A stretch of 64,000 nucleotides of DNA from Gammaproteobacteria bacterium (GTDB lineage Bacteria; Pseudomonadota; Gammaproteobacteria; CBDBNL01; G965229495). The DNA lies in the NCBI GenBank assembly GCA_965229495.1, contig OZ245880.1, positions 2,141,012 through 2,205,011 on the forward strand, read 5' to 3'. How positions within the stretch are numbered: the stretch's first letter is position 1; the number at the start of each line of letters is the position of its first letter. Positions 1-64,000 of the stretch are shown piece after piece. The position numbers were made by a program, and so were the translations under genes. The notes beneath the pieces were generated by a model. The model was not told the origin of the DNA and searched no databases. It saw only the letters and a program-made list of their open reading frames with translations.

Positions 1-1166
1 ACCGCGAATAGCCCAGGGATGATCTCGCTGCTATTTTCGTCTTTGGGGTTTAAGGCTTGGCCGTGGATGTTGGTCGGCGTGCCGCCCATCATGTAATGGC
101 AGGTGGGTACCACTGGGATGGGCTCGCGCACGGGGTCGACGTGGGCGAAGGTTCGAGCCAAATCCAGGATTCCTGGGAGGCGCTTGTTGAGCGTTTCCTC
201 GCCGAGATGGTCTAGCTTCAAGAGCACGTGGTCGCCTTTGGCGCCAGCTCCGCGGCCTTCGAGCGTTTCCAACACCATGGCGCGGGCGACGACATCGCGG
301 CCTGCCAGGTCTTTGGCATTGGGTGCGTAACGCTCCATAAAGCGCTCGCCGTCTTTGTTAATCAAATAACCGCCTTCGCCACGACAGCCTTCGGTGACTA
401 GTGTGCCGGCGCCGTAAATGCCAGTGGGGTGGAATTGCCACATTTCCATATCCTGCACTGGGAATCCCGCCCGCAGCGCCATGCCGATGCCGTCGCCAGT
501 GTTGATGAGGGCGTTAGTGGTCGATTGGTATATTCTGCCAGCGCCGCCAGTGGCCAACACCACCGCGCGCGCTTGAACAAAGACCAGCTTGCCGCTGGCA
601 ATGTCCATCGCCATCACCCCGACGACTTCTTTATTCTGATTGCTTACCAAGTCTATGGCGAACCATTCGTTGAGGAACGAGGTTTGGGCGCGCAGGTTGT
701 TCTGATACAAGGTATGCAGCAAGGCATGACCAGTGCGGTCGGCAGCGGCGCAAGTACGCGCGGCTTGACCACCGCGACCGTAATCTTTGGACTGACCGCC
801 AAAAGGCCGCTGATAAATACGACCGCTCTCGGTGCGCGAGAACGGCAAACCCATGTGCTCGAGCTCAAAGACCGCTTGCGGTCCTTCGGAACACATATAT
901 TCGATGGCGTCTTGGTCGCCGATGTAATCCGAACCTTTGACGGTGTCGTACATATGCCAGCGCCAATCGTCGTCGGGGTCGTCGCTGGCGATAGCGCAAG
1001 TTATGCCGCCTTGCGCCGACACGGTGTGCGAGCGCGTGGGGAAGACTTTGGATATTACCGCTGTTTTCAGCCCCGACTTCGCCAGTTGCAAGGAGGCGCG
1101 CATACCCGAGCCACCGCCGCCGACTATTACGGCGTCAAAATTTTCTTTGTGAAATTTACTACTCAT
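1..1166 (-). CDS. sdhA: Succinate dehydrogenase flavoprotein subunit (partial; 3' end runs off window start)
   Basis: Reverse-strand translation from ATG at 1166 reads [54 protein letters not shown]. This shows the FAD-binding GxGxxG and the conserved RSHT(V/A)AAQGG motif of SdhA/FrdA. Not in the ORF track because there is no stop inside the window. Confidence 0.9.
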
Positions 1167-1168
1167 TG

Positions 1169-1531
1169 CTATGCTCCTAGCTGCCAAAGCGTTGTTATTA
1201 CTGCCCAACTCATCGCCAGCAGTACCACAATAAATCCTGACTGGAATAGCATCCGCAGCGCGGTATTCTTCAAGTAATCAGTGGCGATGGTCCAAAGACC
1301 TATCCAAGCGTGGACGACGTAAGCTATCAGGGCTAACAGGGTAAATATCTGCATCCAGAAGGAACCGAAGTAGCCGCGCCAAGCCGCCAAGCTCAACTCG
1401 CCGACGCTGAGCACAAAGCCGATCACGCATAAGGTATAGGCTGCTAGGATTACCGCCGAGGCGCGCTGTAGCAGCCAATCGCTGACGCCGTTGCGGCTGA
1501 AGTTACTCGCGCTTAAACCTGCCATAGCCAA
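1169..1531 (-). CDS. sdhD: Succinate dehydrogenase hydrophobic membrane anchor subunit
   Basis: 120-aa polytopic membrane protein immediately upstream of sdhA. Position in the sdhC-sdhD-sdhA order. Confidence 0.8.
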
Positions 1532-1896
1532 ATCCCTCCGATGATTGCCAAGCCGACGAAAGACACCAGCGAGATATACGCCGCGCGCTGGGCGCTAGCG
1601 ACTTCTTCGCCGTAACCCAAATCCATGATCAAATGCTTGACGCCAGCGATCAGATGATAGGTTAGAGCGCTCAAGAATAGCCAGACGATGAATTTAACGC
1701 CACCGCTCTGCATCCAGGCGCTGACGGTGGCAAAGCTGGTGCTATCGCTGAGCGCTAGCGTCCAAAACCACACTATCAGCGGCGCCAGCACGAACAGCCC
1801 AACGCCGCTGATGCGGTGCAATATCGACACTATCGCCGTTATCGGGAAGCGGATGGTGGTCAAATCCAGATTCACTGGCCGTTTGTCTACGATCAT
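1513..1896 (-). CDS. sdhC: Succinate dehydrogenase cytochrome b556 subunit
   Basis: 127-aa membrane protein with SdhC-like motifs (HRISGV, conserved His). Overlaps sdhD start by 19 nt. Confidence 0.8.
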   Translation of the reverse strand: MIVDKRPVNLDLTTIRFPITAIVSILHRISGVGLFVLAPLIVWFWTLALSDSTSFATVSAWMQSGGVKFIVWLFLSALTYHLIAGVKHLIMDLGYGEEVASAQRAAYISLVSFVGLAIIGGIWLWQV

Positions 1897-1910
1897 GTTG
1901 TACTCTCCTA

Positions 1911-2720
1911 CTAATGGTTCTTTCTTGGCTTACCGCGTATAACTCCTCTCTTCGAGGGGAAATCAAAAAAGTCGACGAATTCGCGCACCGCTTGGTAGTT
2001 TGCTGCCAGCGGCTCTACCGTGCGTAGCGCCTCGGCGCGCAGCAGGTTCGAACGTAGCAATATGCGGTAGGCTTTTTTCAGCGCTAGCCTGGTGGCTTGG
2101 TCGTAGCCGTGGCGACGCAAGCCGATGCTGTTCAAACCGTTGGGGCGGCTCGGTATCCCCGCCAGGCGCACAAAGGGCGGCACGTCCTGGAGTATCACCG
2201 ACGACACCCCAGTGAAACTCAAACGCCCGAGCTTGCAAAATTGGTGCACGCCAGTGAAACCGCCGAGCACCACGTAATCACCGAGCTGAACATGACCAGC
2301 TATCGCGCAATTATTCGCCAATATCGTATGGTTGCCGACTATGCAATCGTGCGCTATGTGGACGTTGACCATGAACAAATTGCCGTTGCCGACTATGGTA
2401 TCGCCGCTGCTACCGTCGTCGATGGTGCCTCGGTGCAGGGTGCAGGATTCGCGGATGACGTTATCGTTGCCGATAATCAGCCGCGTTTTTTCGCCTTTGT
2501 ACTTCTTATCCTGGCAGTCTTCGCCCACCGAGCAATGCTGGAATATCTGATTGCGCTTGCCGATGCTGGTGCCTTGACGCACCACTACGTTCGGCCCCAG
2601 CCAGCAATCGTCGCCGATCTCGACGCCAGCCTCAATCACGCACCAAGGCCCGATGCTGACATTAGCGCCAATTTTGGCAGCGCTATCGACGAGCGCCGAG
2701 GGGTGGATAGTGCTAGCCAC
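1911..2720 (-). CDS. lpxA: UDP-N-acetylglucosamine O-acyltransferase
   Basis: 269 aa with left-handed beta-helix hexapeptide repeats. N-term MASTIHPSALVDSAAKIGANVSIGPWCVIEAGVEIG matches LpxA; C-terminal helical domain present. Confidence 0.9.
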   Translation of the reverse strand: MASTIHPSALVDSAAKIGANVSIGPWCVIEAGVEIGDDCWLGPNVVVRQGTSIGKRNQIFQHCSVGEDCQDKKYKGEKTRLIIGNDNVIRESCTLHRGTIDDGSSGDTIVGNGNLFMVNVHIAHDCIVGNHTILANNCAIAGHVQLGDYVVLGGFTGVHQFCKLGRLSFTGVSSVILQDVPPFVRLAGIPSRPNGLNSIGLRRHGYDQATRLALKKAYRILLRSNLLRAEALRTVEPLAANYQAVREFVDFFDFPSKRGVIRGKPRKNH

Positions 2721-2729
2721 AATTCAACC

Positions 2730-3212
2730 CTAACGCATGGGCTCGGATTGATTTTTCGGCGGCACCCGATCGGCGCAGAGGATGGTCGCCGAGCACACAA
2801 CCTCGCCGGCGACCTTAGCGCAAGTGGCAAATTTCCAGATGCCGCGCTTGGCAGTGATGATTTCCGCCTCCAGCCAGAGCTGGTCGCCAGGCACTACTGG
2901 CTTTTTGAAACGCAGGTCATCAGCGCCGACGAATAAATAGATTGAGCCATCGGCGGGTTTTTTGTCCATGGTTTTGAAACCGAGCAAGCCCGAGGCTTGA
3001 GCCATGGCTTCGACTATGTAAACACCAGGGAAAACCGGATAATTCGGAAAGTGTCCGCTGAACATGGCTTCGTTATTGCTGATGTTCTTGTAGGCAACGA
3101 TCTTCTTACCGACTTCCAATTCGACCACGCGGTCGACCAGTAGCATCGGAAAGCGATGCGGCAAATATTCGCGGATGGCGAGGGCGTCCATCACTATGTT
3201 GTTAGTGCTCAT
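2730..3212 (-). CDS. fabZ: 3-hydroxyacyl-ACP dehydratase FabZ
   Basis: 160 aa with [13 protein letters not shown] and [14 protein letters not shown] hotdog-fold motifs typical of FabZ. Confidence 0.9.
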
Positions 3213-3245
3213 TGTCTTGGCTGTTTCTTGGCAAGGTTTTCATTA

Positions 3246-3998
3246 TCAACTCCAGTACTTCTCCGTCAATATCTGACCCGGCGCCCGACGGCGATGGCGC
3301 CGCAAACCGAGCTCGGCGAGTTGTGCGCTGGTGTCCACTATCATAGCGGGATTGCCGCACAATAGCACCCGACTATGCTCGGGCGTGATGTCGACTCTAG
3401 CTCGAGCTTGCAGGGCGTTCTCGGCTATAGCTTGCGGTATGCGCCCGCCGAGGGTGTCGGCTACGGTCTCTCTACTAACGATAGGCAGGTATTGTAGCGA
3501 GGCTTGGCGCTGGCAGTGCGCGCGCAACTCGTCATCGTAATTAAGCTCGCTGGCGTAACGCACCGCGTGCACCACGATAACACGCCGAAAGCGAGCAAAG
3601 ACCTCACCGCTGCGCAGCAAAGAGATAAAAGGACCGACCCCAGTGCCTGTGGCTAGCAACCACAGGTTGTCGCCGTCGGGGGTTTCGTCGAGGGTTAAAA
3701 AGCCCGACGGCCGCGTCGAGACCATGACCTCGTCGCCAGCGCGCAAGCCAATTAAATTCTTCGAGAACACGCCTTCGGGCACCAGGTTAGCGTAGAACTC
3801 CAGCGTTGGCTCGCTCGGGGCGTTGACAAAAGAATAGGCGCGCGCCACCAACTCGCCGTCGATGTCAAGCGCTAAACGGTTGAATTGACCGGCTATAAAG
3901 TTGACCTTGGAGTCGGTGCTAACGCGCAAAATGCAGTGCTTGTCGCCAAAGAGTCTATTCTCGACCACTTGGCCGCTGATGAATTCTGACATTCTCAA
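3246..3998 (-). CDS. fpr: Ferredoxin/flavodoxin-NADP+ reductase
   Basis: 250 aa with RAYS..N FAD-binding motif, LEFY, GTG(V/I)GP NAD(P)-binding, LCGNPAM and C-terminal EKYW. Colinear with E. coli Fpr. Confidence 0.85.
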   Translation of the reverse strand: MRMSEFISGQVVENRLFGDKHCILRVSTDSKVNFIAGQFNRLALDIDGELVARAYSFVNAPSEPTLEFYANLVPEGVFSKNLIGLRAGDEVMVSTRPSGFLTLDETPDGDNLWLLATGTGVGPFISLLRSGEVFARFRRVIVVHAVRYASELNYDDELRAHCQRQASLQYLPIVSRETVADTLGGRIPQAIAENALQARARVDITPEHSRVLLCGNPAMIVDTSAQLAELGLRRHRRRAPGQILTEKYWS

Positions 3999-4849
3999 GC
4001 GCTAATCAAGGAGCCGATGCCATCGTCGGAAAATAATTCCAGCAACACCGCGTGCTGCACGCGGCCATCGATGATATGCACTTGCTTAACGCCGCCCGCA
4101 ATCGCCGCCGCCGCCGAGTTTAACTTCGGCAGCATACCGCTATGGATTATTCCCGATGCCACGAGTTCGTCGATTGCCTCGCTGTGTATATAAGTTATAA
4201 CCTCGCCTTGGGCGTCAAAGACGCCAGCGGCGTTAGTCAGAAATATCAGCTTGGCGCAGCGCAACTCGGCGGCCACTGCCGAGGCCACTTGGTCGGCGTT
4301 GACGTTATAAGCATTACCAGCGGCATCGGTGGCGATAGGCGCCAGCACTGGTATGTTGCCGCCGTCGATCAAACCGCGCAAGAGCTCGCTATTGACGCGG
4401 ACAATCTCACCAACCTGCCCCAAGTCAACACCATCTTCGAGCTGATACTTACGCGCCTGCAATAACTGACCGTCGCGCCCGCTCAAGCCCAGCGCGCTGC
4501 CACCTTGATTGTTGATAGCCTGCACCAGGATTTTGTTGATCTTGCCGCCGAGTACCATCTCGACCACGTCCATAGTCGCGGCGTCGGTGATGCGTAAGCC
4601 TTTATGGAAGCGGCTCGGTATCTCCAGGCGGTTCAAGAATTCGCTGATTTGCGGACCACCGCCGTGCACCACTATCGGGTTGATGCCGATGGCTTTCAGC
4701 ATCACCATATCGCGGGCAAAGTTGTCGCAAGCTGCAGCGTCGTGCATGGCGTTGCCGCCGAATTTCACCACCAGCGTGCTGCCACAAAACTTGTGGATGT
4801 AAGGCAGGGCTTGGGCTAGCGCCTCAGCTCTAGATAGTGCTTGGTCCAT
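3995..4849 (-). CDS. argB: Acetylglutamate kinase
   Basis: 284 aa with VVKFGGNAM and IVVHGGGPQI amino-acid-kinase motifs. Overlaps fpr start by 4 nt. Confidence 0.9.
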   Translation of the reverse strand: MDQALSRAEALAQALPYIHKFCGSTLVVKFGGNAMHDAAACDNFARDMVMLKAIGINPIVVHGGGPQISEFLNRLEIPSRFHKGLRITDAATMDVVEMVLGGKINKILVQAINNQGGSALGLSGRDGQLLQARKYQLEDGVDLGQVGEIVRVNSELLRGLIDGGNIPVLAPIATDAAGNAYNVNADQVASAVAAELRCAKLIFLTNAAGVFDAQGEVITYIHSEAIDELVASGIIHSGMLPKLNSAAAAIAGGVKQVHIIDGRVQHAVLLELFSDDGIGSLISA

Positions 4850-7453
4850 CTAGCGCACCACGAAGTTTACTATCTTGTTGGGCACGTAGATCGTCTTGCG
4901 CACTTCGCCCGCTGCCAGATACTTCGCCACCGCCGCGCGCGCTGCTGCTTCGGCCGCCGCGCCTTCGCTATTTACAGCGAGCTCGATGGTGGCGCGCAAT
5001 TTGCCGTTGACTTGGATAGCTATAGCCACGCTCTGAGCTTGCAAGGCGCGTTCGTCGACTTGCGGGTAAGGCGTTCGGTGCACTGGCGTATCGCTGCCGA
5101 GTTTGTTCCAGAGATAGTGACAGATGTGCGGGGCGATCGGCGTCAACATCAACACGCTCTTGCTGGCAACATCGCGCGCCAAGGCCCGCTCCGCTGCCGT
5201 CCGCGCCTTGAGAGCCGCGAGCGCGTTCATCAGCTCCATCAGCGCGGCAATGGCAGTGTTGAAGGTATAGCGTCGGTTAATGTCGTCGCTGACTTTAGCG
5301 ATCGTTTGGTGCAGCTTACGCCAAAGCTCTTGAGCCGCCGCGCTCAATTCCGAGCTCGCGTAGTCGGCGCTGTCGCTAGCCTCAATGGCGGCGTCGCACA
5401 GCCGATAAAAGCGCCGCAAAAAGCGCGCCGCGCCCTCCAAGCCCTCTTGCGACCACTCGAAAGATTGCTGCGGCGGCGAGGTGAACATGGTGTACAGCCG
5501 CACCGCGTCGGCGCCGTATTGCGCGATTATCTGATCCGGGTCGACGCCATTTCTCGAGCTCTTGCTCATCTTCTTGCGCCTGCCGATACTCACCGGCTTG
5601 CCGTCAGCCTTACTCACGGCCTCGGCGTCGGAGCTACCTGAGCGCCTAATCTCGACCTCGCTCGGAGCGAAGAACTTGCTATGGCCACCGTCCTCGCGGA
5701 AGTAAGTCTCGGCCAACACCATGCCTTGCGCCAGCAGCCTGGGGAAAGGTTCGTCGGAGCTTATCAAAGCCTCGCCGTTGCCATCGCGCAGCAAATCGCG
5801 CATCACCCGATAAAAGAAGCGCGCGTACAGCAGGTGCAACACCGCGTGCTCGACGCCGCCGATATATTGATCCACCGGCAGCCAGTAGCGCGCGCGCGCG
5901 TCGAGCATCGCCGAATCCTGATTGGGGCAGCAATAGCGCGCGTAGTACCAGCTCGATTCGACGAAAGTATCAAAAGTATCGGTGTCGCGGCGCGCGGGGC
6001 CCGAGCACTTCGGGCAGTTGGTATTAACGAACTCTTCGACCTTATCCAAAGCCTTGCCAACGCCATCAATAGCGATATCCTCGGGCAGCAGCACTGGCAG
6101 CTCGCTCTCGGGCACTGGCACTATGCCACAATCCGGGCAGTGCACCATCGGCACCGGGCACCCCCAGTAGCGTTGCCGCGACACGCCCCAATCGCGCAGG
6201 CGATAAGTCTCGACTCGAGTGCCATTGCCCGCGCTTTCCAAGTCAGTGCCGATAGCCGCGCAGGCTTCCGCAAAGTCAAGACCGTCGTAAGCTCCCGAGT
6301 TCAGCAACACCCCGTGCTCGGTGTAAGCCGCTTGCTGCTCGGCGACCCAATCGCCACCCGCGCCTGGCGGTTGCACCACCCAGAGTATGGGCAAATCCTC
6401 CTGCAAGGCAAATTCATAATCGCGTTCGTCGTGCGCTGGCACGCCCATCACCGCGCCGAAGCCGTACTCCATCAGCACATAATTCGCCACCCACATCGGC
6501 ACCCGAGCGCCAGTAACCGGATTGATAGCGTAGATGCCAGTAGCCAAGCCTTTCTTAGCCGCCTTGGCTTGGGCACCGCCGCCACCCATAGCGTCGCGCG
6601 CGCATTGCGCGATGAACTCGGCGAGGGCAGCGTTGCTTTGCGCCTGGCTCTGCGCCAATGGATGCTCCAGCGCTAGCGCAATAAAGCTCACGCCGCAGAT
6701 AGTATCGGGGCGCGTACTAAACACCTCGACCTGCTCCTCGACACCCTCAACGGCGAAGCTGATATTCATACCTTGCGACTTCCCGATCCAGTTGCGCTGT
6801 TGCGCTAGCACTTGCTGCGGCCAGTCCTCCAAGGTGTCCAAGCCCTGCAACAACTCCTCGGCGTAAGCGCTGATACGCATATACCATTGCGGCATCAGCT
6901 TGCGCTCTATCAAAGCCTTCGAGCGCCAACCGCGACCATCCTCCACCTGCTCGTTGGCGAGCACCGATTGCTCGACCGGATCCCAGTTGACGAAGGCTTC
7001 TTTACGATAAGCCAAGCCGGCCTCGTACATCTTGATAAAGAAAGCCTGCTCCCAGCGGTAGTAGTCCGGGGTACAAGTGGCAAATTCGCGGCTCCAATCC
7101 AGTGCCAGCCCCAGGCTCTGCAGTTGCTGCTTCATCGCCGCGATATTGGCGTAAGTCCATTGCGCCGGGTGTTGCTTATTGTCGATGGCAGCGTTTTCGG
7201 CGGGCAGACCGAAAGCGTCCCAACCCATAGGCTGCAGCACGTTCTTACCCTGCATCGCTTGGAAACGCGCGATAACGTCGCCGATGGTGTAATTGCGCAC
7301 GTGCCCCATATGCAGCCGACCGCTTGGGTAGGGCAACATCGATAGGCAATAAAAAGGCTCCTTGCTCGCGTCTTCTTCAACCTCAAAAACCTTGTAGGCC
7401 TGCCAATAGGCTTGAGCCTCGCGCTCTATGCTTGGGAAATCGTAGTCCTTCAT
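4850..7453 (-). CDS. leuS: Leucyl-tRNA synthetase
   Basis: 867 aa with class I HMGH (PYPSGRLHMGHVRNY) and KMSKS motifs. Colinear with bacterial LeuS. Confidence 0.95.
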   Translation of the reverse strand: MKDYDFPSIEREAQAYWQAYKVFEVEEDASKEPFYCLSMLPYPSGRLHMGHVRNYTIGDVIARFQAMQGKNVLQPMGWDAFGLPAENAAIDNKQHPAQWTYANIAAMKQQLQSLGLALDWSREFATCTPDYYRWEQAFFIKMYEAGLAYRKEAFVNWDPVEQSVLANEQVEDGRGWRSKALIERKLMPQWYMRISAYAEELLQGLDTLEDWPQQVLAQQRNWIGKSQGMNISFAVEGVEEQVEVFSTRPDTICGVSFIALALEHPLAQSQAQSNAALAEFIAQCARDAMGGGGAQAKAAKKGLATGIYAINPVTGARVPMWVANYVLMEYGFGAVMGVPAHDERDYEFALQEDLPILWVVQPPGAGGDWVAEQQAAYTEHGVLLNSGAYDGLDFAEACAAIGTDLESAGNGTRVETYRLRDWGVSRQRYWGCPVPMVHCPDCGIVPVPESELPVLLPEDIAIDGVGKALDKVEEFVNTNCPKCSGPARRDTDTFDTFVESSWYYARYCCPNQDSAMLDARARYWLPVDQYIGGVEHAVLHLLYARFFYRVMRDLLRDGNGEALISSDEPFPRLLAQGMVLAETYFREDGGHSKFFAPSEVEIRRSGSSDAEAVSKADGKPVSIGRRKKMSKSSRNGVDPDQIIAQYGADAVRLYTMFTSPPQQSFEWSQEGLEGAARFLRRFYRLCDAAIEASDSADYASSELSAAAQELWRKLHQTIAKVSDDINRRYTFNTAIAALMELMNALAALKARTAAERALARDVASKSVLMLTPIAPHICHYLWNKLGSDTPVHRTPYPQVDERALQAQSVAIAIQVNGKLRATIELAVNSEGAAAEAAARAAVAKYLAAGEVRKTIYVPNKIVNFVVR

Positions 7454-7604
7454 TAATACAGTATTAGGCTAGCGTAGTCTCTTAATGACGGCGCGGATTA
7501 TAGTAGCGCTTCGGGTTTTGGCGCCGTCTCTACAGGCTTTTATCGACTATAACGCGTTCAGCCGACACCGCTTTGGGTAAAATCCGCACATTGCAAATTG
7601 CAGC

Positions 7605-7681
7605 AGGCGCGTAGCTCAGTTGGTTAGAGCACTACCTTGACATGGTAGGGGTCGTTGGTTCAAATCCAATCGTGCCTACCA
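7605..7681 (+). tRNA. tRNA-Val (anticodon GAC)
   Basis: AGGCGCGTAGCTCAGTTGGTTAGAGCACTACCTTGACATGGTAGGGGTCGTTGGTTCAAATCCAATCGTGCCTACCA. Cloverleaf with 7-bp acceptor stem (one G-U pair), D-loop GCTCAGTTGGTTAGAGC, anticodon stem CTACC/GGTAG with loop TTGACAT, T-loop GGTTCAAATCC, and encoded 3' CCA. Confidence 0.85.
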
Positions 7682-7727
7682 CACTCCGTTTATCGAGTGT
7701 GATCATCAATAAACAATCGAGTTTTGC

Positions 7728-9629
7728 ATGCCAAAAATCACCTTGCCGGATGGCAGCGTTAAAGACTTCCCCTGTAGCATCACCATTAACGAATTAGCCC
7801 GCTCCATCGGCAGCGGCTTGGCGCAAGCAGCCATAGCTGGCAAAGTCGACGGGCACTTGCACGACCTGGTCGACTTCATCGAAGCCGATAGCTCGGTCAG
7901 CATCATCACCAAAGCGGCGCCCGAAGCCATCGACATCGTCCGCCATTCCTGCGCGCATCTCTTCGGCCAAGCCCTCAAGCAACTCTATCCGGAAGCGCAA
8001 ATGGCGATTGGCCCAGTGATCGACGATGGCTTTTACTACGATTTTCACTTGGAGCACAAAATCAGCTCCGACGATCTGGTAGCCATCGAAGAGCGGATGC
8101 GCAAGCTGGCAGCTACTTCCTACCCAGTGCTCAAGCGCGTACTCGAGCGCGACCAAGCCATACAGATCTTCCGCGAGCGCGGCGAGCACTATAAGCTCAA
8201 GCTCATCGAAGACCTGCCCGACGAAACCAGCTTCGCGCTTTATTTTCACGAAGACTACGTCGACATGTGCAAAGGCCCGCACCTGCCGAGCATGGCGCAC
8301 ATGGGCGCCTTCAAGCTGACCAAGCTCGCCGGTGCTTACTGGCGCGGCGATTCCAATAATGAAATGCTGCAAAGAGTCTACGGCACCTGCTGGCACAGCC
8401 AGGCCGAGCTCGACGAACACCTGGAGAAATTAGCCGAAGCCGAGCGCCGCGACCACCGCAAGCTCGCCAAAAAGCTCGATCTTTTCCACACCCAGGAAGA
8501 AGCCCCGGGGCTGATATTCTGGCATCCCAAAGGCATGGTCATCTATCGCTTGATAGAAGCCTATATCGCCCGCCTCATGCAGCGCCACGGCTACCAGGAA
8601 ATTAGAACCCCGCAGCTACTCGACCGTAGCCTCTGGGAAAAATCCGGGCACTGGGATAAATACAAAAGCGATATGTTCACCACCTCCAGTGAAAATCGCG
8701 ACTACGCCATCAAGCCCATGAGCTGTCCGGGGCACGTGCAAGTCTTCAATCAAGGCCTCAAGAGCTACCGCGACCTGCCGATCCGCTTCTCGGAATTTGG
8801 CGCCGTGCATCGCAACGAAGCCTCCGGCACCCTGCATGGTCTTATGCGCGTGCGTGGCTTTGTTCAAGACGACGCCCACATCTTCCTCACCGAAGACCAA
8901 ATCCAATCTGAGGTCGGGCGCTCCATCGACCTCATTCGCAATATGTACTCGGGCTTTGGCTTCGACGACGTCCTGCTCAAGCTCTCGACGCGCCCCGAGC
9001 AGCGCGTCGGCTCCGACGCCATCTGGGATAAAGCCGAGCAAGCCCTCGCGCAAGCCCTGAGCACCAAAGGCCTCGAGTTTGAATACGCCCCGGGCGATGG
9101 CGCTTTTTACGGACCCAAGATCGATTTCTCGCTACGCGACAGCATCGGCCGCGTCTGGCAATGCGGCACCTTGCAGATCGACTTCTCCATGCCCGAGCGT
9201 CTTGACGCCACTTACGTCGACGAGCAGGGGCAAAAGCAGCGCCCGGTGATGATCCACCAAGCCGTGCTCGGCTCCATCGAGCGCTTCATCGGCGTGCTTA
9301 TTGAGCATAACTCGGGTAACCTACCGCTAGCCCTGGCGCCGCTGCAAGCCGTAGTCATGAGCGTAACCGACCATCAGTTACCCTACGCCAAGCGCGTCTG
9401 CCAGCAATTGCAAAGCTTGGGAATGCGCGTCGAGCTCGACAGCCGCCAGGAGAAAATCAGCTACAAAATTCGCGAGCATTCGCTAGCGCGCGTCCCCTAT
9501 CAAATCATAGTCGGCAAGCGCGAAGTCGAAAACGACACCGTCTCCGTGCGCAACCTCGCTGGCGAAGACCTGGGCGCGCAGAGCATCACCGCCTTCCACG
9601 CTAGCATTAGCGACCAACTAAATTTATAA
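7728..9629 (+). CDS. thrS: Threonyl-tRNA synthetase
   Basis: 633 aa with TGS domain N-term (MPKITLPDGS), HSCAHL second-site motif, class II core and C-terminal anticodon-binding domain. Confidence 0.95.
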   Translation: MPKITLPDGSVKDFPCSITINELARSIGSGLAQAAIAGKVDGHLHDLVDFIEADSSVSIITKAAPEAIDIVRHSCAHLFGQALKQLYPEAQMAIGPVIDDGFYYDFHLEHKISSDDLVAIEERMRKLAATSYPVLKRVLERDQAIQIFRERGEHYKLKLIEDLPDETSFALYFHEDYVDMCKGPHLPSMAHMGAFKLTKLAGAYWRGDSNNEMLQRVYGTCWHSQAELDEHLEKLAEAERRDHRKLAKKLDLFHTQEEAPGLIFWHPKGMVIYRLIEAYIARLMQRHGYQEIRTPQLLDRSLWEKSGHWDKYKSDMFTTSSENRDYAIKPMSCPGHVQVFNQGLKSYRDLPIRFSEFGAVHRNEASGTLHGLMRVRGFVQDDAHIFLTEDQIQSEVGRSIDLIRNMYSGFGFDDVLLKLSTRPEQRVGSDAIWDKAEQALAQALSTKGLEFEYAPGDGAFYGPKIDFSLRDSIGRVWQCGTLQIDFSMPERLDATYVDEQGQKQRPVMIHQAVLGSIERFIGVLIEHNSGNLPLALAPLQAVVMSVTDHQLPYAKRVCQQLQSLGMRVELDSRQEKISYKIREHSLARVPYQIIVGKREVENDTVSVRNLAGEDLGAQSITAFHASISDQLNL

Positions 9630-9645
9630 GGAGAACATTCACTAG

Positions 9646-10161
9646 GTGAAACGACACAAAATTAACGAGCAGATCGACGCACCGCGCTTGCGGGTGATCG
9701 CTGCCGATGGTGGTCAGTTGGGAATTTTGGCGCTGAGAGACGCGCTCGCGGAGGCCGACAGCCGCAATCTGGACCTGGTATTGATGAACGAGAACGGCGA
9801 CCCGCCAGTCGCCAAGCTCATGGAATACAACCGCTTTTTGTACGAAGGCAAAAAGAAAGAGCAGCAAGCGCGCCGCAACCAGAAAAACACCCAAATCAAA
9901 GAAATCAAATTCCGCCCCTCCACCGAAGAAGGCGACTATCAAATCAAGCTCCGCAACATCAAGCGCTTCATCGGCGATGGCAACAAAGTCAAAGTCAGCG
10001 TCCGCTTTCGCGGCCGCGAGATTATCCATAAAGACTTAGGCCTCGAACTCATCGACCGCATCACCACCGACCTCACCGACCTCGCCAACGTCGAGCAAGA
10101 AGCCAAGCTCGAAGGCCGACAAATGCACACCCTCTACATCCCAGCAAAAGGCAAGAAGTAG
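9646..10161 (+). CDS. infC: Translation initiation factor IF-3
   Basis: 171 aa; RLRVIAADGGQLGI ... KEIKFRP ... VSVRFRGREI motifs of IF3. Non-ATG start (GTG at 9646), consistent with the atypical IF3 start-codon rule. Confidence 0.9.
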   Translation: MKRHKINEQIDAPRLRVIAADGGQLGILALRDALAEADSRNLDLVLMNENGDPPVAKLMEYNRFLYEGKKKEQQARRNQKNTQIKEIKFRPSTEEGDYQIKLRNIKRFIGDGNKVKVSVRFRGREIIHKDLGLELIDRITTDLTDLANVEQEAKLEGRQMHTLYIPAKGKK

Positions 10162-10318
10162 CAGCAAAAAGTAGCAGTAGACATATTGCAATAATCGTGG
10201 GCAGAAGCTGAGACAAAATTTATACGCCGAATGAATTTCAGCAACATAACTCGTGGTGACAATGTCGGCTCCTGTACTTGTGTAAAGTACAAGAGCCCTC
10301 TCACAAGAAAATTTCACC

Positions 10319-11965
<1,647 letters not shown>

Positions 11966-12300
11966 CAGCTAGGATCACCTACTTGCACTCGGCCGGACTG
12001 AGACCGCCGACTTGTACTCGGCAGGTCCGATATCGCCAAGTTGTACTCGGCAGGGCTGGGATCGCCGAGTTGTACTCGGCAGGAGGCGCCCGCATGGGCG
12101 TCTCCCCAAAAGTACCGACTAACCCAAGACATCGAATTCGCTACTAGCTCGGTGCCCTGGAAGCGACCATATCGCCCACCGTGTAATAAGTGCCGTAACG
12201 GCTATTGGGCAACCAAGCTCACCTCAGCAACGAAGCTTGGTCGCGGCGGAGCGCCGAGTTGCACTCGGCAGGAGGCGAGCTTGCGAGCCTCCCCACCACA
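11966..12300. repeat. REP-like composite palindromic repeat cluster (locus 1 of 3)
   Basis: Several copies of CGCCGAGTTGTACTCGGCAGG (palindrome GCCGAGT-TGT-ACTCGGC) followed by GGAGGCGCCCGCATGGGCGTCTCC (a second palindrome). The same composite occurs at 19790-20075 and 59824-59960. Confidence 0.8.
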
Positions 12301-12431
12301 AGCCTATCCCAGCACCACTTATCCAACCACAGATAAACACGGATAAACACAGATTGAAGCTAAAGAGCTCGTGCTTCTATCGAGCAAATAACCCATTCCG
12401 TGCTTTATCAGAAAGCTTCATGACTCCACCT

Positions 12432-13415
12432 TCACTCACCCCGCGCTAAGGCTTGGCGGTATTTTTCCGCGTCCCAGTTGAGGAGTTGGAGCTCGGCTTG
12501 GCTGCCGATGGCGTCGAGGTGCCAGTGGCGGGGTAGGCGGGTGAGGAGGTCATGCAGGCAGCGGAGCATGGCGTGCTGACCGGCAGTAGCGTCGCTGCGA
12601 AGTAAGACGCCGGTGCCCTCTACTACTACGGCGATGCGGTCGCAGCGAGCGCAGTATTCGCTCATGGTCTCAAGCTTGACGCTGGGTAACGCGGGGCCGA
12701 GAAAGACTACGTGATCCGGGTAGTACGAGCCGTGAGTGGCGAGCGGCTGTTGCGCTAGATCAGAATACTGCCATTGCCAGCCAGCGGGTGGCAGCAGGCT
12801 AGGCGCTTCGGGTTCGGTGGTGGTTATCCCCAAAGCCAAAGCGGTCTGTACTTTGTCAACTAACTCTTCAACATCAGCTACGCTCTCCGCCGCGACTATG
12901 AGCCCATGATTGGCTAATAGCCAAACTTGCGGCGCCGCGTTTGCAGCGTGCAATTGCTCGCGCATCGCCCGCGCTAGCTCTAGCCCTGGCTTGTGGTAGG
13001 GCACGAGTTGCCAGTCGAGTCCAGCTAATTTATCCGCCAGCAACTCGCGCCCCTCTGGACTGCTGGCGTGGGCGATGCAGTCTATGGAGTGCAGATGAAC
13101 GACGTAGCGCTGCGGCAGCAGGGCGTGGAAAGTGGTTTCTATCGAGGGCCTGAGCTTACTGGTCTTATCGACTAAAGCGCCCTGGCAATCGCCCGTGCTC
13201 TCGACCTTGTCAAGCTCGGCTAAGACTTGGACAATGTCAACGTCGACGAATATATCCTGCTGCTGCGCTTGCGCCAGTTGGGTGCCGGAGGCTTTCACCG
13301 CCATCACACCGCCCTGCTTTACCGAGCTATTGCCACCCGAAGCCTGGATGAGGTTGGGGTCGGTGCCGTAGCGCGCGCAGAGTGCGAGGAAATCCGTGCC
13401 GAGCGCAACACCCAT
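12432..13415 (-). CDS. Class II aldolase/adducin family protein
   Basis: Internal ATG at 13415 chosen. The longer ORF-track start would overlap the upstream gene and has a low-complexity, Arg-rich N-terminus. Motifs NSSVKQGGVMAVKASG, SIETTFHALL and HLHS (E-T-x-x-H ... H-x-H zinc site) indicate a class II aldolase fold. Confidence 0.7.
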   Translation of the reverse strand: MGVALGTDFLALCARYGTDPNLIQASGGNSSVKQGGVMAVKASGTQLAQAQQQDIFVDVDIVQVLAELDKVESTGDCQGALVDKTSKLRPSIETTFHALLPQRYVVHLHSIDCIAHASSPEGRELLADKLAGLDWQLVPYHKPGLELARAMREQLHAANAAPQVWLLANHGLIVAAESVADVEELVDKVQTALALGITTTEPEAPSLLPPAGWQWQYSDLAQQPLATHGSYYPDHVVFLGPALPSVKLETMSEYCARCDRIAVVVEGTGVLLRSDATAGQHAMLRCLHDLLTRLPRHWHLDAIGSQAELQLLNWDAEKYRQALARGE

Positions 13416-13417
13416 GC

Positions 13418-14245
13418 TCAACGCGGCATATCGGCGAAGTAAAAAGAGTAGCCCGGGATGAACTCGCGGCGCTTGCGCAGTTGCATTCCTGGGAAAGGAT
13501 AGCACTCGTGCGCGCCCACGGCTTCGTCGTGGCAGGGCAGGATGTAGTCGGCGCGTTTGTCGATCTCCTCGACCGAGCGCCAGCCGTCGATAGCGCTGAC
13601 GAAACGCGCCGGCACCCAATAACGCCACTTCTCGGCCTCATTCGGCTCCATGTTGCGCGCTTGGAAGATGGCGTCGCCAGCGAGCACGATGTCGCCGACT
13701 TCGGTGTGCACGGTTACCGCCATGTGCCCCGGCGAATGCCCTGGGGCCGGGAACATGCTGATCCCGGGCAGCACTTCGCACTCGCCGTGCACGAGCTCAA
13801 AGTTGCAACCGTAATACGCTGGTTCGATGCCGAGCACTGGCGATTCGTAGGTGCGGTAGTACAGCGGCAGCGGGTTGTACGCCCATTTGATCTCGACTTC
13901 GGGGCAAATGTAGCGCGCGTTGGGGAATTGCTTCATGTTCTGCACGTGGTCCCAGTGCAGATGCGTGAAGACGATGGCGTCGATCTCCTCGGGCTTGACT
14001 CCGAGCTTTTGCTCCAGGTGCAGGTGCACTTCGCTACAGCCACGCTTCTGGCATTTGTGGTGGTATTTGGTCGCGCGCGCCTCGTCGCAGAGGCCGGTAT
14101 CGACCAGTATTTTGTGCTCGGCGGTTTCGACATAAAAGCAGTACACCGGGTTCCAGATCTTTTGCCCAGCGGCGCCTTTCCAGAAAATATAAGTGCCTAG
14201 GTCGGCTTCCAGCCAACCGGTGTTGATGGGGTAAATTTTGCTCAT
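13418..14245 (-). CDS. MBL-fold metallo-hydrolase (AHL-lactonase-like)
   Basis: 275 aa with HLHWDH (HxHxDH) and downstream His/Asp ligands. Size and motif spacing are like N-acyl homoserine lactonase / UlaG-type lactonases. Confidence 0.75.
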   Translation of the reverse strand: MSKIYPINTGWLEADLGTYIFWKGAAGQKIWNPVYCFYVETAEHKILVDTGLCDEARATKYHHKCQKRGCSEVHLHLEQKLGVKPEEIDAIVFTHLHWDHVQNMKQFPNARYICPEVEIKWAYNPLPLYYRTYESPVLGIEPAYYGCNFELVHGECEVLPGISMFPAPGHSPGHMAVTVHTEVGDIVLAGDAIFQARNMEPNEAEKWRYWVPARFVSAIDGWRSVEEIDKRADYILPCHDEAVGAHECYPFPGMQLRKRREFIPGYSFYFADMPR

Positions 14246-14263
14246 GGGTGCTTTGCCAAGTGG

Positions 14264-14932
14264 TTATAGAGTCTCCAATATCTCAATGTAGCTATTTGAT
14301 ATTAGTTGGTTTAATGAATTGTCGGCGCTGCTGCCAGGGCTGAGCAGCGACGATATGATTTGCTCGTGCAACTCTACCGATTTCATCAGGCTGTCCTGGT
14401 CGGCGAATTTGCGCGCGCGGAAGGCGCCGGTGCGGTAGCGGAAGTTGCTCGCCATCGCTTCGATGTGCGGGTTGCCGGTGGCGCGGTAGATCGCCTGGTG
14501 AAAGTCGTCGTTGGCGCGGATGAAGGCGCGGCGGTCGTCGAGCTCGGCGGCTTGGCGGCAGCGCTGCTGGGCTTGCTCGATGCGCGTGCGCGCCAGCAGG
14601 GTCATCTTGCGCGCCGCCAGCTTGGCGCACAACAGCTCGATCTCTTGCATGGCCTCGAACATTTGTGCCACAGCGTCGATGCTGTAATTGGCGACAAACA
14701 GCCCACGCTTAGTGCCTTTGGTGAGTATTTGCTGCGCGCGCAGGCTTTTCAGCGCTTCGCGCACTGGGGTGCGCGAGGTCGCGAAGCGCTCGGCGAGCTT
14801 GGCCTCGTCGAGCCGTTCCCCAGGCTGCAAAACTCCCAGCGCCACGTCTTCTATGAGCTGCTGAGCGATGCGCTCGGAGTTGGTTTGCGCGCTGTCTTCG
14901 GCGAGGTAATTGTTATTTTTTGCGCTTGGCAT
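14264..14932 (-). CDS. GntR-family transcriptional regulator (FadR/FCD subfamily)
   Basis: N-terminal winged HTH (GERLDEAKLAERFATSRTPVREAL) plus C-terminal FCD-like helical domain. ATG at 14932 preferred over the TTG at 14947. Confidence 0.85.
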   Translation of the reverse strand: MPSAKNNNYLAEDSAQTNSERIAQQLIEDVALGVLQPGERLDEAKLAERFATSRTPVREALKSLRAQQILTKGTKRGLFVANYSIDAVAQMFEAMQEIELLCAKLAARKMTLLARTRIEQAQQRCRQAAELDDRRAFIRANDDFHQAIYRATGNPHIEAMASNFRYRTGAFRARKFADQDSLMKSVELHEQIISSLLSPGSSADNSLNQLISNSYIEILETL

Positions 14933-15057
14933 ACTGGTAATTTGCAAGTTTCGCTAGCGTGATAAAAGTAGCAATTGTATTCCCAAATTAATTTTTGTAT
15001 ACTTATCGCAGCGCCGCGAGCGAACAGCAGGGATCAACAAAAACAATAAACGCTGCA

Positions 15058-16137
15058 ATGCCGACAATCAAGCTCAACAATTTACGCAAAGAATTTAACG
15101 GCCAAGTCGTAGTGCCGGATCTGAATTTGCAAATGGAGGATGGCGAATTTACCGTGTTTGTCGGGCCTTCTGGCTGCGGCAAATCTACCACCCTGCGCAT
15201 GATCGCCGGCCTGGAGACATTAACATCGGGCGAGATTTACCTCGGCGAGCGCGAGGTTAGCAAGCTAGAGCCCAAAGAGCGCGGTCTGTCGATGGTGTTT
15301 CAGGATTACGCGCTCTATCCACACATGAACGTCGCCAAGAATATCTGCTTTGGCCTCAAGCTGGCGCGTTACCCCAAAGCTGAGATCGAGCAGCGCTTAC
15401 AGCGCGTCGCCACTATGCTCGGCCTGAGCGATTTACTGCAGCGTAAGCCCGCCGAGCTCTCCGGCGGTCAACGCCAGCGCGTGGCGATGGGCCGGGCACT
15501 GGTGCGCGACACCAGCACCCTGCTCATGGACGAGCCGCTGTCGAACCTTGACGCCAAGCTCCGCAACCAAATGCGCGCCGAGCTGGCGCTGATGCGTGAT
15601 AAAGTCGACCGCAACATCATCTACGTAACCCACGATCAGATCGAAGCCATGACCCTCGGCGACCGCATCGTGGTCATGGAAAGCGGCAACATCCAGCAGC
15701 AGGGCAGCGCCCAGGAGCTCTACCAAAAGCCGGTGAATAAATTCGTCGCTGGCTTCATCGGCTCGCCAACGATGAACTTCGTCCCCGTGAGTTTACACGG
15801 CGAGGCCAGCAAACTCCGCGCCCGCAACGACTTCCTCGATTTACCACTACGCGCGCTCGCCGCCGCGCCGCCATCCGCCGAGCTTATCGCTGGCATTCGC
15901 CCCTCCAGCTTCCAAATCGCCGACGCTGACGCCACCGACAGCCTGCAATTGCAAGTGCTCCTGTGCGAATACATCGGCTCGCATTCGCACCTGCTCTGCG
16001 CGGGCAGCGACGGCAGTCGGCTCACAGTCGAGCTCAACTCGCGCACCCCAGTCGGCGCTGGCAGCAGCATCCAGTTGCGCGTGCCGCCGGAAGACATTTA
16101 TTTGTTTGACTCCGAGACCGGAGTCGCCCTTTATTAA
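15058..16137 (+). CDS. Sugar ABC transporter ATP-binding protein (MalK/UgpC-like)
   Basis: Walker A GPSGCGKST, signature LSGGQRQRV, Walker B LLMDEPLSNLD, and a C-terminal TOBE/MalK-type regulatory domain. Confidence 0.9.
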   Translation: MPTIKLNNLRKEFNGQVVVPDLNLQMEDGEFTVFVGPSGCGKSTTLRMIAGLETLTSGEIYLGEREVSKLEPKERGLSMVFQDYALYPHMNVAKNICFGLKLARYPKAEIEQRLQRVATMLGLSDLLQRKPAELSGGQRQRVAMGRALVRDTSTLLMDEPLSNLDAKLRNQMRAELALMRDKVDRNIIYVTHDQIEAMTLGDRIVVMESGNIQQQGSAQELYQKPVNKFVAGFIGSPTMNFVPVSLHGEASKLRARNDFLDLPLRALAAAPPSAELIAGIRPSSFQIADADATDSLQLQVLLCEYIGSHSHLLCAGSDGSRLTVELNSRTPVGAGSSIQLRVPPEDIYLFDSETGVALY

Positions 16138-16158
16138 ACAACCTCACGGAGAAAAACC

Positions 16159-17490
16159 ATGAAAACCAATCTGTTAAATCGCTGCCGCCATGGCTTGCTG
16201 TTGCTCTTGGCAGCCCTCGCGCTACCGCTGGCTGCCAACCCTTACGCCGACTACGAGGGCACGACCCTGGTAGTAAACTTCCCGGCGCACCCGCACTTTG
16301 ACGCGGTGATGAAGGTCTTACCGAAGTTCACCGAAGAGACCGGCATCCGCGTCGAAGTCGATCAATTGCAGTATCTGGCGATGCGCCAAAAGCAAACTCT
16401 GGAGCTCACCAAGCCGCGCGGCGATTACGACCTGCTCGCCTACGTAGTCTTCTCCAAAGCTGACTACGTCGTCGCCGACCAAATCGAGCCGCTGGCGCGC
16501 TTCTTTATGAACGCCAAACTCGCCGATCCCAACTACGACCCCGAAGACCTCATCGACGGCTACGTGCAGAATATCGGCGTCGCTGGCGGTAAGAAAGGCT
16601 ACCTCCCAGGCCCCACTGGCGCCCTGTTTGGCATCCCCTTCGGCTCGGAAACCTCGGTACTCGGCTACCGCAAAGACATCTTCGACAAGCACAACCTCAA
16701 AGTACCGGAAACCTACGAAGAGCTACTGGCAACCTCCTGCCGCATCCAGGAGCTCGAACCCGGCATGGCCGGCTTGACCTCGCGCGGCGCCTCCGGGCAC
16801 CAAACCTCGCACGCCTTCCTGCTACACCTCGCGCCCCTCGGCGGTCGCGTGTTTGACGACAACTGGAATCCCATAGTCAACAACGCCGCTGGCGTCGCCG
16901 CAGCCGAGGCTTTGAAAACCATCCTCGATTGTGGCCCTGAAGGCGGCACCTCCTTCGGCTTCGCCGAAATGAAAAACGCCTTCTTGCAAGGCAAAGCCGC
17001 CATGTTCCTCGATTCCACCGTTGTTGCTGGTGAAGTCGACGACCCGGCCAAATCCAAAGTAGTCGGCAAAGTCGGCTGGGCGATGCACCCGATGGGCGTC
17101 CGCCGCGGCTCGCAAACTGGTGGCTTTGGCATCGCCATTCCCAAGAACGCCGCCAACAAAGAAGCCGCGTTCTTACTGCTGCAATGGCTGACCTCCAAAG
17201 AAGCCGACAAAATGATCGCGCTTGAAGGCGGCAACCCCTCGCGCTTCTCGACTCACGCCGACCCCGAGGTCAACGCCAAATTCCCGCACATGGCGATCTT
17301 CGGCGAAGCCTTGCAATACGCCGACCCCGATTGGCGCCCGATCATCGCGCCCTGGGGCGAGATCAACGGCATCATGGGTAGCACGCTCTCCAAAGCCATG
17401 ACCGGCGAAATGAGCGTGCAAGCAGCACTCGACCAAGTCGCCGAGCGCTCACGCGACATCATGGAGCGAGCTGGCTATTACACCTGGTAG
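16159..17490 (+). CDS. ABC transporter substrate-binding protein (family 1 sugar-binding)
   Basis: 443 aa with N-terminal signal peptide (LLLLLAALALPLAA). GGAG RBS 8 nt upstream. Periplasmic solute-binding fold composition. Confidence 0.85.
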   Translation: MKTNLLNRCRHGLLLLLAALALPLAANPYADYEGTTLVVNFPAHPHFDAVMKVLPKFTEETGIRVEVDQLQYLAMRQKQTLELTKPRGDYDLLAYVVFSKADYVVADQIEPLARFFMNAKLADPNYDPEDLIDGYVQNIGVAGGKKGYLPGPTGALFGIPFGSETSVLGYRKDIFDKHNLKVPETYEELLATSCRIQELEPGMAGLTSRGASGHQTSHAFLLHLAPLGGRVFDDNWNPIVNNAAGVAAAEALKTILDCGPEGGTSFGFAEMKNAFLQGKAAMFLDSTVVAGEVDDPAKSKVVGKVGWAMHPMGVRRGSQTGGFGIAIPKNAANKEAAFLLLQWLTSKEADKMIALEGGNPSRFSTHADPEVNAKFPHMAIFGEALQYADPDWRPIIAPWGEINGIMGSTLSKAMTGEMSVQAALDQVAERSRDIMERAGYYTW

Positions 17491-17513
17491 TAAGCCTCAA
17501 TAACTCTACCAAC

Positions 17514-17551
17514 GCCCGCTGGACAAGCCGTTTGTGGCTTGCCCAGCGGGC
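17514..17551 (+). terminator. Putative intrinsic terminator after the substrate-binding gene
   Basis: GCCCGCTGG ... CCAGCGGGC 9-bp stem enclosing a nested CAAGCC/GGCTTG hairpin, followed by TTGATC. Confidence 0.45.
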
Positions 17552-17765
17552 TTGATCAACTTAGCCCGCCATGGTCAGTAATCCAGATTGGTAGTATTGC
17601 TCAGAGTTTGGGCGATGGTGGCGGATAGATTAAAGCTTTTATGCTAGATTCACATTGAATAGGCGCAAACAGCCTATAATCGCACTCACCCAATTCGGGC
17701 AAAATCTTGCTCACTAAAGCACATGCAAACCATAGTTCTGTACACACTAGTTGCAAAGCTGCGGA

Positions 17766-18344
17766 ATGCTAAATAAATTCTTTGTGGCGCTAGCGCACAC
17801 GCCCCCTAGTCGGTTTATAGCATTTGTTGTAACGTCGCAAGAGGTTCGCATCGCCCTACGGCGCACGTTATTCTGGGGTGTTATCTGGGTAGGTGTGTTG
17901 TACTTAGCAGCGCTTTTTGATGGCTTGGTTCCAGCTCTAATAGCCGCCTTTGGCGAAAAAAATAGTAGCTTGATTGGTGATATTCGAGCGATAGACTTAT
18001 CGGCGTCGGCGGTTGCTTATAGCTACATCGGCTCTGTCGGAGCCGAATCCGCCATCCGAGCTCACGACGATAAAATTACTAATGATGGCACTACAAAAAT
18101 CACACAATCCAGGCTCTGGAAATTTCTTTGGCTATCACTAGCTGTGGCGCTAGCCTCAGCTTTTGCTGAAATGGTCGGCAAGGCCTACGAGTATCAGTAT
18201 TTATACTTCAGCGCTGAAAAATTAGTCGATATCTTCTCTGATCAAAAGTTTCTGATCATTTTTGGTGTCTGTTCGTTACTCAGAGTACTCATTTACTATA
18301 GAGTCCAAGCGGATATCGTTCCCCAAGCAAAACTATCATCATGA
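17766..18344 (+). CDS. Hypothetical membrane protein (3 predicted TM helices), low-GC
   Basis: ATG at 17766 (the ORF track's 17751 is a TTG). Hydrophobic segments LFWGVIWVGVLYLAALF, LWKFLWLSLAVALASAF and FLIIFGVCSLLRVLIYY. Markedly lower GC than flanks. No recognisable family. Confidence 0.5.
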   Translation: MLNKFFVALAHTPPSRFIAFVVTSQEVRIALRRTLFWGVIWVGVLYLAALFDGLVPALIAAFGEKNSSLIGDIRAIDLSASAVAYSYIGSVGAESAIRAHDDKITNDGTTKITQSRLWKFLWLSLAVALASAFAEMVGKAYEYQYLYFSAEKLVDIFSDQKFLIIFGVCSLLRVLIYYRVQADIVPQAKLSS

Positions 18345-18580
18345 CTATCTCACTTATATCGCTGATACTAAAGATATTTAGCGCCATCGTTTGTATATTA
18401 GGACCAGCTTTTATTTGGCAGCACTTCGATTGGTTGAACGTTTACATCATTAGCGATACGCTTTTCGGTGAATTCGTTATCATATCGGCGCCGTTTATTT
18501 CGGTGCTACTCGGGATGTTGATTCTTTTGCGCCTGCTAGATCGCTCGATTAAGACAAATCAGCCGACCAGCAAGCAATAG
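18341..18580 (+). CDS. Hypothetical small membrane protein (2 TM), low-GC
   Basis: 79 aa. ATGA start/stop overlap with the preceding ORF implies translational coupling. Two hydrophobic helices. Confidence 0.45.
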   Translation: MTISLISLILKIFSAIVCILGPAFIWQHFDWLNVYIISDTLFGEFVIISAPFISVLLGMLILLRLLDRSIKTNQPTSKQ

Positions 18581-18886
18581 GCTATGGGTTCGGTTGCGCT
18601 CGGTAGATCGGGTGTGTGCGGTTGATTAGGATGGTCGGTGAGCGCGTGGTTGATAGGATGCGTGGGTGATCAAGATATGAGTGTGGGTACGCGCTTAGGG
18701 AACAACAGGAGGCGACTTGCTGCTTAGTTCGCTTCGATAATAGGTGGCTCGATCGTGCTGCTAGCGATTTCTGCTTAAGATCTCACCCAAGAGGCTGCTT
18801 TGGGATGCTGGTGGTTTCGTTTGCTGCTTATGTGGGGAGGCTCGCGAAATCGTCTCCTGTCGAGTACGACTCGACGTTGCCAAGGC

Positions 18887-19768
18887 TCAGAGTAGTTTTT
18901 GAACTTCGGTGATGTCGATTTGGAGCTGCTGGGCGATGGCGTCCGCGCTAAGGCCTTCTCTCGCCAAAGCCAGAATCTTAACAGCTAGCTGCAGCCCTTC
19001 GGCTCGGCCTTCAACACGCCCCTCGGCGTGTCCTTCGGCGTGTCCCAGTACCCTCTGGGTGCGAACGTTTTCGGCCTCTATTCGGCGGCGCTTTTCTTGA
19101 TATTCGTAGACGGATAGTTCGTCCTGGCTGAGGCTGTGGTAACGCGCGATCTCCAGAGCTTGCAGCAGCGGTGGCTCATTGGCAAAGATATGGGCAAAGT
19201 CTTTATCCTCGCCGCCCTCGGAACCCAAGTACTTCAGGAAAAATATCCATTTATCGACTATGCTTTGGAGTTCGCTTTCGTGCTTGGCAAACTTGGGCAA
19301 TTCGATGAGGCAGAACTCAAAATCTTGGAAGTACCGCTCGTGGGTTACGGTGTCCAGAATCACATGCCGCGATAGGTAGCCGCTATTACTAGGGATCTTA
19401 AAGTTCAGTACGCCAATGAAGTACACCGGCTTGAGCTTGGGGTAATCTACGCCGCGCGACAGCTGCTCAACATAGGCTTTGGAGCTGTAATACAGCGCGC
19501 GCTTATGGAAGGAATGCTGCTGCTCGATTTGCATCTCGACTATGAATTTACGCCCGGATTGGCAAGTGGCGTTGATATCGAGGATGGTTTCCTTGAATTG
19601 CTCGAGCCGCGGCACTTGGTAGGGGTTGGCGAGCTCGACCTCGACCACTTGGCGCTCGCCGCTGAGGCCGAGCACCGAGTTGATAAAGCTGATAAGCACT
19701 TCCTTATGCTGCTCGTTGCCAAAGATGCGCTTGAAGGCAAAATCGATTTGGGGGCTGATGAATTGCAT
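18887..19768 (-). CDS. Rpn-family recombination-promoting nuclease / putative transposase (PD-(D/E)XK, YhgA-like)
   Basis: N-terminus MQFISPQIDFAFKRIFGNEQHKEVLISF is the hallmark of the PDDEXK_1 transposase-like family. C-terminal HAEGHAEGRVEGRAEG repeat is typical of Rpn proteins. Confidence 0.8.
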   Translation of the reverse strand: MQFISPQIDFAFKRIFGNEQHKEVLISFINSVLGLSGERQVVEVELANPYQVPRLEQFKETILDINATCQSGRKFIVEMQIEQQHSFHKRALYYSSKAYVEQLSRGVDYPKLKPVYFIGVLNFKIPSNSGYLSRHVILDTVTHERYFQDFEFCLIELPKFAKHESELQSIVDKWIFFLKYLGSEGGEDKDFAHIFANEPPLLQALEIARYHSLSQDELSVYEYQEKRRRIEAENVRTQRVLGHAEGHAEGRVEGRAEGLQLAVKILALAREGLSADAIAQQLQIDITEVQKLL

Positions 19769-19789
19769 GGCGCTATTGTAGCCACGCTG

Positions 19790-20075
19790 ATGGCTACTCC
19801 ATCAGCTCGGTGCTCCATCTTCCGTGCCGAGTGCAACTCGGTGCTCCTCCTAATTGGGAGACGCCCATGCGGGCGTATTCTGCCGAGTGCAATTCGGCGC
19901 TCCTAATTGGGAGACGCCCATGCGGGCGTCTTCTGCTGAGTGCAACTCGGTGCTCCTCCTAATTGGGAGACGCCCATGCGGGCGTCTTCTGCTGAGTGCA
20001 ACTCGGCGATCCTCCTAATTGGGAGACGCCTATGCGGGCGTCTCCTGCCGAGTACAACTCGGCGCTCCGGCTAGT
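19790..20075. repeat. REP-like composite repeat, tandem array of about 4 units (locus 2)
   Basis: Four consecutive units of about 58 bp: GGAGACGCCCATGCGGGCGTCTTCTGCTGAGTGCAACTCGGTGCTCCTCCTAATTG with minor variants. Opposite orientation to locus 1. Confidence 0.8.
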
Positions 20076-21552
20076 CTTGGGTTACGCGGAGGACTTCGCT
20101 GAGGCTGGTGAGGCCGTCTTGGGCGAGTTGGAAGCCGGTTTGGCGTAGGCTGGGGTTGAGTTTGCGCGCGTGCTCCTCTATGTCGAGTTCGGAGCCGTCT
20201 TCGTGGATGAGTTGGCGGATGTGTTGGTCGACGACTAATAGTTCGTAGATGCCGATGCGGCTAAGGTAGCCGGTTTGGTAGCAATGTTCGCAGCCTTGGG
20301 CTTCGTAGAGCGTTACTTGGCTCTCGGGGTCAAGCCCTAAGGTTTCGAGTTCGCTGCGGCTGGCGATGTAGCCTTTTTTACAATGAGTGCACAGGCGGCG
20401 CACTAAGCGCTGCGCGAGCACGGCTTGGACGGTGGAGGCTATGAGGAAGGATTCGACGCCCATGTCGCGCAGGCGGGTGATGGCGCCGATGGCGGTGTTG
20501 GTGTGTAAGGTCGAGAGCACGAGGTGGCCGGTGAGGCTGGCTTGCACTGAGATCTGCGCGGTTTCGCCATCGCGAATTTCGCCGATCATGACGACATCGG
20601 GGTCCTGGCGCAAGATGGCGCGCAGGCCGCGCGCGAAGTTCATGTTGGCGCGGGTGTTGACTTGCGTTTGCGATATGCCTTCGAAGTAATACTCAATAGG
20701 GTCTTCGACGGTCATGATGTTGAGCCGCTTGGAGTCCATTTCGCTCAAGCAAGCGTAGAGCGTGGTGGTTTTACCCGAGCCGGTGGGGCCAGTTACCAGA
20801 ATGACGCCGTGCGGGCGCGCGATCATCTGCTCGAGCTGCGTTTGCAGATTACTGGGCATGCCCAATTTATCGAGCACCAGGCGCGTGGCTTCTTTATCGA
20901 GCAGGCGCATGACGACGCGCTCGCCGTAAGCCGACGGGATAGTCGAGACGCGCATATCGATGGCACGGCCGCCGATACGCAAGCTGATGCGGCCGTCTTG
21001 CGGTACACGCTTCTCGGCAATGTCGAGCTTCGCCATGATTTTCACCCTTGAGACCATGCCCAGGGTGATCTTGCTGTCGGCGGTGAGGATGGTTTTCAAG
21101 ACGCCGTCGATGCGGAAGCGTACCAGTATCTGGCGCTCGTAGGGCTCCATGTGAATGTCGGACGCCTTTTCGCGCACGGCTTCGAAGAAGATGGCGTTGA
21201 TAAGGCGCGGGATGGGCGCGTTTTCGTTGGTGTCGTCGAGGATGTCGCCGGATTCGTCGACGGCGGCGCTGAGCTCGCTGAGGTCGGCTTGTTCGTCGAA
21301 GCTGAGGTTGCTGAAGACTTCGCTGGAGGAGGAGCCTTTGCCTTCGTAGTGCTTTTGCAGGAGGCTTTCGAAGGCGTCTTCCTCTATCTGCACTAGCGGC
21401 AGGCTGGAGCCGACGTAGCGCTGGATTTCATTGAGGATGGTGGTGGGTAGCTGCTCCTGGAAGAAGAGCTGGTAGTTGTCGCTGTCGATGTCGGTTACGC
21501 AGACGCGGTGGCGGCGCGCGTAGTCGTAGGGTAGGTCGTTGATAACATCCAT
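20071..21552 (-). CDS. gspE: Type II secretion system ATPase GspE
   Basis: 493 aa with N1 domain, Walker A GPTGSGKTT, Asp box, His box and the GspE-specific C-terminal tetracysteine (CTHCK...CEHC) zinc motif. Confidence 0.9.
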   Translation of the reverse strand: MDVINDLPYDYARRHRVCVTDIDSDNYQLFFQEQLPTTILNEIQRYVGSSLPLVQIEEDAFESLLQKHYEGKGSSSSEVFSNLSFDEQADLSELSAAVDESGDILDDTNENAPIPRLINAIFFEAVREKASDIHMEPYERQILVRFRIDGVLKTILTADSKITLGMVSRVKIMAKLDIAEKRVPQDGRISLRIGGRAIDMRVSTIPSAYGERVVMRLLDKEATRLVLDKLGMPSNLQTQLEQMIARPHGVILVTGPTGSGKTTTLYACLSEMDSKRLNIMTVEDPIEYYFEGISQTQVNTRANMNFARGLRAILRQDPDVVMIGEIRDGETAQISVQASLTGHLVLSTLHTNTAIGAITRLRDMGVESFLIASTVQAVLAQRLVRRLCTHCKKGYIASRSELETLGLDPESQVTLYEAQGCEHCYQTGYLSRIGIYELLVVDQHIRQLIHEDGSELDIEEHARKLNPSLRQTGFQLAQDGLTSLSEVLRVTQD

Positions 21553-23639
21553 TAATTGATAGCTTCGAGCAGATTGCTATCGCTGCTGGGGGCGTTGTCG
21601 CCAAAATCGAAGATCAAGGTGCTGCTGTCGAGCTTGCGTAGCACTGGGGCGTCGTCGAGCTTCAGCCAGTTGTCGAGCTCGGTGCGGGCGTTGAGTTGTT
21701 CGAGGCGCATGGCGTTGTATTTGCTATAGCTAAGGCTGGCGACCGAGGCGTCATCTTTAAGTATGCGCGGGCGCATGAACAGCATGAGGTTGGTTTTGTC
21801 GACGTTGTTGCTCTGCGATTTGAAGAGGTTGCCGATTATCGGGATATCGCCGAGTAGGGGGATTTTACGCGAGCTTTCCGATTGATTGTCCTGCATTAAG
21901 CCACCGAGGGCGATTAAACCGCCGTCGCGGACGTTGACGCTGGTTACGATCTTGCGCGTGCTGGTTACGACGTCGACGGCGTCGATGGTGTTGTCGGTAA
22001 CCGAGGAGATTTCCTGCTCCAAATCCATGCGGATCGAGTTGTCGCCGTTGATCTGCGGGAGTATTTTCAAAGCGATGCCGACGTCCTGGCGCTCGATGGT
22101 CTGGAATGGATCGCCGTCGCTGTCGGTGCTGCCGGTTACCACTGGGATGTTGTCGCCGACGACGAATTCGGCTTCCTGGTTGTCTAGGGTTACGATGTAG
22201 GGCGTGGACAGGATGTTGGTGTAGGCGTCGGTGTGTAAGGCTTTGACGAGAAAGCCCCAGCCCGAGCTCAGGTCGCTGCTGGCGCCGCCGATGCCGGTTA
22301 AGATGCCGCTGTTGGAGGCGTCGAGGATCGAGAGCGCGTCGAGGGTGCCGTCTTCGGTGGCGAGGCCGGCGAGGTTGCCGGTGATGTCGGCGGCGTAACC
22401 GCCAGCGGGACCGTAGATTAGCGAGTCGATGCCCAGCGAGCGGGTGATGGTGTTCGAGACTTCGGCGATGATTACTTCGATTACTACCTGCGCGCGCGGT
22501 AGGTCGAGCTGATTGATCAATACCATGACGGCATCGATGTATTCGCGCGGGCCGTTGATTATCAGCGCGTTCAGGTCTTCGTCGGCTTGGATGGTTACCG
22601 GGGCAGCGGCGCTGAGGTTGGTAGACGATGACGATGAGCTGGAGGGGGTGTCGGCGTTTTGGTTTTGCTGCTCGTTGTTACGCTGTTGGCGTTGCGCGGC
22701 TTGCTGGCGGACTTGCTCGGGGGCGTTGGCTGGGATGTTGGGCGCGCCAGACGATGAGCTGGCGCCGCTGATCGCGCCCGGGTTAAAGCCTTCTTCAGAA
22801 ATGATGCTTTCTAGCAGCGGGGCGAGGCGGTCGGCTTTGGCGAATTTCAAGTAGATGACTTTGACATTGCTGCTGCTCGGGAGCTCGACGTCGAGGTCGG
22901 CGATGAGCGCGCGGATGGCGCGGCGGATGTCAACCGGTGCGATAACTATTAACCTATTGGTGCGTTCGTCGACTTGGATGTCGATGTTCTTGAGCTTTTT
23001 GTAACTGGAATAGATCGCCATGACGATGGTTTTGATGTCGCTGGCTTGGGTGTAACGCAGGCCGATGATGTCGAGGTCGTCGGATTCGATGATGTCGACG
23101 CTGGCGATGATTCTTTTCAAACGCTCGATGTTGGCTCGGGTGTCGATGACCAGGATTTTGCTGTTGTTAGCTAGTGGTACCAACTGCGCTTGCTGCGACA
23201 TCAGCGGGCGCACGACGTTGACCACTTGGGTGGTGTCGACGTATTTGAGGGTGATGATTTCGTTGATGATTTCGGCGCTGGCAGCGCTGGGCTGACCCGC
23301 CGGCGCGAAGCTCTGCGCGACCTGCGCTGGCAGGATGCGGATGGCTTGGTCGGAGGGTACGGCGGTGTAACCGTAAACGTGCAAGATGGTGAGCAGGATG
23401 TCGTAAAGCGAGTTGGCGCCGACCGGTTCGGAGGCGATGAGGGTTACGCTACCACGGACTCGGGGGTCGATGAGGAAGTTTTTGCCGACCAGGCGCGCTA
23501 CGCTTTCGATTACTAGCACGAGGTCGACATTGCGGAAGTTGACCGAGAATAATTCTTCCTCGTCGCCGTCGTTGGCTTGCGCCAGGCTTAGGCTGAAGGT
23601 AAGCAGTAGTAGCAGCGTCAGCTTCGATATGTGCTTCAT
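21552..23639 (-). CDS. gspD: Type II secretion system secretin GspD
   Basis: Signal peptide, N0/N1-type domains (VNFRNVDLVLVIESVARLVGKNFLIDPRVRGSVTL) and a C-terminal secretin domain. Includes a Ser/Gln/Asn-rich low-complexity insert. ATG at 23639 overlaps the gspC stop (ATGA). Confidence 0.9.
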   Translation of the reverse strand: MKHISKLTLLLLLTFSLSLAQANDGDEEELFSVNFRNVDLVLVIESVARLVGKNFLIDPRVRGSVTLIASEPVGANSLYDILLTILHVYGYTAVPSDQAIRILPAQVAQSFAPAGQPSAASAEIINEIITLKYVDTTQVVNVVRPLMSQQAQLVPLANNSKILVIDTRANIERLKRIIASVDIIESDDLDIIGLRYTQASDIKTIVMAIYSSYKKLKNIDIQVDERTNRLIVIAPVDIRRAIRALIADLDVELPSSSNVKVIYLKFAKADRLAPLLESIISEEGFNPGAISGASSSSGAPNIPANAPEQVRQQAAQRQQRNNEQQNQNADTPSSSSSSSTNLSAAAPVTIQADEDLNALIINGPREYIDAVMVLINQLDLPRAQVVIEVIIAEVSNTITRSLGIDSLIYGPAGGYAADITGNLAGLATEDGTLDALSILDASNSGILTGIGGASSDLSSGWGFLVKALHTDAYTNILSTPYIVTLDNQEAEFVVGDNIPVVTGSTDSDGDPFQTIERQDVGIALKILPQINGDNSIRMDLEQEISSVTDNTIDAVDVVTSTRKIVTSVNVRDGGLIALGGLMQDNQSESSRKIPLLGDIPIIGNLFKSQSNNVDKTNLMLFMRPRILKDDASVASLSYSKYNAMRLEQLNARTELDNWLKLDDAPVLRKLDSSTLIFDFGDNAPSSDSNLLEAIN

Positions 23640-24589
23640 CACCAATTGATAGTAACGGTTTCGCTAACGCCGTCGCGCGTTAGCTCGATGTTGTAGGTGT
23701 CAGCGTTCAGTAATCCAGCCCAGAGCGCTGGCTGTGTAAGTAAGTCTTGGATGCTGTGGCCGTTGACGGCGGTGATGATGTCGCCGCTGCTAAAGCCCAG
23801 GCTGTTGAACAAGGCTTGGTTGACCCGTGGCTGCACGCGCATTCCGGATAGTTCGCCATCTTTCCGCACTTGCGAGAAGCGCACCATGTTGGCGACTTTC
23901 ACCGGCTCGGTGCGTAGCATTTTCTTGATCTCCAAGAGCTCGTTGGAGACTGTGCCTGGTAAGCTCGATAGGGGTTCGGTTGGGGCGGCTGCGACGTTGA
24001 CGTTGTCGGCAGTGCTCGGGGCGGGGGCGTTGGTGGGGGTGATCACCGAGCCGGCGTTGTCGTCGGTTTCTTCGGGGTTATAAGGCTTGATCGCGCCGCC
24101 GCCGAGGTTGAATTCGACCAAGCGCTCGGCTTCGCCTTCGGCGAGCAGGACGCCGTCGAGTTGCACTTGTTTTAAGTAAATATCGTTTTTCACCGTTTCA
24201 CCCACCAGGTAGGTTTGGGTGTTACCATCGACGCTCATGATGGCGATGGCTCTCTCGCCGCGACCCATTAAGCCAACGAGGCGGACGTTCAAGCGTTCGA
24301 GTTCGTTACTTCTTTTTACCGGCTCAGGCTCGGGTTCGGGCTCGGGTTGTGCTACTGGTTCGGCGCGGCGCGGTGGGCTGATGACGTTGTACTTGTCGAT
24401 CCAATTCCAGCTATTCAAGGGTGGGAGTTCGCGCGTGCTCGCCGGTGGTCGGAACACCGATGGTGCTTCAGCGACTTCGGGAAGCCAGTACTCGTCGACC
24501 AGCACCCAACTGAAGTGCGCGCCCACCACTGCGAAAGTGACGAGGGCAGAAAAGGATAAATAAGCACTCAGGCGCTCGAATAGCAGCAT
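23639..24589 (-). CDS. gspC: Type II secretion system protein GspC (PDZ-containing)
   Basis: N-terminal TM anchor, Pro/Glu-rich linker (PEPEPEPEP) and C-terminal PDZ-like domain. First in the gspC-D-E order. Confidence 0.75.
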   Translation of the reverse strand: MLLFERLSAYLSFSALVTFAVVGAHFSWVLVDEYWLPEVAEAPSVFRPPASTRELPPLNSWNWIDKYNVISPPRRAEPVAQPEPEPEPEPVKRSNELERLNVRLVGLMGRGERAIAIMSVDGNTQTYLVGETVKNDIYLKQVQLDGVLLAEGEAERLVEFNLGGGAIKPYNPEETDDNAGSVITPTNAPAPSTADNVNVAAAPTEPLSSLPGTVSNELLEIKKMLRTEPVKVANMVRFSQVRKDGELSGMRVQPRVNQALFNSLGFSSGDIITAVNGHSIQDLLTQPALWAGLLNADTYNIELTRDGVSETVTINW

Positions 24590-24847
24590 CGACTTTTGGG
24601 CGTTAGATTTTCTAATGCTCGCGAGTTTAAGATTGCCCTATGAGGCATTTATGATAAAGACGACATTGCTTGACAGAGCCGAACCGCCGATATTGGGCTT
24701 GGGTGGCGGTGATTGAGCTTGCTCTTGACCATGAATTTAATCGCTACGCTAGGTCGCCGACTAGTAGCAACTTCGCGGCTAAAATAGCGCTGTTGGCGAC
24801 AGAGGCGGAGTCATAACACTTAGCCATCTATAAAAAATAATTATTGA

Positions 24848-24995
24848 AGAGACCTTTGCAAAAAGGCATCTTTTTGCCCCCAGCGTTGTTCGCAAATGCT
24901 CATTTACTATTGAATAAACTGCGCTTTGCTGCCTAGCTGGGAACAAAAATCTCCGTTTTTTGCACGCGGTCTCAAGTTGTGCAAAACTCTCATTG
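24848..24995 (+). promoter_or_regulatory. Conserved ~145-bp regulatory module, copy A (upstream of the oxidoreductase operon)
   Basis: About 95% identical to the reverse complement of 51786-51929. Contains palindromes GCAAAAAG-N4-CTTTTTGC and TTGCA-N15-TGCAA. Ends 13 nt before the ATG at 25009. Confidence 0.7.
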
Positions 24996-25008
24996 AAATC
25001 AATTAATA

Positions 25009-26115
25009 ATGAAGATAGGTTTAATCGGCTCGGGTTTTATGGGTCAAGCGCACGCCTTCGGTTTTGTAACCGCCGAGCGCGTCTTTGAGCTCGCGGATAA
25101 GCTGGAGATGGCGATGCTCGCCGATGCCAACGCCGAGCTCGCGGCAGCGGCGGCGCAACGCTGGGGCTTTGCTCAATCTACTGGCGATTGGCGCGAGCTG
25201 GTGGCAAGCGCTGATATTGATGTAGTCGACATCACCGCGCCCAACGCTTTACATAAAGAGATCGCGCTCGCGGCTATAGCTGCGGGGAAGCACGTGTACT
25301 GCGAAAAACCACTCGCGCCGACAGCCGCCGACGCCCTAGCGATGGCTGAGACCGCTGAGGCCGCTGGAGTTAAAACCCAAGTCGGCTTCAATTATTTGAT
25401 GAACCCGATGCTGCAGTACGCGCGGCAGATGATCGCTGCTGGTGAGCTCGGCGAGATTTACAGCTATCGCGGCGTGCACGCCGAAGACTATATGGCAGAC
25501 CCGCAAGCGCCCATCAGCTTTCGCCACGACCCAGTGGGTGGTGGTGTGCTCGCAGACTTGGGTAGCCACGCGCTCGCCACTGCCGAATTCCTGCTCGGTC
25601 CCATAACCAGAGTGCTGGGCAATTGCAGCAACATCATCGCGCGGCGACCTAACCCGAGCACTGGCGCCGAGCAGGCGGTAAACGTCGACGATTTGAGTCA
25701 AGTCCTGCTGCAGTTCAAGAACGGCGCTCGTGGCAGCGTCGAGGCCAATTGGTGCGCAACTGGTCGCCAGATGCAACACGACTTTGAGGTTTACGGTAGC
25801 CGTGGCGCGCTGCTGTTCAGCCAGGAACGCTTCAACGAATTACATTTTTATAGCGCCGAGGACACCGCCGCGCAGCGTGGCTTTCGCCGCATAGAGGCTA
25901 GCCCGGCGCATCCGCCTTACGGTCGTTTCTGCGTTGCCCCCGCGCACCAAATTGGCTTCAACGACCTCAAAGCCATCGAGATCGCTGGCTTCATAAACGC
26001 CATTGCTGGCACAACACCCGAACCCTTCAACTTCCGCGCTGGCTATAGAATCCAGCACTTGGTAGAGAGCATCCAGCGATCCAGCCAGGAACAGCGTTGG
26101 CTGAGTGTCGAGTGA
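25009..26115 (+). CDS. Gfo/Idh/MocA-family NAD(P)-dependent oxidoreductase
   Basis: N-terminal Rossmann GxGxxG (MKIGLIGSGFMGQAH) and EKP motif (HVYCEKPLA) characteristic of the family. Confidence 0.85.
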   Translation: MKIGLIGSGFMGQAHAFGFVTAERVFELADKLEMAMLADANAELAAAAAQRWGFAQSTGDWRELVASADIDVVDITAPNALHKEIALAAIAAGKHVYCEKPLAPTAADALAMAETAEAAGVKTQVGFNYLMNPMLQYARQMIAAGELGEIYSYRGVHAEDYMADPQAPISFRHDPVGGGVLADLGSHALATAEFLLGPITRVLGNCSNIIARRPNPSTGAEQAVNVDDLSQVLLQFKNGARGSVEANWCATGRQMQHDFEVYGSRGALLFSQERFNELHFYSAEDTAAQRGFRRIEASPAHPPYGRFCVAPAHQIGFNDLKAIEIAGFINAIAGTTPEPFNFRAGYRIQHLVESIQRSSQEQRWLSVE

Positions 26116-26190
26116 ATATGGAACGCAGGTGTCTCGTCCGCCTTGTAAACAGCGACCAAACTCGGTCTGACAAAGTCGCATGACTAGCCA

Positions 26191-27501
26191 ATGACGCCAG
26201 CGAGTTTGTCTCTGGGTATCGACGTCGGCACTTCCGGTGTGCGCGCGATGGTAATAGACGCGCGCGGCGAAGTTGTCAGCAGCAGTCGGGCTCAACTACC
26301 GAGCCCAGACGATGGCAGGCAAGACGCCGAGCTTTGGTGGCTAGCGCTGCAAGATTGCCTTGGAGCTTTGAGCTCGGACGCGCGCGCGCGGCTCGATACT
26401 CTGGCGATTTCTGGCACTTCGGGCACCTTGCTGTTGGCCGATTCCGAATTACAAGCTGTGGCACTAGCTTGCATGTACAACAGCGCTGGCTTTAGCGCCG
26501 AGGCGGAATTGATCGCGCGTAAAGCACCGAGCGCCGCTGTTGATAATGGCAGCAACTCCGCCTTAGCGCGATTGCTACACTTGCAACGCCAAAACGCCAG
26601 CAAAGGCGCGCACGGCTGCTACGCCCAAGCGCATTGGTTAGCGAGCAAGCTGGCGCGTGCGCGCTTGGCTTGCGATGCTAACAATATGCTCAAGCTCGGC
26701 TACAACCCGACGGTCAACGCTTGGCCAGATTACTACGCTGAGCTCGGGGTCGCCGAATTATTGCCCGAGGTCGTGGCGCCAGGCGCGGTCATCGGGAGAG
26801 TACATCCGGAAGTAGCCCGCAGCTTGGGCTTGAACCCTGGCTGCCGTATTTGCGCTGGCACTACCGACAGCGTCGCCGCCTTCATCGCCACTGGCGCTTC
26901 CGAGGTCGGCGCGGCGGTAAGCTCGATCGGCACCACCATCGCCTTGAAAATAATCGGCGAGCGACCAGTAAACTCGAGCCCACACGGGGTTTATAGTCAC
27001 TGGTTGTACGGTCAGTGGCTCGTCAGCGGCGCTTCTAATGCTGGCGCTGGCGTCTTGCGGCATTACTTTAACGACCAGCAATTGCGCGAACTGAGCGCGC
27101 GCATTGACCCCGAGCTCGACTGCGACCTTGGTTACTATCCATTGTTACGCGCTGGCGAGCGTTTTCCAGTCAACGACCCGGAACTCGCGCCGAACTTGGA
27201 GCCGCGTCCGCAATCCGACGTCGAATTTTTGCACGCCATATTCAGCGCCCTAGCGCGAGTAGAGGCTCAAGGCTACACCACCCTGCAGCGCTTGGGAGCG
27301 CCCAAGCCCAAGTACATCTACAGTTGCGGCGGCGCCAGCGCCAACCCAACCTACACCCGCATCCGCGCCCGTAGCCTCAATATCGAACTCCGCGCACCGC
27401 AACACTCCGAAGCCGCTTACGGCTCGGCTTTGTTGGCGTTAAGAACTATCCCTACGCCTTCTCAAAATATCTCCAGAGCGAGATCGGCGAAGCAAAAATG
27501 A
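26191..27501 (+). CDS. FGGY-family carbohydrate kinase
   Basis: N-terminal LGIDVGTSGVRA sugar-kinase/actin-fold phosphate-1 motif. 436 aa, two-domain FGGY architecture. Confidence 0.8.
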   Translation: MTPASLSLGIDVGTSGVRAMVIDARGEVVSSSRAQLPSPDDGRQDAELWWLALQDCLGALSSDARARLDTLAISGTSGTLLLADSELQAVALACMYNSAGFSAEAELIARKAPSAAVDNGSNSALARLLHLQRQNASKGAHGCYAQAHWLASKLARARLACDANNMLKLGYNPTVNAWPDYYAELGVAELLPEVVAPGAVIGRVHPEVARSLGLNPGCRICAGTTDSVAAFIATGASEVGAAVSSIGTTIALKIIGERPVNSSPHGVYSHWLYGQWLVSGASNAGAGVLRHYFNDQQLRELSARIDPELDCDLGYYPLLRAGERFPVNDPELAPNLEPRPQSDVEFLHAIFSALARVEAQGYTTLQRLGAPKPKYIYSCGGASANPTYTRIRARSLNIELRAPQHSEAAYGSALLALRTIPTPSQNISRARSAKQK

Positions 27502-27527
27502 TCTGTGCAGAAGTCTCTTAACCACCC

Positions 27528-28961
27528 ATGCCCCCACCCAATCTAATCATAATAATGTCCGACGAGCACCAGGCTCGCGCCTTGGGTTGCGCTGGTCATG
27601 CTCTGGTGCAAACGCCAAACCTCGACACCCTAGCCGCGCGCGGCACCCGCTGCACGCAAGCCTACACTCCCAGTCCCATCTGCGTCCCCGCGCGCGCCAG
27701 CTTCGCCACCGGCCGCTACCCGCACCAAACTCGCCTCTGGGATAACGCCATGCCCTACGACGGCAGCATCCCCGGTTGGGGACACGTCTTACAGTCCCAA
27801 GGCATAAAAGTCGAAAGCATTGGCAAATTGCACTACCGCTCCGAGCACGACCCCGCTGGCTTTGACGTTGAACACTTACCGATGATGGTAGCTGGCAACG
27901 TCGGCATGGTCTGGGCCAGCATCCGCAAAGAAGACGAACGCATCGTCGGCCCGAAACGTATGCTTGGCGACTACATCGGCCCTGGCAGCAGCACCTACAC
28001 TGATTACGATCAAGCCGTAGTCGAGCGCAGCCGCGCCTGGCTCGCCGAGCACGCCCACGACTCCCAGCCTTGGTGTCTGTACATCGGGCTGGTAGCGCCG
28101 CATTTCCCGCTAGTCGTGCCGCAGCCTTACTTCGATCTCTATCCCGAACACAGCCTCCCCGCAGTCAAGCTCCACCCCGCCCAAGGCCACGCGCGCCATC
28201 CTTGGGTCGAAAAGCAAAACGCCTTCATGGATAGTGAAGCCCTATTCACCGACGCTGCCGAAAGGTCGCGCGCCATGTCGGCCTACTACGGCCTCTGCAC
28301 CTGGCTCGACCACAACGTTGGTCAAATCCTAGCCGTCCTCGAAGACCACGGACTCAGCGACCGCACCACCGTCGTCTACACCTCCGACCACGGCGACAAC
28401 CTCGGCGCGCGCGGGCTCTGGGGCAAATCGAATATGTACGAAGAAAGCGTCGCCGTGCCCATGATCATCGCCGGCCCCGACATCCCCACCGGCGTCTGCA
28501 GCACCCCAGTCAGCCTGCTCGACTTATCGCTCACTATCACCCGTCACTTCGGCGCCGACCTCGCAGCCGCAGCGGACACCCGCGACCTGCGCTCGCTCAT
28601 CGCCAGCGCACCCGAACCTGACCGCGTCATATTCTCCGAATACCACGCCGCTGGCGCCGTCTCTGGTGCCTTCATGCTGCGCAAAGGCCGCTGTAAACTC
28701 ATCCATTATGTTGGCTTTGCCGACGAACTCTTCGACCTCGACAATGACCCCGAAGAACTCCATAACCTCGCTCCCCAACCAGAACTAGCCAACGTCCGCC
28801 AAGACCTCCACGCCGAGCTCCGCCGTATCTGCAACCCAGAGCGCATCAACGACCAAGCCTTCGCCGACCAAGCCGCCCTCATCGAGCGCCACGGCGGGCG
28901 AGACGCCGCCCTCAAGCTCGGCGCACCAGGCGCCACACCTGCTCCAAAACTAAAGCCATGA
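27528..28961 (+). CDS. Sulfatase (formylglycine-dependent arylsulfatase family)
   Basis: IIMSDEH metal site and the sulfatase signature C-V-P-A-R (SPICVPARASFATGRY) for the formylglycine modification. Confidence 0.85.
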   Translation: MPPPNLIIIMSDEHQARALGCAGHALVQTPNLDTLAARGTRCTQAYTPSPICVPARASFATGRYPHQTRLWDNAMPYDGSIPGWGHVLQSQGIKVESIGKLHYRSEHDPAGFDVEHLPMMVAGNVGMVWASIRKEDERIVGPKRMLGDYIGPGSSTYTDYDQAVVERSRAWLAEHAHDSQPWCLYIGLVAPHFPLVVPQPYFDLYPEHSLPAVKLHPAQGHARHPWVEKQNAFMDSEALFTDAAERSRAMSAYYGLCTWLDHNVGQILAVLEDHGLSDRTTVVYTSDHGDNLGARGLWGKSNMYEESVAVPMIIAGPDIPTGVCSTPVSLLDLSLTITRHFGADLAAAADTRDLRSLIASAPEPDRVIFSEYHAAGAVSGAFMLRKGRCKLIHYVGFADELFDLDNDPEELHNLAPQPELANVRQDLHAELRRICNPERINDQAFADQAALIERHGGRDAALKLGAPGATPAPKLKP

Positions 28962-29806
28962 AGCTCACCATTCTCGGCTCCGGCTCCCCCGAAGCCTACG
29001 CCCGCCGCGCCTCCAGCGGCTACCTCGTCAGCGTCGGCTCTGAGCGCATCCTGTTCGATTGCGGCGGCGGCGTTTTCGATAACCTGCTGCGCGCTGGCCT
29101 CGCCCCCTCGAACATAACCCACCTGGTCTTCAGCCACCTACACTCCGACCACATGCTCGACTACCCGCGACTGGTGCACGCCGCCTGGGACGAAGGCGCC
29201 CCGCCGCTCAAAGTCTACGGCCCCGCGCCTATAGCGCAAATCACCGACGCTTACTTCTCCAAACACGGCGTCCTCGCGCACGATCTGCGCGCGCGCACCG
29301 AGCTCGCGCCCAGTCAGGAAGTATGGCTGCAGCGCGGCGGCTCGCTGCCACGCCCGTGGCCGCAGACGCAAGTAAGCGAAATCGCCGCTGGCGATACCAT
29401 AAACGGCGACGGCTGGAGCATCCAATCCTGCCGAGCGCCGCACGCCCAGCCATTGCTCGAATGCCTGGCCTTCGCCATTGAAGCCCAAGGTAAAAAGTTA
29501 GTCTATTCGGGCGACGCTGGCCTCTGCTGGCAAATCGAAGAGCTGGCGCACAACGCCGACCTGCTATTACACTGGTGCTATCGGCTCGACGGCGAGCCAG
29601 CCTCCGAAGCCATGGCCGCCATGACGCCAACCCCCAGCCAAATCGGCGCGCTCGCCCGCCGCGCTGGAGTGCGCGCGCTCGTCCTCACCCACTTCCGCAA
29701 ACACATGGACACCCCCGCCAACCACACCGCCGCCCAACAAAACGCTACCACCGCCTTCGGCCACCCAGTCGCCATCGCTGAAGACCTGCAAAGCATCGAA
29801 CTCTGA
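28958..29806 (+). CDS. MBL-fold metallo-hydrolase (RNase Z-like subfamily)
   Basis: HLHSDH motif. ATGA overlap with the sulfatase gene implies coupling. 282 aa. Confidence 0.75.
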   Translation: MKLTILGSGSPEAYARRASSGYLVSVGSERILFDCGGGVFDNLLRAGLAPSNITHLVFSHLHSDHMLDYPRLVHAAWDEGAPPLKVYGPAPIAQITDAYFSKHGVLAHDLRARTELAPSQEVWLQRGGSLPRPWPQTQVSEIAAGDTINGDGWSIQSCRAPHAQPLLECLAFAIEAQGKKLVYSGDAGLCWQIEELAHNADLLLHWCYRLDGEPASEAMAAMTPTPSQIGALARRAGVRALVLTHFRKHMDTPANHTAAQQNATTAFGHPVAIAEDLQSIEL

Positions 29807-29844
29807 CAGGCATCAGCAAATCTACACGCGCAACAATAATTCTC

Positions 29845-31143
29845 TCAATAAATGACCCTAGGTTCGTCAAGCCTCTGATCGCCAATACGCAGCGCTTGTG
29901 CCAGGCGCGTTTGCGCCCGCTGCAAGCGCGCGCTATCTGCGGCGTGAATAGTCAACAGCACCTCGCCGGCGGTCACCGGCTCGGCTAGCTTTTTGTGTAT
30001 CTCTAAGCCGACGCTATAGTCGATGACGTCGCTCGGCGTAGCGCGACCACCGCCCAACTCGACTATCGCCCAACCCAATTGCTCAGTCGCCACGCTCTGC
30101 AGATAACCATCTTGAGGAGCACAGACTTCGCCAACCAGCGGCGCCGCAGGCAGATAGCGCGCACTGTCCTCCAAAAGATCGCTCGGCCCGCCAAGCTCCC
30201 TGACCATACGCGCAAAAAACTCAGCAGCTCGACCATTAACCAGGCTTGTCCGCAGCCTGGCACCAGCCTCGGCTTGGTCGGAACAAACACCAGCCATAAC
30301 CAGCGCCGCGCTGCCCAGAGCCAAGCACACCTCCAGCAACCGCGCCTCAGCTTGCTCCGGATTATGGAATATAGCGATCACCTCCTTGAGCTCCAAGCTA
30401 TTGCCAGCAGCGTAACCGAGCGCTTGGTTCATATCGCTGATAATGGCGCGCGCGTTCAGTCCAGCTCGACTCGCCGTCGACTCTATGGCTTGCGCCAACT
30501 CCCGCGCCGCCACCATATCGCGGCAAAAGGCACCGTTACCGACCTTCACGTCCATCACCAAATGCTGCAAACCCGCTGCCAGCTTCTTGCTCAAGATGGA
30601 AGCGGTGATCAGAGCCGTACTCTCAACGCTACCGCTAATATCGCGCACGGCGTACATCCGTCTATCCGCAGGCGCCAATTCCGGCGTCGCCCCCACTATC
30701 GCCACCGAGCACTTACGCACGCAGCGCTGCAATTGCTCCAGGCTCACTTGACTACAGTAGCCTGGGATAGCGTCCATCTTGTCCAGAGTTCCGCCGGTAT
30801 GCCCCAAGCCGCGCCCGGATATCATCGGCACCGCCAGCCCGCAAGCAGCCAACCATGGCGCTAACAACAGACTCACCTTATCGCCAACACCACCCGAGGA
30901 ATGCTTATCGACCACAGGCTTATCAATATCATCCCAAGCACAGGTCGCACCGCTCTGCACCATCGCCGTAGTCAAAGCAGCGGACTCGGCGCTCGTCATA
31001 CCCCGACAGCAAACCGCCATAGTAAAAGCCGCGATATGAGCGTCGGTAGCGCTACCATCGACCACAGCCGCGACCAACTCGCCTATCTGCTCATCCCTGA
31101 GCGTCTCGCCATCGCGCTTAGCGCGTAGTATTTCTTGGAGCAT
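29845..31143 (-). CDS. deoA: Thymidine phosphorylase
   Basis: 432 aa with HSSGGVGDK and GLGHTGGTLDK pyrimidine-nucleoside phosphorylase motifs. Confidence 0.9.
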   Translation of the reverse strand: MLQEILRAKRDGETLRDEQIGELVAAVVDGSATDAHIAAFTMAVCCRGMTSAESAALTTAMVQSGATCAWDDIDKPVVDKHSSGGVGDKVSLLLAPWLAACGLAVPMISGRGLGHTGGTLDKMDAIPGYCSQVSLEQLQRCVRKCSVAIVGATPELAPADRRMYAVRDISGSVESTALITASILSKKLAAGLQHLVMDVKVGNGAFCRDMVAARELAQAIESTASRAGLNARAIISDMNQALGYAAGNSLELKEVIAIFHNPEQAEARLLEVCLALGSAALVMAGVCSDQAEAGARLRTSLVNGRAAEFFARMVRELGGPSDLLEDSARYLPAAPLVGEVCAPQDGYLQSVATEQLGWAIVELGGGRATPSDVIDYSVGLEIHKKLAEPVTAGEVLLTIHAADSARLQRAQTRLAQALRIGDQRLDEPRVIY

Positions 31144-31319
31144 GGAATTTTTACCGTAAGCTAAGTGCTATAACGCCTGTAATTTGAGCCGCAGACGCCA
31201 TTGTAAACACCAGCACGACAATTTACCCGCGCTAGAATTGCCGTGCTCGTTTGACCACCTCTTGAGCGCTGGCTATCATTACTAGCTCAGTCAGCGCACA
31301 ATCCACTTCGCACCGGGGC

Positions 31320-32969
31320 ATGGCCAAAGACACCAACAAACCCACATACCTCAACGACCACTGGACTCTCGACGATGGCCTTGGCTTTGGCGCCACCGCC
31401 GAGCAACTGGCGCGGGTAGCCTTGCAAGCGCAGCCGCCGTTCACGGTAGCGCTCACCGGCAAATGGGGCGCGGGCAAAACCAGCGTCTTGCGCCAAGCCT
31501 TCGCTACCCTCGGTGGTGAGCCCATAGCCCAAGCTTTGCCTTTTGGCGAGCCATTGAGCGATAGAGCCTTCAACCAAAACATTCGGGAGATGTGGAAGAA
31601 GCTATCATACTTTGGCACCAAGTCGGGCGATAAATCTAAGCTAACAGAAGAGCAGCTCGAATTGGGCAATTTAGCCGAGCGCTGCCTGTGCGTTTGGTAT
31701 TCGCCCTGGCAACACCAGCAAGCCGATAACCCGCTATTGCCATTGCTGCTAGAGATTAAGAAGCAATACAGTATCTGGGCGAAGTCAAAGAAAATAACTT
31801 CTGATGTTAGTAAGAGTAGCGGACGGGTAGGCCTAACTCTGCTGGAGAAAGTTATCGACGCTAGCATAAGCATAGCCGCTCGTAATCAGGTACAGCTAGC
31901 CTCGGGCACCAGCGCTGAAGTTGCCCAAGCTTGGCAAGGCAACAAATCTGAACTGGAGCAACTTAGCGATGGTCAGCGCTTTCACCTGATATTCGAGGAA
32001 GCGATAGAAACTTTATTGCGCAGCAGAAAGGGTAGAGCAAAGTTAGACGAAGGTGCCCGCCTAATAATATTCATCGACGACCTCGACCGCTGCGAGGAGA
32101 GCGTTATCGTGCAATTGCTCGAAAGCATTAAGCTTTATTTGCATAGCCAGCGCTGCGTCTTCATCCTCGGCATAGACCCTGACGCCGTGCTCGGTGCCCT
32201 AAAGCGACATTGGAAAGAGCGCTCGGAGCAGAGCAACGCCGAGTACTTGGAAAAGCTAGTGCAAGCGCAGCTTGAAGTGCCGCAGCCAGCGATACAGCTA
32301 ATACGAAATTTGATAGAGACGCAACTTAGTGATCACGACATACCCATAGAAGCGCCAGCTACCGAGGAAACTAATGGCGACAAGGATCAAGCCAAAGACA
32401 CCGACAACCAAATAGCTGACTTACCCACCATGCTCGAGGAGTTGCTGGAACCCAACCCGCGCAAAATCAAGAATTTTCTCAACAGTCTCAGTGGTCAATG
32501 GCACTTACTTCCCCGAGGCGAGCGCCCCGAGCACGCTCACCTATTCGCGCTCTTCCACTATTTGCGGCTGTATCATCGCCCAGTCTGGCGTTTGCTTAGT
32601 CATCAAAATTGGGTGCTGGAACTGCTGTATCGAGTTTTAATCAAATCCGACGCAAAGCTTGGTCTTATTCCCGATGATTACCCAAGTTTCTCAGACGAAC
32701 AAGCCATAGCCAGCGAGATGCTAGCGCGCGCTTTCAGCCACGTGCTAGCCGATAACAGTGATGCTGCCACTGCCGAGCGCCAGCACCGCAATATGCCTTT
32801 GGAAAAGGCGGTGCTATTATTCACTGAGAGGCTGGACCGTAAGCGTTCGGATCAATGCTTTATCAAATATCTGCGTAAGCTGGTGCTATCCGATGATGCC
32901 GAAAGCAGCAAAGCTGCCAAACTACTCTTGCAACGAATGAATCAAGCCCGCGATGATAGCCCAGCGTAG
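31320..32969 (+). CDS. KAP-family P-loop NTPase
   Basis: Walker A GKWGAGKTS, then after about 200 residues the KAP-specific Walker B IIFIDDLDRCEE. WYSPWQHQ segment after the P-loop. No predicted TM insert. Lower GC than the flanking deoA/upp. Confidence 0.8.
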   Translation: MAKDTNKPTYLNDHWTLDDGLGFGATAEQLARVALQAQPPFTVALTGKWGAGKTSVLRQAFATLGGEPIAQALPFGEPLSDRAFNQNIREMWKKLSYFGTKSGDKSKLTEEQLELGNLAERCLCVWYSPWQHQQADNPLLPLLLEIKKQYSIWAKSKKITSDVSKSSGRVGLTLLEKVIDASISIAARNQVQLASGTSAEVAQAWQGNKSELEQLSDGQRFHLIFEEAIETLLRSRKGRAKLDEGARLIIFIDDLDRCEESVIVQLLESIKLYLHSQRCVFILGIDPDAVLGALKRHWKERSEQSNAEYLEKLVQAQLEVPQPAIQLIRNLIETQLSDHDIPIEAPATEETNGDKDQAKDTDNQIADLPTMLEELLEPNPRKIKNFLNSLSGQWHLLPRGERPEHAHLFALFHYLRLYHRPVWRLLSHQNWVLELLYRVLIKSDAKLGLIPDDYPSFSDEQAIASEMLARAFSHVLADNSDAATAERQHRNMPLEKAVLLFTERLDRKRSDQCFIKYLRKLVLSDDAESSKAAKLLLQRMNQARDDSPA

Positions 32970-35900
32970 CGCCTACGAGCATAACCTCTTTCTACTCGAA
33001 TTAGCGCGCTGCGAGCGCTGGCTGCGGCGGCGCCACGGTCGTTTATTTGGCTTGCTCGAAGCCGACGAAGACGAAGTCGAAAGATACCCCATCAGCTTGC
33101 GGCATATATTCGTGCCCATGCGCCTCGACACCAAGGACTTAGCCGACGAGGAGGTTGGCAAAGGCCAAGCTCTAGATGCAGAGCAACCACCGGGGCAAGA
33201 CGCTTGGGAAGTGCTCGCCGAGCACAGCTTCGCAATCATCTCTGGCCGCCCGGGTAGCGGCAAGAGCACGCTGATGCAAGCCATAGTGCTCGAGCTTTGT
33301 GGCGAGCGCCCAAGCGAGCTACGCAATAAGCTTTACAAAGATGCGCCTGGAGTAACTGTGCTACCCATCGTCTTGCGCGAGCTGGAAAATATCGATCAAA
33401 TACAAGACTGGCGCCAACTGCTCGACTCTTGGTGGGCGCTAATTGAGCGTGATTCTAACGCAGATAATTATCCACTATCGATTCTAGAACTGCGAGAGCG
33501 CTTAGAGCAAAGGGAGCTTGAGCGCAACTATACAGTATTGCTATTGCTCGACGGCATTGACGAAGTTGGTAGCAATGCGGCGCGTGAGCGCTTGGGTGAT
33601 ATGGCTGAGCAAATACACGATGAACTCGGCTACCGTGTAATAATCACTGGCCGCCCGGTTGGCGTGCAAGATTTGCGTATTACCAAACCGTCGAACAGAT
33701 TACCTATCAAACTACCCCACAAGTTGAGCGATCAACCACCAGCGCAGACTTTCTACCTACAACCGCTGATCGGCGCGCAAATTACCTTATTTATAGACAA
33801 GTGGCTAAACGCGCGCCCCGATTGGCGCCGCGAAAAAGCGCATTTGCAGCGTAGTTTTAACGAAGCGCTGCATAGCGCGCGCGGCGAGCATTTGCTCAAG
33901 CTGGTGCGGCGACCAATATTCCTGACGCTGATGGCGCTGGTGCACTGCTCCTCCAAGCAAATGCCCGACGGTCGCGCCCAGCTCTACGCCAAAATTATCG
34001 ACCTGTATCTCAACCGCCAAGAAAAGCACCGCCGCTTACGCCTCCGCAAAGGCGATGGTTCTCTCCCCAATTGGCGCGACTCGGAGAAACGCGCCGTGCT
34101 CGGCTATATCGCTTGGCGCAGCCAGATGCAACGTGGCAGACAAGAAAATAGCTCTGATAAAAAAGACAGCTTTATCTGGCGGCGCGATGAATTATTGACG
34201 GTGATCGAGCAACAGCTCTCCAGCCGCAAATATGGTCGCTTTAGCTCAATCAAAGTAGAGGACGCAGACGACTTACTCAATTACTTCTTGCAGCCCGCCG
34301 GTTTGCTGATAGAGCCCGCCGAGCAGCGCTTGCAATTCTCGCACCTGAGCTTTCAAGAATATCTTTGCGCTGACTTTATCAATACCACTCTAAGCGGCGG
34401 CGACTTGCGTTATGCTTTCGAGGGACATTTGCTACCGAATCTTGATCGACCAGGCTGGGGCGAGGTTGGCTTGCTACTACTGGCGATTTTGCAAGCGGCA
34501 GACAATAGCAGTCATCTGCGCGCTATGGCGTGGCTCGATCCCAGTAATGCTACTCAAGCGCAACTGCTGGTAAAAGCGCTCAGCGGTGGTGAGCTTGGCT
34601 TTCGTGCTGAGGAAAACGCTGCCGACCTTGCCGACTGGGCGTCGCTAGCGCTGGCTTGCTGTCTCTTGCACCCGAGAAGAGAATTGGGTTCAGAGCTAGC
34701 GCAAAATCCACAATTGCGTGCGCCCGCACTGAAGCTACTGGAGCAGCTATTCGGACTAGAGCCCAGCGCTTGTATGGAGTATTTAGGCAAGCACATCGCT
34801 GAGCACACACCTTGGGGCATGAATAAGAGTGACGTTAAACGCATCGCTCGGTCTATAGCTAAGCGTTGGAGCAATCCCAAGGACGACAATAGTTGGGATG
34901 CCGGTTTTGGCGCCTATGAAGCTCGCGCCCACGCGCTGCTGGCGCTACTCAATTCCAGCGCTTGGTTAGCTCCTGAGGAGAAAGATCCTTACCTGCCTAT
35001 CGCCGAATCTGGCTGGCAGGAGCGCTTGGCGGCTTGGCTGCGGCAAGTAGTTTCCACTACAGGCGATCCCCTTTGGCAGCGCGACGAGGATAAATTGCCA
35101 GAGATAACTTATGCAGCGTTAGAGCTCGACACACTTATACCCGCAACCGGTTCGCTCTATAAAGCCACGCTTGAGCGCCTGCCGCTTGATGCCCTGCTGC
35201 TGCAGGGTGAAGCCTATGACGACTCTGACTATGGTGAATTCAGCCAGCCTACTATATTGCTAGCAATACAAGCGCGAGAAGTCCCTCCAGTACGCAGCCG
35301 CCTCGCGCTCGTATTCTATCAAGCGTTGCTACTCATCGAGCACTGCAGGCAAGATGCAATTTTTCTGGACTTGTTGCAGTTGCGGTCGTGGGCATTGGCA
35401 TGGTCGCGGGCGCAGGAGCGGTCGCGGACGCAGGCGTGGTCGTGGACGCGGGCGCGGGCGCGGTCGTGGGCGCAGGCGCGGGCGCGGGCGCGGTCGTGGG
35501 CGCAGGCGCAGGAGCGGGCGCGGTCGCAGGAGCAGGAGTGGGAGCAGGAGCAGGATTGGGAGTGGGGGCGGATGCTGGCGCAGGAGCAGGAGTTGGAGCG
35601 GATGGTGGCGCAGATCCAGGTGCGGGAGCTATTAGAGGATACTACTTTTAGCTCGGCGCTAACAGTAGCTACCAGACAGAGCCTAGAAAAAGCTGTGCAA
35701 ATAGATGATGACAAAATAAGCGATGAGCAACTAGCTGTCTGGGTGCCAGTGCTAGAAAACTACTGCTACCGCTGGGCGGCGCTGGATTGGTTTCGCGAGC
35801 AGAGTGAAGATGTGGGCTTGGCGCAGCGGCGCGGGATTAGGGATAAGCAGCCATTGCCCGCCGAGCTTGGATTGTTTGACGCTGAGGGTATGCCGCTACC

Positions 35901-36180
35901 GACGCCGCAGCGCGCTAACGTCGAGCGCTTGCTGGAATGGCTGGAAGACGACGAGCGTGTGATAGCTTTTGGCGCTGCTGACGCTAGCGCCGAAGAGTTA
36001 GAAATCATCCGCGCCGACCTCGACATTCTTCGTAATCAACCCTGGTCGCCCGCCAACTTCGTCCGCGCCATCCTCGCCGACTGGCCAGCAGACCAACCTA
36101 CCATGGACTGCAGCCTTGCCGCCGCCGACGCCGAACTCGGCAAACAATCCGAGCTGCTGCTAACAGCAGTCAAAAGCTAA
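32953..36180 (+). CDS. NACHT/STAND-family NTPase (NLR-like), 1075 aa
   Basis: Walker A IISGRPGSGKSTL, Walker B LLLLDGIDEV and a downstream helical/winged-helix region. Overlaps the KAP gene by 17 nt. Has a repeat-encoded low-complexity linker and an uncharacterised ~180-aa C-terminal domain. Confidence 0.8.
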   Translation: MIAQRSAYEHNLFLLELARCERWLRRRHGRLFGLLEADEDEVERYPISLRHIFVPMRLDTKDLADEEVGKGQALDAEQPPGQDAWEVLAEHSFAIISGRPGSGKSTLMQAIVLELCGERPSELRNKLYKDAPGVTVLPIVLRELENIDQIQDWRQLLDSWWALIERDSNADNYPLSILELRERLEQRELERNYTVLLLLDGIDEVGSNAARERLGDMAEQIHDELGYRVIITGRPVGVQDLRITKPSNRLPIKLPHKLSDQPPAQTFYLQPLIGAQITLFIDKWLNARPDWRREKAHLQRSFNEALHSARGEHLLKLVRRPIFLTLMALVHCSSKQMPDGRAQLYAKIIDLYLNRQEKHRRLRLRKGDGSLPNWRDSEKRAVLGYIAWRSQMQRGRQENSSDKKDSFIWRRDELLTVIEQQLSSRKYGRFSSIKVEDADDLLNYFLQPAGLLIEPAEQRLQFSHLSFQEYLCADFINTTLSGGDLRYAFEGHLLPNLDRPGWGEVGLLLLAILQAADNSSHLRAMAWLDPSNATQAQLLVKALSGGELGFRAEENAADLADWASLALACCLLHPRRELGSELAQNPQLRAPALKLLEQLFGLEPSACMEYLGKHIAEHTPWGMNKSDVKRIARSIAKRWSNPKDDNSWDAGFGAYEARAHALLALLNSSAWLAPEEKDPYLPIAESGWQERLAAWLRQVVSTTGDPLWQRDEDKLPEITYAALELDTLIPATGSLYKATLERLPLDALLLQGEAYDDSDYGEFSQPTILLAIQAREVPPVRSRLALVFYQALLLIEHCRQDAIFLDLLQLRSWALAWSRAQERSRTQAWSWTRARARSWAQARARARSWAQAQERARSQEQEWEQEQDWEWGRMLAQEQELERMVAQIQVRELLEDTTFSSALTVATRQSLEKAVQIDDDKISDEQLAVWVPVLENYCYRWAALDWFREQSEDVGLAQRRGIRDKQPLPAELGLFDAEGMPLPTPQRANVERLLEWLEDDERVIAFGAADASAEELEIIRADLDILRNQPWSPANFVRAILADWPADQPTMDCSLAAADAELGKQSELLLTAVKS
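35385..35615 (+). repeat. Intragenic GC-rich tandem repeat (30-bp unit GCGGGCGCGGGCGCGGTCGTGGGCGCAGGC and degenerate copies)
   Basis: Visible direct tandem copies. Encodes in-frame SWAQARARAR / EQEWEQEQDWEW low-complexity protein sequence. Produces spurious RG- and GA-rich ORFs in other frames. Confidence 0.8.
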
Positions 36181-36272
36181 GCAATCAAGCAGCAAGCAAA
36201 CTTAGTCGCTGGCATACCTCAATTGAAAGACACTAGCGGGCGCTGAAAAATGCGCAGCTCGGCGGTGGGTGG

Positions 36273-36926
36273 CTATTTGGTGCCGAAGAGGCGGTCGCCG
36301 GCGTCGCCGAGGCCCGGGACTATGTAGGCGTTGGCGTTGAGGTGGTGGTCGAGCGCGGCGGTGTAGATGGCGATGTCGGGGTGTTGGGCGCGGACGGCTT
36401 GTATGCCCTCGGGAGCTGCTACCAGGCACATGATGCGCGTGTGCTCGCGCGCGACTCCGTGCTCTTGCAGTATATCAAGGGCGCAATTCATGGAGTTGCC
36501 AGTGGCGAGCATGGGGTCTACTACGATAAAGCTGCGATTGCTGGGGTCGGGGAGTTTGACCATGTAGCGTATGGCTTGCTTGGTCTCTGGCTCACGATAA
36601 ACGCCAATATGACCAATGCGCGCTGCTGGCATTAATTCCAGCAAGCCCTCCGCCATGCCGAGACCAGCGCGCAATATCGGCACTACGGCGACTTTCTTAC
36701 CTTCGATTATCGGCGCGGTGTCTATGGTCGCCAGCGGCGTTTGGATTTGCTTGTGCGTGGTCGGCAGGTCGCGGGTAATTTCATAACCCATCAGCAGGGC
36801 GATTTCGTGCAGCAGGCGGCGGAAGGTTTTGGTGGAGGTGCCGATGTCGCGCATGTGCGTGAGCTTATGCGCTATTAGCGGGTGGTCGGCTATGTATAGT
36901 TGGGGAAAATCGGGGTGCTGGCGCAT
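36273..36926 (-). CDS. upp: Uracil phosphoribosyltransferase
   Basis: 217 aa with the PRPP-binding region [11 protein letters not shown] and the C-terminal [17 protein letters not shown]. Confidence 0.9.
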
Positions 36927-36929
36927 GAC

Positions 36930-37262
36930 CTATGTGCTCGTGCCTTTATTCTTGGGCGGGGTGAAGCTGTAGATCGGCGGTACGCCTTGCTCGTCGTGCG
37001 CTTGCGGTCGCCCAGCGCGCTCGACTTCGTCAATACGCACTATGCTGTGCATGGGGATGTAGCTGCGCTTGACTTCTTTGAACTCGGCGCGCAGCTTTTC
37101 CTCAGACGGGTCGAGCACGATCTCCGAGCGCTTGCCGAATATCAGCCCTTCAACTTCGATAAATCCGTACAGATTGCCTTGGTAGACGCTGCTGGCGTAG
37201 AGCTCGTAGAGCTGGTTGCGGTTGTAATAGCAGATGCGGTAGATGCTGTCGGTTTCGTCCAT
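36930..37262 (-). CDS. Conserved hypothetical protein (DUF1820-like)
   Basis: 110-aa ORF tightly packed between upp and the acyltransferase gene. Family assignment tentative. Confidence 0.45.
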   Translation of the reverse strand: MDETDSIYRICYYNRNQLYELYASSVYQGNLYGFIEVEGLIFGKRSEIVLDPSEEKLRAEFKEVKRSYIPMHSIVRIDEVERAGRPQAHDEQGVPPIYSFTPPKNKGTST

Positions 37263-37264
37263 CG

Positions 37265-38173
37265 TTATAGTTGCTCGTAAGGAGACGGCATTCTATTCGG
37301 CTGGGTTTTGAAACGCCGATGAAACCAGAGAAATTGCTCGGGGCGCGCGCGCAGCGCGGCTTCGATGGGGCGATTCTGCTCGACAATGTCGCGCTCGGCA
37401 TCCGAGCTGGGGAAGTTCTCCAGTGGCGGGTGGATGCGCAGGTGATAGCTCAGATCACCCTTGCGCTCGACGGTCAAGCAGCAGGCTTGAGCTTTGCACA
37501 ATTTGCTGAAGCGGCGCACGCCTTGGTGGTGCGCTGCCATGACTCCAAGAAAAGGCGCGAATATTGCGCCTTTAGCACCCAGGTCCTGGTCGGAGGTTAT
37601 CCAGAGCACTTTGTGCTGCGCGGCGGCGCGGACGATCTCGCGCGGTTTTTTGATCGAAACTATGGCGCTCGCCATTTGCAGGCGCGAGGCACGCATAAAA
37701 TCGTTGAAAACTTGCGTGCGGTAGGGTCTATAGGTCGGGCAGATGGCAAAATGACGGCTGAAAATGTACAGCGCGATGTCCATGTGCGTTTGGTGCGCTT
37801 GGTAGAGCACTGTTACTTGGCCGCGCTCGCGGGCGCGCTCAATGTGCTGCAAGCCTTCGATAGTCGAATGCTGCATCTCCAGCTCCAGGCTGCGCGGTCG
37901 GCACCAAGCCCGAGCGCTGGTAAAAAGCCAACGGATGTTTTCCTCCAGAGTGAGGCGCGCGACGCGCTCGCGCTCGGCGGCGCGCCAATCGGGGAAGCAG
38001 AGCTTGAGATTTAGCTCGGCGATACGGCATTTCGAGCGCGCCAATGGCCAAACTATGCGCGCCAATAGCCGACTGCAGATAGCGTGGCTTCTTGGCGGTA
38101 ACCAAGCTATTATTCTTAGCGCTACTATGGCGAGATGGGCGACGAGCTTATCCGACCAAGCCTCTTTTTTCAT
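37265..38173 (-). CDS. Lipid A biosynthesis lauroyl/myristoyl acyltransferase family (LpxL/LpxM-like)
   Basis: 302 aa with N-terminal membrane anchor and acyltransferase H(X4)D-like region (QAHQTHMD). C-terminal LWFHRRFKT is typical of HtrB/MsbB. Confidence 0.8.
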   Translation of the reverse strand: MKKEAWSDKLVAHLAIVALRIIAWLPPRSHAICSRLLARIVWPLARSKCRIAELNLKLCFPDWRAAERERVARLTLEENIRWLFTSARAWCRPRSLELEMQHSTIEGLQHIERARERGQVTVLYQAHQTHMDIALYIFSRHFAICPTYRPYRTQVFNDFMRASRLQMASAIVSIKKPREIVRAAAQHKVLWITSDQDLGAKGAIFAPFLGVMAAHHQGVRRFSKLCKAQACCLTVERKGDLSYHLRIHPPLENFPSSDAERDIVEQNRPIEAALRARPEQFLWFHRRFKTQPNRMPSPYEQL

Positions 38174-38198
38174 TCAGTCGATTGCTACTAATAAAACT

Positions 38199-38795
38199 AT
38201 GCTCAAACGCAGCTTTGATTTTACGGTGGCGAGCCTGGCGCTGCTGGCGCTAAGCCCTCTGCTGCTGGCGCTGGCTATTTTAGTTTATCGGCGCTTGGGT
38301 CGCCCAGTGCTATTTCGCCAGCAGCGCCCCGGGCGCGAAGAGCGACCTTTTGACCTGCTCAAGTTTCGCACTATGCTGGCTCCGAGTGCTGGACTCAGCG
38401 AGCAGCAGCGGTTGACGCCTTTTGGCAACTGGCTGCGGAGCACGAGCTTGGACGAATTGCCCGAGCTTTGGAACGTGGTCAAGGGCGATATGTCCTTGGT
38501 GGGCCCGAGACCGCTGCTGATGCAATACCTGCCGCTGTACAACTCCGAGCAACGCCGACGCCATGAGGTGCGCCCGGGCATCACTGGTTGGGCGCAAGTC
38601 AACGGGCGCAACACTATAAGCTGGGAGCAAAAATTCGCCCTCGACGTTTGGTACGTGCGCGAGCATAACTTCCGCCTCGACATGAAAATTTTATTTATGA
38701 CCTTGAGGGCAGCGCTGAGGCGCGAGGGCATTAATAGCGCCGACGGCAGTCTAATGCCGGCCTTTACCGGCAGCAAAGAGACCGACAAAGCTTGA
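38199..38795 (+). CDS. Bacterial sugar transferase (undecaprenyl-phosphate sugar phosphotransferase, small PglC/WbaP-C type)
   Basis: Internal ATG at 38199 (the upstream part of the long ORF is antisense to lpxL). N-terminal TM helix then PGREERPFDLLKFRTM ... LDELPELWNVVKGDMSLVGPRP ... PGITGWAQV catalytic motifs. Confidence 0.8.
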   Translation: MLKRSFDFTVASLALLALSPLLLALAILVYRRLGRPVLFRQQRPGREERPFDLLKFRTMLAPSAGLSEQQRLTPFGNWLRSTSLDELPELWNVVKGDMSLVGPRPLLMQYLPLYNSEQRRRHEVRPGITGWAQVNGRNTISWEQKFALDVWYVREHNFRLDMKILFMTLRAALRREGINSADGSLMPAFTGSKETDKA

Positions 38796-39952
38796 AATTT
38801 ACCCCGATACTACTAGCCGGCTGCGCTTACGGCGTTGCTATCGGCTTCTTGCAACCGTCGCTGAGCTTGCTGCTGGCAGAGGTCGGCGTGAGCAATACCC
38901 AGATAGCTTTGGTGAGCACCAGTGCTCCGGCGGGGCTGTTACTGTTTTCCTTCTTCGTTCCCGCTCTGCTCGACCGCGTCGGTGTTATTCCGGCTTTTCT
39001 GGTAGCGACGCTGCTGGAAATTGGCGCTATTGTCGCGCTGGCCTTCGTCGATAGCTGGGGCTTGTCGTTGACTGGGGTTGCCGTGCTCGCGGGCTGCTTG
39101 CGTGCGGTCTCGGGAGCTACCAGCGCCATTAGCTGGATCGCTCTCGAGAGCTCGGTCAACAACTCTATCGACCCTAATAAACGCGGTAAGCTCATAGCCA
39201 TTTATTCGGTGGCAATAGCGGTGGGTTTTGCTATCGGTCCGCAGCTATTGCCGTTGCTGGAGCTTTTGGGCGCCCGCGCTTTATTGCTGGCAGCAGTGAT
39301 AATGCTGGCGGCGATGCTCTTGGCTTTATGGAGTCGAGTGCTGGAGAAATGGTTTAACCCCGAGCACGTGGGCATTACTTTGCCGCGTAGCGGGTGGCCG
39401 CTATTGCTGATAATCCTGCTGCTGGGCTTCTGCGGTGGCTTTACCGAGACTTTTGTTTATGTGATTTTGCCGCTGCACTTGTTGGCAGATATAGAGGCTG
39501 GGCTCTCGGTGCAATACCTGCTTACGGCTTTCACCGTGGGCTCGATCTGCGCGCAGATTCCCATAGGGCGTTATCTCGACAAATACCGTTGGCAGCCGCT
39601 GGTATTGCTGGCTTTCACGACTTCGGTGCTGCTGCTGATTTGGATGCGCGATATCGATTGGCAGCAGCCAGTGGCTATCGCTGCGATGATGCTCTGGGGT
39701 GCGTGCATCGATTCGATGTTTATGACTTCGCTCTACCTGCAAGGTAAGCATTTCCGCAATTATCTGCTGGCGCGCGTTACTAGCTGGTACGTGGCGTTTT
39801 GTACCTTGGGTATGCTCTCGGCGCCGGCGAGTAGTTCCTTGGTTTTCAGTATTGATGCTGGGGCGCTGTTTTGGTTGCCTATAGCCTTGTACTGCGCGAT
39901 GGTGCTGATTTTGCTGGTGGGTTTTAGGAGCGGGGCTTTGGCGAAGAATTGA
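38792..39952 (+). CDS. MFS transporter
   Basis: 386 aa with about 12 hydrophobic helices. Overlaps the sugar-transferase stop (ATGA). Confidence 0.75.
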   Translation: MKFTPILLAGCAYGVAIGFLQPSLSLLLAEVGVSNTQIALVSTSAPAGLLLFSFFVPALLDRVGVIPAFLVATLLEIGAIVALAFVDSWGLSLTGVAVLAGCLRAVSGATSAISWIALESSVNNSIDPNKRGKLIAIYSVAIAVGFAIGPQLLPLLELLGARALLLAAVIMLAAMLLALWSRVLEKWFNPEHVGITLPRSGWPLLLIILLLGFCGGFTETFVYVILPLHLLADIEAGLSVQYLLTAFTVGSICAQIPIGRYLDKYRWQPLVLLAFTTSVLLLIWMRDIDWQQPVAIAAMMLWGACIDSMFMTSLYLQGKHFRNYLLARVTSWYVAFCTLGMLSAPASSSLVFSIDAGALFWLPIALYCAMVLILLVGFRSGALAKN

Positions 39953-39962
39953 GCTTTGGCGG

Positions 39963-40193
39963 CTAGAGCACTTGCATGAGCACGGCGAGTATGCCCACGG
40001 TCGCGACTTGCATCATTAGCAATTTCAAGGTCATGCTCTGCTCCAGTTGACGCAGATCGCTTTTGCTGACTAAATCGCTCTCTTGGCGCGCGGCTTTTAC
40101 TGCAGATAATAATGCTGCAGCTTGGGCGTCGTTGAAACCAGCCTGCTTTAGATTAAGGGCTAGTTGGTGGGTGTCGAAGCTTGTGGTGCTCAT
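39963..40193 (-). CDS. DUF1640-like small coiled-coil membrane protein
   Basis: 76 aa, LKQAGFNDAQAAALLSAV...SKSDLRQLEQ and a C-terminal hydrophobic helix. Confidence 0.5.
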   Translation of the reverse strand: MSTTSFDTHQLALNLKQAGFNDAQAAALLSAVKAARQESDLVSKSDLRQLEQSMTLKLLMMQVATVGILAVLMQVL

Positions 40194-40226
40194 GGTGTTT
40201 TGCAGTGTGATGATTGAGTGTCAGCT

Positions 40227-40952
40227 CTACTTGGCTTGAGCGCTGCGCGTTAGCCACAGGTAAAAACCGTGGCCGGTGTAGATGGCGCCGCAGATCAAGA
40301 GCACGCTGTTGGGGTTTACTAGCAGCAGCGCTAATAGAGCGATCAATAGCAGCATCGACAGGAAAGGCGCACGACCGCGGAGCTGGAGCTTTTTGCTGCT
40401 CATAAAAGGGATGGTGCTGACCATCAGCAACGCCAGGACGAGCATTATCGCAGCCAGCCCCAAGCTCAGGGCAAAATTGGGCTCTAATCCCCATTCGACG
40501 AAGCTCCAAATCAAAGCCGCCGCTATCCCCGCTGCCACCGGCGACGGCATACCGACGAAATAGCGCGGGTCGACTTCGTCGACTTGGGCGACGAAGCGAC
40601 CGAGCCGTAAAGCCGTGCACGCCGAGTAGAAGAAGGCTATGCTCCAGCCGTACTTGCCCATGGATTCCAGAGCCCAGGCAAAAGCCAGGATCGCAGGCGC
40701 GATGCCGAAGGAAACCATGTCCGAGAGGTTGTCGTACTGCTGGCCAAAGCTGGATTCGGTTTTGGTGATGCGGGCGATACGACCATCGAAGGCGTCTAAA
40801 AAGGCGGCGACGATGATCGCCATGGCAGCGTTGACGTAGTTGCCTTCGGTGGCCGAGATTATGGCGAAGAAGCCAGCAAACAGGGCTGCTGTGGTAAAAG
40901 CATTGGGTAGTAAGTGGATGCTTTTAGCCGGCCACATTTGGGGCATTTTCAT
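40227..40952 (-). CDS. pssA: CDP-diacylglycerol--serine O-phosphatidyltransferase (CDP-alcohol phosphatidyltransferase family)
   Basis: Start moved to the ATG at 40952, which is preceded by GGGAG. CDP-OH P-transferase motif DAFDGRIAR...G..YDNLSDMVSFG. Confidence 0.8.
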   Translation of the reverse strand: MKMPQMWPAKSIHLLPNAFTTAALFAGFFAIISATEGNYVNAAMAIIVAAFLDAFDGRIARITKTESSFGQQYDNLSDMVSFGIAPAILAFAWALESMGKYGWSIAFFYSACTALRLGRFVAQVDEVDPRYFVGMPSPVAAGIAAALIWSFVEWGLEPNFALSLGLAAIMLVLALLMVSTIPFMSSKKLQLRGRAPFLSMLLLIALLALLLVNPNSVLLICGAIYTGHGFYLWLTRSAQAK

Positions 40953-40956
40953 GGCG

Positions 40957-41286
40957 CTATTCGCTCCCGACTTCGGGGTCCGAGCTCGGGAATACTTGCA
41001 ATAAAGGCCGCACTTGGATATCGGCGTAAACTCCAGTGAGCGTGTACGGGTCTTGGCTAGCCCATAACCTCGCCGCCTCCAGCGACTCGAACTCGGCAAT
41101 GATGACGCTACCAGCGACCCCGACTTCGGCGTTGATCTCGGGAACGTCGGCTGCGGGCATGGGGCCTGCTAGTATCAAGCGGCCTTCGTTTTGCAGGGTG
41201 GCGAGACGAGCTCGGTGCGCTGCGCGCGTCGATACCCGCAGGTCGTAGCTCTCGGCGTGGTCGAGGGCGTAAATTATGTATAGCAT
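40957..41286 (-). CDS. YciI-family protein
   Basis: 109 aa, MLYIIYALDHAES ... conserved His/Asp dimeric alpha/beta-barrel pattern of YciI. Confidence 0.75.
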   Translation of the reverse strand: MLYIIYALDHAESYDLRVSTRAAHRARLATLQNEGRLILAGPMPAADVPEINAEVGVAGSVIIAEFESLEAARLWASQDPYTLTGVYADIQVRPLLQVFPSSDPEVGSE

Positions 41287-41296
41287 GGCAGTCTCC

Positions 41297-41695
41297 TCAC
41301 TTTAATTCAATAAACGATTCGTCCCTATCGACTAGCGGTTGCTCGATGATGATGGACATAAATTCCAAATCGGGATCGTAGCAGACGTCGTCCCAGCCTT
41401 TGCTGTATGCCAGGTTTTGGATTTCGGTGTTGATTTTGTACAGGTCGAGTAGCAGGTTTTCTTGCTCCACCAACCACTCGCTGCGCTCGATGTAGTCTTC
41501 GCCTTTGGTGCCGCGCTGGCTGCCCCAGACTTCGTTGGCTTCGGCGACCATGGAGTCGCTGGCGAATAAATAGCTGCAGTAGTCGGCTTGGAGCTCGAAT
41601 TCTGAACGGTGATCGGTAACAAACCACCAGATGGCGAATATGGGTACCAACGCCGCTAGCGTGTACGCGATGTATTTGAGTATTTTCAAAAACAT
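41297..41695 (-). CDS. Hypothetical N-terminally anchored protein
   Basis: 132 aa with a single N-terminal TM helix then an acidic soluble domain. Lower GC. No family recognised. Confidence 0.45.
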   Translation of the reverse strand: MFLKILKYIAYTLAALVPIFAIWWFVTDHRSEFELQADYCSYLFASDSMVAEANEVWGSQRGTKGEDYIERSEWLVEQENLLLDLYKINTEIQNLAYSKGWDDVCYDPDLEFMSIIIEQPLVDRDESFIELK

Positions 41696-41716
41696 AGATG
41701 TGTTCCGTAGTGAAAG

Positions 41717-42280
41717 TTAGACTCGGGCCTCGGTAACTCCGGTTTGGCCCTGGTATTTGCCTTTGCGGTCTTTATAAGTTACTCGGCATTGCTCGTCGGA
41801 TTGCAGGAAGATGAATTGCGCTACGCCTTCGCCAGCGTATATCTTCGCGGGGAGGTTGGTGGTATTGGAGAATTCCAGGGTGACGTTGCCCTCCCATTCG
41901 GGCTCCAAGGGCGTTACGTTGACGATGATGCCGCAGCGGGCGTAGGTCGATTTGCCGAGGCAGATTGTCAGCACGTCCCGAGGTATGCGAAAATACTCTA
42001 CTGTCCGCGCCAAGGCAAAGGAATTGGGTGGGATGACGCAAACGTCGTCGTTGATGTTGACGAAGCTGCTGGGGTCAAAGTCTTTGGGGTCGATGACCGA
42101 GGCGTAGATGTTGGTGAAGACTTTGAATTCGGGCGCGCAGCGCACGTCGTAGCCATAGCTCGATAAGCCATAAGAGATCACTGGAGCGCCGTCGACGCGC
42201 TTCACTTGGTCGGCGACAAAGGGTTCGATCATGCCGCGCTGCGCCTGTTCTTCAATCCAACGATCTGATTTTATAGACAT
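41717..42280 (-). CDS. dcd: dCTP deaminase
   Basis: 187 aa with [21 protein letters not shown] and LEFSNTT motifs. Near-colinear with Pseudomonas-type Dcd. Confidence 0.9.
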
Positions 42281-42314
42281 TTACTTAAGCTGTAGAGATT
42301 GTAATTTGCTGGCG

Positions 42315-42791
42315 TCAAGCTAGTTGCAGCGCTCGCCACCAATCGGGCTCGCTATCGCGCCCAGGCTCAAAGGCTACCAAGTCGAAGCGAAAAGGCGGCC
42401 TGTAGCTATACCGGCTCAAGTAGCTATTGATAGCTCGGCGCAGCTTGCGCCTTTTGTCGATACCAACGCTCTGCGCGGCGCCGCCAAAATGTTCGCTGCT
42501 GCGCATTCGCACTTCGACAAATACCAGCTCGGCGCCATCGCGCATTATCAGATCGATCTCGCCGTTGCGGCATTGATAGTTGCGCGCCAGGGTGCGTAAG
42601 CCTTGGGCTTCCAAATAGCGTCGCGCTCGGAGTTCGTAGCGCTCGCCGATGACGCGGTTGCTGCGGTTAAATCTGAAGCAAGCACGGGCTTCTATCCACA
42701 ACGACGCCGCCAGGTAGTTGCCCGAGCTGCGCGCCCACAAAGCGCAACGTCGCGCCAAATTAAACACAGAGGGTCTCAGAGCAGTTAGCAT
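42315..42791 (-). CDS. yraN: YraN-family (UPF0102) putative endonuclease
   Basis: Conserved YELRARRYLEAQGLRTLARNYQCRNGEIDLIM ... LVFVEVR core. The true start is probably downstream of the ORF-track start (likely a non-ATG codon). Conserved synteny with lpoA. Confidence 0.7.
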   Translation of the reverse strand: MLTALRPSVFNLARRCALWARSSGNYLAASLWIEARACFRFNRSNRVIGERYELRARRYLEAQGLRTLARNYQCRNGEIDLIMRDGAELVFVEVRMRSSEHFGGAAQSVGIDKRRKLRRAINSYLSRYSYRPPFRFDLVAFEPGRDSEPDWWRALQLA

Positions 42792-42795
42792 CTTG

Positions 42796-44859
42796 CTACT
42801 CCACTATCGTCAGGTCGCCATCAACGAAGCGCATGAGCTTTGGCTGTCGCCGTACTTGCTGCTGTTCCGCCAGACGCAATTCGCCAGTGCTGGCGCTGAT
42901 GGTCAAATTGGGGTTGGCGCGCATCTGGGTCAGATAGGGAAACATATTGAAGGCGTCGACACCCAGCGCTACCAAGCGCTCGTAAGGTCTTAGGGCTTCG
43001 TAGCGCGGCTCGCGCTGCAGGCGTTGACGCGTCGAGCCGTTGCTGCTCAGCCAGGGTATGTCGCTCCAATAAATGCCGTCGAGGTCTTTATTTTGCTCGC
43101 GGCTGAACTCGGGGCGGTTGATGCGCGAGGTGCCGTAAGTAACCAGGTCGTTCGCTAAGTAGAACGCCAGCAGCGGTCGGATAAGGCGCGCCTGGTCGTC
43201 GGGCACCAGCAAGAACAAGCACTCGGCGTCGCTGCGTCGGCCCAAAGAGCGGAATTCTTCGTACTCGCTGGCGTTCAATTCGCGGTTGAAGAAGCTCTTG
43301 GCTTGCTCGACTTGGGCGTCGTCGACTTGCACCAGGCGCGAGATGATGCGCGCCAGGTTGGAGTCTTTGCTGACTTGCGCCGAATCCAAGACCACGCCGC
43401 CGAGCCGATTCCAGTGGCGACTAAAGTCGGCATAGGCTCTTTGCGACCATTCGCTATCCGAGTACAACGCTAGGGCATTCAAGCAACCTGCGCCCCAAGC
43501 CGCTTCGCTGATGAACAACACTTCGTCTTGCATCGCCAGGCCGAGCTGAAAGAGGTTGTTCTGGGTTGGGGCGTCGTCCAAATAATTCAACGCCAGCACC
43601 GGTGCGCTCAGCCCGAGGGCGTTGACCGCAGCGATCTCTTGCTTGAGCAGCGGCCCTATCACCAACTGTGCGCCGCGACTGACGGCTTGCCCATAGAGCT
43701 GGCCGACTTCGGTGGTGGCGCTGTCGTAGTAGCTGATCTGCGGGGCGACGCGGCCGGTCTGGAATACATACTCGGTAGCGGCGAGGTTGATGCCGGTTTG
43801 CACCGCTTCGCCGAGCGTCGCCAACTGACCGCTCAGGGGCAGAATGACGCCGACGTTATTGATAAGGCTGCCGCTGGTGTCGTTCTCCATTACCAAGAGC
43901 TTGTCGAGGTTGGCGCTGGCGGGGTGGTTGAACCAATCCTGGCGCCAACTGTTGAGGGCGATGGAACGCAAGATCAGCGAGTCTTGATTGGCGACTAGTA
44001 CCTTGCCGAGCTCGTACCAACCCCGGTTGGGCTCGATTTGGGTTTCGTCGGCGAGGCTTTGCAGTAGTTCGCGGGAACTGCTTTGCAAGAGCACGACCAA
44101 GTGGCGTTGGTTGGCGATACGTTCCTCGGCTTGTAAGCGCCTGTCGAGCTCGATGCGTAAGCGTAGCGCCAAGCGGTTGTTGCCCGAGCGCGCGTAATAA
44201 TCAGCGCGCGCGCCGAACCAGCGCGCCTGCCATTTCCGCTCTATCGGCCGCAATACGGCGGAGTCCAGGTTGAGATATGCGCGCGCCGCGTCGAGGTCGT
44301 TGTCAATCATCGCCAAGCGCGCTTGCAGAATGCGCCAGCGGACTCGCTGCTCTGGAGTTGCGTCAAAGGTAGTAGCGCGCGCCAGGCTGCTGCGGAGCTT
44401 TTGGTAATCCGAGTTGGCGAGCGCGGTCTCGGCGCTTTGTAAGCTTTGCTCAAGGCTGGTGTTGCTTTCTTCGTTGCTGGGAGCTTGGACGCTGCTCTCG
44501 ACCTCGGCTTGGGCGCGCGCCGAGGCTAGCGATTCGGCTATGCTGGCGCTATCGATGTCGGAATCCGAGGCTATTCTGCGGTCTAAGCTGGTAGATATCG
44601 GCGCCGATTCTGTGGGCGGCGGGGGGGTGTTATCTGGTGGCGGGGGCGCAAGGTTTTCTGGTGGGAGCAAACGTAGGAATTCGATCTGCTCGACTAGTTC
44701 GGGTGGCACGACGCTGGTGTCGGCAGCGGGCTCGGTGGTGGTAGCCTCCGTGGTTGGAGGTTCGTCGTCTACTGTCGGCGCGCTGGCGCAAGCGCCCAAT
44801 AGTAGTAATGAGCTAAAAAGAATAAAATAGAACCTGGTTAAGGCTGATGCTTGAGTCAT
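42796..44859 (-). CDS. lpoA: Penicillin-binding protein activator LpoA
   Basis: 687 aa with lipoprotein signal (LLLLGACAS), N-terminal TPR-like region and C-terminal periplasmic-binding-like domain. rsmI is divergent and yraN downstream, as in E. coli. Confidence 0.75.
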   Translation of the reverse strand: MTQASALTRFYFILFSSLLLLGACASAPTVDDEPPTTEATTTEPAADTSVVPPELVEQIEFLRLLPPENLAPPPPDNTPPPPTESAPISTSLDRRIASDSDIDSASIAESLASARAQAEVESSVQAPSNEESNTSLEQSLQSAETALANSDYQKLRSSLARATTFDATPEQRVRWRILQARLAMIDNDLDAARAYLNLDSAVLRPIERKWQARWFGARADYYARSGNNRLALRLRIELDRRLQAEERIANQRHLVVLLQSSSRELLQSLADETQIEPNRGWYELGKVLVANQDSLILRSIALNSWRQDWFNHPASANLDKLLVMENDTSGSLINNVGVILPLSGQLATLGEAVQTGINLAATEYVFQTGRVAPQISYYDSATTEVGQLYGQAVSRGAQLVIGPLLKQEIAAVNALGLSAPVLALNYLDDAPTQNNLFQLGLAMQDEVLFISEAAWGAGCLNALALYSDSEWSQRAYADFSRHWNRLGGVVLDSAQVSKDSNLARIISRLVQVDDAQVEQAKSFFNRELNASEYEEFRSLGRRSDAECLFLLVPDDQARLIRPLLAFYLANDLVTYGTSRINRPEFSREQNKDLDGIYWSDIPWLSSNGSTRQRLQREPRYEALRPYERLVALGVDAFNMFPYLTQMRANPNLTISASTGELRLAEQQQVRRQPKLMRFVDGDLTIVE

Positions 44860-44915
44860 TGGGTTTGATCTATATTTCGCGAGTATTTTCCAGCTCTTAC
44901 CACTAAGTACTGACG

Positions 44916-45758
44916 TTGAAAGAGAAGCTGCAGCCGAGCACGTTATATCTGGTAGCCACGCCTATCGGCAACTTGGCGGATATAAGCCTGCGCGCCTTAC
45001 ATATCCTCGACCAAGTGGACGCGATTTATTGTGAAGACACCAGGCGCACGGCGCTATTGCTGCGCCAATACTCGGTGGCAGCTAAGGTGCCGTTGCTATC
45101 GTGCCCGCAATTTAAGCAGCGGCAGCGCGCCGCCGATATTGTACATAGGCTCCAGAGCGGTCAAGCTGTGGCTTATGTCTCTGACGCTGGTACTCCGGGT
45201 CTGTGCGATCCGGGAGCCATCTTAGCGCAGCCGGCTTGGCAGGCGGGGATGCAAGTGCGTGCGCTACCTGGAGCCAGCGCTATGCTTGCCGCCTTGAGCG
45301 CCTGCGGTTGGGAGATTAATAGCTTTGTTTTTCTTGGCTTCTTGCCGCGACAAAACTCGGCCCGCGACCAACTGCTGAGTGCTTACACTAGCTGCGAGCC
45401 GGTGTTGGTGTTCTACGAGGCGCCGCACCGCATTCGCGCCAGCCTGCAAGCCGTAGCAGCTATATTTGGCAGTGATACTGAGCTATGCTTGGCGCGCGAG
45501 CTTACCAAAATCCACGAGCGCATCACCCACGGCAGCGCTGCCGAGATGGTCGACGACCCCCAAGTACTCGAGCCTCGCGGCGAGTACACCGTGCTCGTCG
45601 GCGCGCGCGCGCGCGACGATGCTGCCGAGACCCATCGCCAACTGGATATACTCGCCGCTGAGCTAACGCACAGCCAAGCCGCGAGCTTGGGCGCCAAGCT
45701 TACAGGAGCCTCGCGGTCCTATTGCTATAAATATCTGCTGAATAAATATGGGCGATAA
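44916..45758 (+). CDS. rsmI: 16S rRNA (cytidine1402-2'-O)-methyltransferase
   Basis: LYLVATPIGNLADIS and AYVSDAGTPGLCDPG tetrapyrrole-methylase-fold motifs of RsmI. Confidence 0.9.
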   Translation: MKEKLQPSTLYLVATPIGNLADISLRALHILDQVDAIYCEDTRRTALLLRQYSVAAKVPLLSCPQFKQRQRAADIVHRLQSGQAVAYVSDAGTPGLCDPGAILAQPAWQAGMQVRALPGASAMLAALSACGWEINSFVFLGFLPRQNSARDQLLSAYTSCEPVLVFYEAPHRIRASLQAVAAIFGSDTELCLARELTKIHERITHGSAAEMVDDPQVLEPRGEYTVLVGARARDDAAETHRQLDILAAELTHSQAASLGAKLTGASRSYCYKYLLNKYGR

Positions 45759-46806
45759 GTTAGGCGTCGCTGTCATCGGCGCTGGCACTATGGGTGGCTA
45801 TCACGCCGAGAAGTACCATCGTCATCCCGGCGTCGACTTGCTAGCTATCGTCGATCGCGATGCGAGCACGGCGCAGGCTTTGGCGGCTAAATACGGCTGC
45901 GCTAGTTATGTCAATTTGGATATGCTGCTGGCACAATTCGGCGGCACTGACGCGCTGCAGGCCGTGAGCATCGCCACGCCAGCGGAATCGCATCACGAGC
46001 TCGCTTTGACCTGCTTGCAGCGTGGTTGGCATTGCTTTATCGAAAAGCCACTCTGCGCTCAAGAGGATCAAGCAGATGAATTACTGCAATTGCTCGAATC
46101 TGATGCTAGGGATTTAATAGTCCAAGTGGGTCATAGCGAGCGCTTAAACCCGGTGGTCGAGGCGATCTCTACTTTGGACTTGCGCCCGCACTTTATCACT
46201 TGCGAGCGCTTGGGGTCATTCTCCGGGCGCGCGCTGGATACCAGCGTGATCCTGGATTTGATGATCCACGATATAGACTTGGTTTTGATGCTGGCAGAGT
46301 TAGGCGAAGACGAGCCCGAGATCATCGCCAAGGGCATTAAGGTATTCAGCTCGGCGATCGATATTTGCACCGCGAGTCTGGACTTCCGCAGCGACGGCGT
46401 GATGGCGCAACTCGCCGCCAGCCGCATCAGCGACGCTAAAGCAAGCCGTAGCCTGCGCGCGCTGGGTAACGGCTTTTATATCAGCGCTGATCTACAAAAA
46501 CTCAGCTTGGAGCTGGAGTACATTGAGCAGCAGCACCCAAGCCTGAGCGCTAAGCTTGAAGCAATTGCCAATACGGCCAAGGCTGCCGAAGTTTCCACCA
46601 AGCTTGGCAAGGTCAGGCAGCCGTCGACCTCTAAGTTTCGTGCCCTTTTCGCCCCCGCCGACCCTGTGCGAGAGCAAGTCCAAGCCTTTGTTGCCGCCAT
46701 TGGCGGCAAGGGTTCGGTCATCACCGACGCCCACGCTGGCGCCCACGCGCTGCGTATAGCTTGTCAAGTTCAAGAGCGTAGCCTAGGCACTACCAACAAT
46801 TATTAA
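45748..46806 (+). CDS. Gfo/Idh/MocA-family oxidoreductase
   Basis: LGVAVIGAGTMGGYHA Rossmann motif and CFIEKPL. Overlaps rsmI end by 11 nt. Confidence 0.8.
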   Translation: MGDKLGVAVIGAGTMGGYHAEKYHRHPGVDLLAIVDRDASTAQALAAKYGCASYVNLDMLLAQFGGTDALQAVSIATPAESHHELALTCLQRGWHCFIEKPLCAQEDQADELLQLLESDARDLIVQVGHSERLNPVVEAISTLDLRPHFITCERLGSFSGRALDTSVILDLMIHDIDLVLMLAELGEDEPEIIAKGIKVFSSAIDICTASLDFRSDGVMAQLAASRISDAKASRSLRALGNGFYISADLQKLSLELEYIEQQHPSLSAKLEAIANTAKAAEVSTKLGKVRQPSTSKFRALFAPADPVREQVQAFVAAIGGKGSVITDAHAGAHALRIACQVQERSLGTTNNY

Positions 46807-46832
46807 ACTTTCAATCTCTACGGAATAACACG

Positions 46833-48266
46833 ATGGATATATCCCTTATAGATCAGCTACCGAGGCGCCCGAGTTGCCTGATATTGCTACCGACTTCGGT
46901 GGCAGAATCGGCTCGCTTGGCGCGCGAATTGTCTATGCCCAGCCTGAGCGAATCCGCTTTCAGCGAAGACGGCACCCCGGACGCGCGCCTCTACATCAAC
47001 AGCATCGGCCAAAACATCGTCGTCAGCCCGCAGCTGAAAAAAGACGATACCAGCCTCCGCACCGCGCTCGACCAAGCCATACGCTTGGTGTTGCTCGGCA
47101 AGTACCCAGAGGCGCTGTTGATAGCCGAGAACAAAGACACTAAGAACCTGCTAACTATCATCGCCCGCAGCGTCGCCGATAACTCTTACATATTCGACAA
47201 GTACAAATCCAAAGGTCGCCGCACTATAGCCTTGAAAAAACTGCAGATCTACACTGGGCGCACCAATACGCCCATGGACCACGGACAACTCCAAGACCAG
47301 ATCATCGTCAACCAGGGCGTCGAGTACGCGCGCGACCTTGCTAATACTCCGCCCAATATTTGTAACCCCGAATGGCTGGCGGCGGCGGCGCTACAGCTCG
47401 GGCGCGAATCGCGCGGCTTGAACGTCGAAGTCCTGGACGACGTCGCGCTACGTATCGAAAGCATGAACGCCATGCTGGCAGTAGCTGGCGGTAGCGCCAA
47501 TAAGCCGCGCCTGCTGCTGATCAACCATAAAGGTTTGGGCACTAATCGGCGACCGATAGTGCTAATAGGCAAAGGCGTTACTTTCGACACTGGCGGCATC
47601 AGCCTCAAGCCTCCAGCCAAGATGGACGAAATGAAGTACGACATGTGCGGCGCCGCAGCGGTCATAGCCACCATGAAGGTTTTGGATATGCTGCAAGTCA
47701 AGCTCAACGTTACTGCCATCGTGCCCTGCGTCGAGAATATGCCCTCGGGCACGGCCTATCGCCCGGGCGACATCATCACCACCAAGCTCGGCAAGAGCGT
47801 CGAAGTGCTCAACACCGACGCCGAAGGCCGCCTCATCCTCGCCGACAGCATAACCTTCGCCGAGCGCTATAACCCCTTGCAAATAATAGACGTGGCAACG
47901 CTAACCGGCGCCTGCATCGTCGCCCTCGGGCGCCATCTCAGCGCGATGTACAGCAACAACGACCAACTGGCTGAATCTCTGCTCAGCGCTGGCGCTAACA
48001 GCTTGGATAGTATTTGGCGGATGCCTCTAGGCGCCGATTATCACCGCCAGCTCAAAAGCAACTTCGCCGACCTTGCCAACATCGGCGGCCCGGAAGCAGG
48101 ATCGGTTACTGCTGCCTGCTTCCTGGAGAGCTTTGTCCCCGAGAAAACGCCCTGGGCGCATTTGGACGTCGCTGGCACAGCTTGGGTTAGCGGCGCCAAA
48201 AAAGGCGCCAGCGGCAGACCCACGGCGCTACTCTCCCAGTATTTGCTTGACCTGAGTCGGGTCTAG
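46833..48266 (+). CDS. pepA: Leucyl aminopeptidase (M17)
   Basis: NTDAEGRLILAD M17 signature, VTFDTGGISLKP, and an N-terminal regulatory domain. Confidence 0.9.
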   Translation: MDISLIDQLPRRPSCLILLPTSVAESARLARELSMPSLSESAFSEDGTPDARLYINSIGQNIVVSPQLKKDDTSLRTALDQAIRLVLLGKYPEALLIAENKDTKNLLTIIARSVADNSYIFDKYKSKGRRTIALKKLQIYTGRTNTPMDHGQLQDQIIVNQGVEYARDLANTPPNICNPEWLAAAALQLGRESRGLNVEVLDDVALRIESMNAMLAVAGGSANKPRLLLINHKGLGTNRRPIVLIGKGVTFDTGGISLKPPAKMDEMKYDMCGAAAVIATMKVLDMLQVKLNVTAIVPCVENMPSGTAYRPGDIITTKLGKSVEVLNTDAEGRLILADSITFAERYNPLQIIDVATLTGACIVALGRHLSAMYSNNDQLAESLLSAGANSLDSIWRMPLGADYHRQLKSNFADLANIGGPEAGSVTAACFLESFVPEKTPWAHLDVAGTAWVSGAKKGASGRPTALLSQYLLDLSRV

Positions 48267-48749
48267 GCGCCATCCGCGCTGGATCAGCACCACGCAGTGC
48301 GCGGCGATGCCAGCGCCAGCGCCGAGGGCGCCGATGCCTTCGGCGGTGGTGGCTTTGATGTTGACGTCTTCAGGTTTGAGCTCACTAAGCTCGGCCAGCT
48401 TCTCACGGATGGCTTGCTTATAGCCACCGAGCTTCGGGCTTTGCAGGATTATGGTGGCGTCTATGTTTAATGGGGCGAGATTGCGCTCGGCCAATAACTC
48501 CAGGCAATGGTGCAAAAAAAAAGCGCTGCTTTTGCCGCTGTATTGCGGGTCGCAATCGGGAAAATGCTCGCCGATATCGCCCAGAGCAGCGGCGCCGAGC
48601 AGGGCATCGCAGAGCGCGTGGATGAGCACGTCGCCGTCGGAATGCGCGCGCACGCCTTTATCATGGTCTATGCGAACTCCGCCCAGCCAGAAATGATCGC
48701 CCTCGGTGAAAGCATGGCAATCGTAGCCGTGACCGATGCGCGGCGACAT
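48228..48749 (-). CDS. ispF: 2-C-methyl-D-erythritol 2,4-cyclodiphosphate synthase
   Basis: RIGHGYDCHAF ... HSDGDVLIHALCDALLGAAALGDIGEHFPD, nearly colinear with E. coli IspF. Confidence 0.9.
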   Translation of the reverse strand: MSPRIGHGYDCHAFTEGDHFWLGGVRIDHDKGVRAHSDGDVLIHALCDALLGAAALGDIGEHFPDCDPQYSGKSSAFFLHHCLELLAERNLAPLNIDATIILQSPKLGGYKQAIREKLAELSELKPEDVNIKATTAEGIGALGAGAGIAAHCVVLIQRGWRLDPTQVKQILGE

Positions 48750-48753
48750 ACGT

Positions 48754-49422
48754 TTAAGCCGAGGAAGTTTTAGCCATCAGCGCCTCGTTAGTGGCGAGCA
48801 TCTGCTTGCGCGCCAGCAGCAAATGCCAGTTGCGACCGCCGTGGTAGTGCCAAGCTAAGGCAGCGCGGATGGCAGCGAGCAATAGCGCGCGCGCCGTGCT
48901 CGACACGTTGGGGTTATTGATGTGCTTATTGGCGCCGGATATTTTGATGCGGTTGCGCTGCGGGAGATTGCTCAAGGTGTCGGCGTAAATCGCCGAAATC
49001 TTGAGGATAGTATTGGTCTGCACTCGGGTGCGCGCGTTCAGGCTTTGGTCGAGCTCGAAGATTTTGCCGTGGATCTCCGCTAGTAAATCGCGGTTACGGC
49101 GCAAATAGGCGCTGAGCTTCATAATCTGCGTGACTATGGGGAACAGCGGCTTGACCTGCTCGCTATTGCCGCTCAAGAAGTTATGCGTCTGCTCGAAGGC
49201 CGGCAGCATTTGCTGCAAAGGGTAGGCTTGCTGCATGTCGCCAGAATCGAAGACAAATAGCGATTTGGTGTAGAGCTTGGTGCGCGCCGTGTCCTTGGTG
49301 CCTTCCCACAAGAGCTTGTTGACCAAATTGGCAATGTCGATTACGGCGGCGAAGACGAAGCCGCGCTGCTGCAGCGCGTCGGGCTCGTTGGCTGGCTCTG
49401 GTGCTACGGGATCGGTGCTCAT
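48754..49422 (-). CDS. hflD: High-frequency-lysogenization protein HflD-like
   Basis: 222 aa. C-terminal LLAAIRAALAWHYHGGRNWHLLLARKQM parallels E. coli HflD [28 protein letters not shown]. Confidence 0.65.
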   Translation of the reverse strand: MSTDPVAPEPANEPDALQQRGFVFAAVIDIANLVNKLLWEGTKDTARTKLYTKSLFVFDSGDMQQAYPLQQMLPAFEQTHNFLSGNSEQVKPLFPIVTQIMKLSAYLRRNRDLLAEIHGKIFELDQSLNARTRVQTNTILKISAIYADTLSNLPQRNRIKISGANKHINNPNVSSTARALLLAAIRAALAWHYHGGRNWHLLLARKQMLATNEALMAKTSSA

Positions 49423-50300
49423 AACCAGTGATCAATCAAAAGGGCTAAAAAAATCATAGCTAAGTAGCTTATTGAGAATTTGAACAGCGCGTAGTCGGCG
49501 CCGCGCTGACGGCGCAATAGTTTGTAGGCTAGCCAGAGAAACCAGCCACCAGCCGCCAGCGCGCAACACAAATAAAACCAGTCGCTCAGAGCCACAGCAA
49601 AAGGTAGCAAACTGGCTGGCAGCAAGAGCACGGCGTAACAAAATACTTGCTTGCGCGTGAAGCCGTCGCCGTGGGTGTTGGTGAGCATCGGGATTTGCGC
49701 GTTGGCGTAGTCTTGCTGGCGGTGCAAAGCTAGCGCCCAAAAATGCGGCGGCGTCCAGATAAATATTATCAGCACCAGGATTAAAGGCTCGGCGCCGAGG
49801 CTATTGCTAATCGCCGCCCAACCCAGCGCTGGCGGCATCGCGCCCGAAAGCCCACCGATGACTATATTCTGCGGCGTCGAATGCTTGAGAAAAACCGTGT
49901 AGATCACGGCGTAGCCGAGCACCGAGGCCAGGGTCAGGATGGTTGTGAGCGCGTTGACTTGCGTCCAGAGCAGAGCGCCGCCGCTGGCTATCAAAGCCAG
50001 AGCAAAGATCAGCGCGGTTGTTGGCTTTTGCTTGCCGCTGGCGAGTGGTCTATTGGCGGTGCGGCGCATCTTCTGATCGATCTGCACGTCGAGCAGATGA
50101 TTAATAGCCGCAGCGCCACCAGCGCAGAGGGCGATGCCGAGCATGGCGTTCGCCACCAAGGCGACATCGGGTAATTGCTCTTGCGCCAGTAGCATACCCA
50201 CCAACGCCGTCAGCAGCATCAGCAGAACTACTCGAGGTTTGGTGAGCTCGAGAAAGTCCTTCAGTAGGCTTTGGTAATTGCGGTTGAGAGCAGCTTCCAT
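49419..50300 (-). CDS. cyoE: Protoheme IX farnesyltransferase (heme O synthase)
   Basis: UbiA-family polytopic protein with the two Asp-rich/polar motifs (HLLDVQIDQKMRRTANRPLASG; DYANAQIPML). Confidence 0.85.
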   Translation of the reverse strand: MEAALNRNYQSLLKDFLELTKPRVVLLMLLTALVGMLLAQEQLPDVALVANAMLGIALCAGGAAAINHLLDVQIDQKMRRTANRPLASGKQKPTTALIFALALIASGGALLWTQVNALTTILTLASVLGYAVIYTVFLKHSTPQNIVIGGLSGAMPPALGWAAISNSLGAEPLILVLIIFIWTPPHFWALALHRQQDYANAQIPMLTNTHGDGFTRKQVFCYAVLLLPASLLPFAVALSDWFYLCCALAAGGWFLWLAYKLLRRQRGADYALFKFSISYLAMIFLALLIDHWL

Positions 50301-50319
50301 ACTTCGACCTTGATCGCGC

Positions 50320-51777
50320 TTACTGGTCTAAGCCACCAAAAAGAAAGAACTTCTGCTCCAAGTATTCGTCGATGCCGTATTTCGAACCCTCGCGCCCGAG
50401 CCCCGACTGCTTGACGCCGCCGAAGGAGACAAATTTCGAGCTAAAGGCAGCGTCGTTGGCGCAGACGATGCCAGACTCCAAAGCCTCGCCGACGCGCCAG
50501 ATGCGTGCGTTATCGCGGGTGTAAAAGAAAGCCGCCAAGCCGTACTCAGTGCTATTAGCCATGCTAACCGCCTGCTCTTCGGTAGTGAAGGTAGTTATCG
50601 CCGACACTGGACCGAATATCTCCTCGCTGACGATGCGCGACTCGGGGTTGACTTGGTCTAGCACTGTGGGCTCGTAAAACAACTCGCCGATGTCTGGGCG
50701 CGTCTTGCCACCGGTTACCACGCGCGCGCCGCGCCCAAGCGCGTCTTCGACTAAGCTGCTAACCTTGCTCACAGCAGCGGCGTTGATCATCGGCCCTTGT
50801 TGCACGCCTTCAGCCAAGCCGCTGCCCATGGTTATGGCTTGAGCCTTAGCAGAAAGTATTTGCGCGAATTCATCGGCGACGCTGCTCTCGACTATGAAGC
50901 GATTGGCGCAGACGCAGGTTTGCCCCGAATTGCGGTATTTATTGGCGAGGGCGCCGTCGGCGGCGCTTTCCAAATCAGCGTCGGCGAATACGACAAAGGG
51001 CGCGTTGCCGCCGAGTTCCAGCGAGAGCTTCTTCACCGTCGGACTACATTGCTGCATCAGCAAACGCCCGACCGCCGTTGAGCCGGTAAAAGACAACTTA
51101 CGCACAGTCGGCGACGAGCAGAATAAATCACCGACAGTTTTAGCGTCCCCAGGCAACACGTTGAACACGCCGTCGGGCAACCCAGCCTCCTGCGCCAGAT
51201 AAGCCAAGGCTAAAGCACTCAGAGGCGTATCCGGAGCTGGTTTGACCAAGCTGCTGCAGCCCGCCGCTATCGCCGGCGCGCATTTGCGCGTGATCATGCC
51301 GATGGGGAAATTCCAAGGCGTGATGGCAGCGCTGACGCCTATGGGCTGTTTCAGTATTAGCGCACGAGCGTCGGATTTATAAGGCGTAACCACGTCGCCA
51401 TAAGTACGCTCGGCCTCGCCAGCGAACCAATCGATGAAGCTGGCGCCGTAAACCACCTCGCCTCGGGCTTCGGCCAGCGGCTTACCTTGCTCGGTGGTCA
51501 TCAGCACCGCTAGATCATCGGCGTTGGCGATTATGAGGTCGTACCACTTGCGCATGATTTGCGCGCGTTGCTCACAGCCGACCTTCTTCCAACTGGCAAA
51601 AGCCTTATCGGCGTCGGCTATGGCTTGCTCGGTTTGCGCGGCCGACACCATCGCCACCGCCGCGACCTCGCTGCCGTCGAAGGGGTTATAAACGGAAAAG
51701 GTGCCGTCGGCACCATCTACCCACTGGCCATTGATAAAGGCTTGACTGCGAACTAAATCGGGATTTTTGAGTTGCAT
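50320..51777 (-). CDS. gabD: NAD(P)-dependent succinate-semialdehyde dehydrogenase-like aldehyde dehydrogenase
   Basis: ATG at 51777 chosen. Colinear with E. coli GabD: ITPWNFP, catalytic Glu in LELGGNAPF and catalytic Cys in GQTCVCANR. About 60% identical by eye. Confidence 0.85.
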   Translation of the reverse strand: MQLKNPDLVRSQAFINGQWVDGADGTFSVYNPFDGSEVAAVAMVSAAQTEQAIADADKAFASWKKVGCEQRAQIMRKWYDLIIANADDLAVLMTTEQGKPLAEARGEVVYGASFIDWFAGEAERTYGDVVTPYKSDARALILKQPIGVSAAITPWNFPIGMITRKCAPAIAAGCSSLVKPAPDTPLSALALAYLAQEAGLPDGVFNVLPGDAKTVGDLFCSSPTVRKLSFTGSTAVGRLLMQQCSPTVKKLSLELGGNAPFVVFADADLESAADGALANKYRNSGQTCVCANRFIVESSVADEFAQILSAKAQAITMGSGLAEGVQQGPMINAAAVSKVSSLVEDALGRGARVVTGGKTRPDIGELFYEPTVLDQVNPESRIVSEEIFGPVSAITTFTTEEQAVSMANSTEYGLAAFFYTRDNARIWRVGEALESGIVCANDAAFSSKFVSFGGVKQSGLGREGSKYGIDEYLEQKFFLFGGLDQ

Positions 51778-51785
51778 AGCTAGAT

Positions 51786-51929
51786 TGAGAGTTTTGCATA
51801 ACTTGAGACCGCTTGCAAAAAACGGTAATTTTTGTTCCCAGCTAGGCAGCAAAGCGCAGTTTATTCAATAGTAAATGAGCATTTGCGAACAACGCTGGGG
51901 GCAAAAAGAAGCCTTTTTGCAAAGGTCTC
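51786..51929 (-). promoter_or_regulatory. Conserved ~145-bp regulatory module, copy B (upstream of gabD)
   Basis: Reverse complement matches 24848-24995 with only about 7 substitutions. Same orientation and similar distance relative to the downstream start codon. Confidence 0.7.
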
Positions 51930-52032
51930 GGATTAGTTTGTTCTGAAAAGGGAGGCTAGGCGAGCTCGGCGATTATAACGCCTGCGTTGGTTATAGTAAT
52001 CGCATTCAGACCAAAACCGCCGAGACCGATGC

Positions 52033-52257
52033 ATGGACTCCTATTTTGAAGTCAGCTTGCGCTGCCCCAACTGCCAAGCCAAGCTCAAGCGCGAGCAGAT
52101 ACAGCGCCAGCCCGTGCACAGCTGCGCCTACTGCAAACTCCACTTCCCCATGCACGAGCACCAACCCTGCCTCCTCAACGAATCCGCCCGCCCCTGGCCA
52201 TCCGAACCAGAGACCAAAAGCAAACAGCCGTCGAAAGACACAGCAGACAACGGGTAA
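52033..52257 (+). CDS. Hypothetical small zinc-ribbon protein
   Basis: 74 aa with CPNC...CAYC spacing. Divergent from gabD. Could be spurious. Confidence 0.3.
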   Translation: MDSYFEVSLRCPNCQAKLKREQIQRQPVHSCAYCKLHFPMHEHQPCLLNESARPWPSEPETKSKQPSKDTADNG

Positions 52258-52378
52258 CTTGCCAAAACCACCAGCTTGAAAAATAAGGCGCTAACCCCAT
52301 GGAGCGGAAACAACTTTGCGGCAAGCTACAACCAAGCCGCAAAAGCTCACTTTCGTTTGCATCCCAAGCACACCCATC

Positions 52379-53302
52379 ATGATCAACGTAAATAACATAA
52401 GCAAGAGCTTTGGCTTGAAGAAGGTACTCAGCGACCTTTCTTTCACGGTGGCCCCGGGCGAGGTTTTGGGCTTTCTCGGCCCCAACGGCGCTGGCAAGTC
52501 CACGACTATGAAAATCATCACTGGCTTCATCGAGGCTGATTCGGGCTCGGTAGATATATTCGGCCACGACATCAAGCGCGACGCCCTGGCCGCGAAGACC
52601 CAAATCGGTTATCTGCCCGAAGGCGCGCCCGCCTACGACGATATGACCTGCTACGAATATTTGCGCTTCATCGCCGCTATCCGCAATATCACCCGCGCCG
52701 AGCGCAACGCCGCCATCGATGTGGTCGTGGCGCAATTGCAGCTCGAAGAGGTTTTGCACCAGCGCATCGAGACGCTGTCCAAAGGTTTCAAACGCCGCGT
52801 TGGCCTGGCGCAAGCGCTCATCCACCAGCCACGGGTGCTAATACTCGACGAACCCACCGACGGCCTCGACCCCAATCAAAAGCACCAGGTACGCGAGCTC
52901 ATAACCAACCTCAGCCGCGACAAGATCATCATCATCTCGACGCACATCCTCGAGGAAGTCAGCGCTCTTTGCACCCGCGCGCTGATCATCACGCGCGGCG
53001 CCATCCTCAAGAACGCCACGCCCTCGGACTTGCTCGCCGAATCGCGCTATCACGGCGCCGTGGTCTTAGTATTGCCCGAGGCCCAAGATATCCGCGCGCA
53101 GCTTGAAGCTCTACCCGAAGTCTCAGCAGTCGAAGCCGACGCCGACGGCAAGCGCTTCATCGCCATCGCCAAGCCTGGGCAAGACGCGCTCGGCGCCGTC
53201 CGCGCTCTGTGCGATAAAGGCAAAGTACCGTTGCGCTCCTTGTTCACCGAGCCTGGGCGCCTCGACGAAGTATTCCGCACCATCACCCAATCCGCAGCTT
53301 AA
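52379..53302 (+). CDS. ABC transporter ATP-binding protein (ABC-2/GldA-like)
   Basis: Walker A GPNGAGKST, signature LSKGFKRRV, Walker B LILDEPTDGLD. ATG at 52379. Confidence 0.85.
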   Translation: MINVNNISKSFGLKKVLSDLSFTVAPGEVLGFLGPNGAGKSTTMKIITGFIEADSGSVDIFGHDIKRDALAAKTQIGYLPEGAPAYDDMTCYEYLRFIAAIRNITRAERNAAIDVVVAQLQLEEVLHQRIETLSKGFKRRVGLAQALIHQPRVLILDEPTDGLDPNQKHQVRELITNLSRDKIIIISTHILEEVSALCTRALIITRGAILKNATPSDLLAESRYHGAVVLVLPEAQDIRAQLEALPEVSAVEADADGKRFIAIAKPGQDALGAVRALCDKGKVPLRSLFTEPGRLDEVFRTITQSAA

Positions 53303-53305
53303 AAC

Positions 53306-54037
53306 ATGAACGCGATACTAACCATTGCTGGCCGCGAACTGCGCCAGTACTTCGCCACCCCGATGGCGTATATCTTCTTGATCATCTTTTTGATGATGAG
53401 CGGCTTGACCACCTTCGGCCTCGGCGCGCTTTACGAGCGCTCGGTCGCGGACCTGGCGCCGTTTTTCCGCTTCCACCCCTGGTTGTATTTATTCTTAATA
53501 CCAGCCGTTACCATGCGCCTCTGGGCTGAAGAACGCAAAAGCGGTAGCATCGAACTGCTGCTGACCTTGCCGATTCGGCTCATCGACGCCACTTTGGGCA
53601 AATTCCTCGCCGCCTGGCTGTTCATAGCCTTAGCGCTGCTGCTCACGCTGCCGACCTGGCTCACGGTCAACTATTTGGGCAACCCCGACAACGGCATCAT
53701 CATCGCCGCCTATCTCGGCAGTTGGCTGATGGCTGGCGCCTTCCTCGCGGTCGGTATTTGCATCTCTGCCAGCTCCAGCAACCAAGTGATAGCCTTTATA
53801 GTAACCGCAGTGGTCTGCTTCCTGTTCTTGATGTCGGGCTTTCCGCTGGTGCTCGATTTCTTCTCGGGCTGGGCGCCGCAAGCGGTGCTCGACGCCCTGG
53901 CGGCGCTGAGCTTCTTAACGCATTTTGACAGCATCGCTCGCGGCGTTTTATCGCTGCGCGACCTGCTGTATTTTGTCATCATCATCGTAGTTTGGCTGAG
54001 CGCCACTGCTGTCGTTGTCAATATGAAAAAAGCCTAA
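53306..54037 (+). CDS. ABC-2 family transporter permease (GldF-like)
   Basis: 243 aa, six hydrophobic helices, immediately after the ATPase. Confidence 0.75.
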   Translation: MNAILTIAGRELRQYFATPMAYIFLIIFLMMSGLTTFGLGALYERSVADLAPFFRFHPWLYLFLIPAVTMRLWAEERKSGSIELLLTLPIRLIDATLGKFLAAWLFIALALLLTLPTWLTVNYLGNPDNGIIIAAYLGSWLMAGAFLAVGICISASSSNQVIAFIVTAVVCFLFLMSGFPLVLDFFSGWAPQAVLDALAALSFLTHFDSIARGVLSLRDLLYFVIIIVVWLSATAVVVNMKKA

Positions 54038-54039
54038 CC

Positions 54040-55932
54040 ATGAACATCTTGAAATCGCACAAACTCGCCCTACTGGCGCTGGCGCTAGTAGCAATAGTCG
54101 CCATCACTATCGTCAATAGCAGCCTCTCGCGGGCTAGGGTTGATTTAACCGCCGATAAGGTTTTCACCGTCTCCGAGGGCGCGCGCAACTTCTTAGGCGC
54201 GCTCGAGCAAGAGGTCAACCTAACGCTGTATTTCTCGGCCGAGAACACCCGCGACATCGTGCCGCTGCGCACCTACCGCCAGCGCGTGGTCGAGCTCATA
54301 GAGGAATACGTGTTGCTGGCGGGCGGCAAGCTCAACTTCGAGGAGATCGACCCGCAGCCGTTCTCGGTGCAAGAAGACGCCGCTAACGCCGCTGGCATCA
54401 ACGCTGTAGCCATTAACGAAGGCAAGCCCGATATATTCTTCGGCCTCAATAGCACTTCCGCCACCGGGCAGCAATCGATCGGCTTCTTGCACCCGCAGCG
54501 CGAGCAATTGCTGGAGTACGACATCAACGATCTCATCTACCAATCCTTGAGCCCCGACAAGCCCAAGATCGGTCTTATAACCGCGCTGGGTGTTGACGGT
54601 GGTTACGGCCAAGGCGGCCCCATCGACCCTTGGACTGTGCACGATCAACTCGCTTTGAGCTTTACAGTGGAGAAATTAGTCGGCGACCTGGAGGCCATAC
54701 CCGAAGACCTGGACGCGCTAGTGCTGATTCACCCCAGCGATATGGGCGCGCAAAACCTGTATCTCATCGATCAATACGTGCTCGGCGGCGGCAAGCTCGT
54801 GGCTTTCTTAGACCCTTACGCCGAGCAAGCCAACCCCATGATCTCGGGCAGCTTCCCGGTAACGCAAGAATCGGTTAGCCCGTTGCAAGAATTGCTCGCC
54901 ACTTGGGGCGTGAGCATCGCCACTGACGAGATAGTGGTCGATGGCCAGCACGCGATGGCGGTCAACTTCAACGGCCGAGCGCAGCGCCACCCAGTGCTAC
55001 TGAACTACGAGCGCGCCAGCCTCGATAGAGAAGACCCGATCAGCGCTAACCTCAACCGCCTGCTGCTATCGTCTTCGGGTTACATCCAAGCGCAAGCCGA
55101 CACCAGCCTCAACGTTACACCATTGCTCAGCACCAGCGCCGACACTGGGGTGATCAAAGCTGCCGACTACTCGATATCGGATTTGGAAGCCAACTTCCGG
55201 AATATAGAGCTGCGCGGCGAGCCCTACATCTTGGCGGCGCGCATCAGCGGCCAAGCCGAGAGCGCCTATCCCGATGGTGTAGAGATCGAAGTCGAAGTCG
55301 CGCAGGACGCCAACGCTAGCGACGACAGTAACGCCAGCGCCGAGCCCGTGGTTGAAACCGAGATCTTCCAGCATGAAAATGCTCTGACCAACGGCGCCAT
55401 CAACGTCTTCCTGGTCGCCGATACTGATCTGCTCAGCGATAGGCTCTGGGTCAACAAGCAGAATTTCTTCGGCCAAGTGCTCACCAGCCAGTTCACCGAT
55501 AACAACGACCTGCTGCAAAACATCGTCGCCTCGTACACTGGCAGCGACGATCTGATAGGCATCCGCGGCCGCCAGCCCTACGCGCGCTATTTCGATAGGG
55601 TTGAGGACTTACGCAAAGACGCCGAGCAGCGCTTGCGGCAAAAGCAGGAGGAATTGCAGCTGCGCTTGCAAGCCACCGAGGACAAGATCAACGAGCTGCA
55701 AAGCCAGCGCGACGCCAACGAGACCGTAGCCCTAACCCCCGAGCAGCAAGCCGCCATAGCTCAATTCAGCAAAGAGCGCTTGGAGATTCGCAAGCAGCTA
55801 CGCGAAGTGCGCTATCAGCTCGACCGCGACATCGAGAGCCTGGGGATGCAAGTGAAGCTGGTGAATATCGCCTTAGTGCCGCTGCTAATAGTGCTCTTCG
55901 CGCTCTTCCGCCACTGGCTGCGGAGGCGGTAG
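54040..55932 (+). CDS. ABC transporter auxiliary component (GldG-like, N- and C-terminal TM anchors)
   Basis: N-terminal TM (LALLALALVAIVAITIV), large extracytoplasmic domain, a coiled-coil and a C-terminal TM (LVPLLIVLFALF). Confidence 0.7.
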   Translation: MNILKSHKLALLALALVAIVAITIVNSSLSRARVDLTADKVFTVSEGARNFLGALEQEVNLTLYFSAENTRDIVPLRTYRQRVVELIEEYVLLAGGKLNFEEIDPQPFSVQEDAANAAGINAVAINEGKPDIFFGLNSTSATGQQSIGFLHPQREQLLEYDINDLIYQSLSPDKPKIGLITALGVDGGYGQGGPIDPWTVHDQLALSFTVEKLVGDLEAIPEDLDALVLIHPSDMGAQNLYLIDQYVLGGGKLVAFLDPYAEQANPMISGSFPVTQESVSPLQELLATWGVSIATDEIVVDGQHAMAVNFNGRAQRHPVLLNYERASLDREDPISANLNRLLLSSSGYIQAQADTSLNVTPLLSTSADTGVIKAADYSISDLEANFRNIELRGEPYILAARISGQAESAYPDGVEIEVEVAQDANASDDSNASAEPVVETEIFQHENALTNGAINVFLVADTDLLSDRLWVNKQNFFGQVLTSQFTDNNDLLQNIVASYTGSDDLIGIRGRQPYARYFDRVEDLRKDAEQRLRQKQEELQLRLQATEDKINELQSQRDANETVALTPEQQAAIAQFSKERLEIRKQLREVRYQLDRDIESLGMQVKLVNIALVPLLIVLFALFRHWLRRR

Positions 55933-55974
55933 GTTCAGGGATTTACGCGCGATACTAGCGTCTGAGTGTGCGTT

Positions 55975-56004
55975 CGTCTGTGGTTATACTATTAACCACA
56001 GACG
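55975..56004 (+). terminator. Perfect 12-bp stem hairpin after the gldG-like gene
   Basis: CGTCTGTGGTTA-TACTAT-TAACCACAGACG. No clear U-tract, so it may be a terminator or an operator. Confidence 0.35.
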
Positions 56005-56237
56005 GATGTAATTGGGTGGGTTAGGTAGAGGGGGCAGAATAAACTCGAATACGCTGTCGGAAAATTAATATTTGCCAAGAGCATATATTTAGCTTAATAG
56101 CAAGTTAATTCAGTGATATAACAGTTTAACGCAGAGCTGCCGAGCGCTATTTTTTATACACTCGGGCAATTTTGTTATTATTCCTGACCGAGCTTTGTGT
56201 TATTATCTTTGCAATTTCAAAATTGATGGTTGACACC

Positions 56238-56666
56238 ATGGCAGCAAGAAAAAAGATCGATTTAACCGAACTAAGCGTAGATGAATTGCAGAGCTTGCAG
56301 GAAAAGCTCAACAGTCATCTTGAAAACCTCAAGCAGATAATGCGCGTGCGCGAGGAAGTTATCAAAAAAGTCCTCAAGAATTCCGACGTTAAAGCTATTT
56401 GCAAGCACTACAACTTCGACATCAATTATTTATTCAATCCCCCTAGCGACCAGGACGTCGCCGCCAGCGGCGGCAAAGTCAAAAAGCGCGCCAGCTCCAG
56501 GCGCATGGCTTCGGTCGAAGTGCTGAAACCCAAGAAGAAGCGGGTAGTATTGCCCAAATACCGCCTACCCACCGGCGAGACTTGGTCGGGCCGCGGCTTG
56601 ATGCCAAAAATATTCACGCGCTACATGGAGCGCGGCGGCAAATTGGAGGATGTCGCGATTAGGTGA
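56238..56666 (+). CDS. H-NS-family nucleoid-associated DNA-binding protein
   Basis: N-terminal coiled-coil (LQSLQEKLNSHLENLKQIMRVREE) and C-terminal DNA-binding motif TWSGRGLMPK (compare H-NS TWTGQGRTP). AT-rich upstream region. Confidence 0.75.
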   Translation: MAARKKIDLTELSVDELQSLQEKLNSHLENLKQIMRVREEVIKKVLKNSDVKAICKHYNFDINYLFNPPSDQDVAASGGKVKKRASSRRMASVEVLKPKKKRVVLPKYRLPTGETWSGRGLMPKIFTRYMERGGKLEDVAIR

Positions 56667-56669
56667 GCT

Positions 56670-57101
56670 TTGGCTCGGAAAGCCATACGCCGAATTAACC
56701 AGAGGTTTAACAGCGAGCAAGTTGTGACCCCTAGCAAGATCAGCCTAGCGTCCGATAAAAGCCAGCTAGTAGTGCACTACGCCGACAGCAGCTACTCATT
56801 GAGCGCGGAATATTTGCGCGTGCACTCGCCTTCGGCGGAGGTGCAAGGTCACGGCAACAACCCAGTGCTGCAACACGGCAAGAGCCAAGTATTGATCGAT
56901 AACTTAGAGGCTGTCGGCAATTACGCCGTGCGCATCCTCTTCAGCGACGGCCACAACACTGGCCTCTACCCTTGGGATTACTTATTTGAATTAGCCGAGC
57001 AGCACGACGCCAAGTGGGACGACTACCTGCAGCGCCTGCGCGCGGCCGGCAAAAGCCGCGACCCGAACACTCAAACGCTGAACATTATCGATGCTTCTTG
57101 A
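56670..57101 (+). CDS. DUF971 (gamma-butyrobetaine hydroxylase-like N-terminal domain) protein
   Basis: 143 aa with YLRVHSPSAEVQGHG ... VRILFSDGHNTGLYPWDYL conserved pattern. Confidence 0.7.
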   Translation: MARKAIRRINQRFNSEQVVTPSKISLASDKSQLVVHYADSSYSLSAEYLRVHSPSAEVQGHGNNPVLQHGKSQVLIDNLEAVGNYAVRILFSDGHNTGLYPWDYLFELAEQHDAKWDDYLQRLRAAGKSRDPNTQTLNIIDAS

Positions 57102-57573
57102 TCAATGCTTTCGCGCTGATTTCAGCTCAGCGGCCTTGCCACCAGCGCGCGAGACCGCCTTTGCCGAGCTCGGCTCTAGCATAGCTGCTGGCGCCACGGT
57201 GAGCTTTTGCGGGCGCGTGCGCGCCGAGCAGGACGGCGCGACGATCTCAGCCCTGGACCTCGAGTGCTATCCCGAAATGCTACAAGCGCAGCTCGACAAG
57301 CTCTTAGGCGAGGTGCGCGCGCGCTTTCCCGATTTACAAGCCGCTTGGCTCTGGCATCGGATTGGCAGCGCTGAGGTTGGCGAGGCATTAGTTTTAGTGC
57401 AAACCGCCGCGCCACGGCGCAAGCTCTGCTTTGACGCCGCGCAATTCCTCATGGATTATCTCAAGACCAGCGCGCCGATCTGGAAGAGCTATCGTCAGCA
57501 AGACGACGTGCGCTGGATAGCCGCCAAGACCAGCGACAAGACTGCTTGGGGCGCTTGGCAGCATCAAACATAA
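57091..57573 (+). CDS. moaE: Molybdopterin synthase catalytic subunit
   Basis: GATVSFCGRVR ... HRIGSAEVGEALVLVQTAAPRR ... FLMDYLKTSAPIWKS matches the MoaE pattern. Confidence 0.8.
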   Translation: MLLDQCFRADFSSAALPPARETAFAELGSSIAAGATVSFCGRVRAEQDGATISALDLECYPEMLQAQLDKLLGEVRARFPDLQAAWLWHRIGSAEVGEALVLVQTAAPRRKLCFDAAQFLMDYLKTSAPIWKSYRQQDDVRWIAAKTSDKTAWGAWQHQT

Positions 57574-57642
57574 ATTTGTACATTTAATACCGCCCACCAC
57601 CTAAAATAGCAGTAGCTTTCCATAATCAAGAGGCAGACAACA

Positions 57643-58677
57643 TTGAACGAGCAACGACAGGCAGCGCTCCAAGCAGCATTGGAGCAGATCGAAAAACAAT
57701 TCGGCAAAGGCGCAGCCATGCGCTTGGGCGACGCCCAAAAAGAGAACATCGAAGCCGTGTCCACGGGCTCCTTGAGCTTGGACATAGCCCTTGGCATCGG
57801 CGGCTTTCCGCGCGGGCGCATAGTCGAAATCTATGGTCCTGAATCCTCCGGTAAAACCACCCTGGCGCTGCACGCCATAGCCGAGGTGCAAAAGTCGGGA
57901 GGCGTCGCCGCCTTTGTCGACGCCGAACACGCGCTCGACCCAACCTACGCCGCGCGCTTGGGCGTGCAACGTAACGACCTCATCGTGTCGCAGCCGGATA
58001 CGGGCGAGCAGGCTTTAGAGATAGTCGATACGCTGGTGCGCTCCAGCAGCGTCGACATCGTCGTGGTCGACTCGGTGGCGGCGCTCACGCCCAAAGCTGA
58101 GATCGAAGGTTTGATGGGCGACACTCATGTTGGCCTGCAAGCGCGCCTGATGAGCCAAGCCCTGCGTAAGATCACCGGCAACATCAAGCGCTCGAACACG
58201 CTGGTCATCTTTATCAACCAGATTCGGATGAAGATCGGCGTCAGCTACGGTAGCCCCGAAACCACCACTGGCGGCAACGCGCTCAAGTTTTATTCTTCGG
58301 TGCGCTTGGACATTCGCCGCATCGGCGCCATCCGCCAGGGCGACGAAATCCTCGGCAACGAAACTCGGGTCAAGGTAGTAAAAAACAAAGTAGCCCCGCC
58401 CTTCCGCCAAGCGGTATTTGAAATCCTGTACAACCAGGGCATCAATCGCATGGGCGAGATTATCGACCTTGGCGTCGGTGCCAAACTCATCAAAAAAGCT
58501 GGCGCCTGGTATAGCTACGGCGACACCCGCATTGGTCAAGGCAAGCTCAACTCCTGCCGCTATCTCCAAGAGCACCCGGAGATCGCCGAAGAAGTCGAGA
58601 GCATCCTCACCAAAGCCCTGCGCGAAGACCCCGAAATAGTCTCTACCACCGCCGAGCAAATGGGCTCGGAGTCTTAG
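57643..58677 (+). CDS. recA: Recombinase RecA
   Basis: Walker [11 protein letters not shown]1/L2 loops, near-colinear with E. coli RecA. TTG start with AAGAGG RBS. Confidence 0.95.
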
Positions 58678-58782
58678 GGGAGCGTCGTGTCGAGTAAGTT
58701 TTTTTCTGCCCGCATAGTTGTCAGCGGCGCTGCAAGTGGCGTAAAATCTCCCGCATTGCGCTAGCCATGCGAGGAAAAAGCG

Positions 58783-59823
58783 ATGAAAATCAATGTTCTA
58801 CCCCCCCCCCCCCCCCCCCCCCCCCGCGCGCATAAATTACTGATTATAGTAAATATTTTTGCGTTTTTGTTATCTTCTTGCTCCGATGGCGACGATGACA
58901 CTTTACTAAGCCCGCTACCCAACGACTTCACGGCAACAGCAAGCGATAGCCAGGTAACTCTGAGTTGGACGCAACACCCAGAAGCGACCTACAGCCTTTA
59001 CCACAGTAGCGACTCCAGTTGTGATATGAGCAACTACAGCCTCTGCAGCGATGGGGCTATGTTCACTAGTAAATCCTCGGGCTTCGTCGACGCTGGCTTG
59101 ACCAACGGCACTACTTATTACTACTGGATCGAATCCATACTCGATGGCATTACTTTTTTTGATGAGCAAGCTATCAGCGCTACTCCCAGAGCTGATAGCA
59201 GTATTGATTTAAGCAATGGCTTAATAGCTCATTATGAATTTGAAGGCAATGTCAATGACAGTAGTGGTAACGGTAATGACGGAGAGGTATTTGGCGACAT
59301 TAGTTACATTGATGGAGTAATAGGCCAAGCCATACATTTTGGTAATAGTAACGTCTACATCGCTATTAAAAGTAACTTCACGCTAGACGACTTCAGCATC
59401 GCTTTTTATGGGAAAGTCGATGCGCAAAGTAGCGCTAAGATTAATTTGTTGCAAGCGAATCAGAGTCACTCAGATAATATCTTCGGTCTTGCTTACGATA
59501 GCGACTTTGCCTATTTACTGCACAACAGCCAGACTACCAATTCACAGCACTATTACGATCTGTTAGTTACTGAATGGGCGAATTTTGTTTTGCAGCCAAA
59601 TGGTGTCGGTGGTTTTGATATTTATCTCGATGGTAATAAGGCGATAACTTTTTACCTTGCTCTAGAGGAAATGCTATTCGAGTATATAGTTCTGGCTCAG
59701 GGCTGTTTCGGGGAATGTTTTACTAGCGAGCAAAACTTAACTGGTAGCCTTGACGATTTGCGCATCTACAACCGCACCCTCAACGCAGAAGAAATACAAG
59801 CGCTTCGGATCGCCGAGTTGTAA
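58783..59823 (+). CDS. Lipoprotein with FN3-like and LamG/concanavalin-like jelly-roll domain (low-GC)
   Basis: Signal peptide with lipobox LLSSC. N-terminal poly-Pro encoded by a C25 tract. VTLSWT ... TYYYWI FN3-like segment, then LamG-like region. The last codons are supplied by the REP element. Confidence 0.6.
   Translation: MKINVLPPPPPPPPRAHKLLIIVNIFAFLLSSCSDGDDDTLLSPLPNDFTATASDSQVTLSWTQHPEATYSLYHSSDSSCDMSNYSLCSDGAMFTSKSSGFVDAGLTNGTTYYYWIESILDGITFFDEQAISATPRADSSIDLSNGLIAHYEFEGNVNDSSGNGNDGEVFGDISYIDGVIGQAIHFGNSNVYIAIKSNFTLDDFSIAFYGKVDAQSSAKINLLQANQSHSDNIFGLAYDSDFAYLLHNSQTTNSQHYYDLLVTEWANFVLQPNGVGGFDIYLDGNKAITFYLALEEMLFEYIVLAQGCFGECFTSEQNLTGSLDDLRIYNRTLNAEEIQALRIAEL
58801..58825 (+). repeat. 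Homopolymeric C25 tract inside the coding sequence
   Basis: 25 consecutive C directly counted (58801-58825), in-frame (PPPPPPPP) within the signal-peptide region. Confidence 0.9.
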
Positions 59824-59960
59824 GGATCGCCGAGTTGCATGGAGCGCCGAGTTGTACTCGGCAGGAGACGCCCGCATGGGCGTCTCCCCATTCGGAACGC
59901 CTATGTGCAGTTTGCATAGAGACGCCCCATCAACCGCAGTGGCAGGGGACTCGCAAGCTC
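59824..59960. repeat. REP-like composite palindromic repeat (locus 3)
   Basis: GATCGCCGAGTTG..CGCCGAGTTGTACTCGGCAGGAGACGCCCGCATGGGCGTCTCC plus the related AGAGACGCC half-site. Same family as 11966-12300. Confidence 0.8.
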
Positions 59961-59990
59961 ACCTCCAGCCAAGTACAACTTGGCGCCCAA

Positions 59991-60254
59991 TTACGCCCAC
60001 ATAGGCTTCTTCGCAGACAGCGGTCGGTAAATCTCGACTCGGTCGCCGGAGGTGAGTTGGTGGGAATTGGGGTTGGTCAAGATTTGACCAAAGATGCCGA
60101 CAGCGTAATCGTCGCCGAGTTCGGGGTAAGCGGTGATAAAGCCCGAGAGCTCGACGGCTTGTGCCGCAGTGCTGCCCGCAGCTAGGCTCAAGCTGCGCAT
60201 GCGTTGTTCGGAGGGGAAGGCTATGGCGACTTCGACGTCGATCTTAGCCGCCAT
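59991..60254 (-). CDS. RnfH-family ubiquitin-like protein (RatB-like)
   Basis: 87 aa, AQAVELSGF...GIFGQ...GDRVEIYRPL pattern of RnfH/YfjF. Sits downstream of ratA as in E. coli. Confidence 0.7.
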   Translation of the reverse strand: MAAKIDVEVAIAFPSEQRMRSLSLAAGSTAAQAVELSGFITAYPELGDDYAVGIFGQILTNPNSHQLTSGDRVEIYRPLSAKKPMWA

Positions 60255-60702
60255 AGCGGCGGTCGGCCTCTTGCACCAGGGACGATATTAAATTGGCAAA
60301 CGAAGCGTCGAGGTTGCTGGTGAAGGCGCGCTCCAGGAGTTTATTGCCCAAGCCGATACGCAAGTCGCAGCGTAACAGACATTGGTTGGGCCCGCGCGGC
60401 TCGAAAGTCCAACTGCCCGCAAGATTCCGCATCGGCCCCGAGACCAAGCTCATGCTGATGCGCTCGTAGGGATAGTGGCGGTTGCGGGTGCAAAGCTGAT
60501 AGCTGCGCACAGACCTCTTGAAGGTTAAGCAGCCCTGAAAGCTCTCGGCTAAGCCGCAGTCGAGCATTTGCGCGCTGGCGTCGCTAACTCGCGCCGAGAT
60601 GCACGCCGGAGCAAAATCAGGATAGGAGTTGACATCGGCGACCAGCATGAACATCTGCTCGACGCCATGCCGCGCTACCAGCTGATGCTGGATATCGATC
60701 AT
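60244..60702 (-). CDS. ratA: Type II toxin-antitoxin RatA/PasT-family toxin (SRPBCC fold)
   Basis: 152 aa, VEQMFMLVADVNSYPDF ... SWTFEP polyketide-cyclase/SRPBCC pattern. Overlaps rnfH by 11 nt. Confidence 0.75.
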   Translation of the reverse strand: MIDIQHQLVARHGVEQMFMLVADVNSYPDFAPACISARVSDASAQMLDCGLAESFQGCLTFKRSVRSYQLCTRNRHYPYERISMSLVSGPMRNLAGSWTFEPRGPNQCLLRCDLRIGLGNKLLERAFTSNLDASFANLISSLVQEADRRYGG

Positions 60703-60737
60703 CGCTTGGCAGCTCGCCGAGCGGTGGCGCAGTAGCC

Positions 60738-62123
60738 TCAGTTGAGTTGGCGCTCCAGGAACGGCGTATGTTGTCGGCGCACGCGCTTCTCCGAGCCGGC
60801 AGCGGCGGCGCGCACGAAATCACGCGTCGACAGTATGCGGTGCTTCTTCTGTAGTCGAGTCGAACCAGCTCTTTTCTCTGGTTGCAGCGCGTACAAACCC
60901 GCAGCCTGCTTCTGGTCGCTGGTGTTCATGCCGATATGCATCCGCTCGGGGTTGAAAGCCGCCTCGGGTTGCGGTGGATTGGGGTTGACGTGCACTTGCA
61001 TAGTGCCAGCCTTGCTGATGCTGCCAAAGTCAAAAGCCTCGTCCAAATCTTCGTCTTCGGCTTGAAACTGGGTAACGCCAGCGGCCACCACGGTTACTTG
61101 GATAACGCCATCGTCGAGCTCGTCGTCGATAACAAAACCGGTTTTCTTGACAAAACCATCGCTCGCGGTCTTGCCTGCCAGCTTCTCTTTCATAAAGCTA
61201 TTAATAGCCTTAATGTCGAGAAAGGCGGTGTTGTTATTAGTAGTGATGTTCACTAATAAGCCAGTGCAGCCCTCCAGCGAATAAGCCTCCAGGATCGGGT
61301 TCTCTATGGCTTGCTCTACTGTTTTCTCCAGAACATTCGAGCCCTGGTCTTTAATATTGCGCGAATCGCCGAAGCCTATTAGCGACAGGCGGTTGTCTTT
61401 GGAAGAGCGTAGCACATGGCAAATATCGGCAAAATCTATGTTGATCTCGCCCGGGCGAATAACCAGATTAGTAATTGAGCGCACAGCGTTACTCAAGACA
61501 TTATCGGCGGCGCTCAGAGTCAAGCGGTAATTCGCTCCTGGGAAGCATTCTTCGACTTTCTCATTGCTAATTACTATCAGCGAGTCGACTTTATCTTTGA
61601 GCATATCGATGCCGCGTTGGGCTTTCTCGATCCGGTCGCTCTCCCATGAAAAGGGCTTGGTAACGACACCGACTACCAGCACACCCAGCGAGCGCGCATA
61701 ATCGGCGATGGCAGGGCTGGCACCAGTGCCAGTGCCGCCGCCCATACCGCTGACGACAAAGATCGCCTGGTAGTTGACTAACAATTGCTCGAGCTTGGCG
61801 CGCGATTTCTCTGCGGCTCGACGACCATTATCGGGCACCATGCCCGCGCCTTGCCCGCGAGTATTCTCGAGTTGCAATGGCAAAACCTTGGGAGTAACAA
61901 TACTACGGAGCTTCTGCACGTCGGTCTCGACGCAGACAAAATCTATATCCTCGCTCCAAGGAAAACGCGCCATCGACTCCACGGCGTTGCAACCGCCGCC
62001 GCCGACCCCGATAACCCCGAAACGCACTGGCGATCTATTCAAAGCATCGCCAGTATCCGAGCCTTCTAAGTCGGCAAATAGTGATTGCTGCCGTAATTTT
62101 CCCAAGCCGTTTTGATCGCTCAT
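60738..62123 (-). CDS. ftsZ: Cell division GTPase FtsZ
   Basis: FGVIGVGGGGCNAVESM, tubulin signature GMGGGTGTGASP and VVTKPFSWE T7 loop. Long C-terminal linker. Confidence 0.9.
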   Translation of the reverse strand: MSDQNGLGKLRQQSLFADLEGSDTGDALNRSPVRFGVIGVGGGGCNAVESMARFPWSEDIDFVCVETDVQKLRSIVTPKVLPLQLENTRGQGAGMVPDNGRRAAEKSRAKLEQLLVNYQAIFVVSGMGGGTGTGASPAIADYARSLGVLVVGVVTKPFSWESDRIEKAQRGIDMLKDKVDSLIVISNEKVEECFPGANYRLTLSAADNVLSNAVRSITNLVIRPGEINIDFADICHVLRSSKDNRLSLIGFGDSRNIKDQGSNVLEKTVEQAIENPILEAYSLEGCTGLLVNITTNNNTAFLDIKAINSFMKEKLAGKTASDGFVKKTGFVIDDELDDGVIQVTVVAAGVTQFQAEDEDLDEAFDFGSISKAGTMQVHVNPNPPQPEAAFNPERMHIGMNTSDQKQAAGLYALQPEKRAGSTRLQKKHRILSTRDFVRAAAAGSEKRVRRQHTPFLERQLN

Positions 62124-62160
62124 TAGATACTCCTATGTCTATGTAATCTGTAATACTATT

Positions 62161-63507
62161 TCAGCTAACGCGCTGATGTAACTTATCCTTGGCCCGATAC
62201 CAGATATCCTGGCAATAGCCCAGCAGGGCACGATAACCCGGCTCGGCTTCGCTCTCATTGCTGCTACGCACCTCGCCGATTAAGTTAGCCGATAACGATT
62301 CCAGCACTTGCTGGTCGACTACGCTGGGCGCGCAATGCAGCAAGCCCACTGCCGTGGCAAACTTCGGGTGCTCAAGCAGCGCTGGATTGCGGGCACTCTG
62401 CAAACGCGCGGCGGCGACGCGCACGCGCAAATGCTCGAAAGGCTCGAAAGACCGCGCCAAATCGTACAAACCCTCAATCGCCGAAGCCCCACCAGTGAAT
62501 ACCAGCGTGCGCACGGCAAAATCGCCTTCGGCGGCGAGAATCGGCGTGCTCTTTTGTAGCTGCTGCATAATCTCCAGGTAAAAATCTTTACAGCAATTTG
62601 CCAGTTCCTCACGCGAGATCAGGCGTTCGTCCTCGTATTCGTACACCGAGGGCACTATCAAACTATTGGTGCCAGCGGTTTCGGGGAAGGCGCTACCGTG
62701 CAGGATCTTCAATTCCTCGGCCTTGCTCGGCGACAAATTGAAAAGCTCTTGCAGGTTGTCGGTCAATTGTTTACCACCGCACTTTATGTAGCCGGTGTAT
62801 ATCGGCTCGTCGGGTTGCTGCAAAATAGCCACCTTGGTGGTCTCGGCGCCGATGTCCACTAGCGCCACTTGGCCGAACTCGTAATCCTTGGGTCGCAAAG
62901 TCGATTTCGCCGAAGCCAGTTGCTCCAGCACCACCTCGACCCGAGCATCAGAATCGGAATATGATTGCAAACAGGCGCGAATATTCTTCAGCGCCACCGG
63001 TCGTGCTGCCACCAGATGCGCTTTTACTGTCAACTTGGAGCCGCTCTGCCCGCAAGGATTGTGTAGCCGCTCCAGGTCGTCGACCGAGTAACACAGTGGT
63101 AGAATGTGAATTACTTCGCTACTCGCCGATTTCTCCGAATTCTGCGCCTCGCGCTTTTGAATCAAAGCTATTAACTGGTCGGTATCCTGGCGGGTAATCT
63201 TTTGGGATTCGGGCGATAAATCCTCTACTACTTCTTTGGAAGCGCACAGCGGCGCCGAGATTGACACCATAAACGAAGCTATATCGTCGCTGACGTTATT
63301 GGCGGTTATCCGAGCGGCGCGCAAAGCCGCGCTCACGGCGTCGCTAACCCTATTGATATCAATGATAAAACCATTGCGAATCGCCCCTTGCAAGGGCTCG
63401 ACACCGCAGCCGAGTATCTCTATAGCGCTATCTTGTTTGCTGCCGAGTAGAACTACACACTTGGACTTACCAATATCTACTGCAGCGATTAACTTACTTC
63501 TGCTCAT
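62161..63507 (-). CDS. ftsA: Cell division protein FtsA (divergent)
   Basis: ATG at 63507. Actin-fold phosphate motifs AAVDIGKSK and LVDIGAETT. C-terminal TGGASAIEGL...ATAVGLL parallels E. coli FtsA TGGAAQIEGL...STAVGLL. Confidence 0.8.
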   Translation of the reverse strand: MSRSKLIAAVDIGKSKCVVLLGSKQDSAIEILGCGVEPLQGAIRNGFIIDINRVSDAVSAALRAARITANNVSDDIASFMVSISAPLCASKEVVEDLSPESQKITRQDTDQLIALIQKREAQNSEKSASSEVIHILPLCYSVDDLERLHNPCGQSGSKLTVKAHLVAARPVALKNIRACLQSYSDSDARVEVVLEQLASAKSTLRPKDYEFGQVALVDIGAETTKVAILQQPDEPIYTGYIKCGGKQLTDNLQELFNLSPSKAEELKILHGSAFPETAGTNSLIVPSVYEYEDERLISREELANCCKDFYLEIMQQLQKSTPILAAEGDFAVRTLVFTGGASAIEGLYDLARSFEPFEHLRVRVAAARLQSARNPALLEHPKFATAVGLLHCAPSVVDQQVLESLSANLIGEVRSSNESEAEPGYRALLGYCQDIWYRAKDKLHQRVS

Positions 63508-63616
63508 GTCTATGACCGAACTAATGCGAAAAGTCCCATTGGGAACTGCTGCGATTATGCGAGCGGCCCTTGGCGGCAGTGCCAATTAAGCGACATAGTC
63601 CGATAATTTGCAGCTT

Positions 63617-64000
63617 ATGAGTAGAGACGCCGCTCCTGCCACTGGCTATTTTTTCGCCTTCGGAGCCTACATCATCTGGGGGCTGTACCCCTTCTTCTGG
63701 AGCCAACTCAACCACGTCGAGCCCTTGGAGATACTCGCGCACCGCATTCTCTGGTGCCTGCCTTGCGCCCTACCGATTCTGCTCAGTCGACAAAACCGCG
63801 AACAGCTCCGCAGCCTCAAGCACGCCAAGCAATGGCTCTTCGTAACTCTCAGCGCGTTATGTATCACTAACAACTGGTTCTTATACATCTGGATGGTCAG
63901 CAACGAGCGCGTGCAAGACGCCAGTCTCGGCTACTTCCTCACCCCGCTCATGGGCGCCGTGCTCGGCGTAGTGATTTACAGGGAGCGGCTGAATATTACT
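63617..64000 (+). CDS. rarD: EamA-family transporter RarD (partial; continues past window end)
   Basis: ATG at 63617. FFAFGAYIIWGLYPFFW ... NNWFLYIWMVSNERVQDASLGYFLTPLMGAVLGVVIYRERL matches the RarD pattern. Confidence 0.7.
   Translation, partial: MSRDAAPATGYFFAFGAYIIWGLYPFFWSQLNHVEPLEILAHRILWCLPCALPILLSRQNREQLRSLKHAKQWLFVTLSALCITNNWFLYIWMVSNERVQDASLGYFLTPLMGAVLGVVIYRERLNIT

Follow-up and report, generated by a model that had tools for sequence, protein, structure and literature searches.

A conserved two-gene cassette, encoding a KAP-type ATPase and then a NACHT ATPase at 31320-36180 on the plus strand, stood out in the 64,000-nucleotide stretch of gammaproteobacterial DNA analysed here (the window), and we infer for it a role in defence, as what is probably an immune (anti-phage) module not yet described. 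An initial annotation had described the same two ORFs with their 17-nt overlap and the minus-strand flanks deoA and upp, all of which were reproduced at the same positions, and its overall interpretation of the cassette was partly supported. The overlap suggests translational coupling of the two genes. The features used below, in window coordinates, are as follows.

29845..31143, minus strand: deoA, thymidine phosphorylase (Pfam Glycos_transf_3/PYNP_C)
31160..31319, plus strand: 5' non-coding part of the cassette, shared with relatives that have other upstream genes
31251-31279, plus strand: putative sigma-70-like promoter, TTGACC-17-TATCAT, a match to consensus only
31320..32969, plus strand: gene 1, soluble KAP-family P-loop NTPase, 549 aa
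31458-31484, plus strand: gene 1 Walker A, G47-K-W-G-A-G-K-T-S55, invariant in 53 homologs
32064-32093, plus strand: gene 1 Walker B, I249-I-F-I-D-D-L-D-R-C258, invariant in 53 homologs
gene 1 residues ~395-549: helical C-terminal domain
32953..32969, plus strand: 17-nt overlap of KAP stop and NACHT start, from ORF positions and sequence
32953..36180, plus strand: gene 2, NACHT protein, 1075 aa, stop codon at 36178-36180
32953..33222, plus strand: gene 2 N-terminal extension, residues 1-90, from AF2 secondary structure
33223..34392, plus strand: gene 2 NACHT module, residues ~91-480
33244-33267, plus strand: gene 2 Walker A, GRPGSGKS
33538-33564, plus strand: gene 2 Walker B, LLLLDGIDE
34393..35352, plus strand: gene 2 alpha-solenoid-like helical region, residues ~481-800
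35402-35629, plus strand: gene 2 degenerate hexanucleotide tandem array (TRF; periods 6, 18 and 30)
35728..36180, plus strand: gene 2 C-terminal alpha/beta domain, residues ~926-1075, plus stop codon, delimited by conservation
36273..36926, minus strand: upp (Pfam UPRTase)

The assignment of gene 1 to the KAP family was upheld by a Pfam KAP_NTPase (PF07693) score of 115.1 bits over residues 27-391, above the curated cutoff of 20, together with both Walker motifs. In the AF2 model, a helical insert at residues 60-245 separates Walker A from Walker B. The protein had been described as lacking a transmembrane insert, and no TM-like segment was indeed found, with a maximum Kyte-Doolittle mean of 1.08 over 19 residues; TM helices are typical of the KAP family without being universal, PifA being a TM-less member. 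The nearest solved fold was that of RdrA from the RADAR system, at a sequence identity of 13-14%, and PDB sequence profiles gave weak matches to PtuA and RdrA. A Pfam scan of residues 395-549 at E <= 5 returned nothing meaningful.

For gene 2, the Pfam NACHT (PF05729) score was 30.9 bits, narrowly above the cutoff of 26.7, and PF05729 matches are precomputed for most of its homologs. The Walker B residues D200-G-I-D-E204 fit D[GAS]hDE, the signature of the NACHT clade (Kibby et al.), with D200, G201, D203 and E204 invariant among 60 sequences. The nearest solved folds of its NBD-helical-winged-helix module were NLRP3 and NOD2, and PDB sequence profiles matched only at the level of the P-loop. 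The score above the curated threshold, the Walker B signature and the NLR-like fold all agree with the NACHT identity proposed earlier. Within the module we observed a sensor-1-like motif, in which T232, R234 and P235 are invariant and G233 is nearly so, and a winged-helix motif, H464-LSFQEYLCA.

Neither end of the NACHT protein matched a Pfam family. The N-terminal extension, strongly conserved among close relatives, is modelled by AF2 with one long helix (residues 7-29) and otherwise short elements; its ~90 residues ahead of the NTPase had no Pfam match at E <= 5 and no recognisable effector domain, as had been noted from the sequence. Helices fill residues 485-797 in the AF2 model. The uncharacterised C-terminal domain, proposed at residues 895-1075, is real and has no Pfam match, but bounds of ~926-1075 fit better. 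Here W946, P1033 and W1044 are invariant and P967-L-P969, G979 and W996 nearly so; W, P and G account for all the invariant residues, R and Q are nearly invariant, and no residue of catalytic type is invariant. This domain was confined to the C-terminus of this NACHT family, with 70 representatives among 1.84 billion proteins. Pfam scans of residues 1-92, 260-480, 480-800 and 926-1075 at E <= 5 gave nothing meaningful, and Pfam detected no toxic or enzymatic effector domain in either the KAP or the NACHT protein.

The two genes are kept together in distant hosts. Among the best 43 genome loci, 37 carry the KAP gene immediately upstream of the NACHT gene on the same strand, an arrangement counted across at least seven phyla, with hosts among the Gammaproteobacteria, Desulfobacterales, Acidobacteriota, Bacteroidota and Campylobacterota as well as a Clostridium. 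In 25/30 paired loci the ORFs either overlap, by 4, 8 or 17 nt, or leave a gap no longer than 21 nt, and a reciprocal search from two KAP homologs recovered the NACHT gene with an 8-nt overlap. The identities of the KAP and NACHT partners correlate (r = 0.98), indicating co-divergence. No third gene was conserved beside the pair across the loci compared, and in some MAG loci (L014, L017) the C-terminal NACHT domain is out of frame. This retention and co-divergence across phyla indicates that the pair is a conserved module rather than a chance neighbourhood, and thus that the proposed two-gene cassette is a genuine unit.

Surroundings of the pair were mostly housekeeping: the 97 immediate neighbours in 26 loci included, by family counts, three SNF2 helicases and four PIN proteins as defence-type genes, a weak defence-island signal. 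In Methylomonas, for example, it is flanked by genes for cytochrome oxidase and for ammonium transport. Its hosts include filamentous, aggregate-forming or symbiotic organisms (Desulfonema, Electrothrix, Thiothrix, Leucothrix, Chromatiaceae and Ca. Kentrum) and also unicellular lineages (Methylomonas, Alteromonadaceae, Sulfurovum and Clostridium sp. LS). No copy of the family was found in plasmid and phage collections. The suggestion that KAP plus NACHT is not a named system agrees with PADLOC v2 and the searchable literature, where no such pair is described. The accessible portions of the Kibby et al. paper and supplements contain no mention of KAP, no operon partner and no family member by organism.

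Comparison of the flanks suggests that the cassette moves between chromosomal sites and is horizontally mobile. It was present in 6/6 close relatives examined, with five different flank combinations. Homology among these relatives begins 100-160 nt before the KAP start (at 31160 against L084 and 31223 against L083, both with other upstream genes) and stops at 36163-36174, just short of the NACHT stop codon. In sister species, whose DeoA is 74-75% identical, the cassette is absent beside deoA, which is followed instead by MatE or RNase T genes, with upp located elsewhere. These differing flanks exclude an ordinary syntenic core locus. No empty deoA-upp site was found in the sister species examined, since the two genes do not neighbour each other there. 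A search of both cassette ends for repeats, direct or inverted, and for target-site duplications gave only short matches at chance level, and so points to no particular mechanism of transposition or integration. As for the AT-richness noted initially, sliding-window GC is indeed lower in the cassette (0.50-0.56) than in the flanks (0.58-0.66), but the deviation is modest: GC3 is 0.587 for KAP and 0.617 for NACHT against 0.690 +/- 0.075 for the other genes of the window (z = -1.4 and -1.0). With z values of this size, composition was set aside as proof of recent transfer. Recent acquisition as an island was not supported, given the modest shift in composition, a cassette in every one of the six close relatives and the lack of an empty deoA-upp site.

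Variation between strains is mosaic, and hypervariability is restricted to the central part of the NACHT protein. Nucleotide identity among relatives is 0.85-0.97 over residues 1-350 and 951-1075, whereas residues ~600-950 comprise very divergent alleles with an identity of 0.35-0.6; between the window and L082 or L084 it drops to 0.43-0.59 in the helical region, where dS is saturated. Two allele classes can be told apart, one shared by the window and L083 and the other by L082 and L084. The KAP proteins of these relatives are 80-96% identical with a dN/dS of 0.11-0.19, and across both genes the range of 0.11-0.23 indicates purifying selection. The NACHT region from residue ~600 onward is a candidate specificity or sensor region. 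The repeat-encoded linker described previously was recovered by TRF as the array at 35402-35629, which encodes a period-2 segment (residues ~817-893) of small S/A residues alternating with R/W/Q/L. Homologs carry (TCGCGG/TCGCTG)n arrays encoding (Ser-Arg/Ser-Leu)n, and the hexanucleotide unit recurs across phyla. The window array is a decayed counterpart of these arrays, which are perfect in, for example, the L081, L083, L030 and L093 types.

On balance we lean towards a self-contained, mobile two-gene conflict module of NLR type, which would act against phages by abortive infection with the NACHT protein as receptor and KAP as executor. In this model, the variable helical region (residues ~600-925) and the (SR/SL)n tether would set recognition, and ligand binding would lift autoinhibition and permit nucleotide-dependent oligomerisation of the NACHT module. 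Lacking an effector domain of its own, the NACHT protein would use its conserved N-terminal helix, its conserved C-terminal domain or both to contact the KAP ATPase translated along with it. KAP, a presumed RdrA-like enzyme of AAA+ type that forms rings, would serve as obligate partner or executor. The output may be, for example, uncontrolled ATP turnover or remodelling of a host or phage complex, a step that is speculative because neither protein has a detectable effector domain; KAP as effector, an idea of the initial annotation, is a guess. We infer the defence role, the signalling direction and the biochemical output alike. A more far-reaching version, which we put forward only tentatively, would make the pair a new class of bacterial NLR immunity, in which an effector-less receptor signals through an RdrA-like KAP as 'sensor plus helper', and diversity could arise as recombination exchanges the helical region in cassette fashion and through the slippage-prone, in-frame (TCGCGG/TCGCTG)n microsatellite that codes the tether.

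The roles might instead be reversed or shared, with KAP as sensor, co-sensor or trigger-presenting chaperone and the oligomerised NACHT protein providing the output through its C-terminal domain. RdrA, the nearest KAP fold, is the regulatory or sensing ATPase of RADAR and not its toxin (PMC9994260); sensing by bNACHT25 is reported to depend on the chaperone DnaJ (PMC12169576); and a highly conserved, family-specific C-terminal domain is what a constant output or interaction domain would look like. However, hypervariability among strains resides in NACHT and not in the well-conserved KAP, which points to NACHT as the specificity determinant, and the invariant positions of the C-terminal domain are not of catalytic type. 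We regard this arrangement as unlikely. Rather improbable, too, is signalling outside defence, for instance in stress, cell fate or the kin/self recognition of filamentous or aggregate-forming bacteria, with the variable region as an allorecognition determinant. It would suit the many filamentous, aggregate-forming or symbiotic hosts, the housekeeping neighbourhoods, the proposed enrichment of STAND systems in multicellular bacteria (PMC7159879, PMC8195603) and the heterokaryon incompatibility mediated by fungal NACHT proteins (via Kibby et al.). Yet no DNA-binding or signalling output domain was found in either protein, ordinary unicellular lineages also carry the pair, and the characterised relatives retrieved by profile, fold and literature searches are anti-phage.

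A selfish or decaying passenger of no current cellular function, its two genes adjacent simply through co-transfer, seems a very improbable reading of the pair. The decay of the window array and the out-of-frame C-terminal domains in some MAG loci could be taken that way, but both ORFs of the window are intact, all NTPase motifs are invariant, dN/dS is low, and across phyla the two genes stay linked and diverge together.

If the module is an immune system, it would represent a new bacterial NLR architecture, in which a receptor without an effector domain relies on a separate KAP ATPase, and a testable bacterial model for sensor/helper logic between two NTPases. For KAP ATPases, whose mechanism is poorly understood in PifA, Qat and RADAR too, it would supply a definite partner and a framework for how they work. 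The (TCGCKG)n microsatellite and the swapping of central alleles suggest diversification of an innate receptor without DGRs or large structural repeats. At ~5 kb including its own promoter region, the module is compact and can be cloned and tested directly.

Among known systems, the bacterial NACHT (bNACHT) proteins, which protect against phage (Kibby et al. 2022/2023), share with gene 2 the NACHT module, the D[GAS]hDE Walker B, the winged helix, the NLRP3-/NOD2-like fold, a variable helical region after the module and many hosts of multicellular type. Unlike bNACHT, KAP-NACHT has no effector domain but a strictly conserved upstream KAP ATPase, and gene 2 further encodes an (SR/SL)n stretch, from a microsatellite, and a C-terminal domain particular to its family. 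The N-terminal effector domain that tripartite bacterial NLRs carry on one polypeptide is absent from gene 2. Nor did we find the Avs combination of a profile match with a nuclease, protease or other effector domain and a TPR-like sensor.

RADAR uses the KAP-type ATPase RdrA (PMC9994260), which at ~800-900 aa is larger than the 549-aa KAP protein and resembles it at the fold level only. Neither the KAP protein nor its family matched the PADLOC RdrA model. RADAR also has the adenosine deaminase RdrB, which KAP-NACHT lacks, its neighbours being deoA and upp, and the KAP partner here is another NTPase, unlike that of RADAR. KAP-type ATPases further function in PifA, Qat and single-gene defences, and PifA, QatA, PDC-S20 and EF_KAP share the KAP P-loop domain with gene 1; PifA likewise has no TM helices. 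All 53 of the 53 KAP family members gave remote matches to the PADLOC models PDC-S20, QatA and PifA (best about 1e-29). The NCBIfam QatA score of gene 1 was 92 bits, well short of the cutoff of 600, and the cassette has no QatB, QatC or QatD, which places it outside Qat. Against PDC-S20, gene 1 reached at best 98.9 bits (E = 1.2e-28), covering only model positions 67-373 of 464, and the scores of the 53 family members were similarly low (best 3.9e-29), suggesting a related but distinct subfamily. EF_KAP has a fused C-terminal region that the gene 1 product lacks, the partner here being the NACHT protein.

The 'ternary' STAND/EAD conflict systems of multicellular bacteria, some of which can have a KAP ATPase in place of the STAND NTPase (Kaur, Burroughs, Aravind 2020/2021), are similarly NTPase-centred and diversifying and have a similar host range. 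There, however, KAP replaces STAND inside one EAD-bearing protein, whereas KAP and NACHT are separate, coexisting partners here. We found no EAD, Death-like or effector genes linked to the pair.

In plants and animals, paired sensor/helper NLRs are exemplified by NAIP-NLRC4 and the NRC networks. By analogy, KAP-NACHT may likewise join two co-encoded oligomerising NTPases, one variable as the sensor and one conserved as the helper or executor, although its second partner is a KAP and not a STAND ATPase and no homology to the eukaryotic pairs is implied. Collectively, we read KAP-NACHT as what may be a new variant of NLR-type immunity that employs two NTPases.

ORF calls agree with the initial annotation in placing two coupled NTPase genes, whose reading frames share 17 nt, on the strand opposite to the flanking genes deoA and upp.

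29845..31143, minus strand: thymidine phosphorylase gene (deoA), flanking the cassette
31320..32969, plus strand: KAP gene, ORF of 549 aa
32953..36180, plus strand: NACHT gene, ORF of 1075 aa
36273..36926, minus strand: upp, the other flank, beyond which lie DUF1820 and a lipid A acyltransferase gene

The KAP protein matched Pfam KAP_NTPase at 115 bits (cutoff 20), confirming its family, and its Walker A (G47-S55) and Walker B (I249-C258, hhhhDDLDRC) motifs are invariant across 53 homologs. No membrane-like segment was found in it, in agreement with the proposed lack of a transmembrane insert. The NACHT protein is built as follows.

Residues 1-90: short, helical N-terminal extension, no recognisable domain
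Residues 91-480: NACHT module
Residues 481-800: stacked helices
Residues ~800-900: low-complexity segment
Residues 926-1075: compact alpha/beta C-terminal domain

The N-terminal extension of about 90 residues had been described as carrying no obvious effector. The C-terminal domain has no Pfam match and no obvious catalytic constellation; W946, P1033 and W1044 are invariant, and P967-L-P969, G979 and W996 nearly so. All 70 phmmer matches to this domain among 1.84 billion representative proteins were either C-terminal in the family or located on family fragments.

Approximately 90 full-length homologs of the NACHT protein were recovered at 30-76% identity, with more than 120 strong homologs for the KAP protein, and many contigs were apparently common to the NACHT and KAP match lists. 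Co-occurrence across genomes, a check suggested by the initial annotation, was examined in the 43 best-scoring NACHT loci, with one genome per species, and in 37 of these a KAP homolog directly preceded the NACHT gene in the same orientation. The other six comprised a 1.6-kb fragment and NACHTs of no more than 28% identity; LRR-type, cyanobacterial and myxobacterial NACHTs, which are more distant, were likewise without KAP. At the 30 loci with both ORFs callable, these mostly overlapped by 4, 8 or 17 nt or lay a few bases apart, and a reciprocal check from two KAP homologs outside the NACHT list found a NACHT homolog of ~1030-1070 aa with an 8-nt overlap. Identities of KAP and NACHT partners were correlated at Pearson r = 0.98 over 351 comparisons (still 0.98 without the close clade), part of which any two co-resident genes would show. 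Hosts include Chromatiales, Methylococcales, Thiotrichales, Alteromonadaceae and Zetaproteobacteria; Desulfobacterales (including Desulfonema DENIS_1216/1217) and Electrothrix; and Thermoanaerobaculia, Holophagales, Kapaibacterium, Bacteroidales, SAR324, Sulfurovum, Haliangium and a Clostridium. Given this phylum-crossing distribution, the identity correlation shows that KAP and NACHT genes are transmitted as a pair. A conserved third gene was not found beside the pairs, and no family member was found on plasmids or phages.

The cassette is present in all six close relatives (80-96% identity to the window in DeoA, Upp or KAP, depending on which of these a locus carries), so that a recent arrival in this lineage is not supported. 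Five flank combinations were observed: deoA|pair|upp (the window and locus L092), deoA|pair|IS, upp|pair|IS, ABC|pair|SnoaL and hisD|pair|ABC. On the 3' side, nucleotide homology among these loci extends to within a few bases of the NACHT stop codon; on the 5' side it reaches 100-160 nt beyond the KAP start, and this conserved leader contains a promoter-like site (31251-31279). Unrelated genes follow deoA in two sister species, whose DeoA is 74-75% identical, and the cassette is absent there. From these variable flanks, homology limits and cassette-free deoA neighbourhoods, we conclude that the pair is a discrete unit whose sites are prone to rearrangement and, in relatives, lie near IS elements, and that it is not a syntenic core locus. 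The comparison of the deoA-upp interval yielded no true empty site among the relatives, so that an insertion could not be set against one, and no terminal repeats were found at the cassette ends.

In close relatives, the cassette adjoins DDE transposases, several tandem AAA-ATPase_like/PDDEXK_9 paralogs (PF09820/PF08011) and a SnoaL and flavin-reductase pair (all within L082, 14885-17535; L083, 14844-16184 and 4008-7087; L084, 17057-21623); this rearrangement-prone neighbourhood is absent from the window. DeoA homolog identities fall from 96% to ~75%, and from there to at most 62% (named proteobacterial matches, 57% or less), and ENA sample ERZ25074195 contains many strains related to the window's source.

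The proposal of an AT-richer acquired island held only in part. Sliding-window GC is lower within the cassette (0.50-0.56) than outside (0.58-0.66), but GC3 of both genes lies just 1.0-1.4 sd below other window genes, and composition is a weak argument for a foreign island. Elsewhere, the second-lowest GC gene of the window (17751-18344, plus strand; GC 0.456, GC3 z = -3.2, 197 aa, no Pfam match) adjoins a PD-(D/E)XK transposase-family gene (18887-19768, minus strand; PDDEXK_2, 192 bits), and the two may form a small foreign islet. Another patch of atypical composition holds an H-NS-like gene (56172-56666, plus strand; GC 0.483, Histone_HNS C-terminal domain) and a ConA-like lectin/Laminin_G_3 gene that lies 2 kb downstream of it (58783-59823, plus strand; GC 0.447, GC3 z = -2.8). 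A tRNA gene (7605-7678, plus strand; 68.4 bits) is the sole Rfam match across the 64-kb window. Adjoining deoA is a metallo-beta-lactamase-fold gene (28958-29806, plus strand), whose L092 ortholog (9360-10208) has a precomputed annotation of PF23023 (Anti-Pycsar Apyc1) and Lactamase_B; when we scanned the protein encoded in the window, it matched Lactamase_B_2 and Lactamase_B, with no Apyc1 match.

The most unusual feature of the locus is the repeat-encoded segment of the NACHT gene, noted initially as a linker. Homologs belonging to six or more orders have there a hexanucleotide microsatellite built from one shared unit, TCGCGG (Ser-Arg) or TCGCTG (Ser-Leu), and its position is constant at 0.75-0.79 of the protein length. 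The arrays have 21-48 copies with 83-94% match, besides a weaker one of 30 copies with 68% match; they occur in the KAP-linked loci L009-L013, L018, L030, L081, L083 and L093, the last with a near-pure (SL)n run of ~37 copies. A period-2 score of at least 0.8 in a 30-residue window was reached by 19 of 76 full-length homologs, and none of 169 neighbouring proteins reached 0.7. The array of the window (35402-35629) is a decayed copy of this microsatellite: TCG has changed to GCG (Ala) and CTG to TGG or CAG, yet small residues still alternate with R/W/Q/L. A more distant KAP-linked subclade (~27-33% identity) is without the array. The DNA unit itself is conserved across phyla, beyond the amino-acid pattern. 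The array may be kept for in-frame variation of tether length, as a recombination junction or for a property of poly(SR/SL) itself; a literature search found nothing on it.

Three further ORFs of 87-131 aa (35319-35714, minus strand; 35354-35635 and 35388-35651, plus strand), with Gly-Arg-, Gly-Ala- and Asp-Arg-Ala-rich translations, were rejected as by-products of the hexanucleotide periodicity. In the MAG loci L014 (~12403-12639) and L017 (~12333), the conserved C-terminal domain and the N-terminal part of the NACHT gene are in different frames, and the frame changes in the array or close to it. Misassembly of the repeat, a pseudogene and phase variation are possible explanations.

Array length and sequence differ wholly even between close relatives, and blastn homology breaks within the array. 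Within the close clade the NACHT gene is a mosaic, with different blocks common to different relatives: codons 1-350 and 951-1075 retain 0.85-0.97 nucleotide identity, and codons ~600-950 fall into allele classes at only 0.35-0.6, with dS saturated. Such recombinational, allele-like variation of the helical region is as would be expected of a specificity determinant.

In our favoured model, the NACHT protein would act as a receptor through its variable helical block and oligomerise upon activation. Since it has no effector domain, it would signal to the co-translated KAP protein, via the constant N-terminal helix and/or the C-terminal domain, and the KAP ATPase would execute the response. Alternatively, KAP may have a reversed or shared sensing role. 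The data show the linkage of the genes, the pattern of selection and where the variability lies, and from them we infer a defence role, as well as this order of events and output; counting against defence, the neighbours of the pairs are mostly housekeeping genes and no recognisable toxin is present in the pair. A recognition or signalling function outside defence, in aggregate-forming bacteria, is another candidate explanation. The pair might also be a functionless passenger; against this, both genes are under purifying selection (dN/dS 0.11-0.23). Overall, the two-gene cassette of the initial annotation is confirmed as an observation, and its interpretation is partly supported.

The nearest characterised relatives among the search results are immune components: bacterial NACHT proteins in the case of NACHT, and in the case of KAP, RdrA (RADAR), PifA, QatA and single-gene KAP defences that were validated recently. 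The pair is absent from PADLOC v2, in which the KAP family gave only remote matches to the PDC-S20, QatA and PifA models (best 1e-29) and the NACHT family only P-loop-level models, and the KAP protein fell far below the NCBIfam QatA cutoff. Full-text literature searches gave only separate mentions of KAP and NACHT, in keeping with the view that the operon is no named system; Kibby et al. state that their bacterial NACHT proteins are rarely in operons, and KAP is never mentioned in that paper. The locus belongs to a widespread KAP-NACHT two-NTPase module that, as far as searched, has not been described before. We class it as a variant of NLR-type conflict systems, notable for its obligate KAP partner, allele-like sensor block and cross-phylum coding microsatellite.

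Follow-up and report, generated by a model that had tools for sequence, protein, structure and literature searches.

The window analysed here, a 64,000-nucleotide stretch of DNA from an uncultured environmental gammaproteobacterium, carries a lipoprotein gene between recA and rnfH, and this genomic setting is shared by 11 syntenic haplotypes. The haplotypes were taken from one metagenome (ENA assembly ERZ25074195) and the window from a separate genome assembly, giving the set of 12 alleles that we compared. Our evidence throughout is between-haplotype variation in assemblies, with 11 of the 12 alleles from a single sample. The RecA protein shares 73-76% identity with named Thioalkalivibrio, Thiohalomonadaceae and Thiotrichales sequences, supporting placement within Gammaproteobacteria only, and about 35 further contigs carry recA of this species. 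A DNA pattern search of JGI metagenomes returned no further alleles, and a protein scan of JGI metagenomes returned only homologues of at most about 35% identity over comparable lengths. The features of the locus are as follows.

58718..58747, + strand: candidate sigma-70-like promoter, TTGTCA-18 nt-TAAAAT, with 10/12 consensus matches; kept in 12/12 haplotypes
58767..58769, + strand: ATG1, upstream start without a Shine-Dalgarno sequence; frame open if (C + GC-repeat length) mod 3 = 0
58771..58775, + strand: Shine-Dalgarno sequence GAGGA, 7 nt upstream of ATG2; conserved in 12/12 haplotypes
58783..58785, + strand: ATG2, predicted main start (MKINVL...) and ON frame; 343-346 aa product in 6/12 alleles
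58783..59823, + strand: whole lipoprotein gene, 346 aa, FN3-like at about 58915-59187 and LamG/ConA-like at about 59215-59802; low-GC patch
58793..58795, + strand: ATG3, third-frame start (MFY-Pro(n)...), in the window, L002 and L005 only; ACG in the other nine
58801..58825, + strand: poly-C tract, hypermutable repeat, C25 in the window and C6-C30 in other haplotypes; Pro in every frame
58826..58831, + strand: (GC)3 dinucleotide repeat adjoining the poly-C tract, 1, 2 or 3 units elsewhere; also affects the frame
58831..58881, + strand: remainder of the lipoprotein signal peptide, with His-Lys, hydrophobic core LLIIVNIFAFLL and lipobox L-S-S-C (Cys33 at 58879-58881)
58833..58843, + strand: stops of the two alternative frames just behind the repeat, TAA at 58833-58835 and TGA at 58841-58843
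59807..59887, + strand: REP-like element overlapping the stop codon, with three 17-nt direct repeats (59807-59857) and a perfect palindrome (59864-59887)

Direct reading confirmed the central observation of the earlier note, that positions 58801-58825 of the + strand hold exactly 25 consecutive cytosines. The tract occupies codons 7-15 of ORF 58783-59823, the translation of which begins MKINVLPPPPPPPPRAHKLLIIVNIFAFLLSSC, and together with the (GC)3 repeat it fills codons 7-17. The eight prolines previously assigned to the run are encoded by its first 24 nucleotides (Pro7-14), and the 25th C belongs to the next codon as base 1 of Arg15 (CGC). The description of such a homopolymer as extremely unusual was borne out: about 4e-9 runs of at least 25 C are expected by chance (64 kb, both strands, fC = 0.289), the longest other C run in the 64-kb window is 6 nt, and the longest non-C homopolymer is A9. 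There is no second such long tract within the 64-kb window, and hence no sign there of a genome-wide phase-variable set. The GC content of the window was measured at 56.9%, which corrects an initial figure of about 60%, and the gene does lie in a low-GC patch as had been described, at about 42% GC (about 39-50%). Because CCC makes up only 38% of the proline codons in housekeeping genes, we take the pure C run to reflect a DNA-level repeat and not polyproline selection; selection for polyproline as such is unlikely both on this ground and because the frame differs among alleles.

The predicted product was compared by eye with a lipoprotein signal defined as a positive n-region, a hydrophobic h-region and a lipobox [LVI][ASTVI][GAS]C (Sec/SPase II). 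By inspection, K2 and R15/H17/K18 supply the charges, LLIIVNIFAFLL the core and L-S-S-C33 the lipobox, and the pattern is kept in all alleles. The ORF translation and the LSSC pattern agree with the 346-aa lipoprotein first proposed. Paralogue-like proteins P0004 and P0005 have a related leader, MKNKALNLPYKLLIILSIFAILPAC. The same proposal had called the protein FN3/LamG-like. Its LamG part was upheld by a match to Pfam PF13385 (Laminin_G_3) at residues 189-339 (44 bits against a cut-off of 27.6), and the AlphaFold2 model has a beta jelly roll at residues 145-340, with best Foldseek matches to the lectin-like N-terminal subdomain of clostridial neurotoxin binding domains (E = 6e-12). The FN3 profile PF00041 scored below threshold at residues 40-140 (13.9 bits against a cut-off of 25, E = 0.065), and for this part the AlphaFold2 model contains a confident beta-sandwich at residues 45-135 (pLDDT about 90). 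Relatives P0007, P0023 and P0064 have precomputed PF00041 matches. An NCBIfam search with the protein matched no named family, and Rfam gave no match at the locus. Among GTDB representative genomes, which do not include that of the window, LamG homologues are only 24-37% identical, the few higher values being segments of fewer than 70 residues. An exact-sequence look-up of the window protein returned no match, and a literature search for the assembly accession gave no hits.

Downstream of the gene, the presence of a REP element, also reported earlier, was substantiated by its palindrome: the copy at 59864-59887 reads GGAGACGCCC-GCAT-GGGCGTCTCC, and GGAGACGCCC-N4-GGGCGTCTCC occurs in 6 copies in the window against 0.01 expected. 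This REP-like element probably serves as the transcript end, as context and not as part of the switch. At the other end of the gene, the promoter call is weak when taken alone, with about 1.8 such sites expected per region. Placement of the tract in a promoter spacer, and with it transcriptional phase variation of that type, was rejected, since the best promoter-like site lies wholly upstream of the tract. Tract-length-dependent mRNA structure was also rejected, the tract being unpaired in folds from C6 to C30 and the fold unchanged from C9 to C30. With respect to translation starts, ATG1 (58767) is present in 12/12 haplotypes, and the called products P0118 and P0119 begin there with MRGKSDENQRSTPP. 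The called product P0117 begins at ATG3, and neither ATG1 nor ATG3 has a suitably spaced Shine-Dalgarno sequence.

We observed extensive length polymorphism at the repeat. Listed with the window first, the 12 alleles have tracts of C25, 20, 22, 7, 20, 21, 20, 6, 30, 9, 21 and 21, and in the same order they have (GC)3, 1, 2, 1, 1, 2, 1, 1, 1, 3, 1 and 2 units. Uniform tract length across isolates had been named as the finding that would speak against a switch; we found the opposite, C6 to C30 and (GC)1-3 in 12 haplotypes. Uninterrupted C20-C30 tracts are present in lineages up to about 6% apart in flanking DNA. Haplotypes L003, L007 and L010 carry C7, C6 and C21 although they do not differ in pattern at the polymorphic sites between about 150 bp 5' and 280 bp 3' of the tract. 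T7 runs are invariant among haplotypes. We compared indels over about 6 kb, made up of 3.1 kb of upstream DNA, 990 nt of gene body and 1.8 kb of downstream DNA, where flank indels besides the repeat are either common to haplotype groups or private to the poor contig L002, which has 8 private 1-nt insertions. Ten contigs have zero private indels in this span outside the repeat.

These observations bear on whether the tract, or its variation, is absent from cells and arose as a poly-G/C read artefact or homopolymer mis-call in sequencing or assembly. Long-read platforms err mostly at homopolymers, the contig names resemble those of what we take to be a long-read metagenome assembler, and L002 has the private 1-nt insertions noted above. 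A long-read consensus of a 20-30-nt homopolymer may err by +/-1, which is enough to flip the ON/OFF call of an individual allele. However, unique sequence surrounds the tract in all 12 contigs, which were drawn from two independent assemblies, the range from 6 to 30 far exceeds errors of +/-1-2, the neighbouring (GC)n varies too, and ten contigs lack any private indel over the span compared. Length also tracks haplotype, with C7 and C6 in L003 and L007 and C20(GC)1 in three alleles. An artefact is therefore largely refuted, and we regard it as extremely improbable.

The length of the repeat determines the reading frame. Translated in silico from ATG2, 6 of the 12 alleles yield 343-346 aa and the other 6 only 9-17 aa, and the in-frame alleles vary in proline number (P7 vs P8). 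The ORF, including that of out-of-frame long-tract alleles, is under purifying selection: dN/dS is 0.13 overall and 0.04-0.23 in pairs with OFF alleles, and across 10 alleles the h-region and lipobox have dN = 0 with dS = 0.09. An unbroken ORF of 330 codons persists in L007, L008 and L010, which are out of frame. Given dN = 0 in the signal-peptide core, translation must enter from upstream of the tract, and the tract must be translated. A translation start downstream of the tract was rejected; the stretch from the tract to the hydrophobic core contains no ATG, GTG or TTG, and the sole downstream TTG would give MLSSC without a signal peptide. Long-tract alleles are ON in 6/9 cases against an expected 1/3 (P = 0.04), and all alleles in 6/12 (P = 0.18, not significant); as the haplotypes are not independent, these P-values are indicative only.

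The same variation could instead come from a microsatellite that is hypermutable but neutral, in a gene that was acquired horizontally and is dispensable. The tract would then slip without being maintained as a switch, OFF alleles would be early pseudogenes and the locus would be decaying. The GC content of the gene is below that of the window, and beyond the species the closest homologues of the gene, from Campylobacterota, share only 34-37% identity with it. Half of the alleles (6/12) lie outside the main frame, and mobile-element insertions break two of the 12, L003 (142-nt MITE-like insert, C7) and L009 (IS, C9). The downstream spacer is itself prone to insertions, as an insertion hot spot. 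Yet disruption is limited to alleles in which the tract has collapsed to 7-9 C and is found in 0/9 long-tract alleles, and the long-tract OFF alleles are without secondary lesions. Neutrality is also difficult to reconcile with the intact C20-C30 runs maintained across flank divergence of up to about 6%, and with the low dN/dS and the invariant signal core, which were obtained with OFF alleles included. We thus consider neutral decay unlikely.

From these sequence comparisons, we think it likely that the poly-C tract is a simple-sequence contingency repeat in the lipoprotein signal-peptide coding region and a site of slipped-strand phase variation. This was the main proposal of the earlier note, and it is supported by the C6-C30 alleles, the setting of the frame by length and the lack of comparable indel variation in the flanks. 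Transcription would probably start from the promoter near 58718-58747, with ribosome binding at GAGGA and initiation at ATG 58783, and only by reading through C(n)(GC)m would ribosomes arrive at the sequence for the hydrophobic core, the lipobox and the mature protein of 313 residues. Slipped-strand mispairing in replication, which we infer as the mutational process, would add or remove C (and GC units), and such changes would be reversible, for which the intact ORF of OFF alleles and their dN/dS of 0.04-0.23 give indirect support. Lengths for which (n + 2m) mod 3 = 1 would give the full lipoprotein; other lengths are predicted to run into the stop at TAA 58833 or TGA 58841, with no lipoprotein from the main start. 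In the other two frames, full-length ORFs could be opened from ATG 58767 (all strains) or ATG 58793 (a minority of strains), and as these starts have no well-placed Shine-Dalgarno sequence, such states should be either OFF or weakly ON. The predicted outcome is a population whose members differ in expression of a surface or periplasmic lipoprotein with FN3-like and LamG (lectin-like) domains. Evasion of recognition by phages or grazers, or modulation of adhesion, would be a plausible benefit.

The proposal that a +/-1 slip switches the lipoprotein ON or OFF needs qualification. From ATG2, the out-of-frame alleles do yield only 9-17 aa. In the window strain, each of the three frames has an ATG ahead of the tract, so that a +/-1 slip need not be a clean OFF and may only lower or alter initiation, with a graded rather than a strict ON/OFF result. 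Residual expression from the other-frame ATGs or from RNA-polymerase slippage could confer partial frame insensitivity.

A rival reading is a rheostat, in which the protein would be made in all states and tract length would tune its amount or the length of its n-region. Consecutive prolines stall ribosomes, and the proposed routes are start-site efficiency and EF-P-dependent polyproline stalling near the start codon, with possible slippage of RNA polymerase. The argument is that poly-C encodes Pro in every frame and that starts exist in three frames, so that protein would be produced in all states; the ATGs at 58767, 58783 and 58793 each open into the tract, gene callers gave full-length products from ATG1 and ATG3, and the in-frame alleles differ as P7 vs P8. 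There is also precedent for alternative start-codon use in licA (PMC2212159). Against this, ATG3 is replaced by ACG in 9/12 haplotypes, ATG1 has no Shine-Dalgarno sequence, and both alleles in the ATG1 frame are also disrupted by insertions. The frame of the Shine-Dalgarno-preceded ATG is favoured among the long tracts by the count given above, which would be unexpected if frame were irrelevant, and the predicted mRNA structure is constant across tract lengths. A rheostat of this kind appears improbable to us.

A more elaborate form of the phase-variation model, which we offer tentatively and on the basis of the start codons and alleles described above, is a three-state translational switch kept by selection, in which an unusually long (20-30 nt) composite C(n)(GC)m repeat is combined with starts in all three frames: strong (the Shine-Dalgarno-preceded ATG), weak (the alternative ATGs) and off. 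Each state would add a variable-length polyproline stretch to the signal peptide, since the C run is Pro in every frame, and ON and OFF lineages would coexist in one community of a free-living uncultured gammaproteobacterium. If this were true, it would be evidence that contingency loci influence how populations are structured beyond host-associated pathogens, with phage pressure as one possible setting.

Related switches of the same layout have been studied experimentally in other bacteria, and these precedents favour the phase-variation reading. The Gardnerella piotii nanH3 sialidase gene has a poly-C tract of 8-14 C just after the signal peptide, and its variation within colonies was demonstrated experimentally (bioRxiv 10.1101/2020.09.16.300947). 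As in nanH3, a C homopolymer lies at the 5' end, in the signal-peptide region, of a gene for a secreted surface-tethered protein, and its length differs among strains (in nanH3 also within strains). Most nanH3 lengths lead to a short truncated peptide, and pipelines likewise call N-terminally truncated genes in out-of-frame genomes (here 265 and 318 aa). Unlike nanH3, the tract described here has 20-30 C and sits within the n-region, ahead of the hydrophobic core. The nanH3 gene comes from a Gram-positive vaginal bacterium and encodes a sialidase and not a lipoprotein, and variation was seen there within colonies, whereas ours is known from between-haplotype assemblies.

Neisseria pilC is also a proteobacterial surface-structure gene with an in-frame G/C homopolymer and frameshift ON/OFF control. 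Jonsson et al. are said to have placed the pilC tract in the signal-peptide coding region in 1991. Tracts in pilC and other poly-G/C genes of Neisseria are G(9-20) and G(9-21), with a modal length of 9-10 (PMC5953494), compared with about 21 here, although the length ranges overlap. The two systems differ in that a Neisseria genome has dozens of such loci, against one seen here in 64 kb, that the proteins have no homology, and that Neisseria is a host-restricted pathogen, unlike the uncultured environmental gammaproteobacterium studied here.

In Haemophilus influenzae licA (lic1), a 5'-CAAT repeat is combined with multiple initiation codons, the usage of which was verified phenotypically (PMC2212159). 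Both loci have a repeat just 3' of several ATGs in different frames, and the repeat number selects the in-frame start, if any, as would befit a translational switch with more than two states. In contrast to our locus, the licA repeat is a tetranucleotide and the product a cytoplasmic choline kinase; starts exist in 2/3 frames in licA and in 3/3 in the window strain (two in most sister haplotypes), and while start usage in licA was verified by phenotype, the start codons here were read from sequence alone. Intragenic G-tracts of 10-12 nt occur in Bifidobacterium breve sortase-pilin genes (PMC9187656), where a G/C homopolymer again stands between the Sec signal and the rest of a surface-protein precursor, the correct tract length is needed for expression, and the organism is not a classical pathogen. 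The B. breve host differs in being a Gram-positive gut commensal, and the gene there heads a pilus operon.

To our knowledge, nearly all that is understood of SSR phase variation comes from host-adapted pathogens and commensals. The kind of switch is itself well known, and this locus would be a clear example of it in an uncultured environmental gammaproteobacterium, where one long-read metagenome shows about a dozen coexisting lineages in what appear to be ON, OFF and decayed states. It offers a concrete test of contingency switching in natural communities, for example with phages or grazers that recognise the lectin-like lipoprotein. The locus also carries a warning for annotation, as the gene calls for the out-of-frame alleles began at alternative upstream ATGs in three and gave N-terminal truncations (265 or 318 aa) in the other three.

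The lipoprotein gene (58783-59823, forward strand) carries 25 uninterrupted cytosines, read directly from the window sequence at 58801-58825, exactly where the earlier note had placed them. The next-longest C run in the 64-kb window is 6 nt and the longest non-C homopolymer is A9, and chance alone would yield about 4e-9 runs of C≥25 (fC = 0.289), so the rarity claimed for the tract holds, albeit at a window GC content of 56.9% rather than roughly 60%. The A9 run (48514-48522), the window's second-longest homopolymer, is intergenic, with ORFs at 46833-48266 (forward strand) and 48754-49422 (reverse strand) on either side. The eight prolines ascribed to the tract (Pro7-14) account for 24 of its cytosines; the 25th is the first base of Arg15. 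Because CCC makes up only 38% of proline codons in housekeeping genes (P about 5e-4 for eight consecutive CCC codons), we regard the run as a DNA repeat and not as the outcome of selection for polyproline.

The gene lies, as had been noted, in a low-GC patch (about 39-50% against a 57% background) with recA on its 5' side and a REP-like element on its 3' side. Genes for H-NS-like, GBBH-like_N, MoaE and RecA proteins precede it, and rnfH, ratA-like, ftsZ and ftsA follow. The features around the tract are:

58677: 3' end of recA, upstream of the lipoprotein gene
58718-58747: promoter-like site TTGTCA-18-TAAAAT, a weak call alone, its sequence kept in all haplotypes
58767: ATG1, without a Shine-Dalgarno (SD) sequence
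58771-58775: SD sequence GAGGA
58783: ATG2, SD-equipped, the predicted main start
58793: ATG3, in the third frame
58826-58831: (GC)3, directly 3' of C25
3' of (GC)3: remainder of the signal peptide (His-Lys, a 12-residue hydrophobic core and the lipobox L-S-S-C33)
58833-58835 and 58841-58843: TAA and TGA, stops in both non-coding frames just 3' of the repeat

The three ATGs occupy three different frames, and all open into the tract.

The 90% identity cluster of the lipoprotein contains 13 members, 111 to 346 aa long, and it is precisely at the tract that their N-termini diverge. DNA was obtained for eleven members, all from one ENA metagenome assembly (ERZ25074195), in which each allele (L001-L011) has its own contig (length 18-585 kb, coverage 12-105x). 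The order recA, lipoprotein gene, rnfH is common to all eleven contigs, and 14-190 substitutions per 3.1 kb separate the haplotypes. No close relatives were found in GTDB representative genomes or JGI metagenomes; RecA comparison places the organism among uncultured Gammaproteobacteria. The earlier note had named uniform tract length as evidence against a switch; across the 12 alleles we instead observed a hypervariable repeat, from C6 to C30.

Composition of the repeat C(n)(GC)m in the twelve alleles
Window allele: C25, GC units 3
L001: C20, GC units 1
L002: C22, GC units 2
L003: C7, GC units 1
L004: C20, GC units 1
L005: C21, GC units 2
L006: C20, GC units 1
L007: C6, GC units 1
L008: C30, GC units 1
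L009: C9, GC units 3
L010: C21, GC units 1
L011: C21, GC units 2

To assess if variation is confined to the repeat, we aligned the 3.1 kb surrounding it, the gene body (990 nt) and a 1.8-kb ratA-ftsZ segment. Non-repeat indels were of two classes: a few common to haplotype groups, intergenic or at gene ends, and eight private 1-nt insertions within 3.1 kb in contig L002 alone. Because of these insertions we treated L002 (ERZ25074195 ctg39467, 17.8 kb) as low quality; its consensus seems chimeric or insufficiently polished, and its C22 length is not trustworthy. Its private insertions change the GBBH-like and MoaE gene calls. T7 runs at 58699 and 59154 were constant across the alignments. Haplotypes L003, L007 and L010 agree at the polymorphic sites over an interval reaching ~150 bp upstream and 280 bp downstream of the tract, and yet have tracts of C7, C6 and C21; given this agreement and the rarity of indels elsewhere, the repeat mutates far faster than its surroundings. 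An assembly artefact is ruled out as the source of the tract and of its large length differences, while differences of ±1 among long alleles may still reflect consensus error.

When (n + 2m) mod 3 = 1, the gene body is in frame with ATG2. This is the case in 6/12 alleles (window, L001, L004, L005, L006 and L011; predicted products of 343-346 aa), whereas predicted translation from ATG2 stops after 9-17 codons in the remaining six. An uninterrupted 330-codon ORF nonetheless follows the repeat in 10/10 insertion-free alleles, including those out of frame. The proposal that a ±1 slip turns the gene ON or OFF is thus borne out in that length sets the frame, but ATGs in other frames make graded rather than two-state output plausible, by analogy with H. 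influenzae licA, where ATGs lie in several frames (PMC2212159). The gene body is in the ATG1 frame in L003 and L009, and in L002 ATG3 could serve as start of the open frame. Against graded output, ATG1 lacks an SD sequence and ATG3 is missing from nine haplotypes; in L007, L008 and L010, ACG stands in place of ATG3, which leaves the open frame without a start codon.

The ORF is under purifying selection, with a pairwise dN/dS of 0.13 (recA, 0.004) and values of 0.04-0.23 in comparisons with OFF alleles. In the h-region and lipobox dN = 0 while dS = 0.09, so the DNA just 3' of the tract is translated as a signal peptide. From these values we conclude that the out-of-frame alleles are not old pseudogenes. 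ON alleles make up 6/9 of those with long tracts (binomial P = 0.04 vs 1/3) and 6/12 overall (P = 0.18). Both insertion-broken alleles are short-tracted (L003, C7; L009, C9); the only other allele with a short tract, L007 (C6), is not in frame with ATG2. This pattern suggests that long tracts go with functional alleles and tract collapse with locking and decay, across only about two independent collapses, as L003 and L007 are closely related.

The gene and its spacer to rnfH form an insertion hot spot across haplotypes. The L003 insert (about 3660-3801, inside the gene) is 142 nt, AT-rich and MITE-like in look, seemingly with imperfect terminal inverted repeats and a target duplication of 8 nt (ATTTATTG). 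L009 has an IS with a DDE transposase (DDE_Tnp_1) inside the gene (3494-4765), L011 an IS110-family transposase (4231-5241) in a spacer of 1553 nt vs 167 nt, and L007 an unannotated spacer ORF of 212 aa (4028-4666).

A translational contingency switch is the best-supported reading of this locus. Replication slippage would alter C(n), and also GC(m), and so decide whether the rest of the lipoprotein is read in the frame set by the efficient start, ATG2. We infer slippage as the mutational process, as well as its reversibility, the use of ATG2 and an ecological benefit. Output might conceivably also be modified by transcriptional slippage on the long run and by EF-P-dependent stalling at the consecutive prolines; RNA folding revealed no structure dependent on tract length. 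The locus shows those defining features of SSR phase-variable loci that sequence can test, and length polymorphism, frame logic and purifying selection support, at the population level, the slipped-strand phase variation first suggested from the window alone. It adds to a well-known kind of SSR switch, here with good population-level evidence. Gardnerella nanH3 (C8-14; bioRxiv 10.1101/2020.09.16.300947), Neisseria pilC (G9-20; PMC5953494) and Bifidobacterium breve pilin genes (G10-12; PMC9187656) are studied surface-protein genes of the same layout, with a G/C homopolymer at the end that encodes the signal peptide. The present locus differs from all three in tract length, which reaches 30 with a mode of about 21, in the tract's location within the n-region, in the GC dinucleotide repeat next to it, in having start codons in three frames, and in its host, an uncultured environmental gammaproteobacterium.

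The 346-aa product begins MKINVL-P8-RAHKLLIIVNIFAFLLSSC. Its description as an FN3/LamG-like lipoprotein is upheld for the lipobox and for LamG (Pfam Laminin_G_3, residues 189-339, 44 bits vs a cut-off of 27.6); FN3 scores below threshold at residues 40-140, where the AlphaFold2 model (mean pLDDT 77) has a confident beta-sandwich (45-135), followed by a jelly roll (145-340). In the PDB, the best matches come from clostridial neurotoxin binding domains, namely their lectin-like N-terminal subdomains (E = 6e-12), and no NCBIfam family matches. In two more distant relatives (P0004, P0005) the lipoprotein leader, MKNKALNLPYKLLIILSIFAILPAC, is still recognisable as homologous, with one Pro at the tract position; their bodies differ (PKD-like, FN3 and LamG). 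Their leaders suggest a family of modular lipoproteins, and the single Pro suggests that the tract originated by expansion at one Pro codon. Type II secretion genes for the GspE ATPase and GspD secretin (20071-24589) could be relevant to surface display.

The REP-like element at the gene's 3' end comprises three 17-nt direct repeats and a perfect 10+10 palindrome. The repeats (GGATCGCCGAGTTGTAA and variants; 59807-59857) run in tandem across the stop codon, the first encoding the C-terminal residues (..RIAEL). The palindrome, GGAGACGCCC-N4-GGGCGTCTCC, is present in 6 copies across the window vs 0.01 expected:

19857-20045: array of four tandem copies, period 53-56 nt, each unit with a second hairpin (GCCGAGTGCAACTCGGYG)
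12082-12105: single copy
59864-59887: single copy

A second low-GC patch (55900-56500) has a GC content of 38-45% and takes in the promoter and the 5' portion of an H-NS-like gene (56172-56666). At 31320-36180, genes for a KAP-family P-loop NTPase (549 aa) and a NACHT/STAND NTPase (1075 aa) adjoin and may form an anti-phage defence pair.
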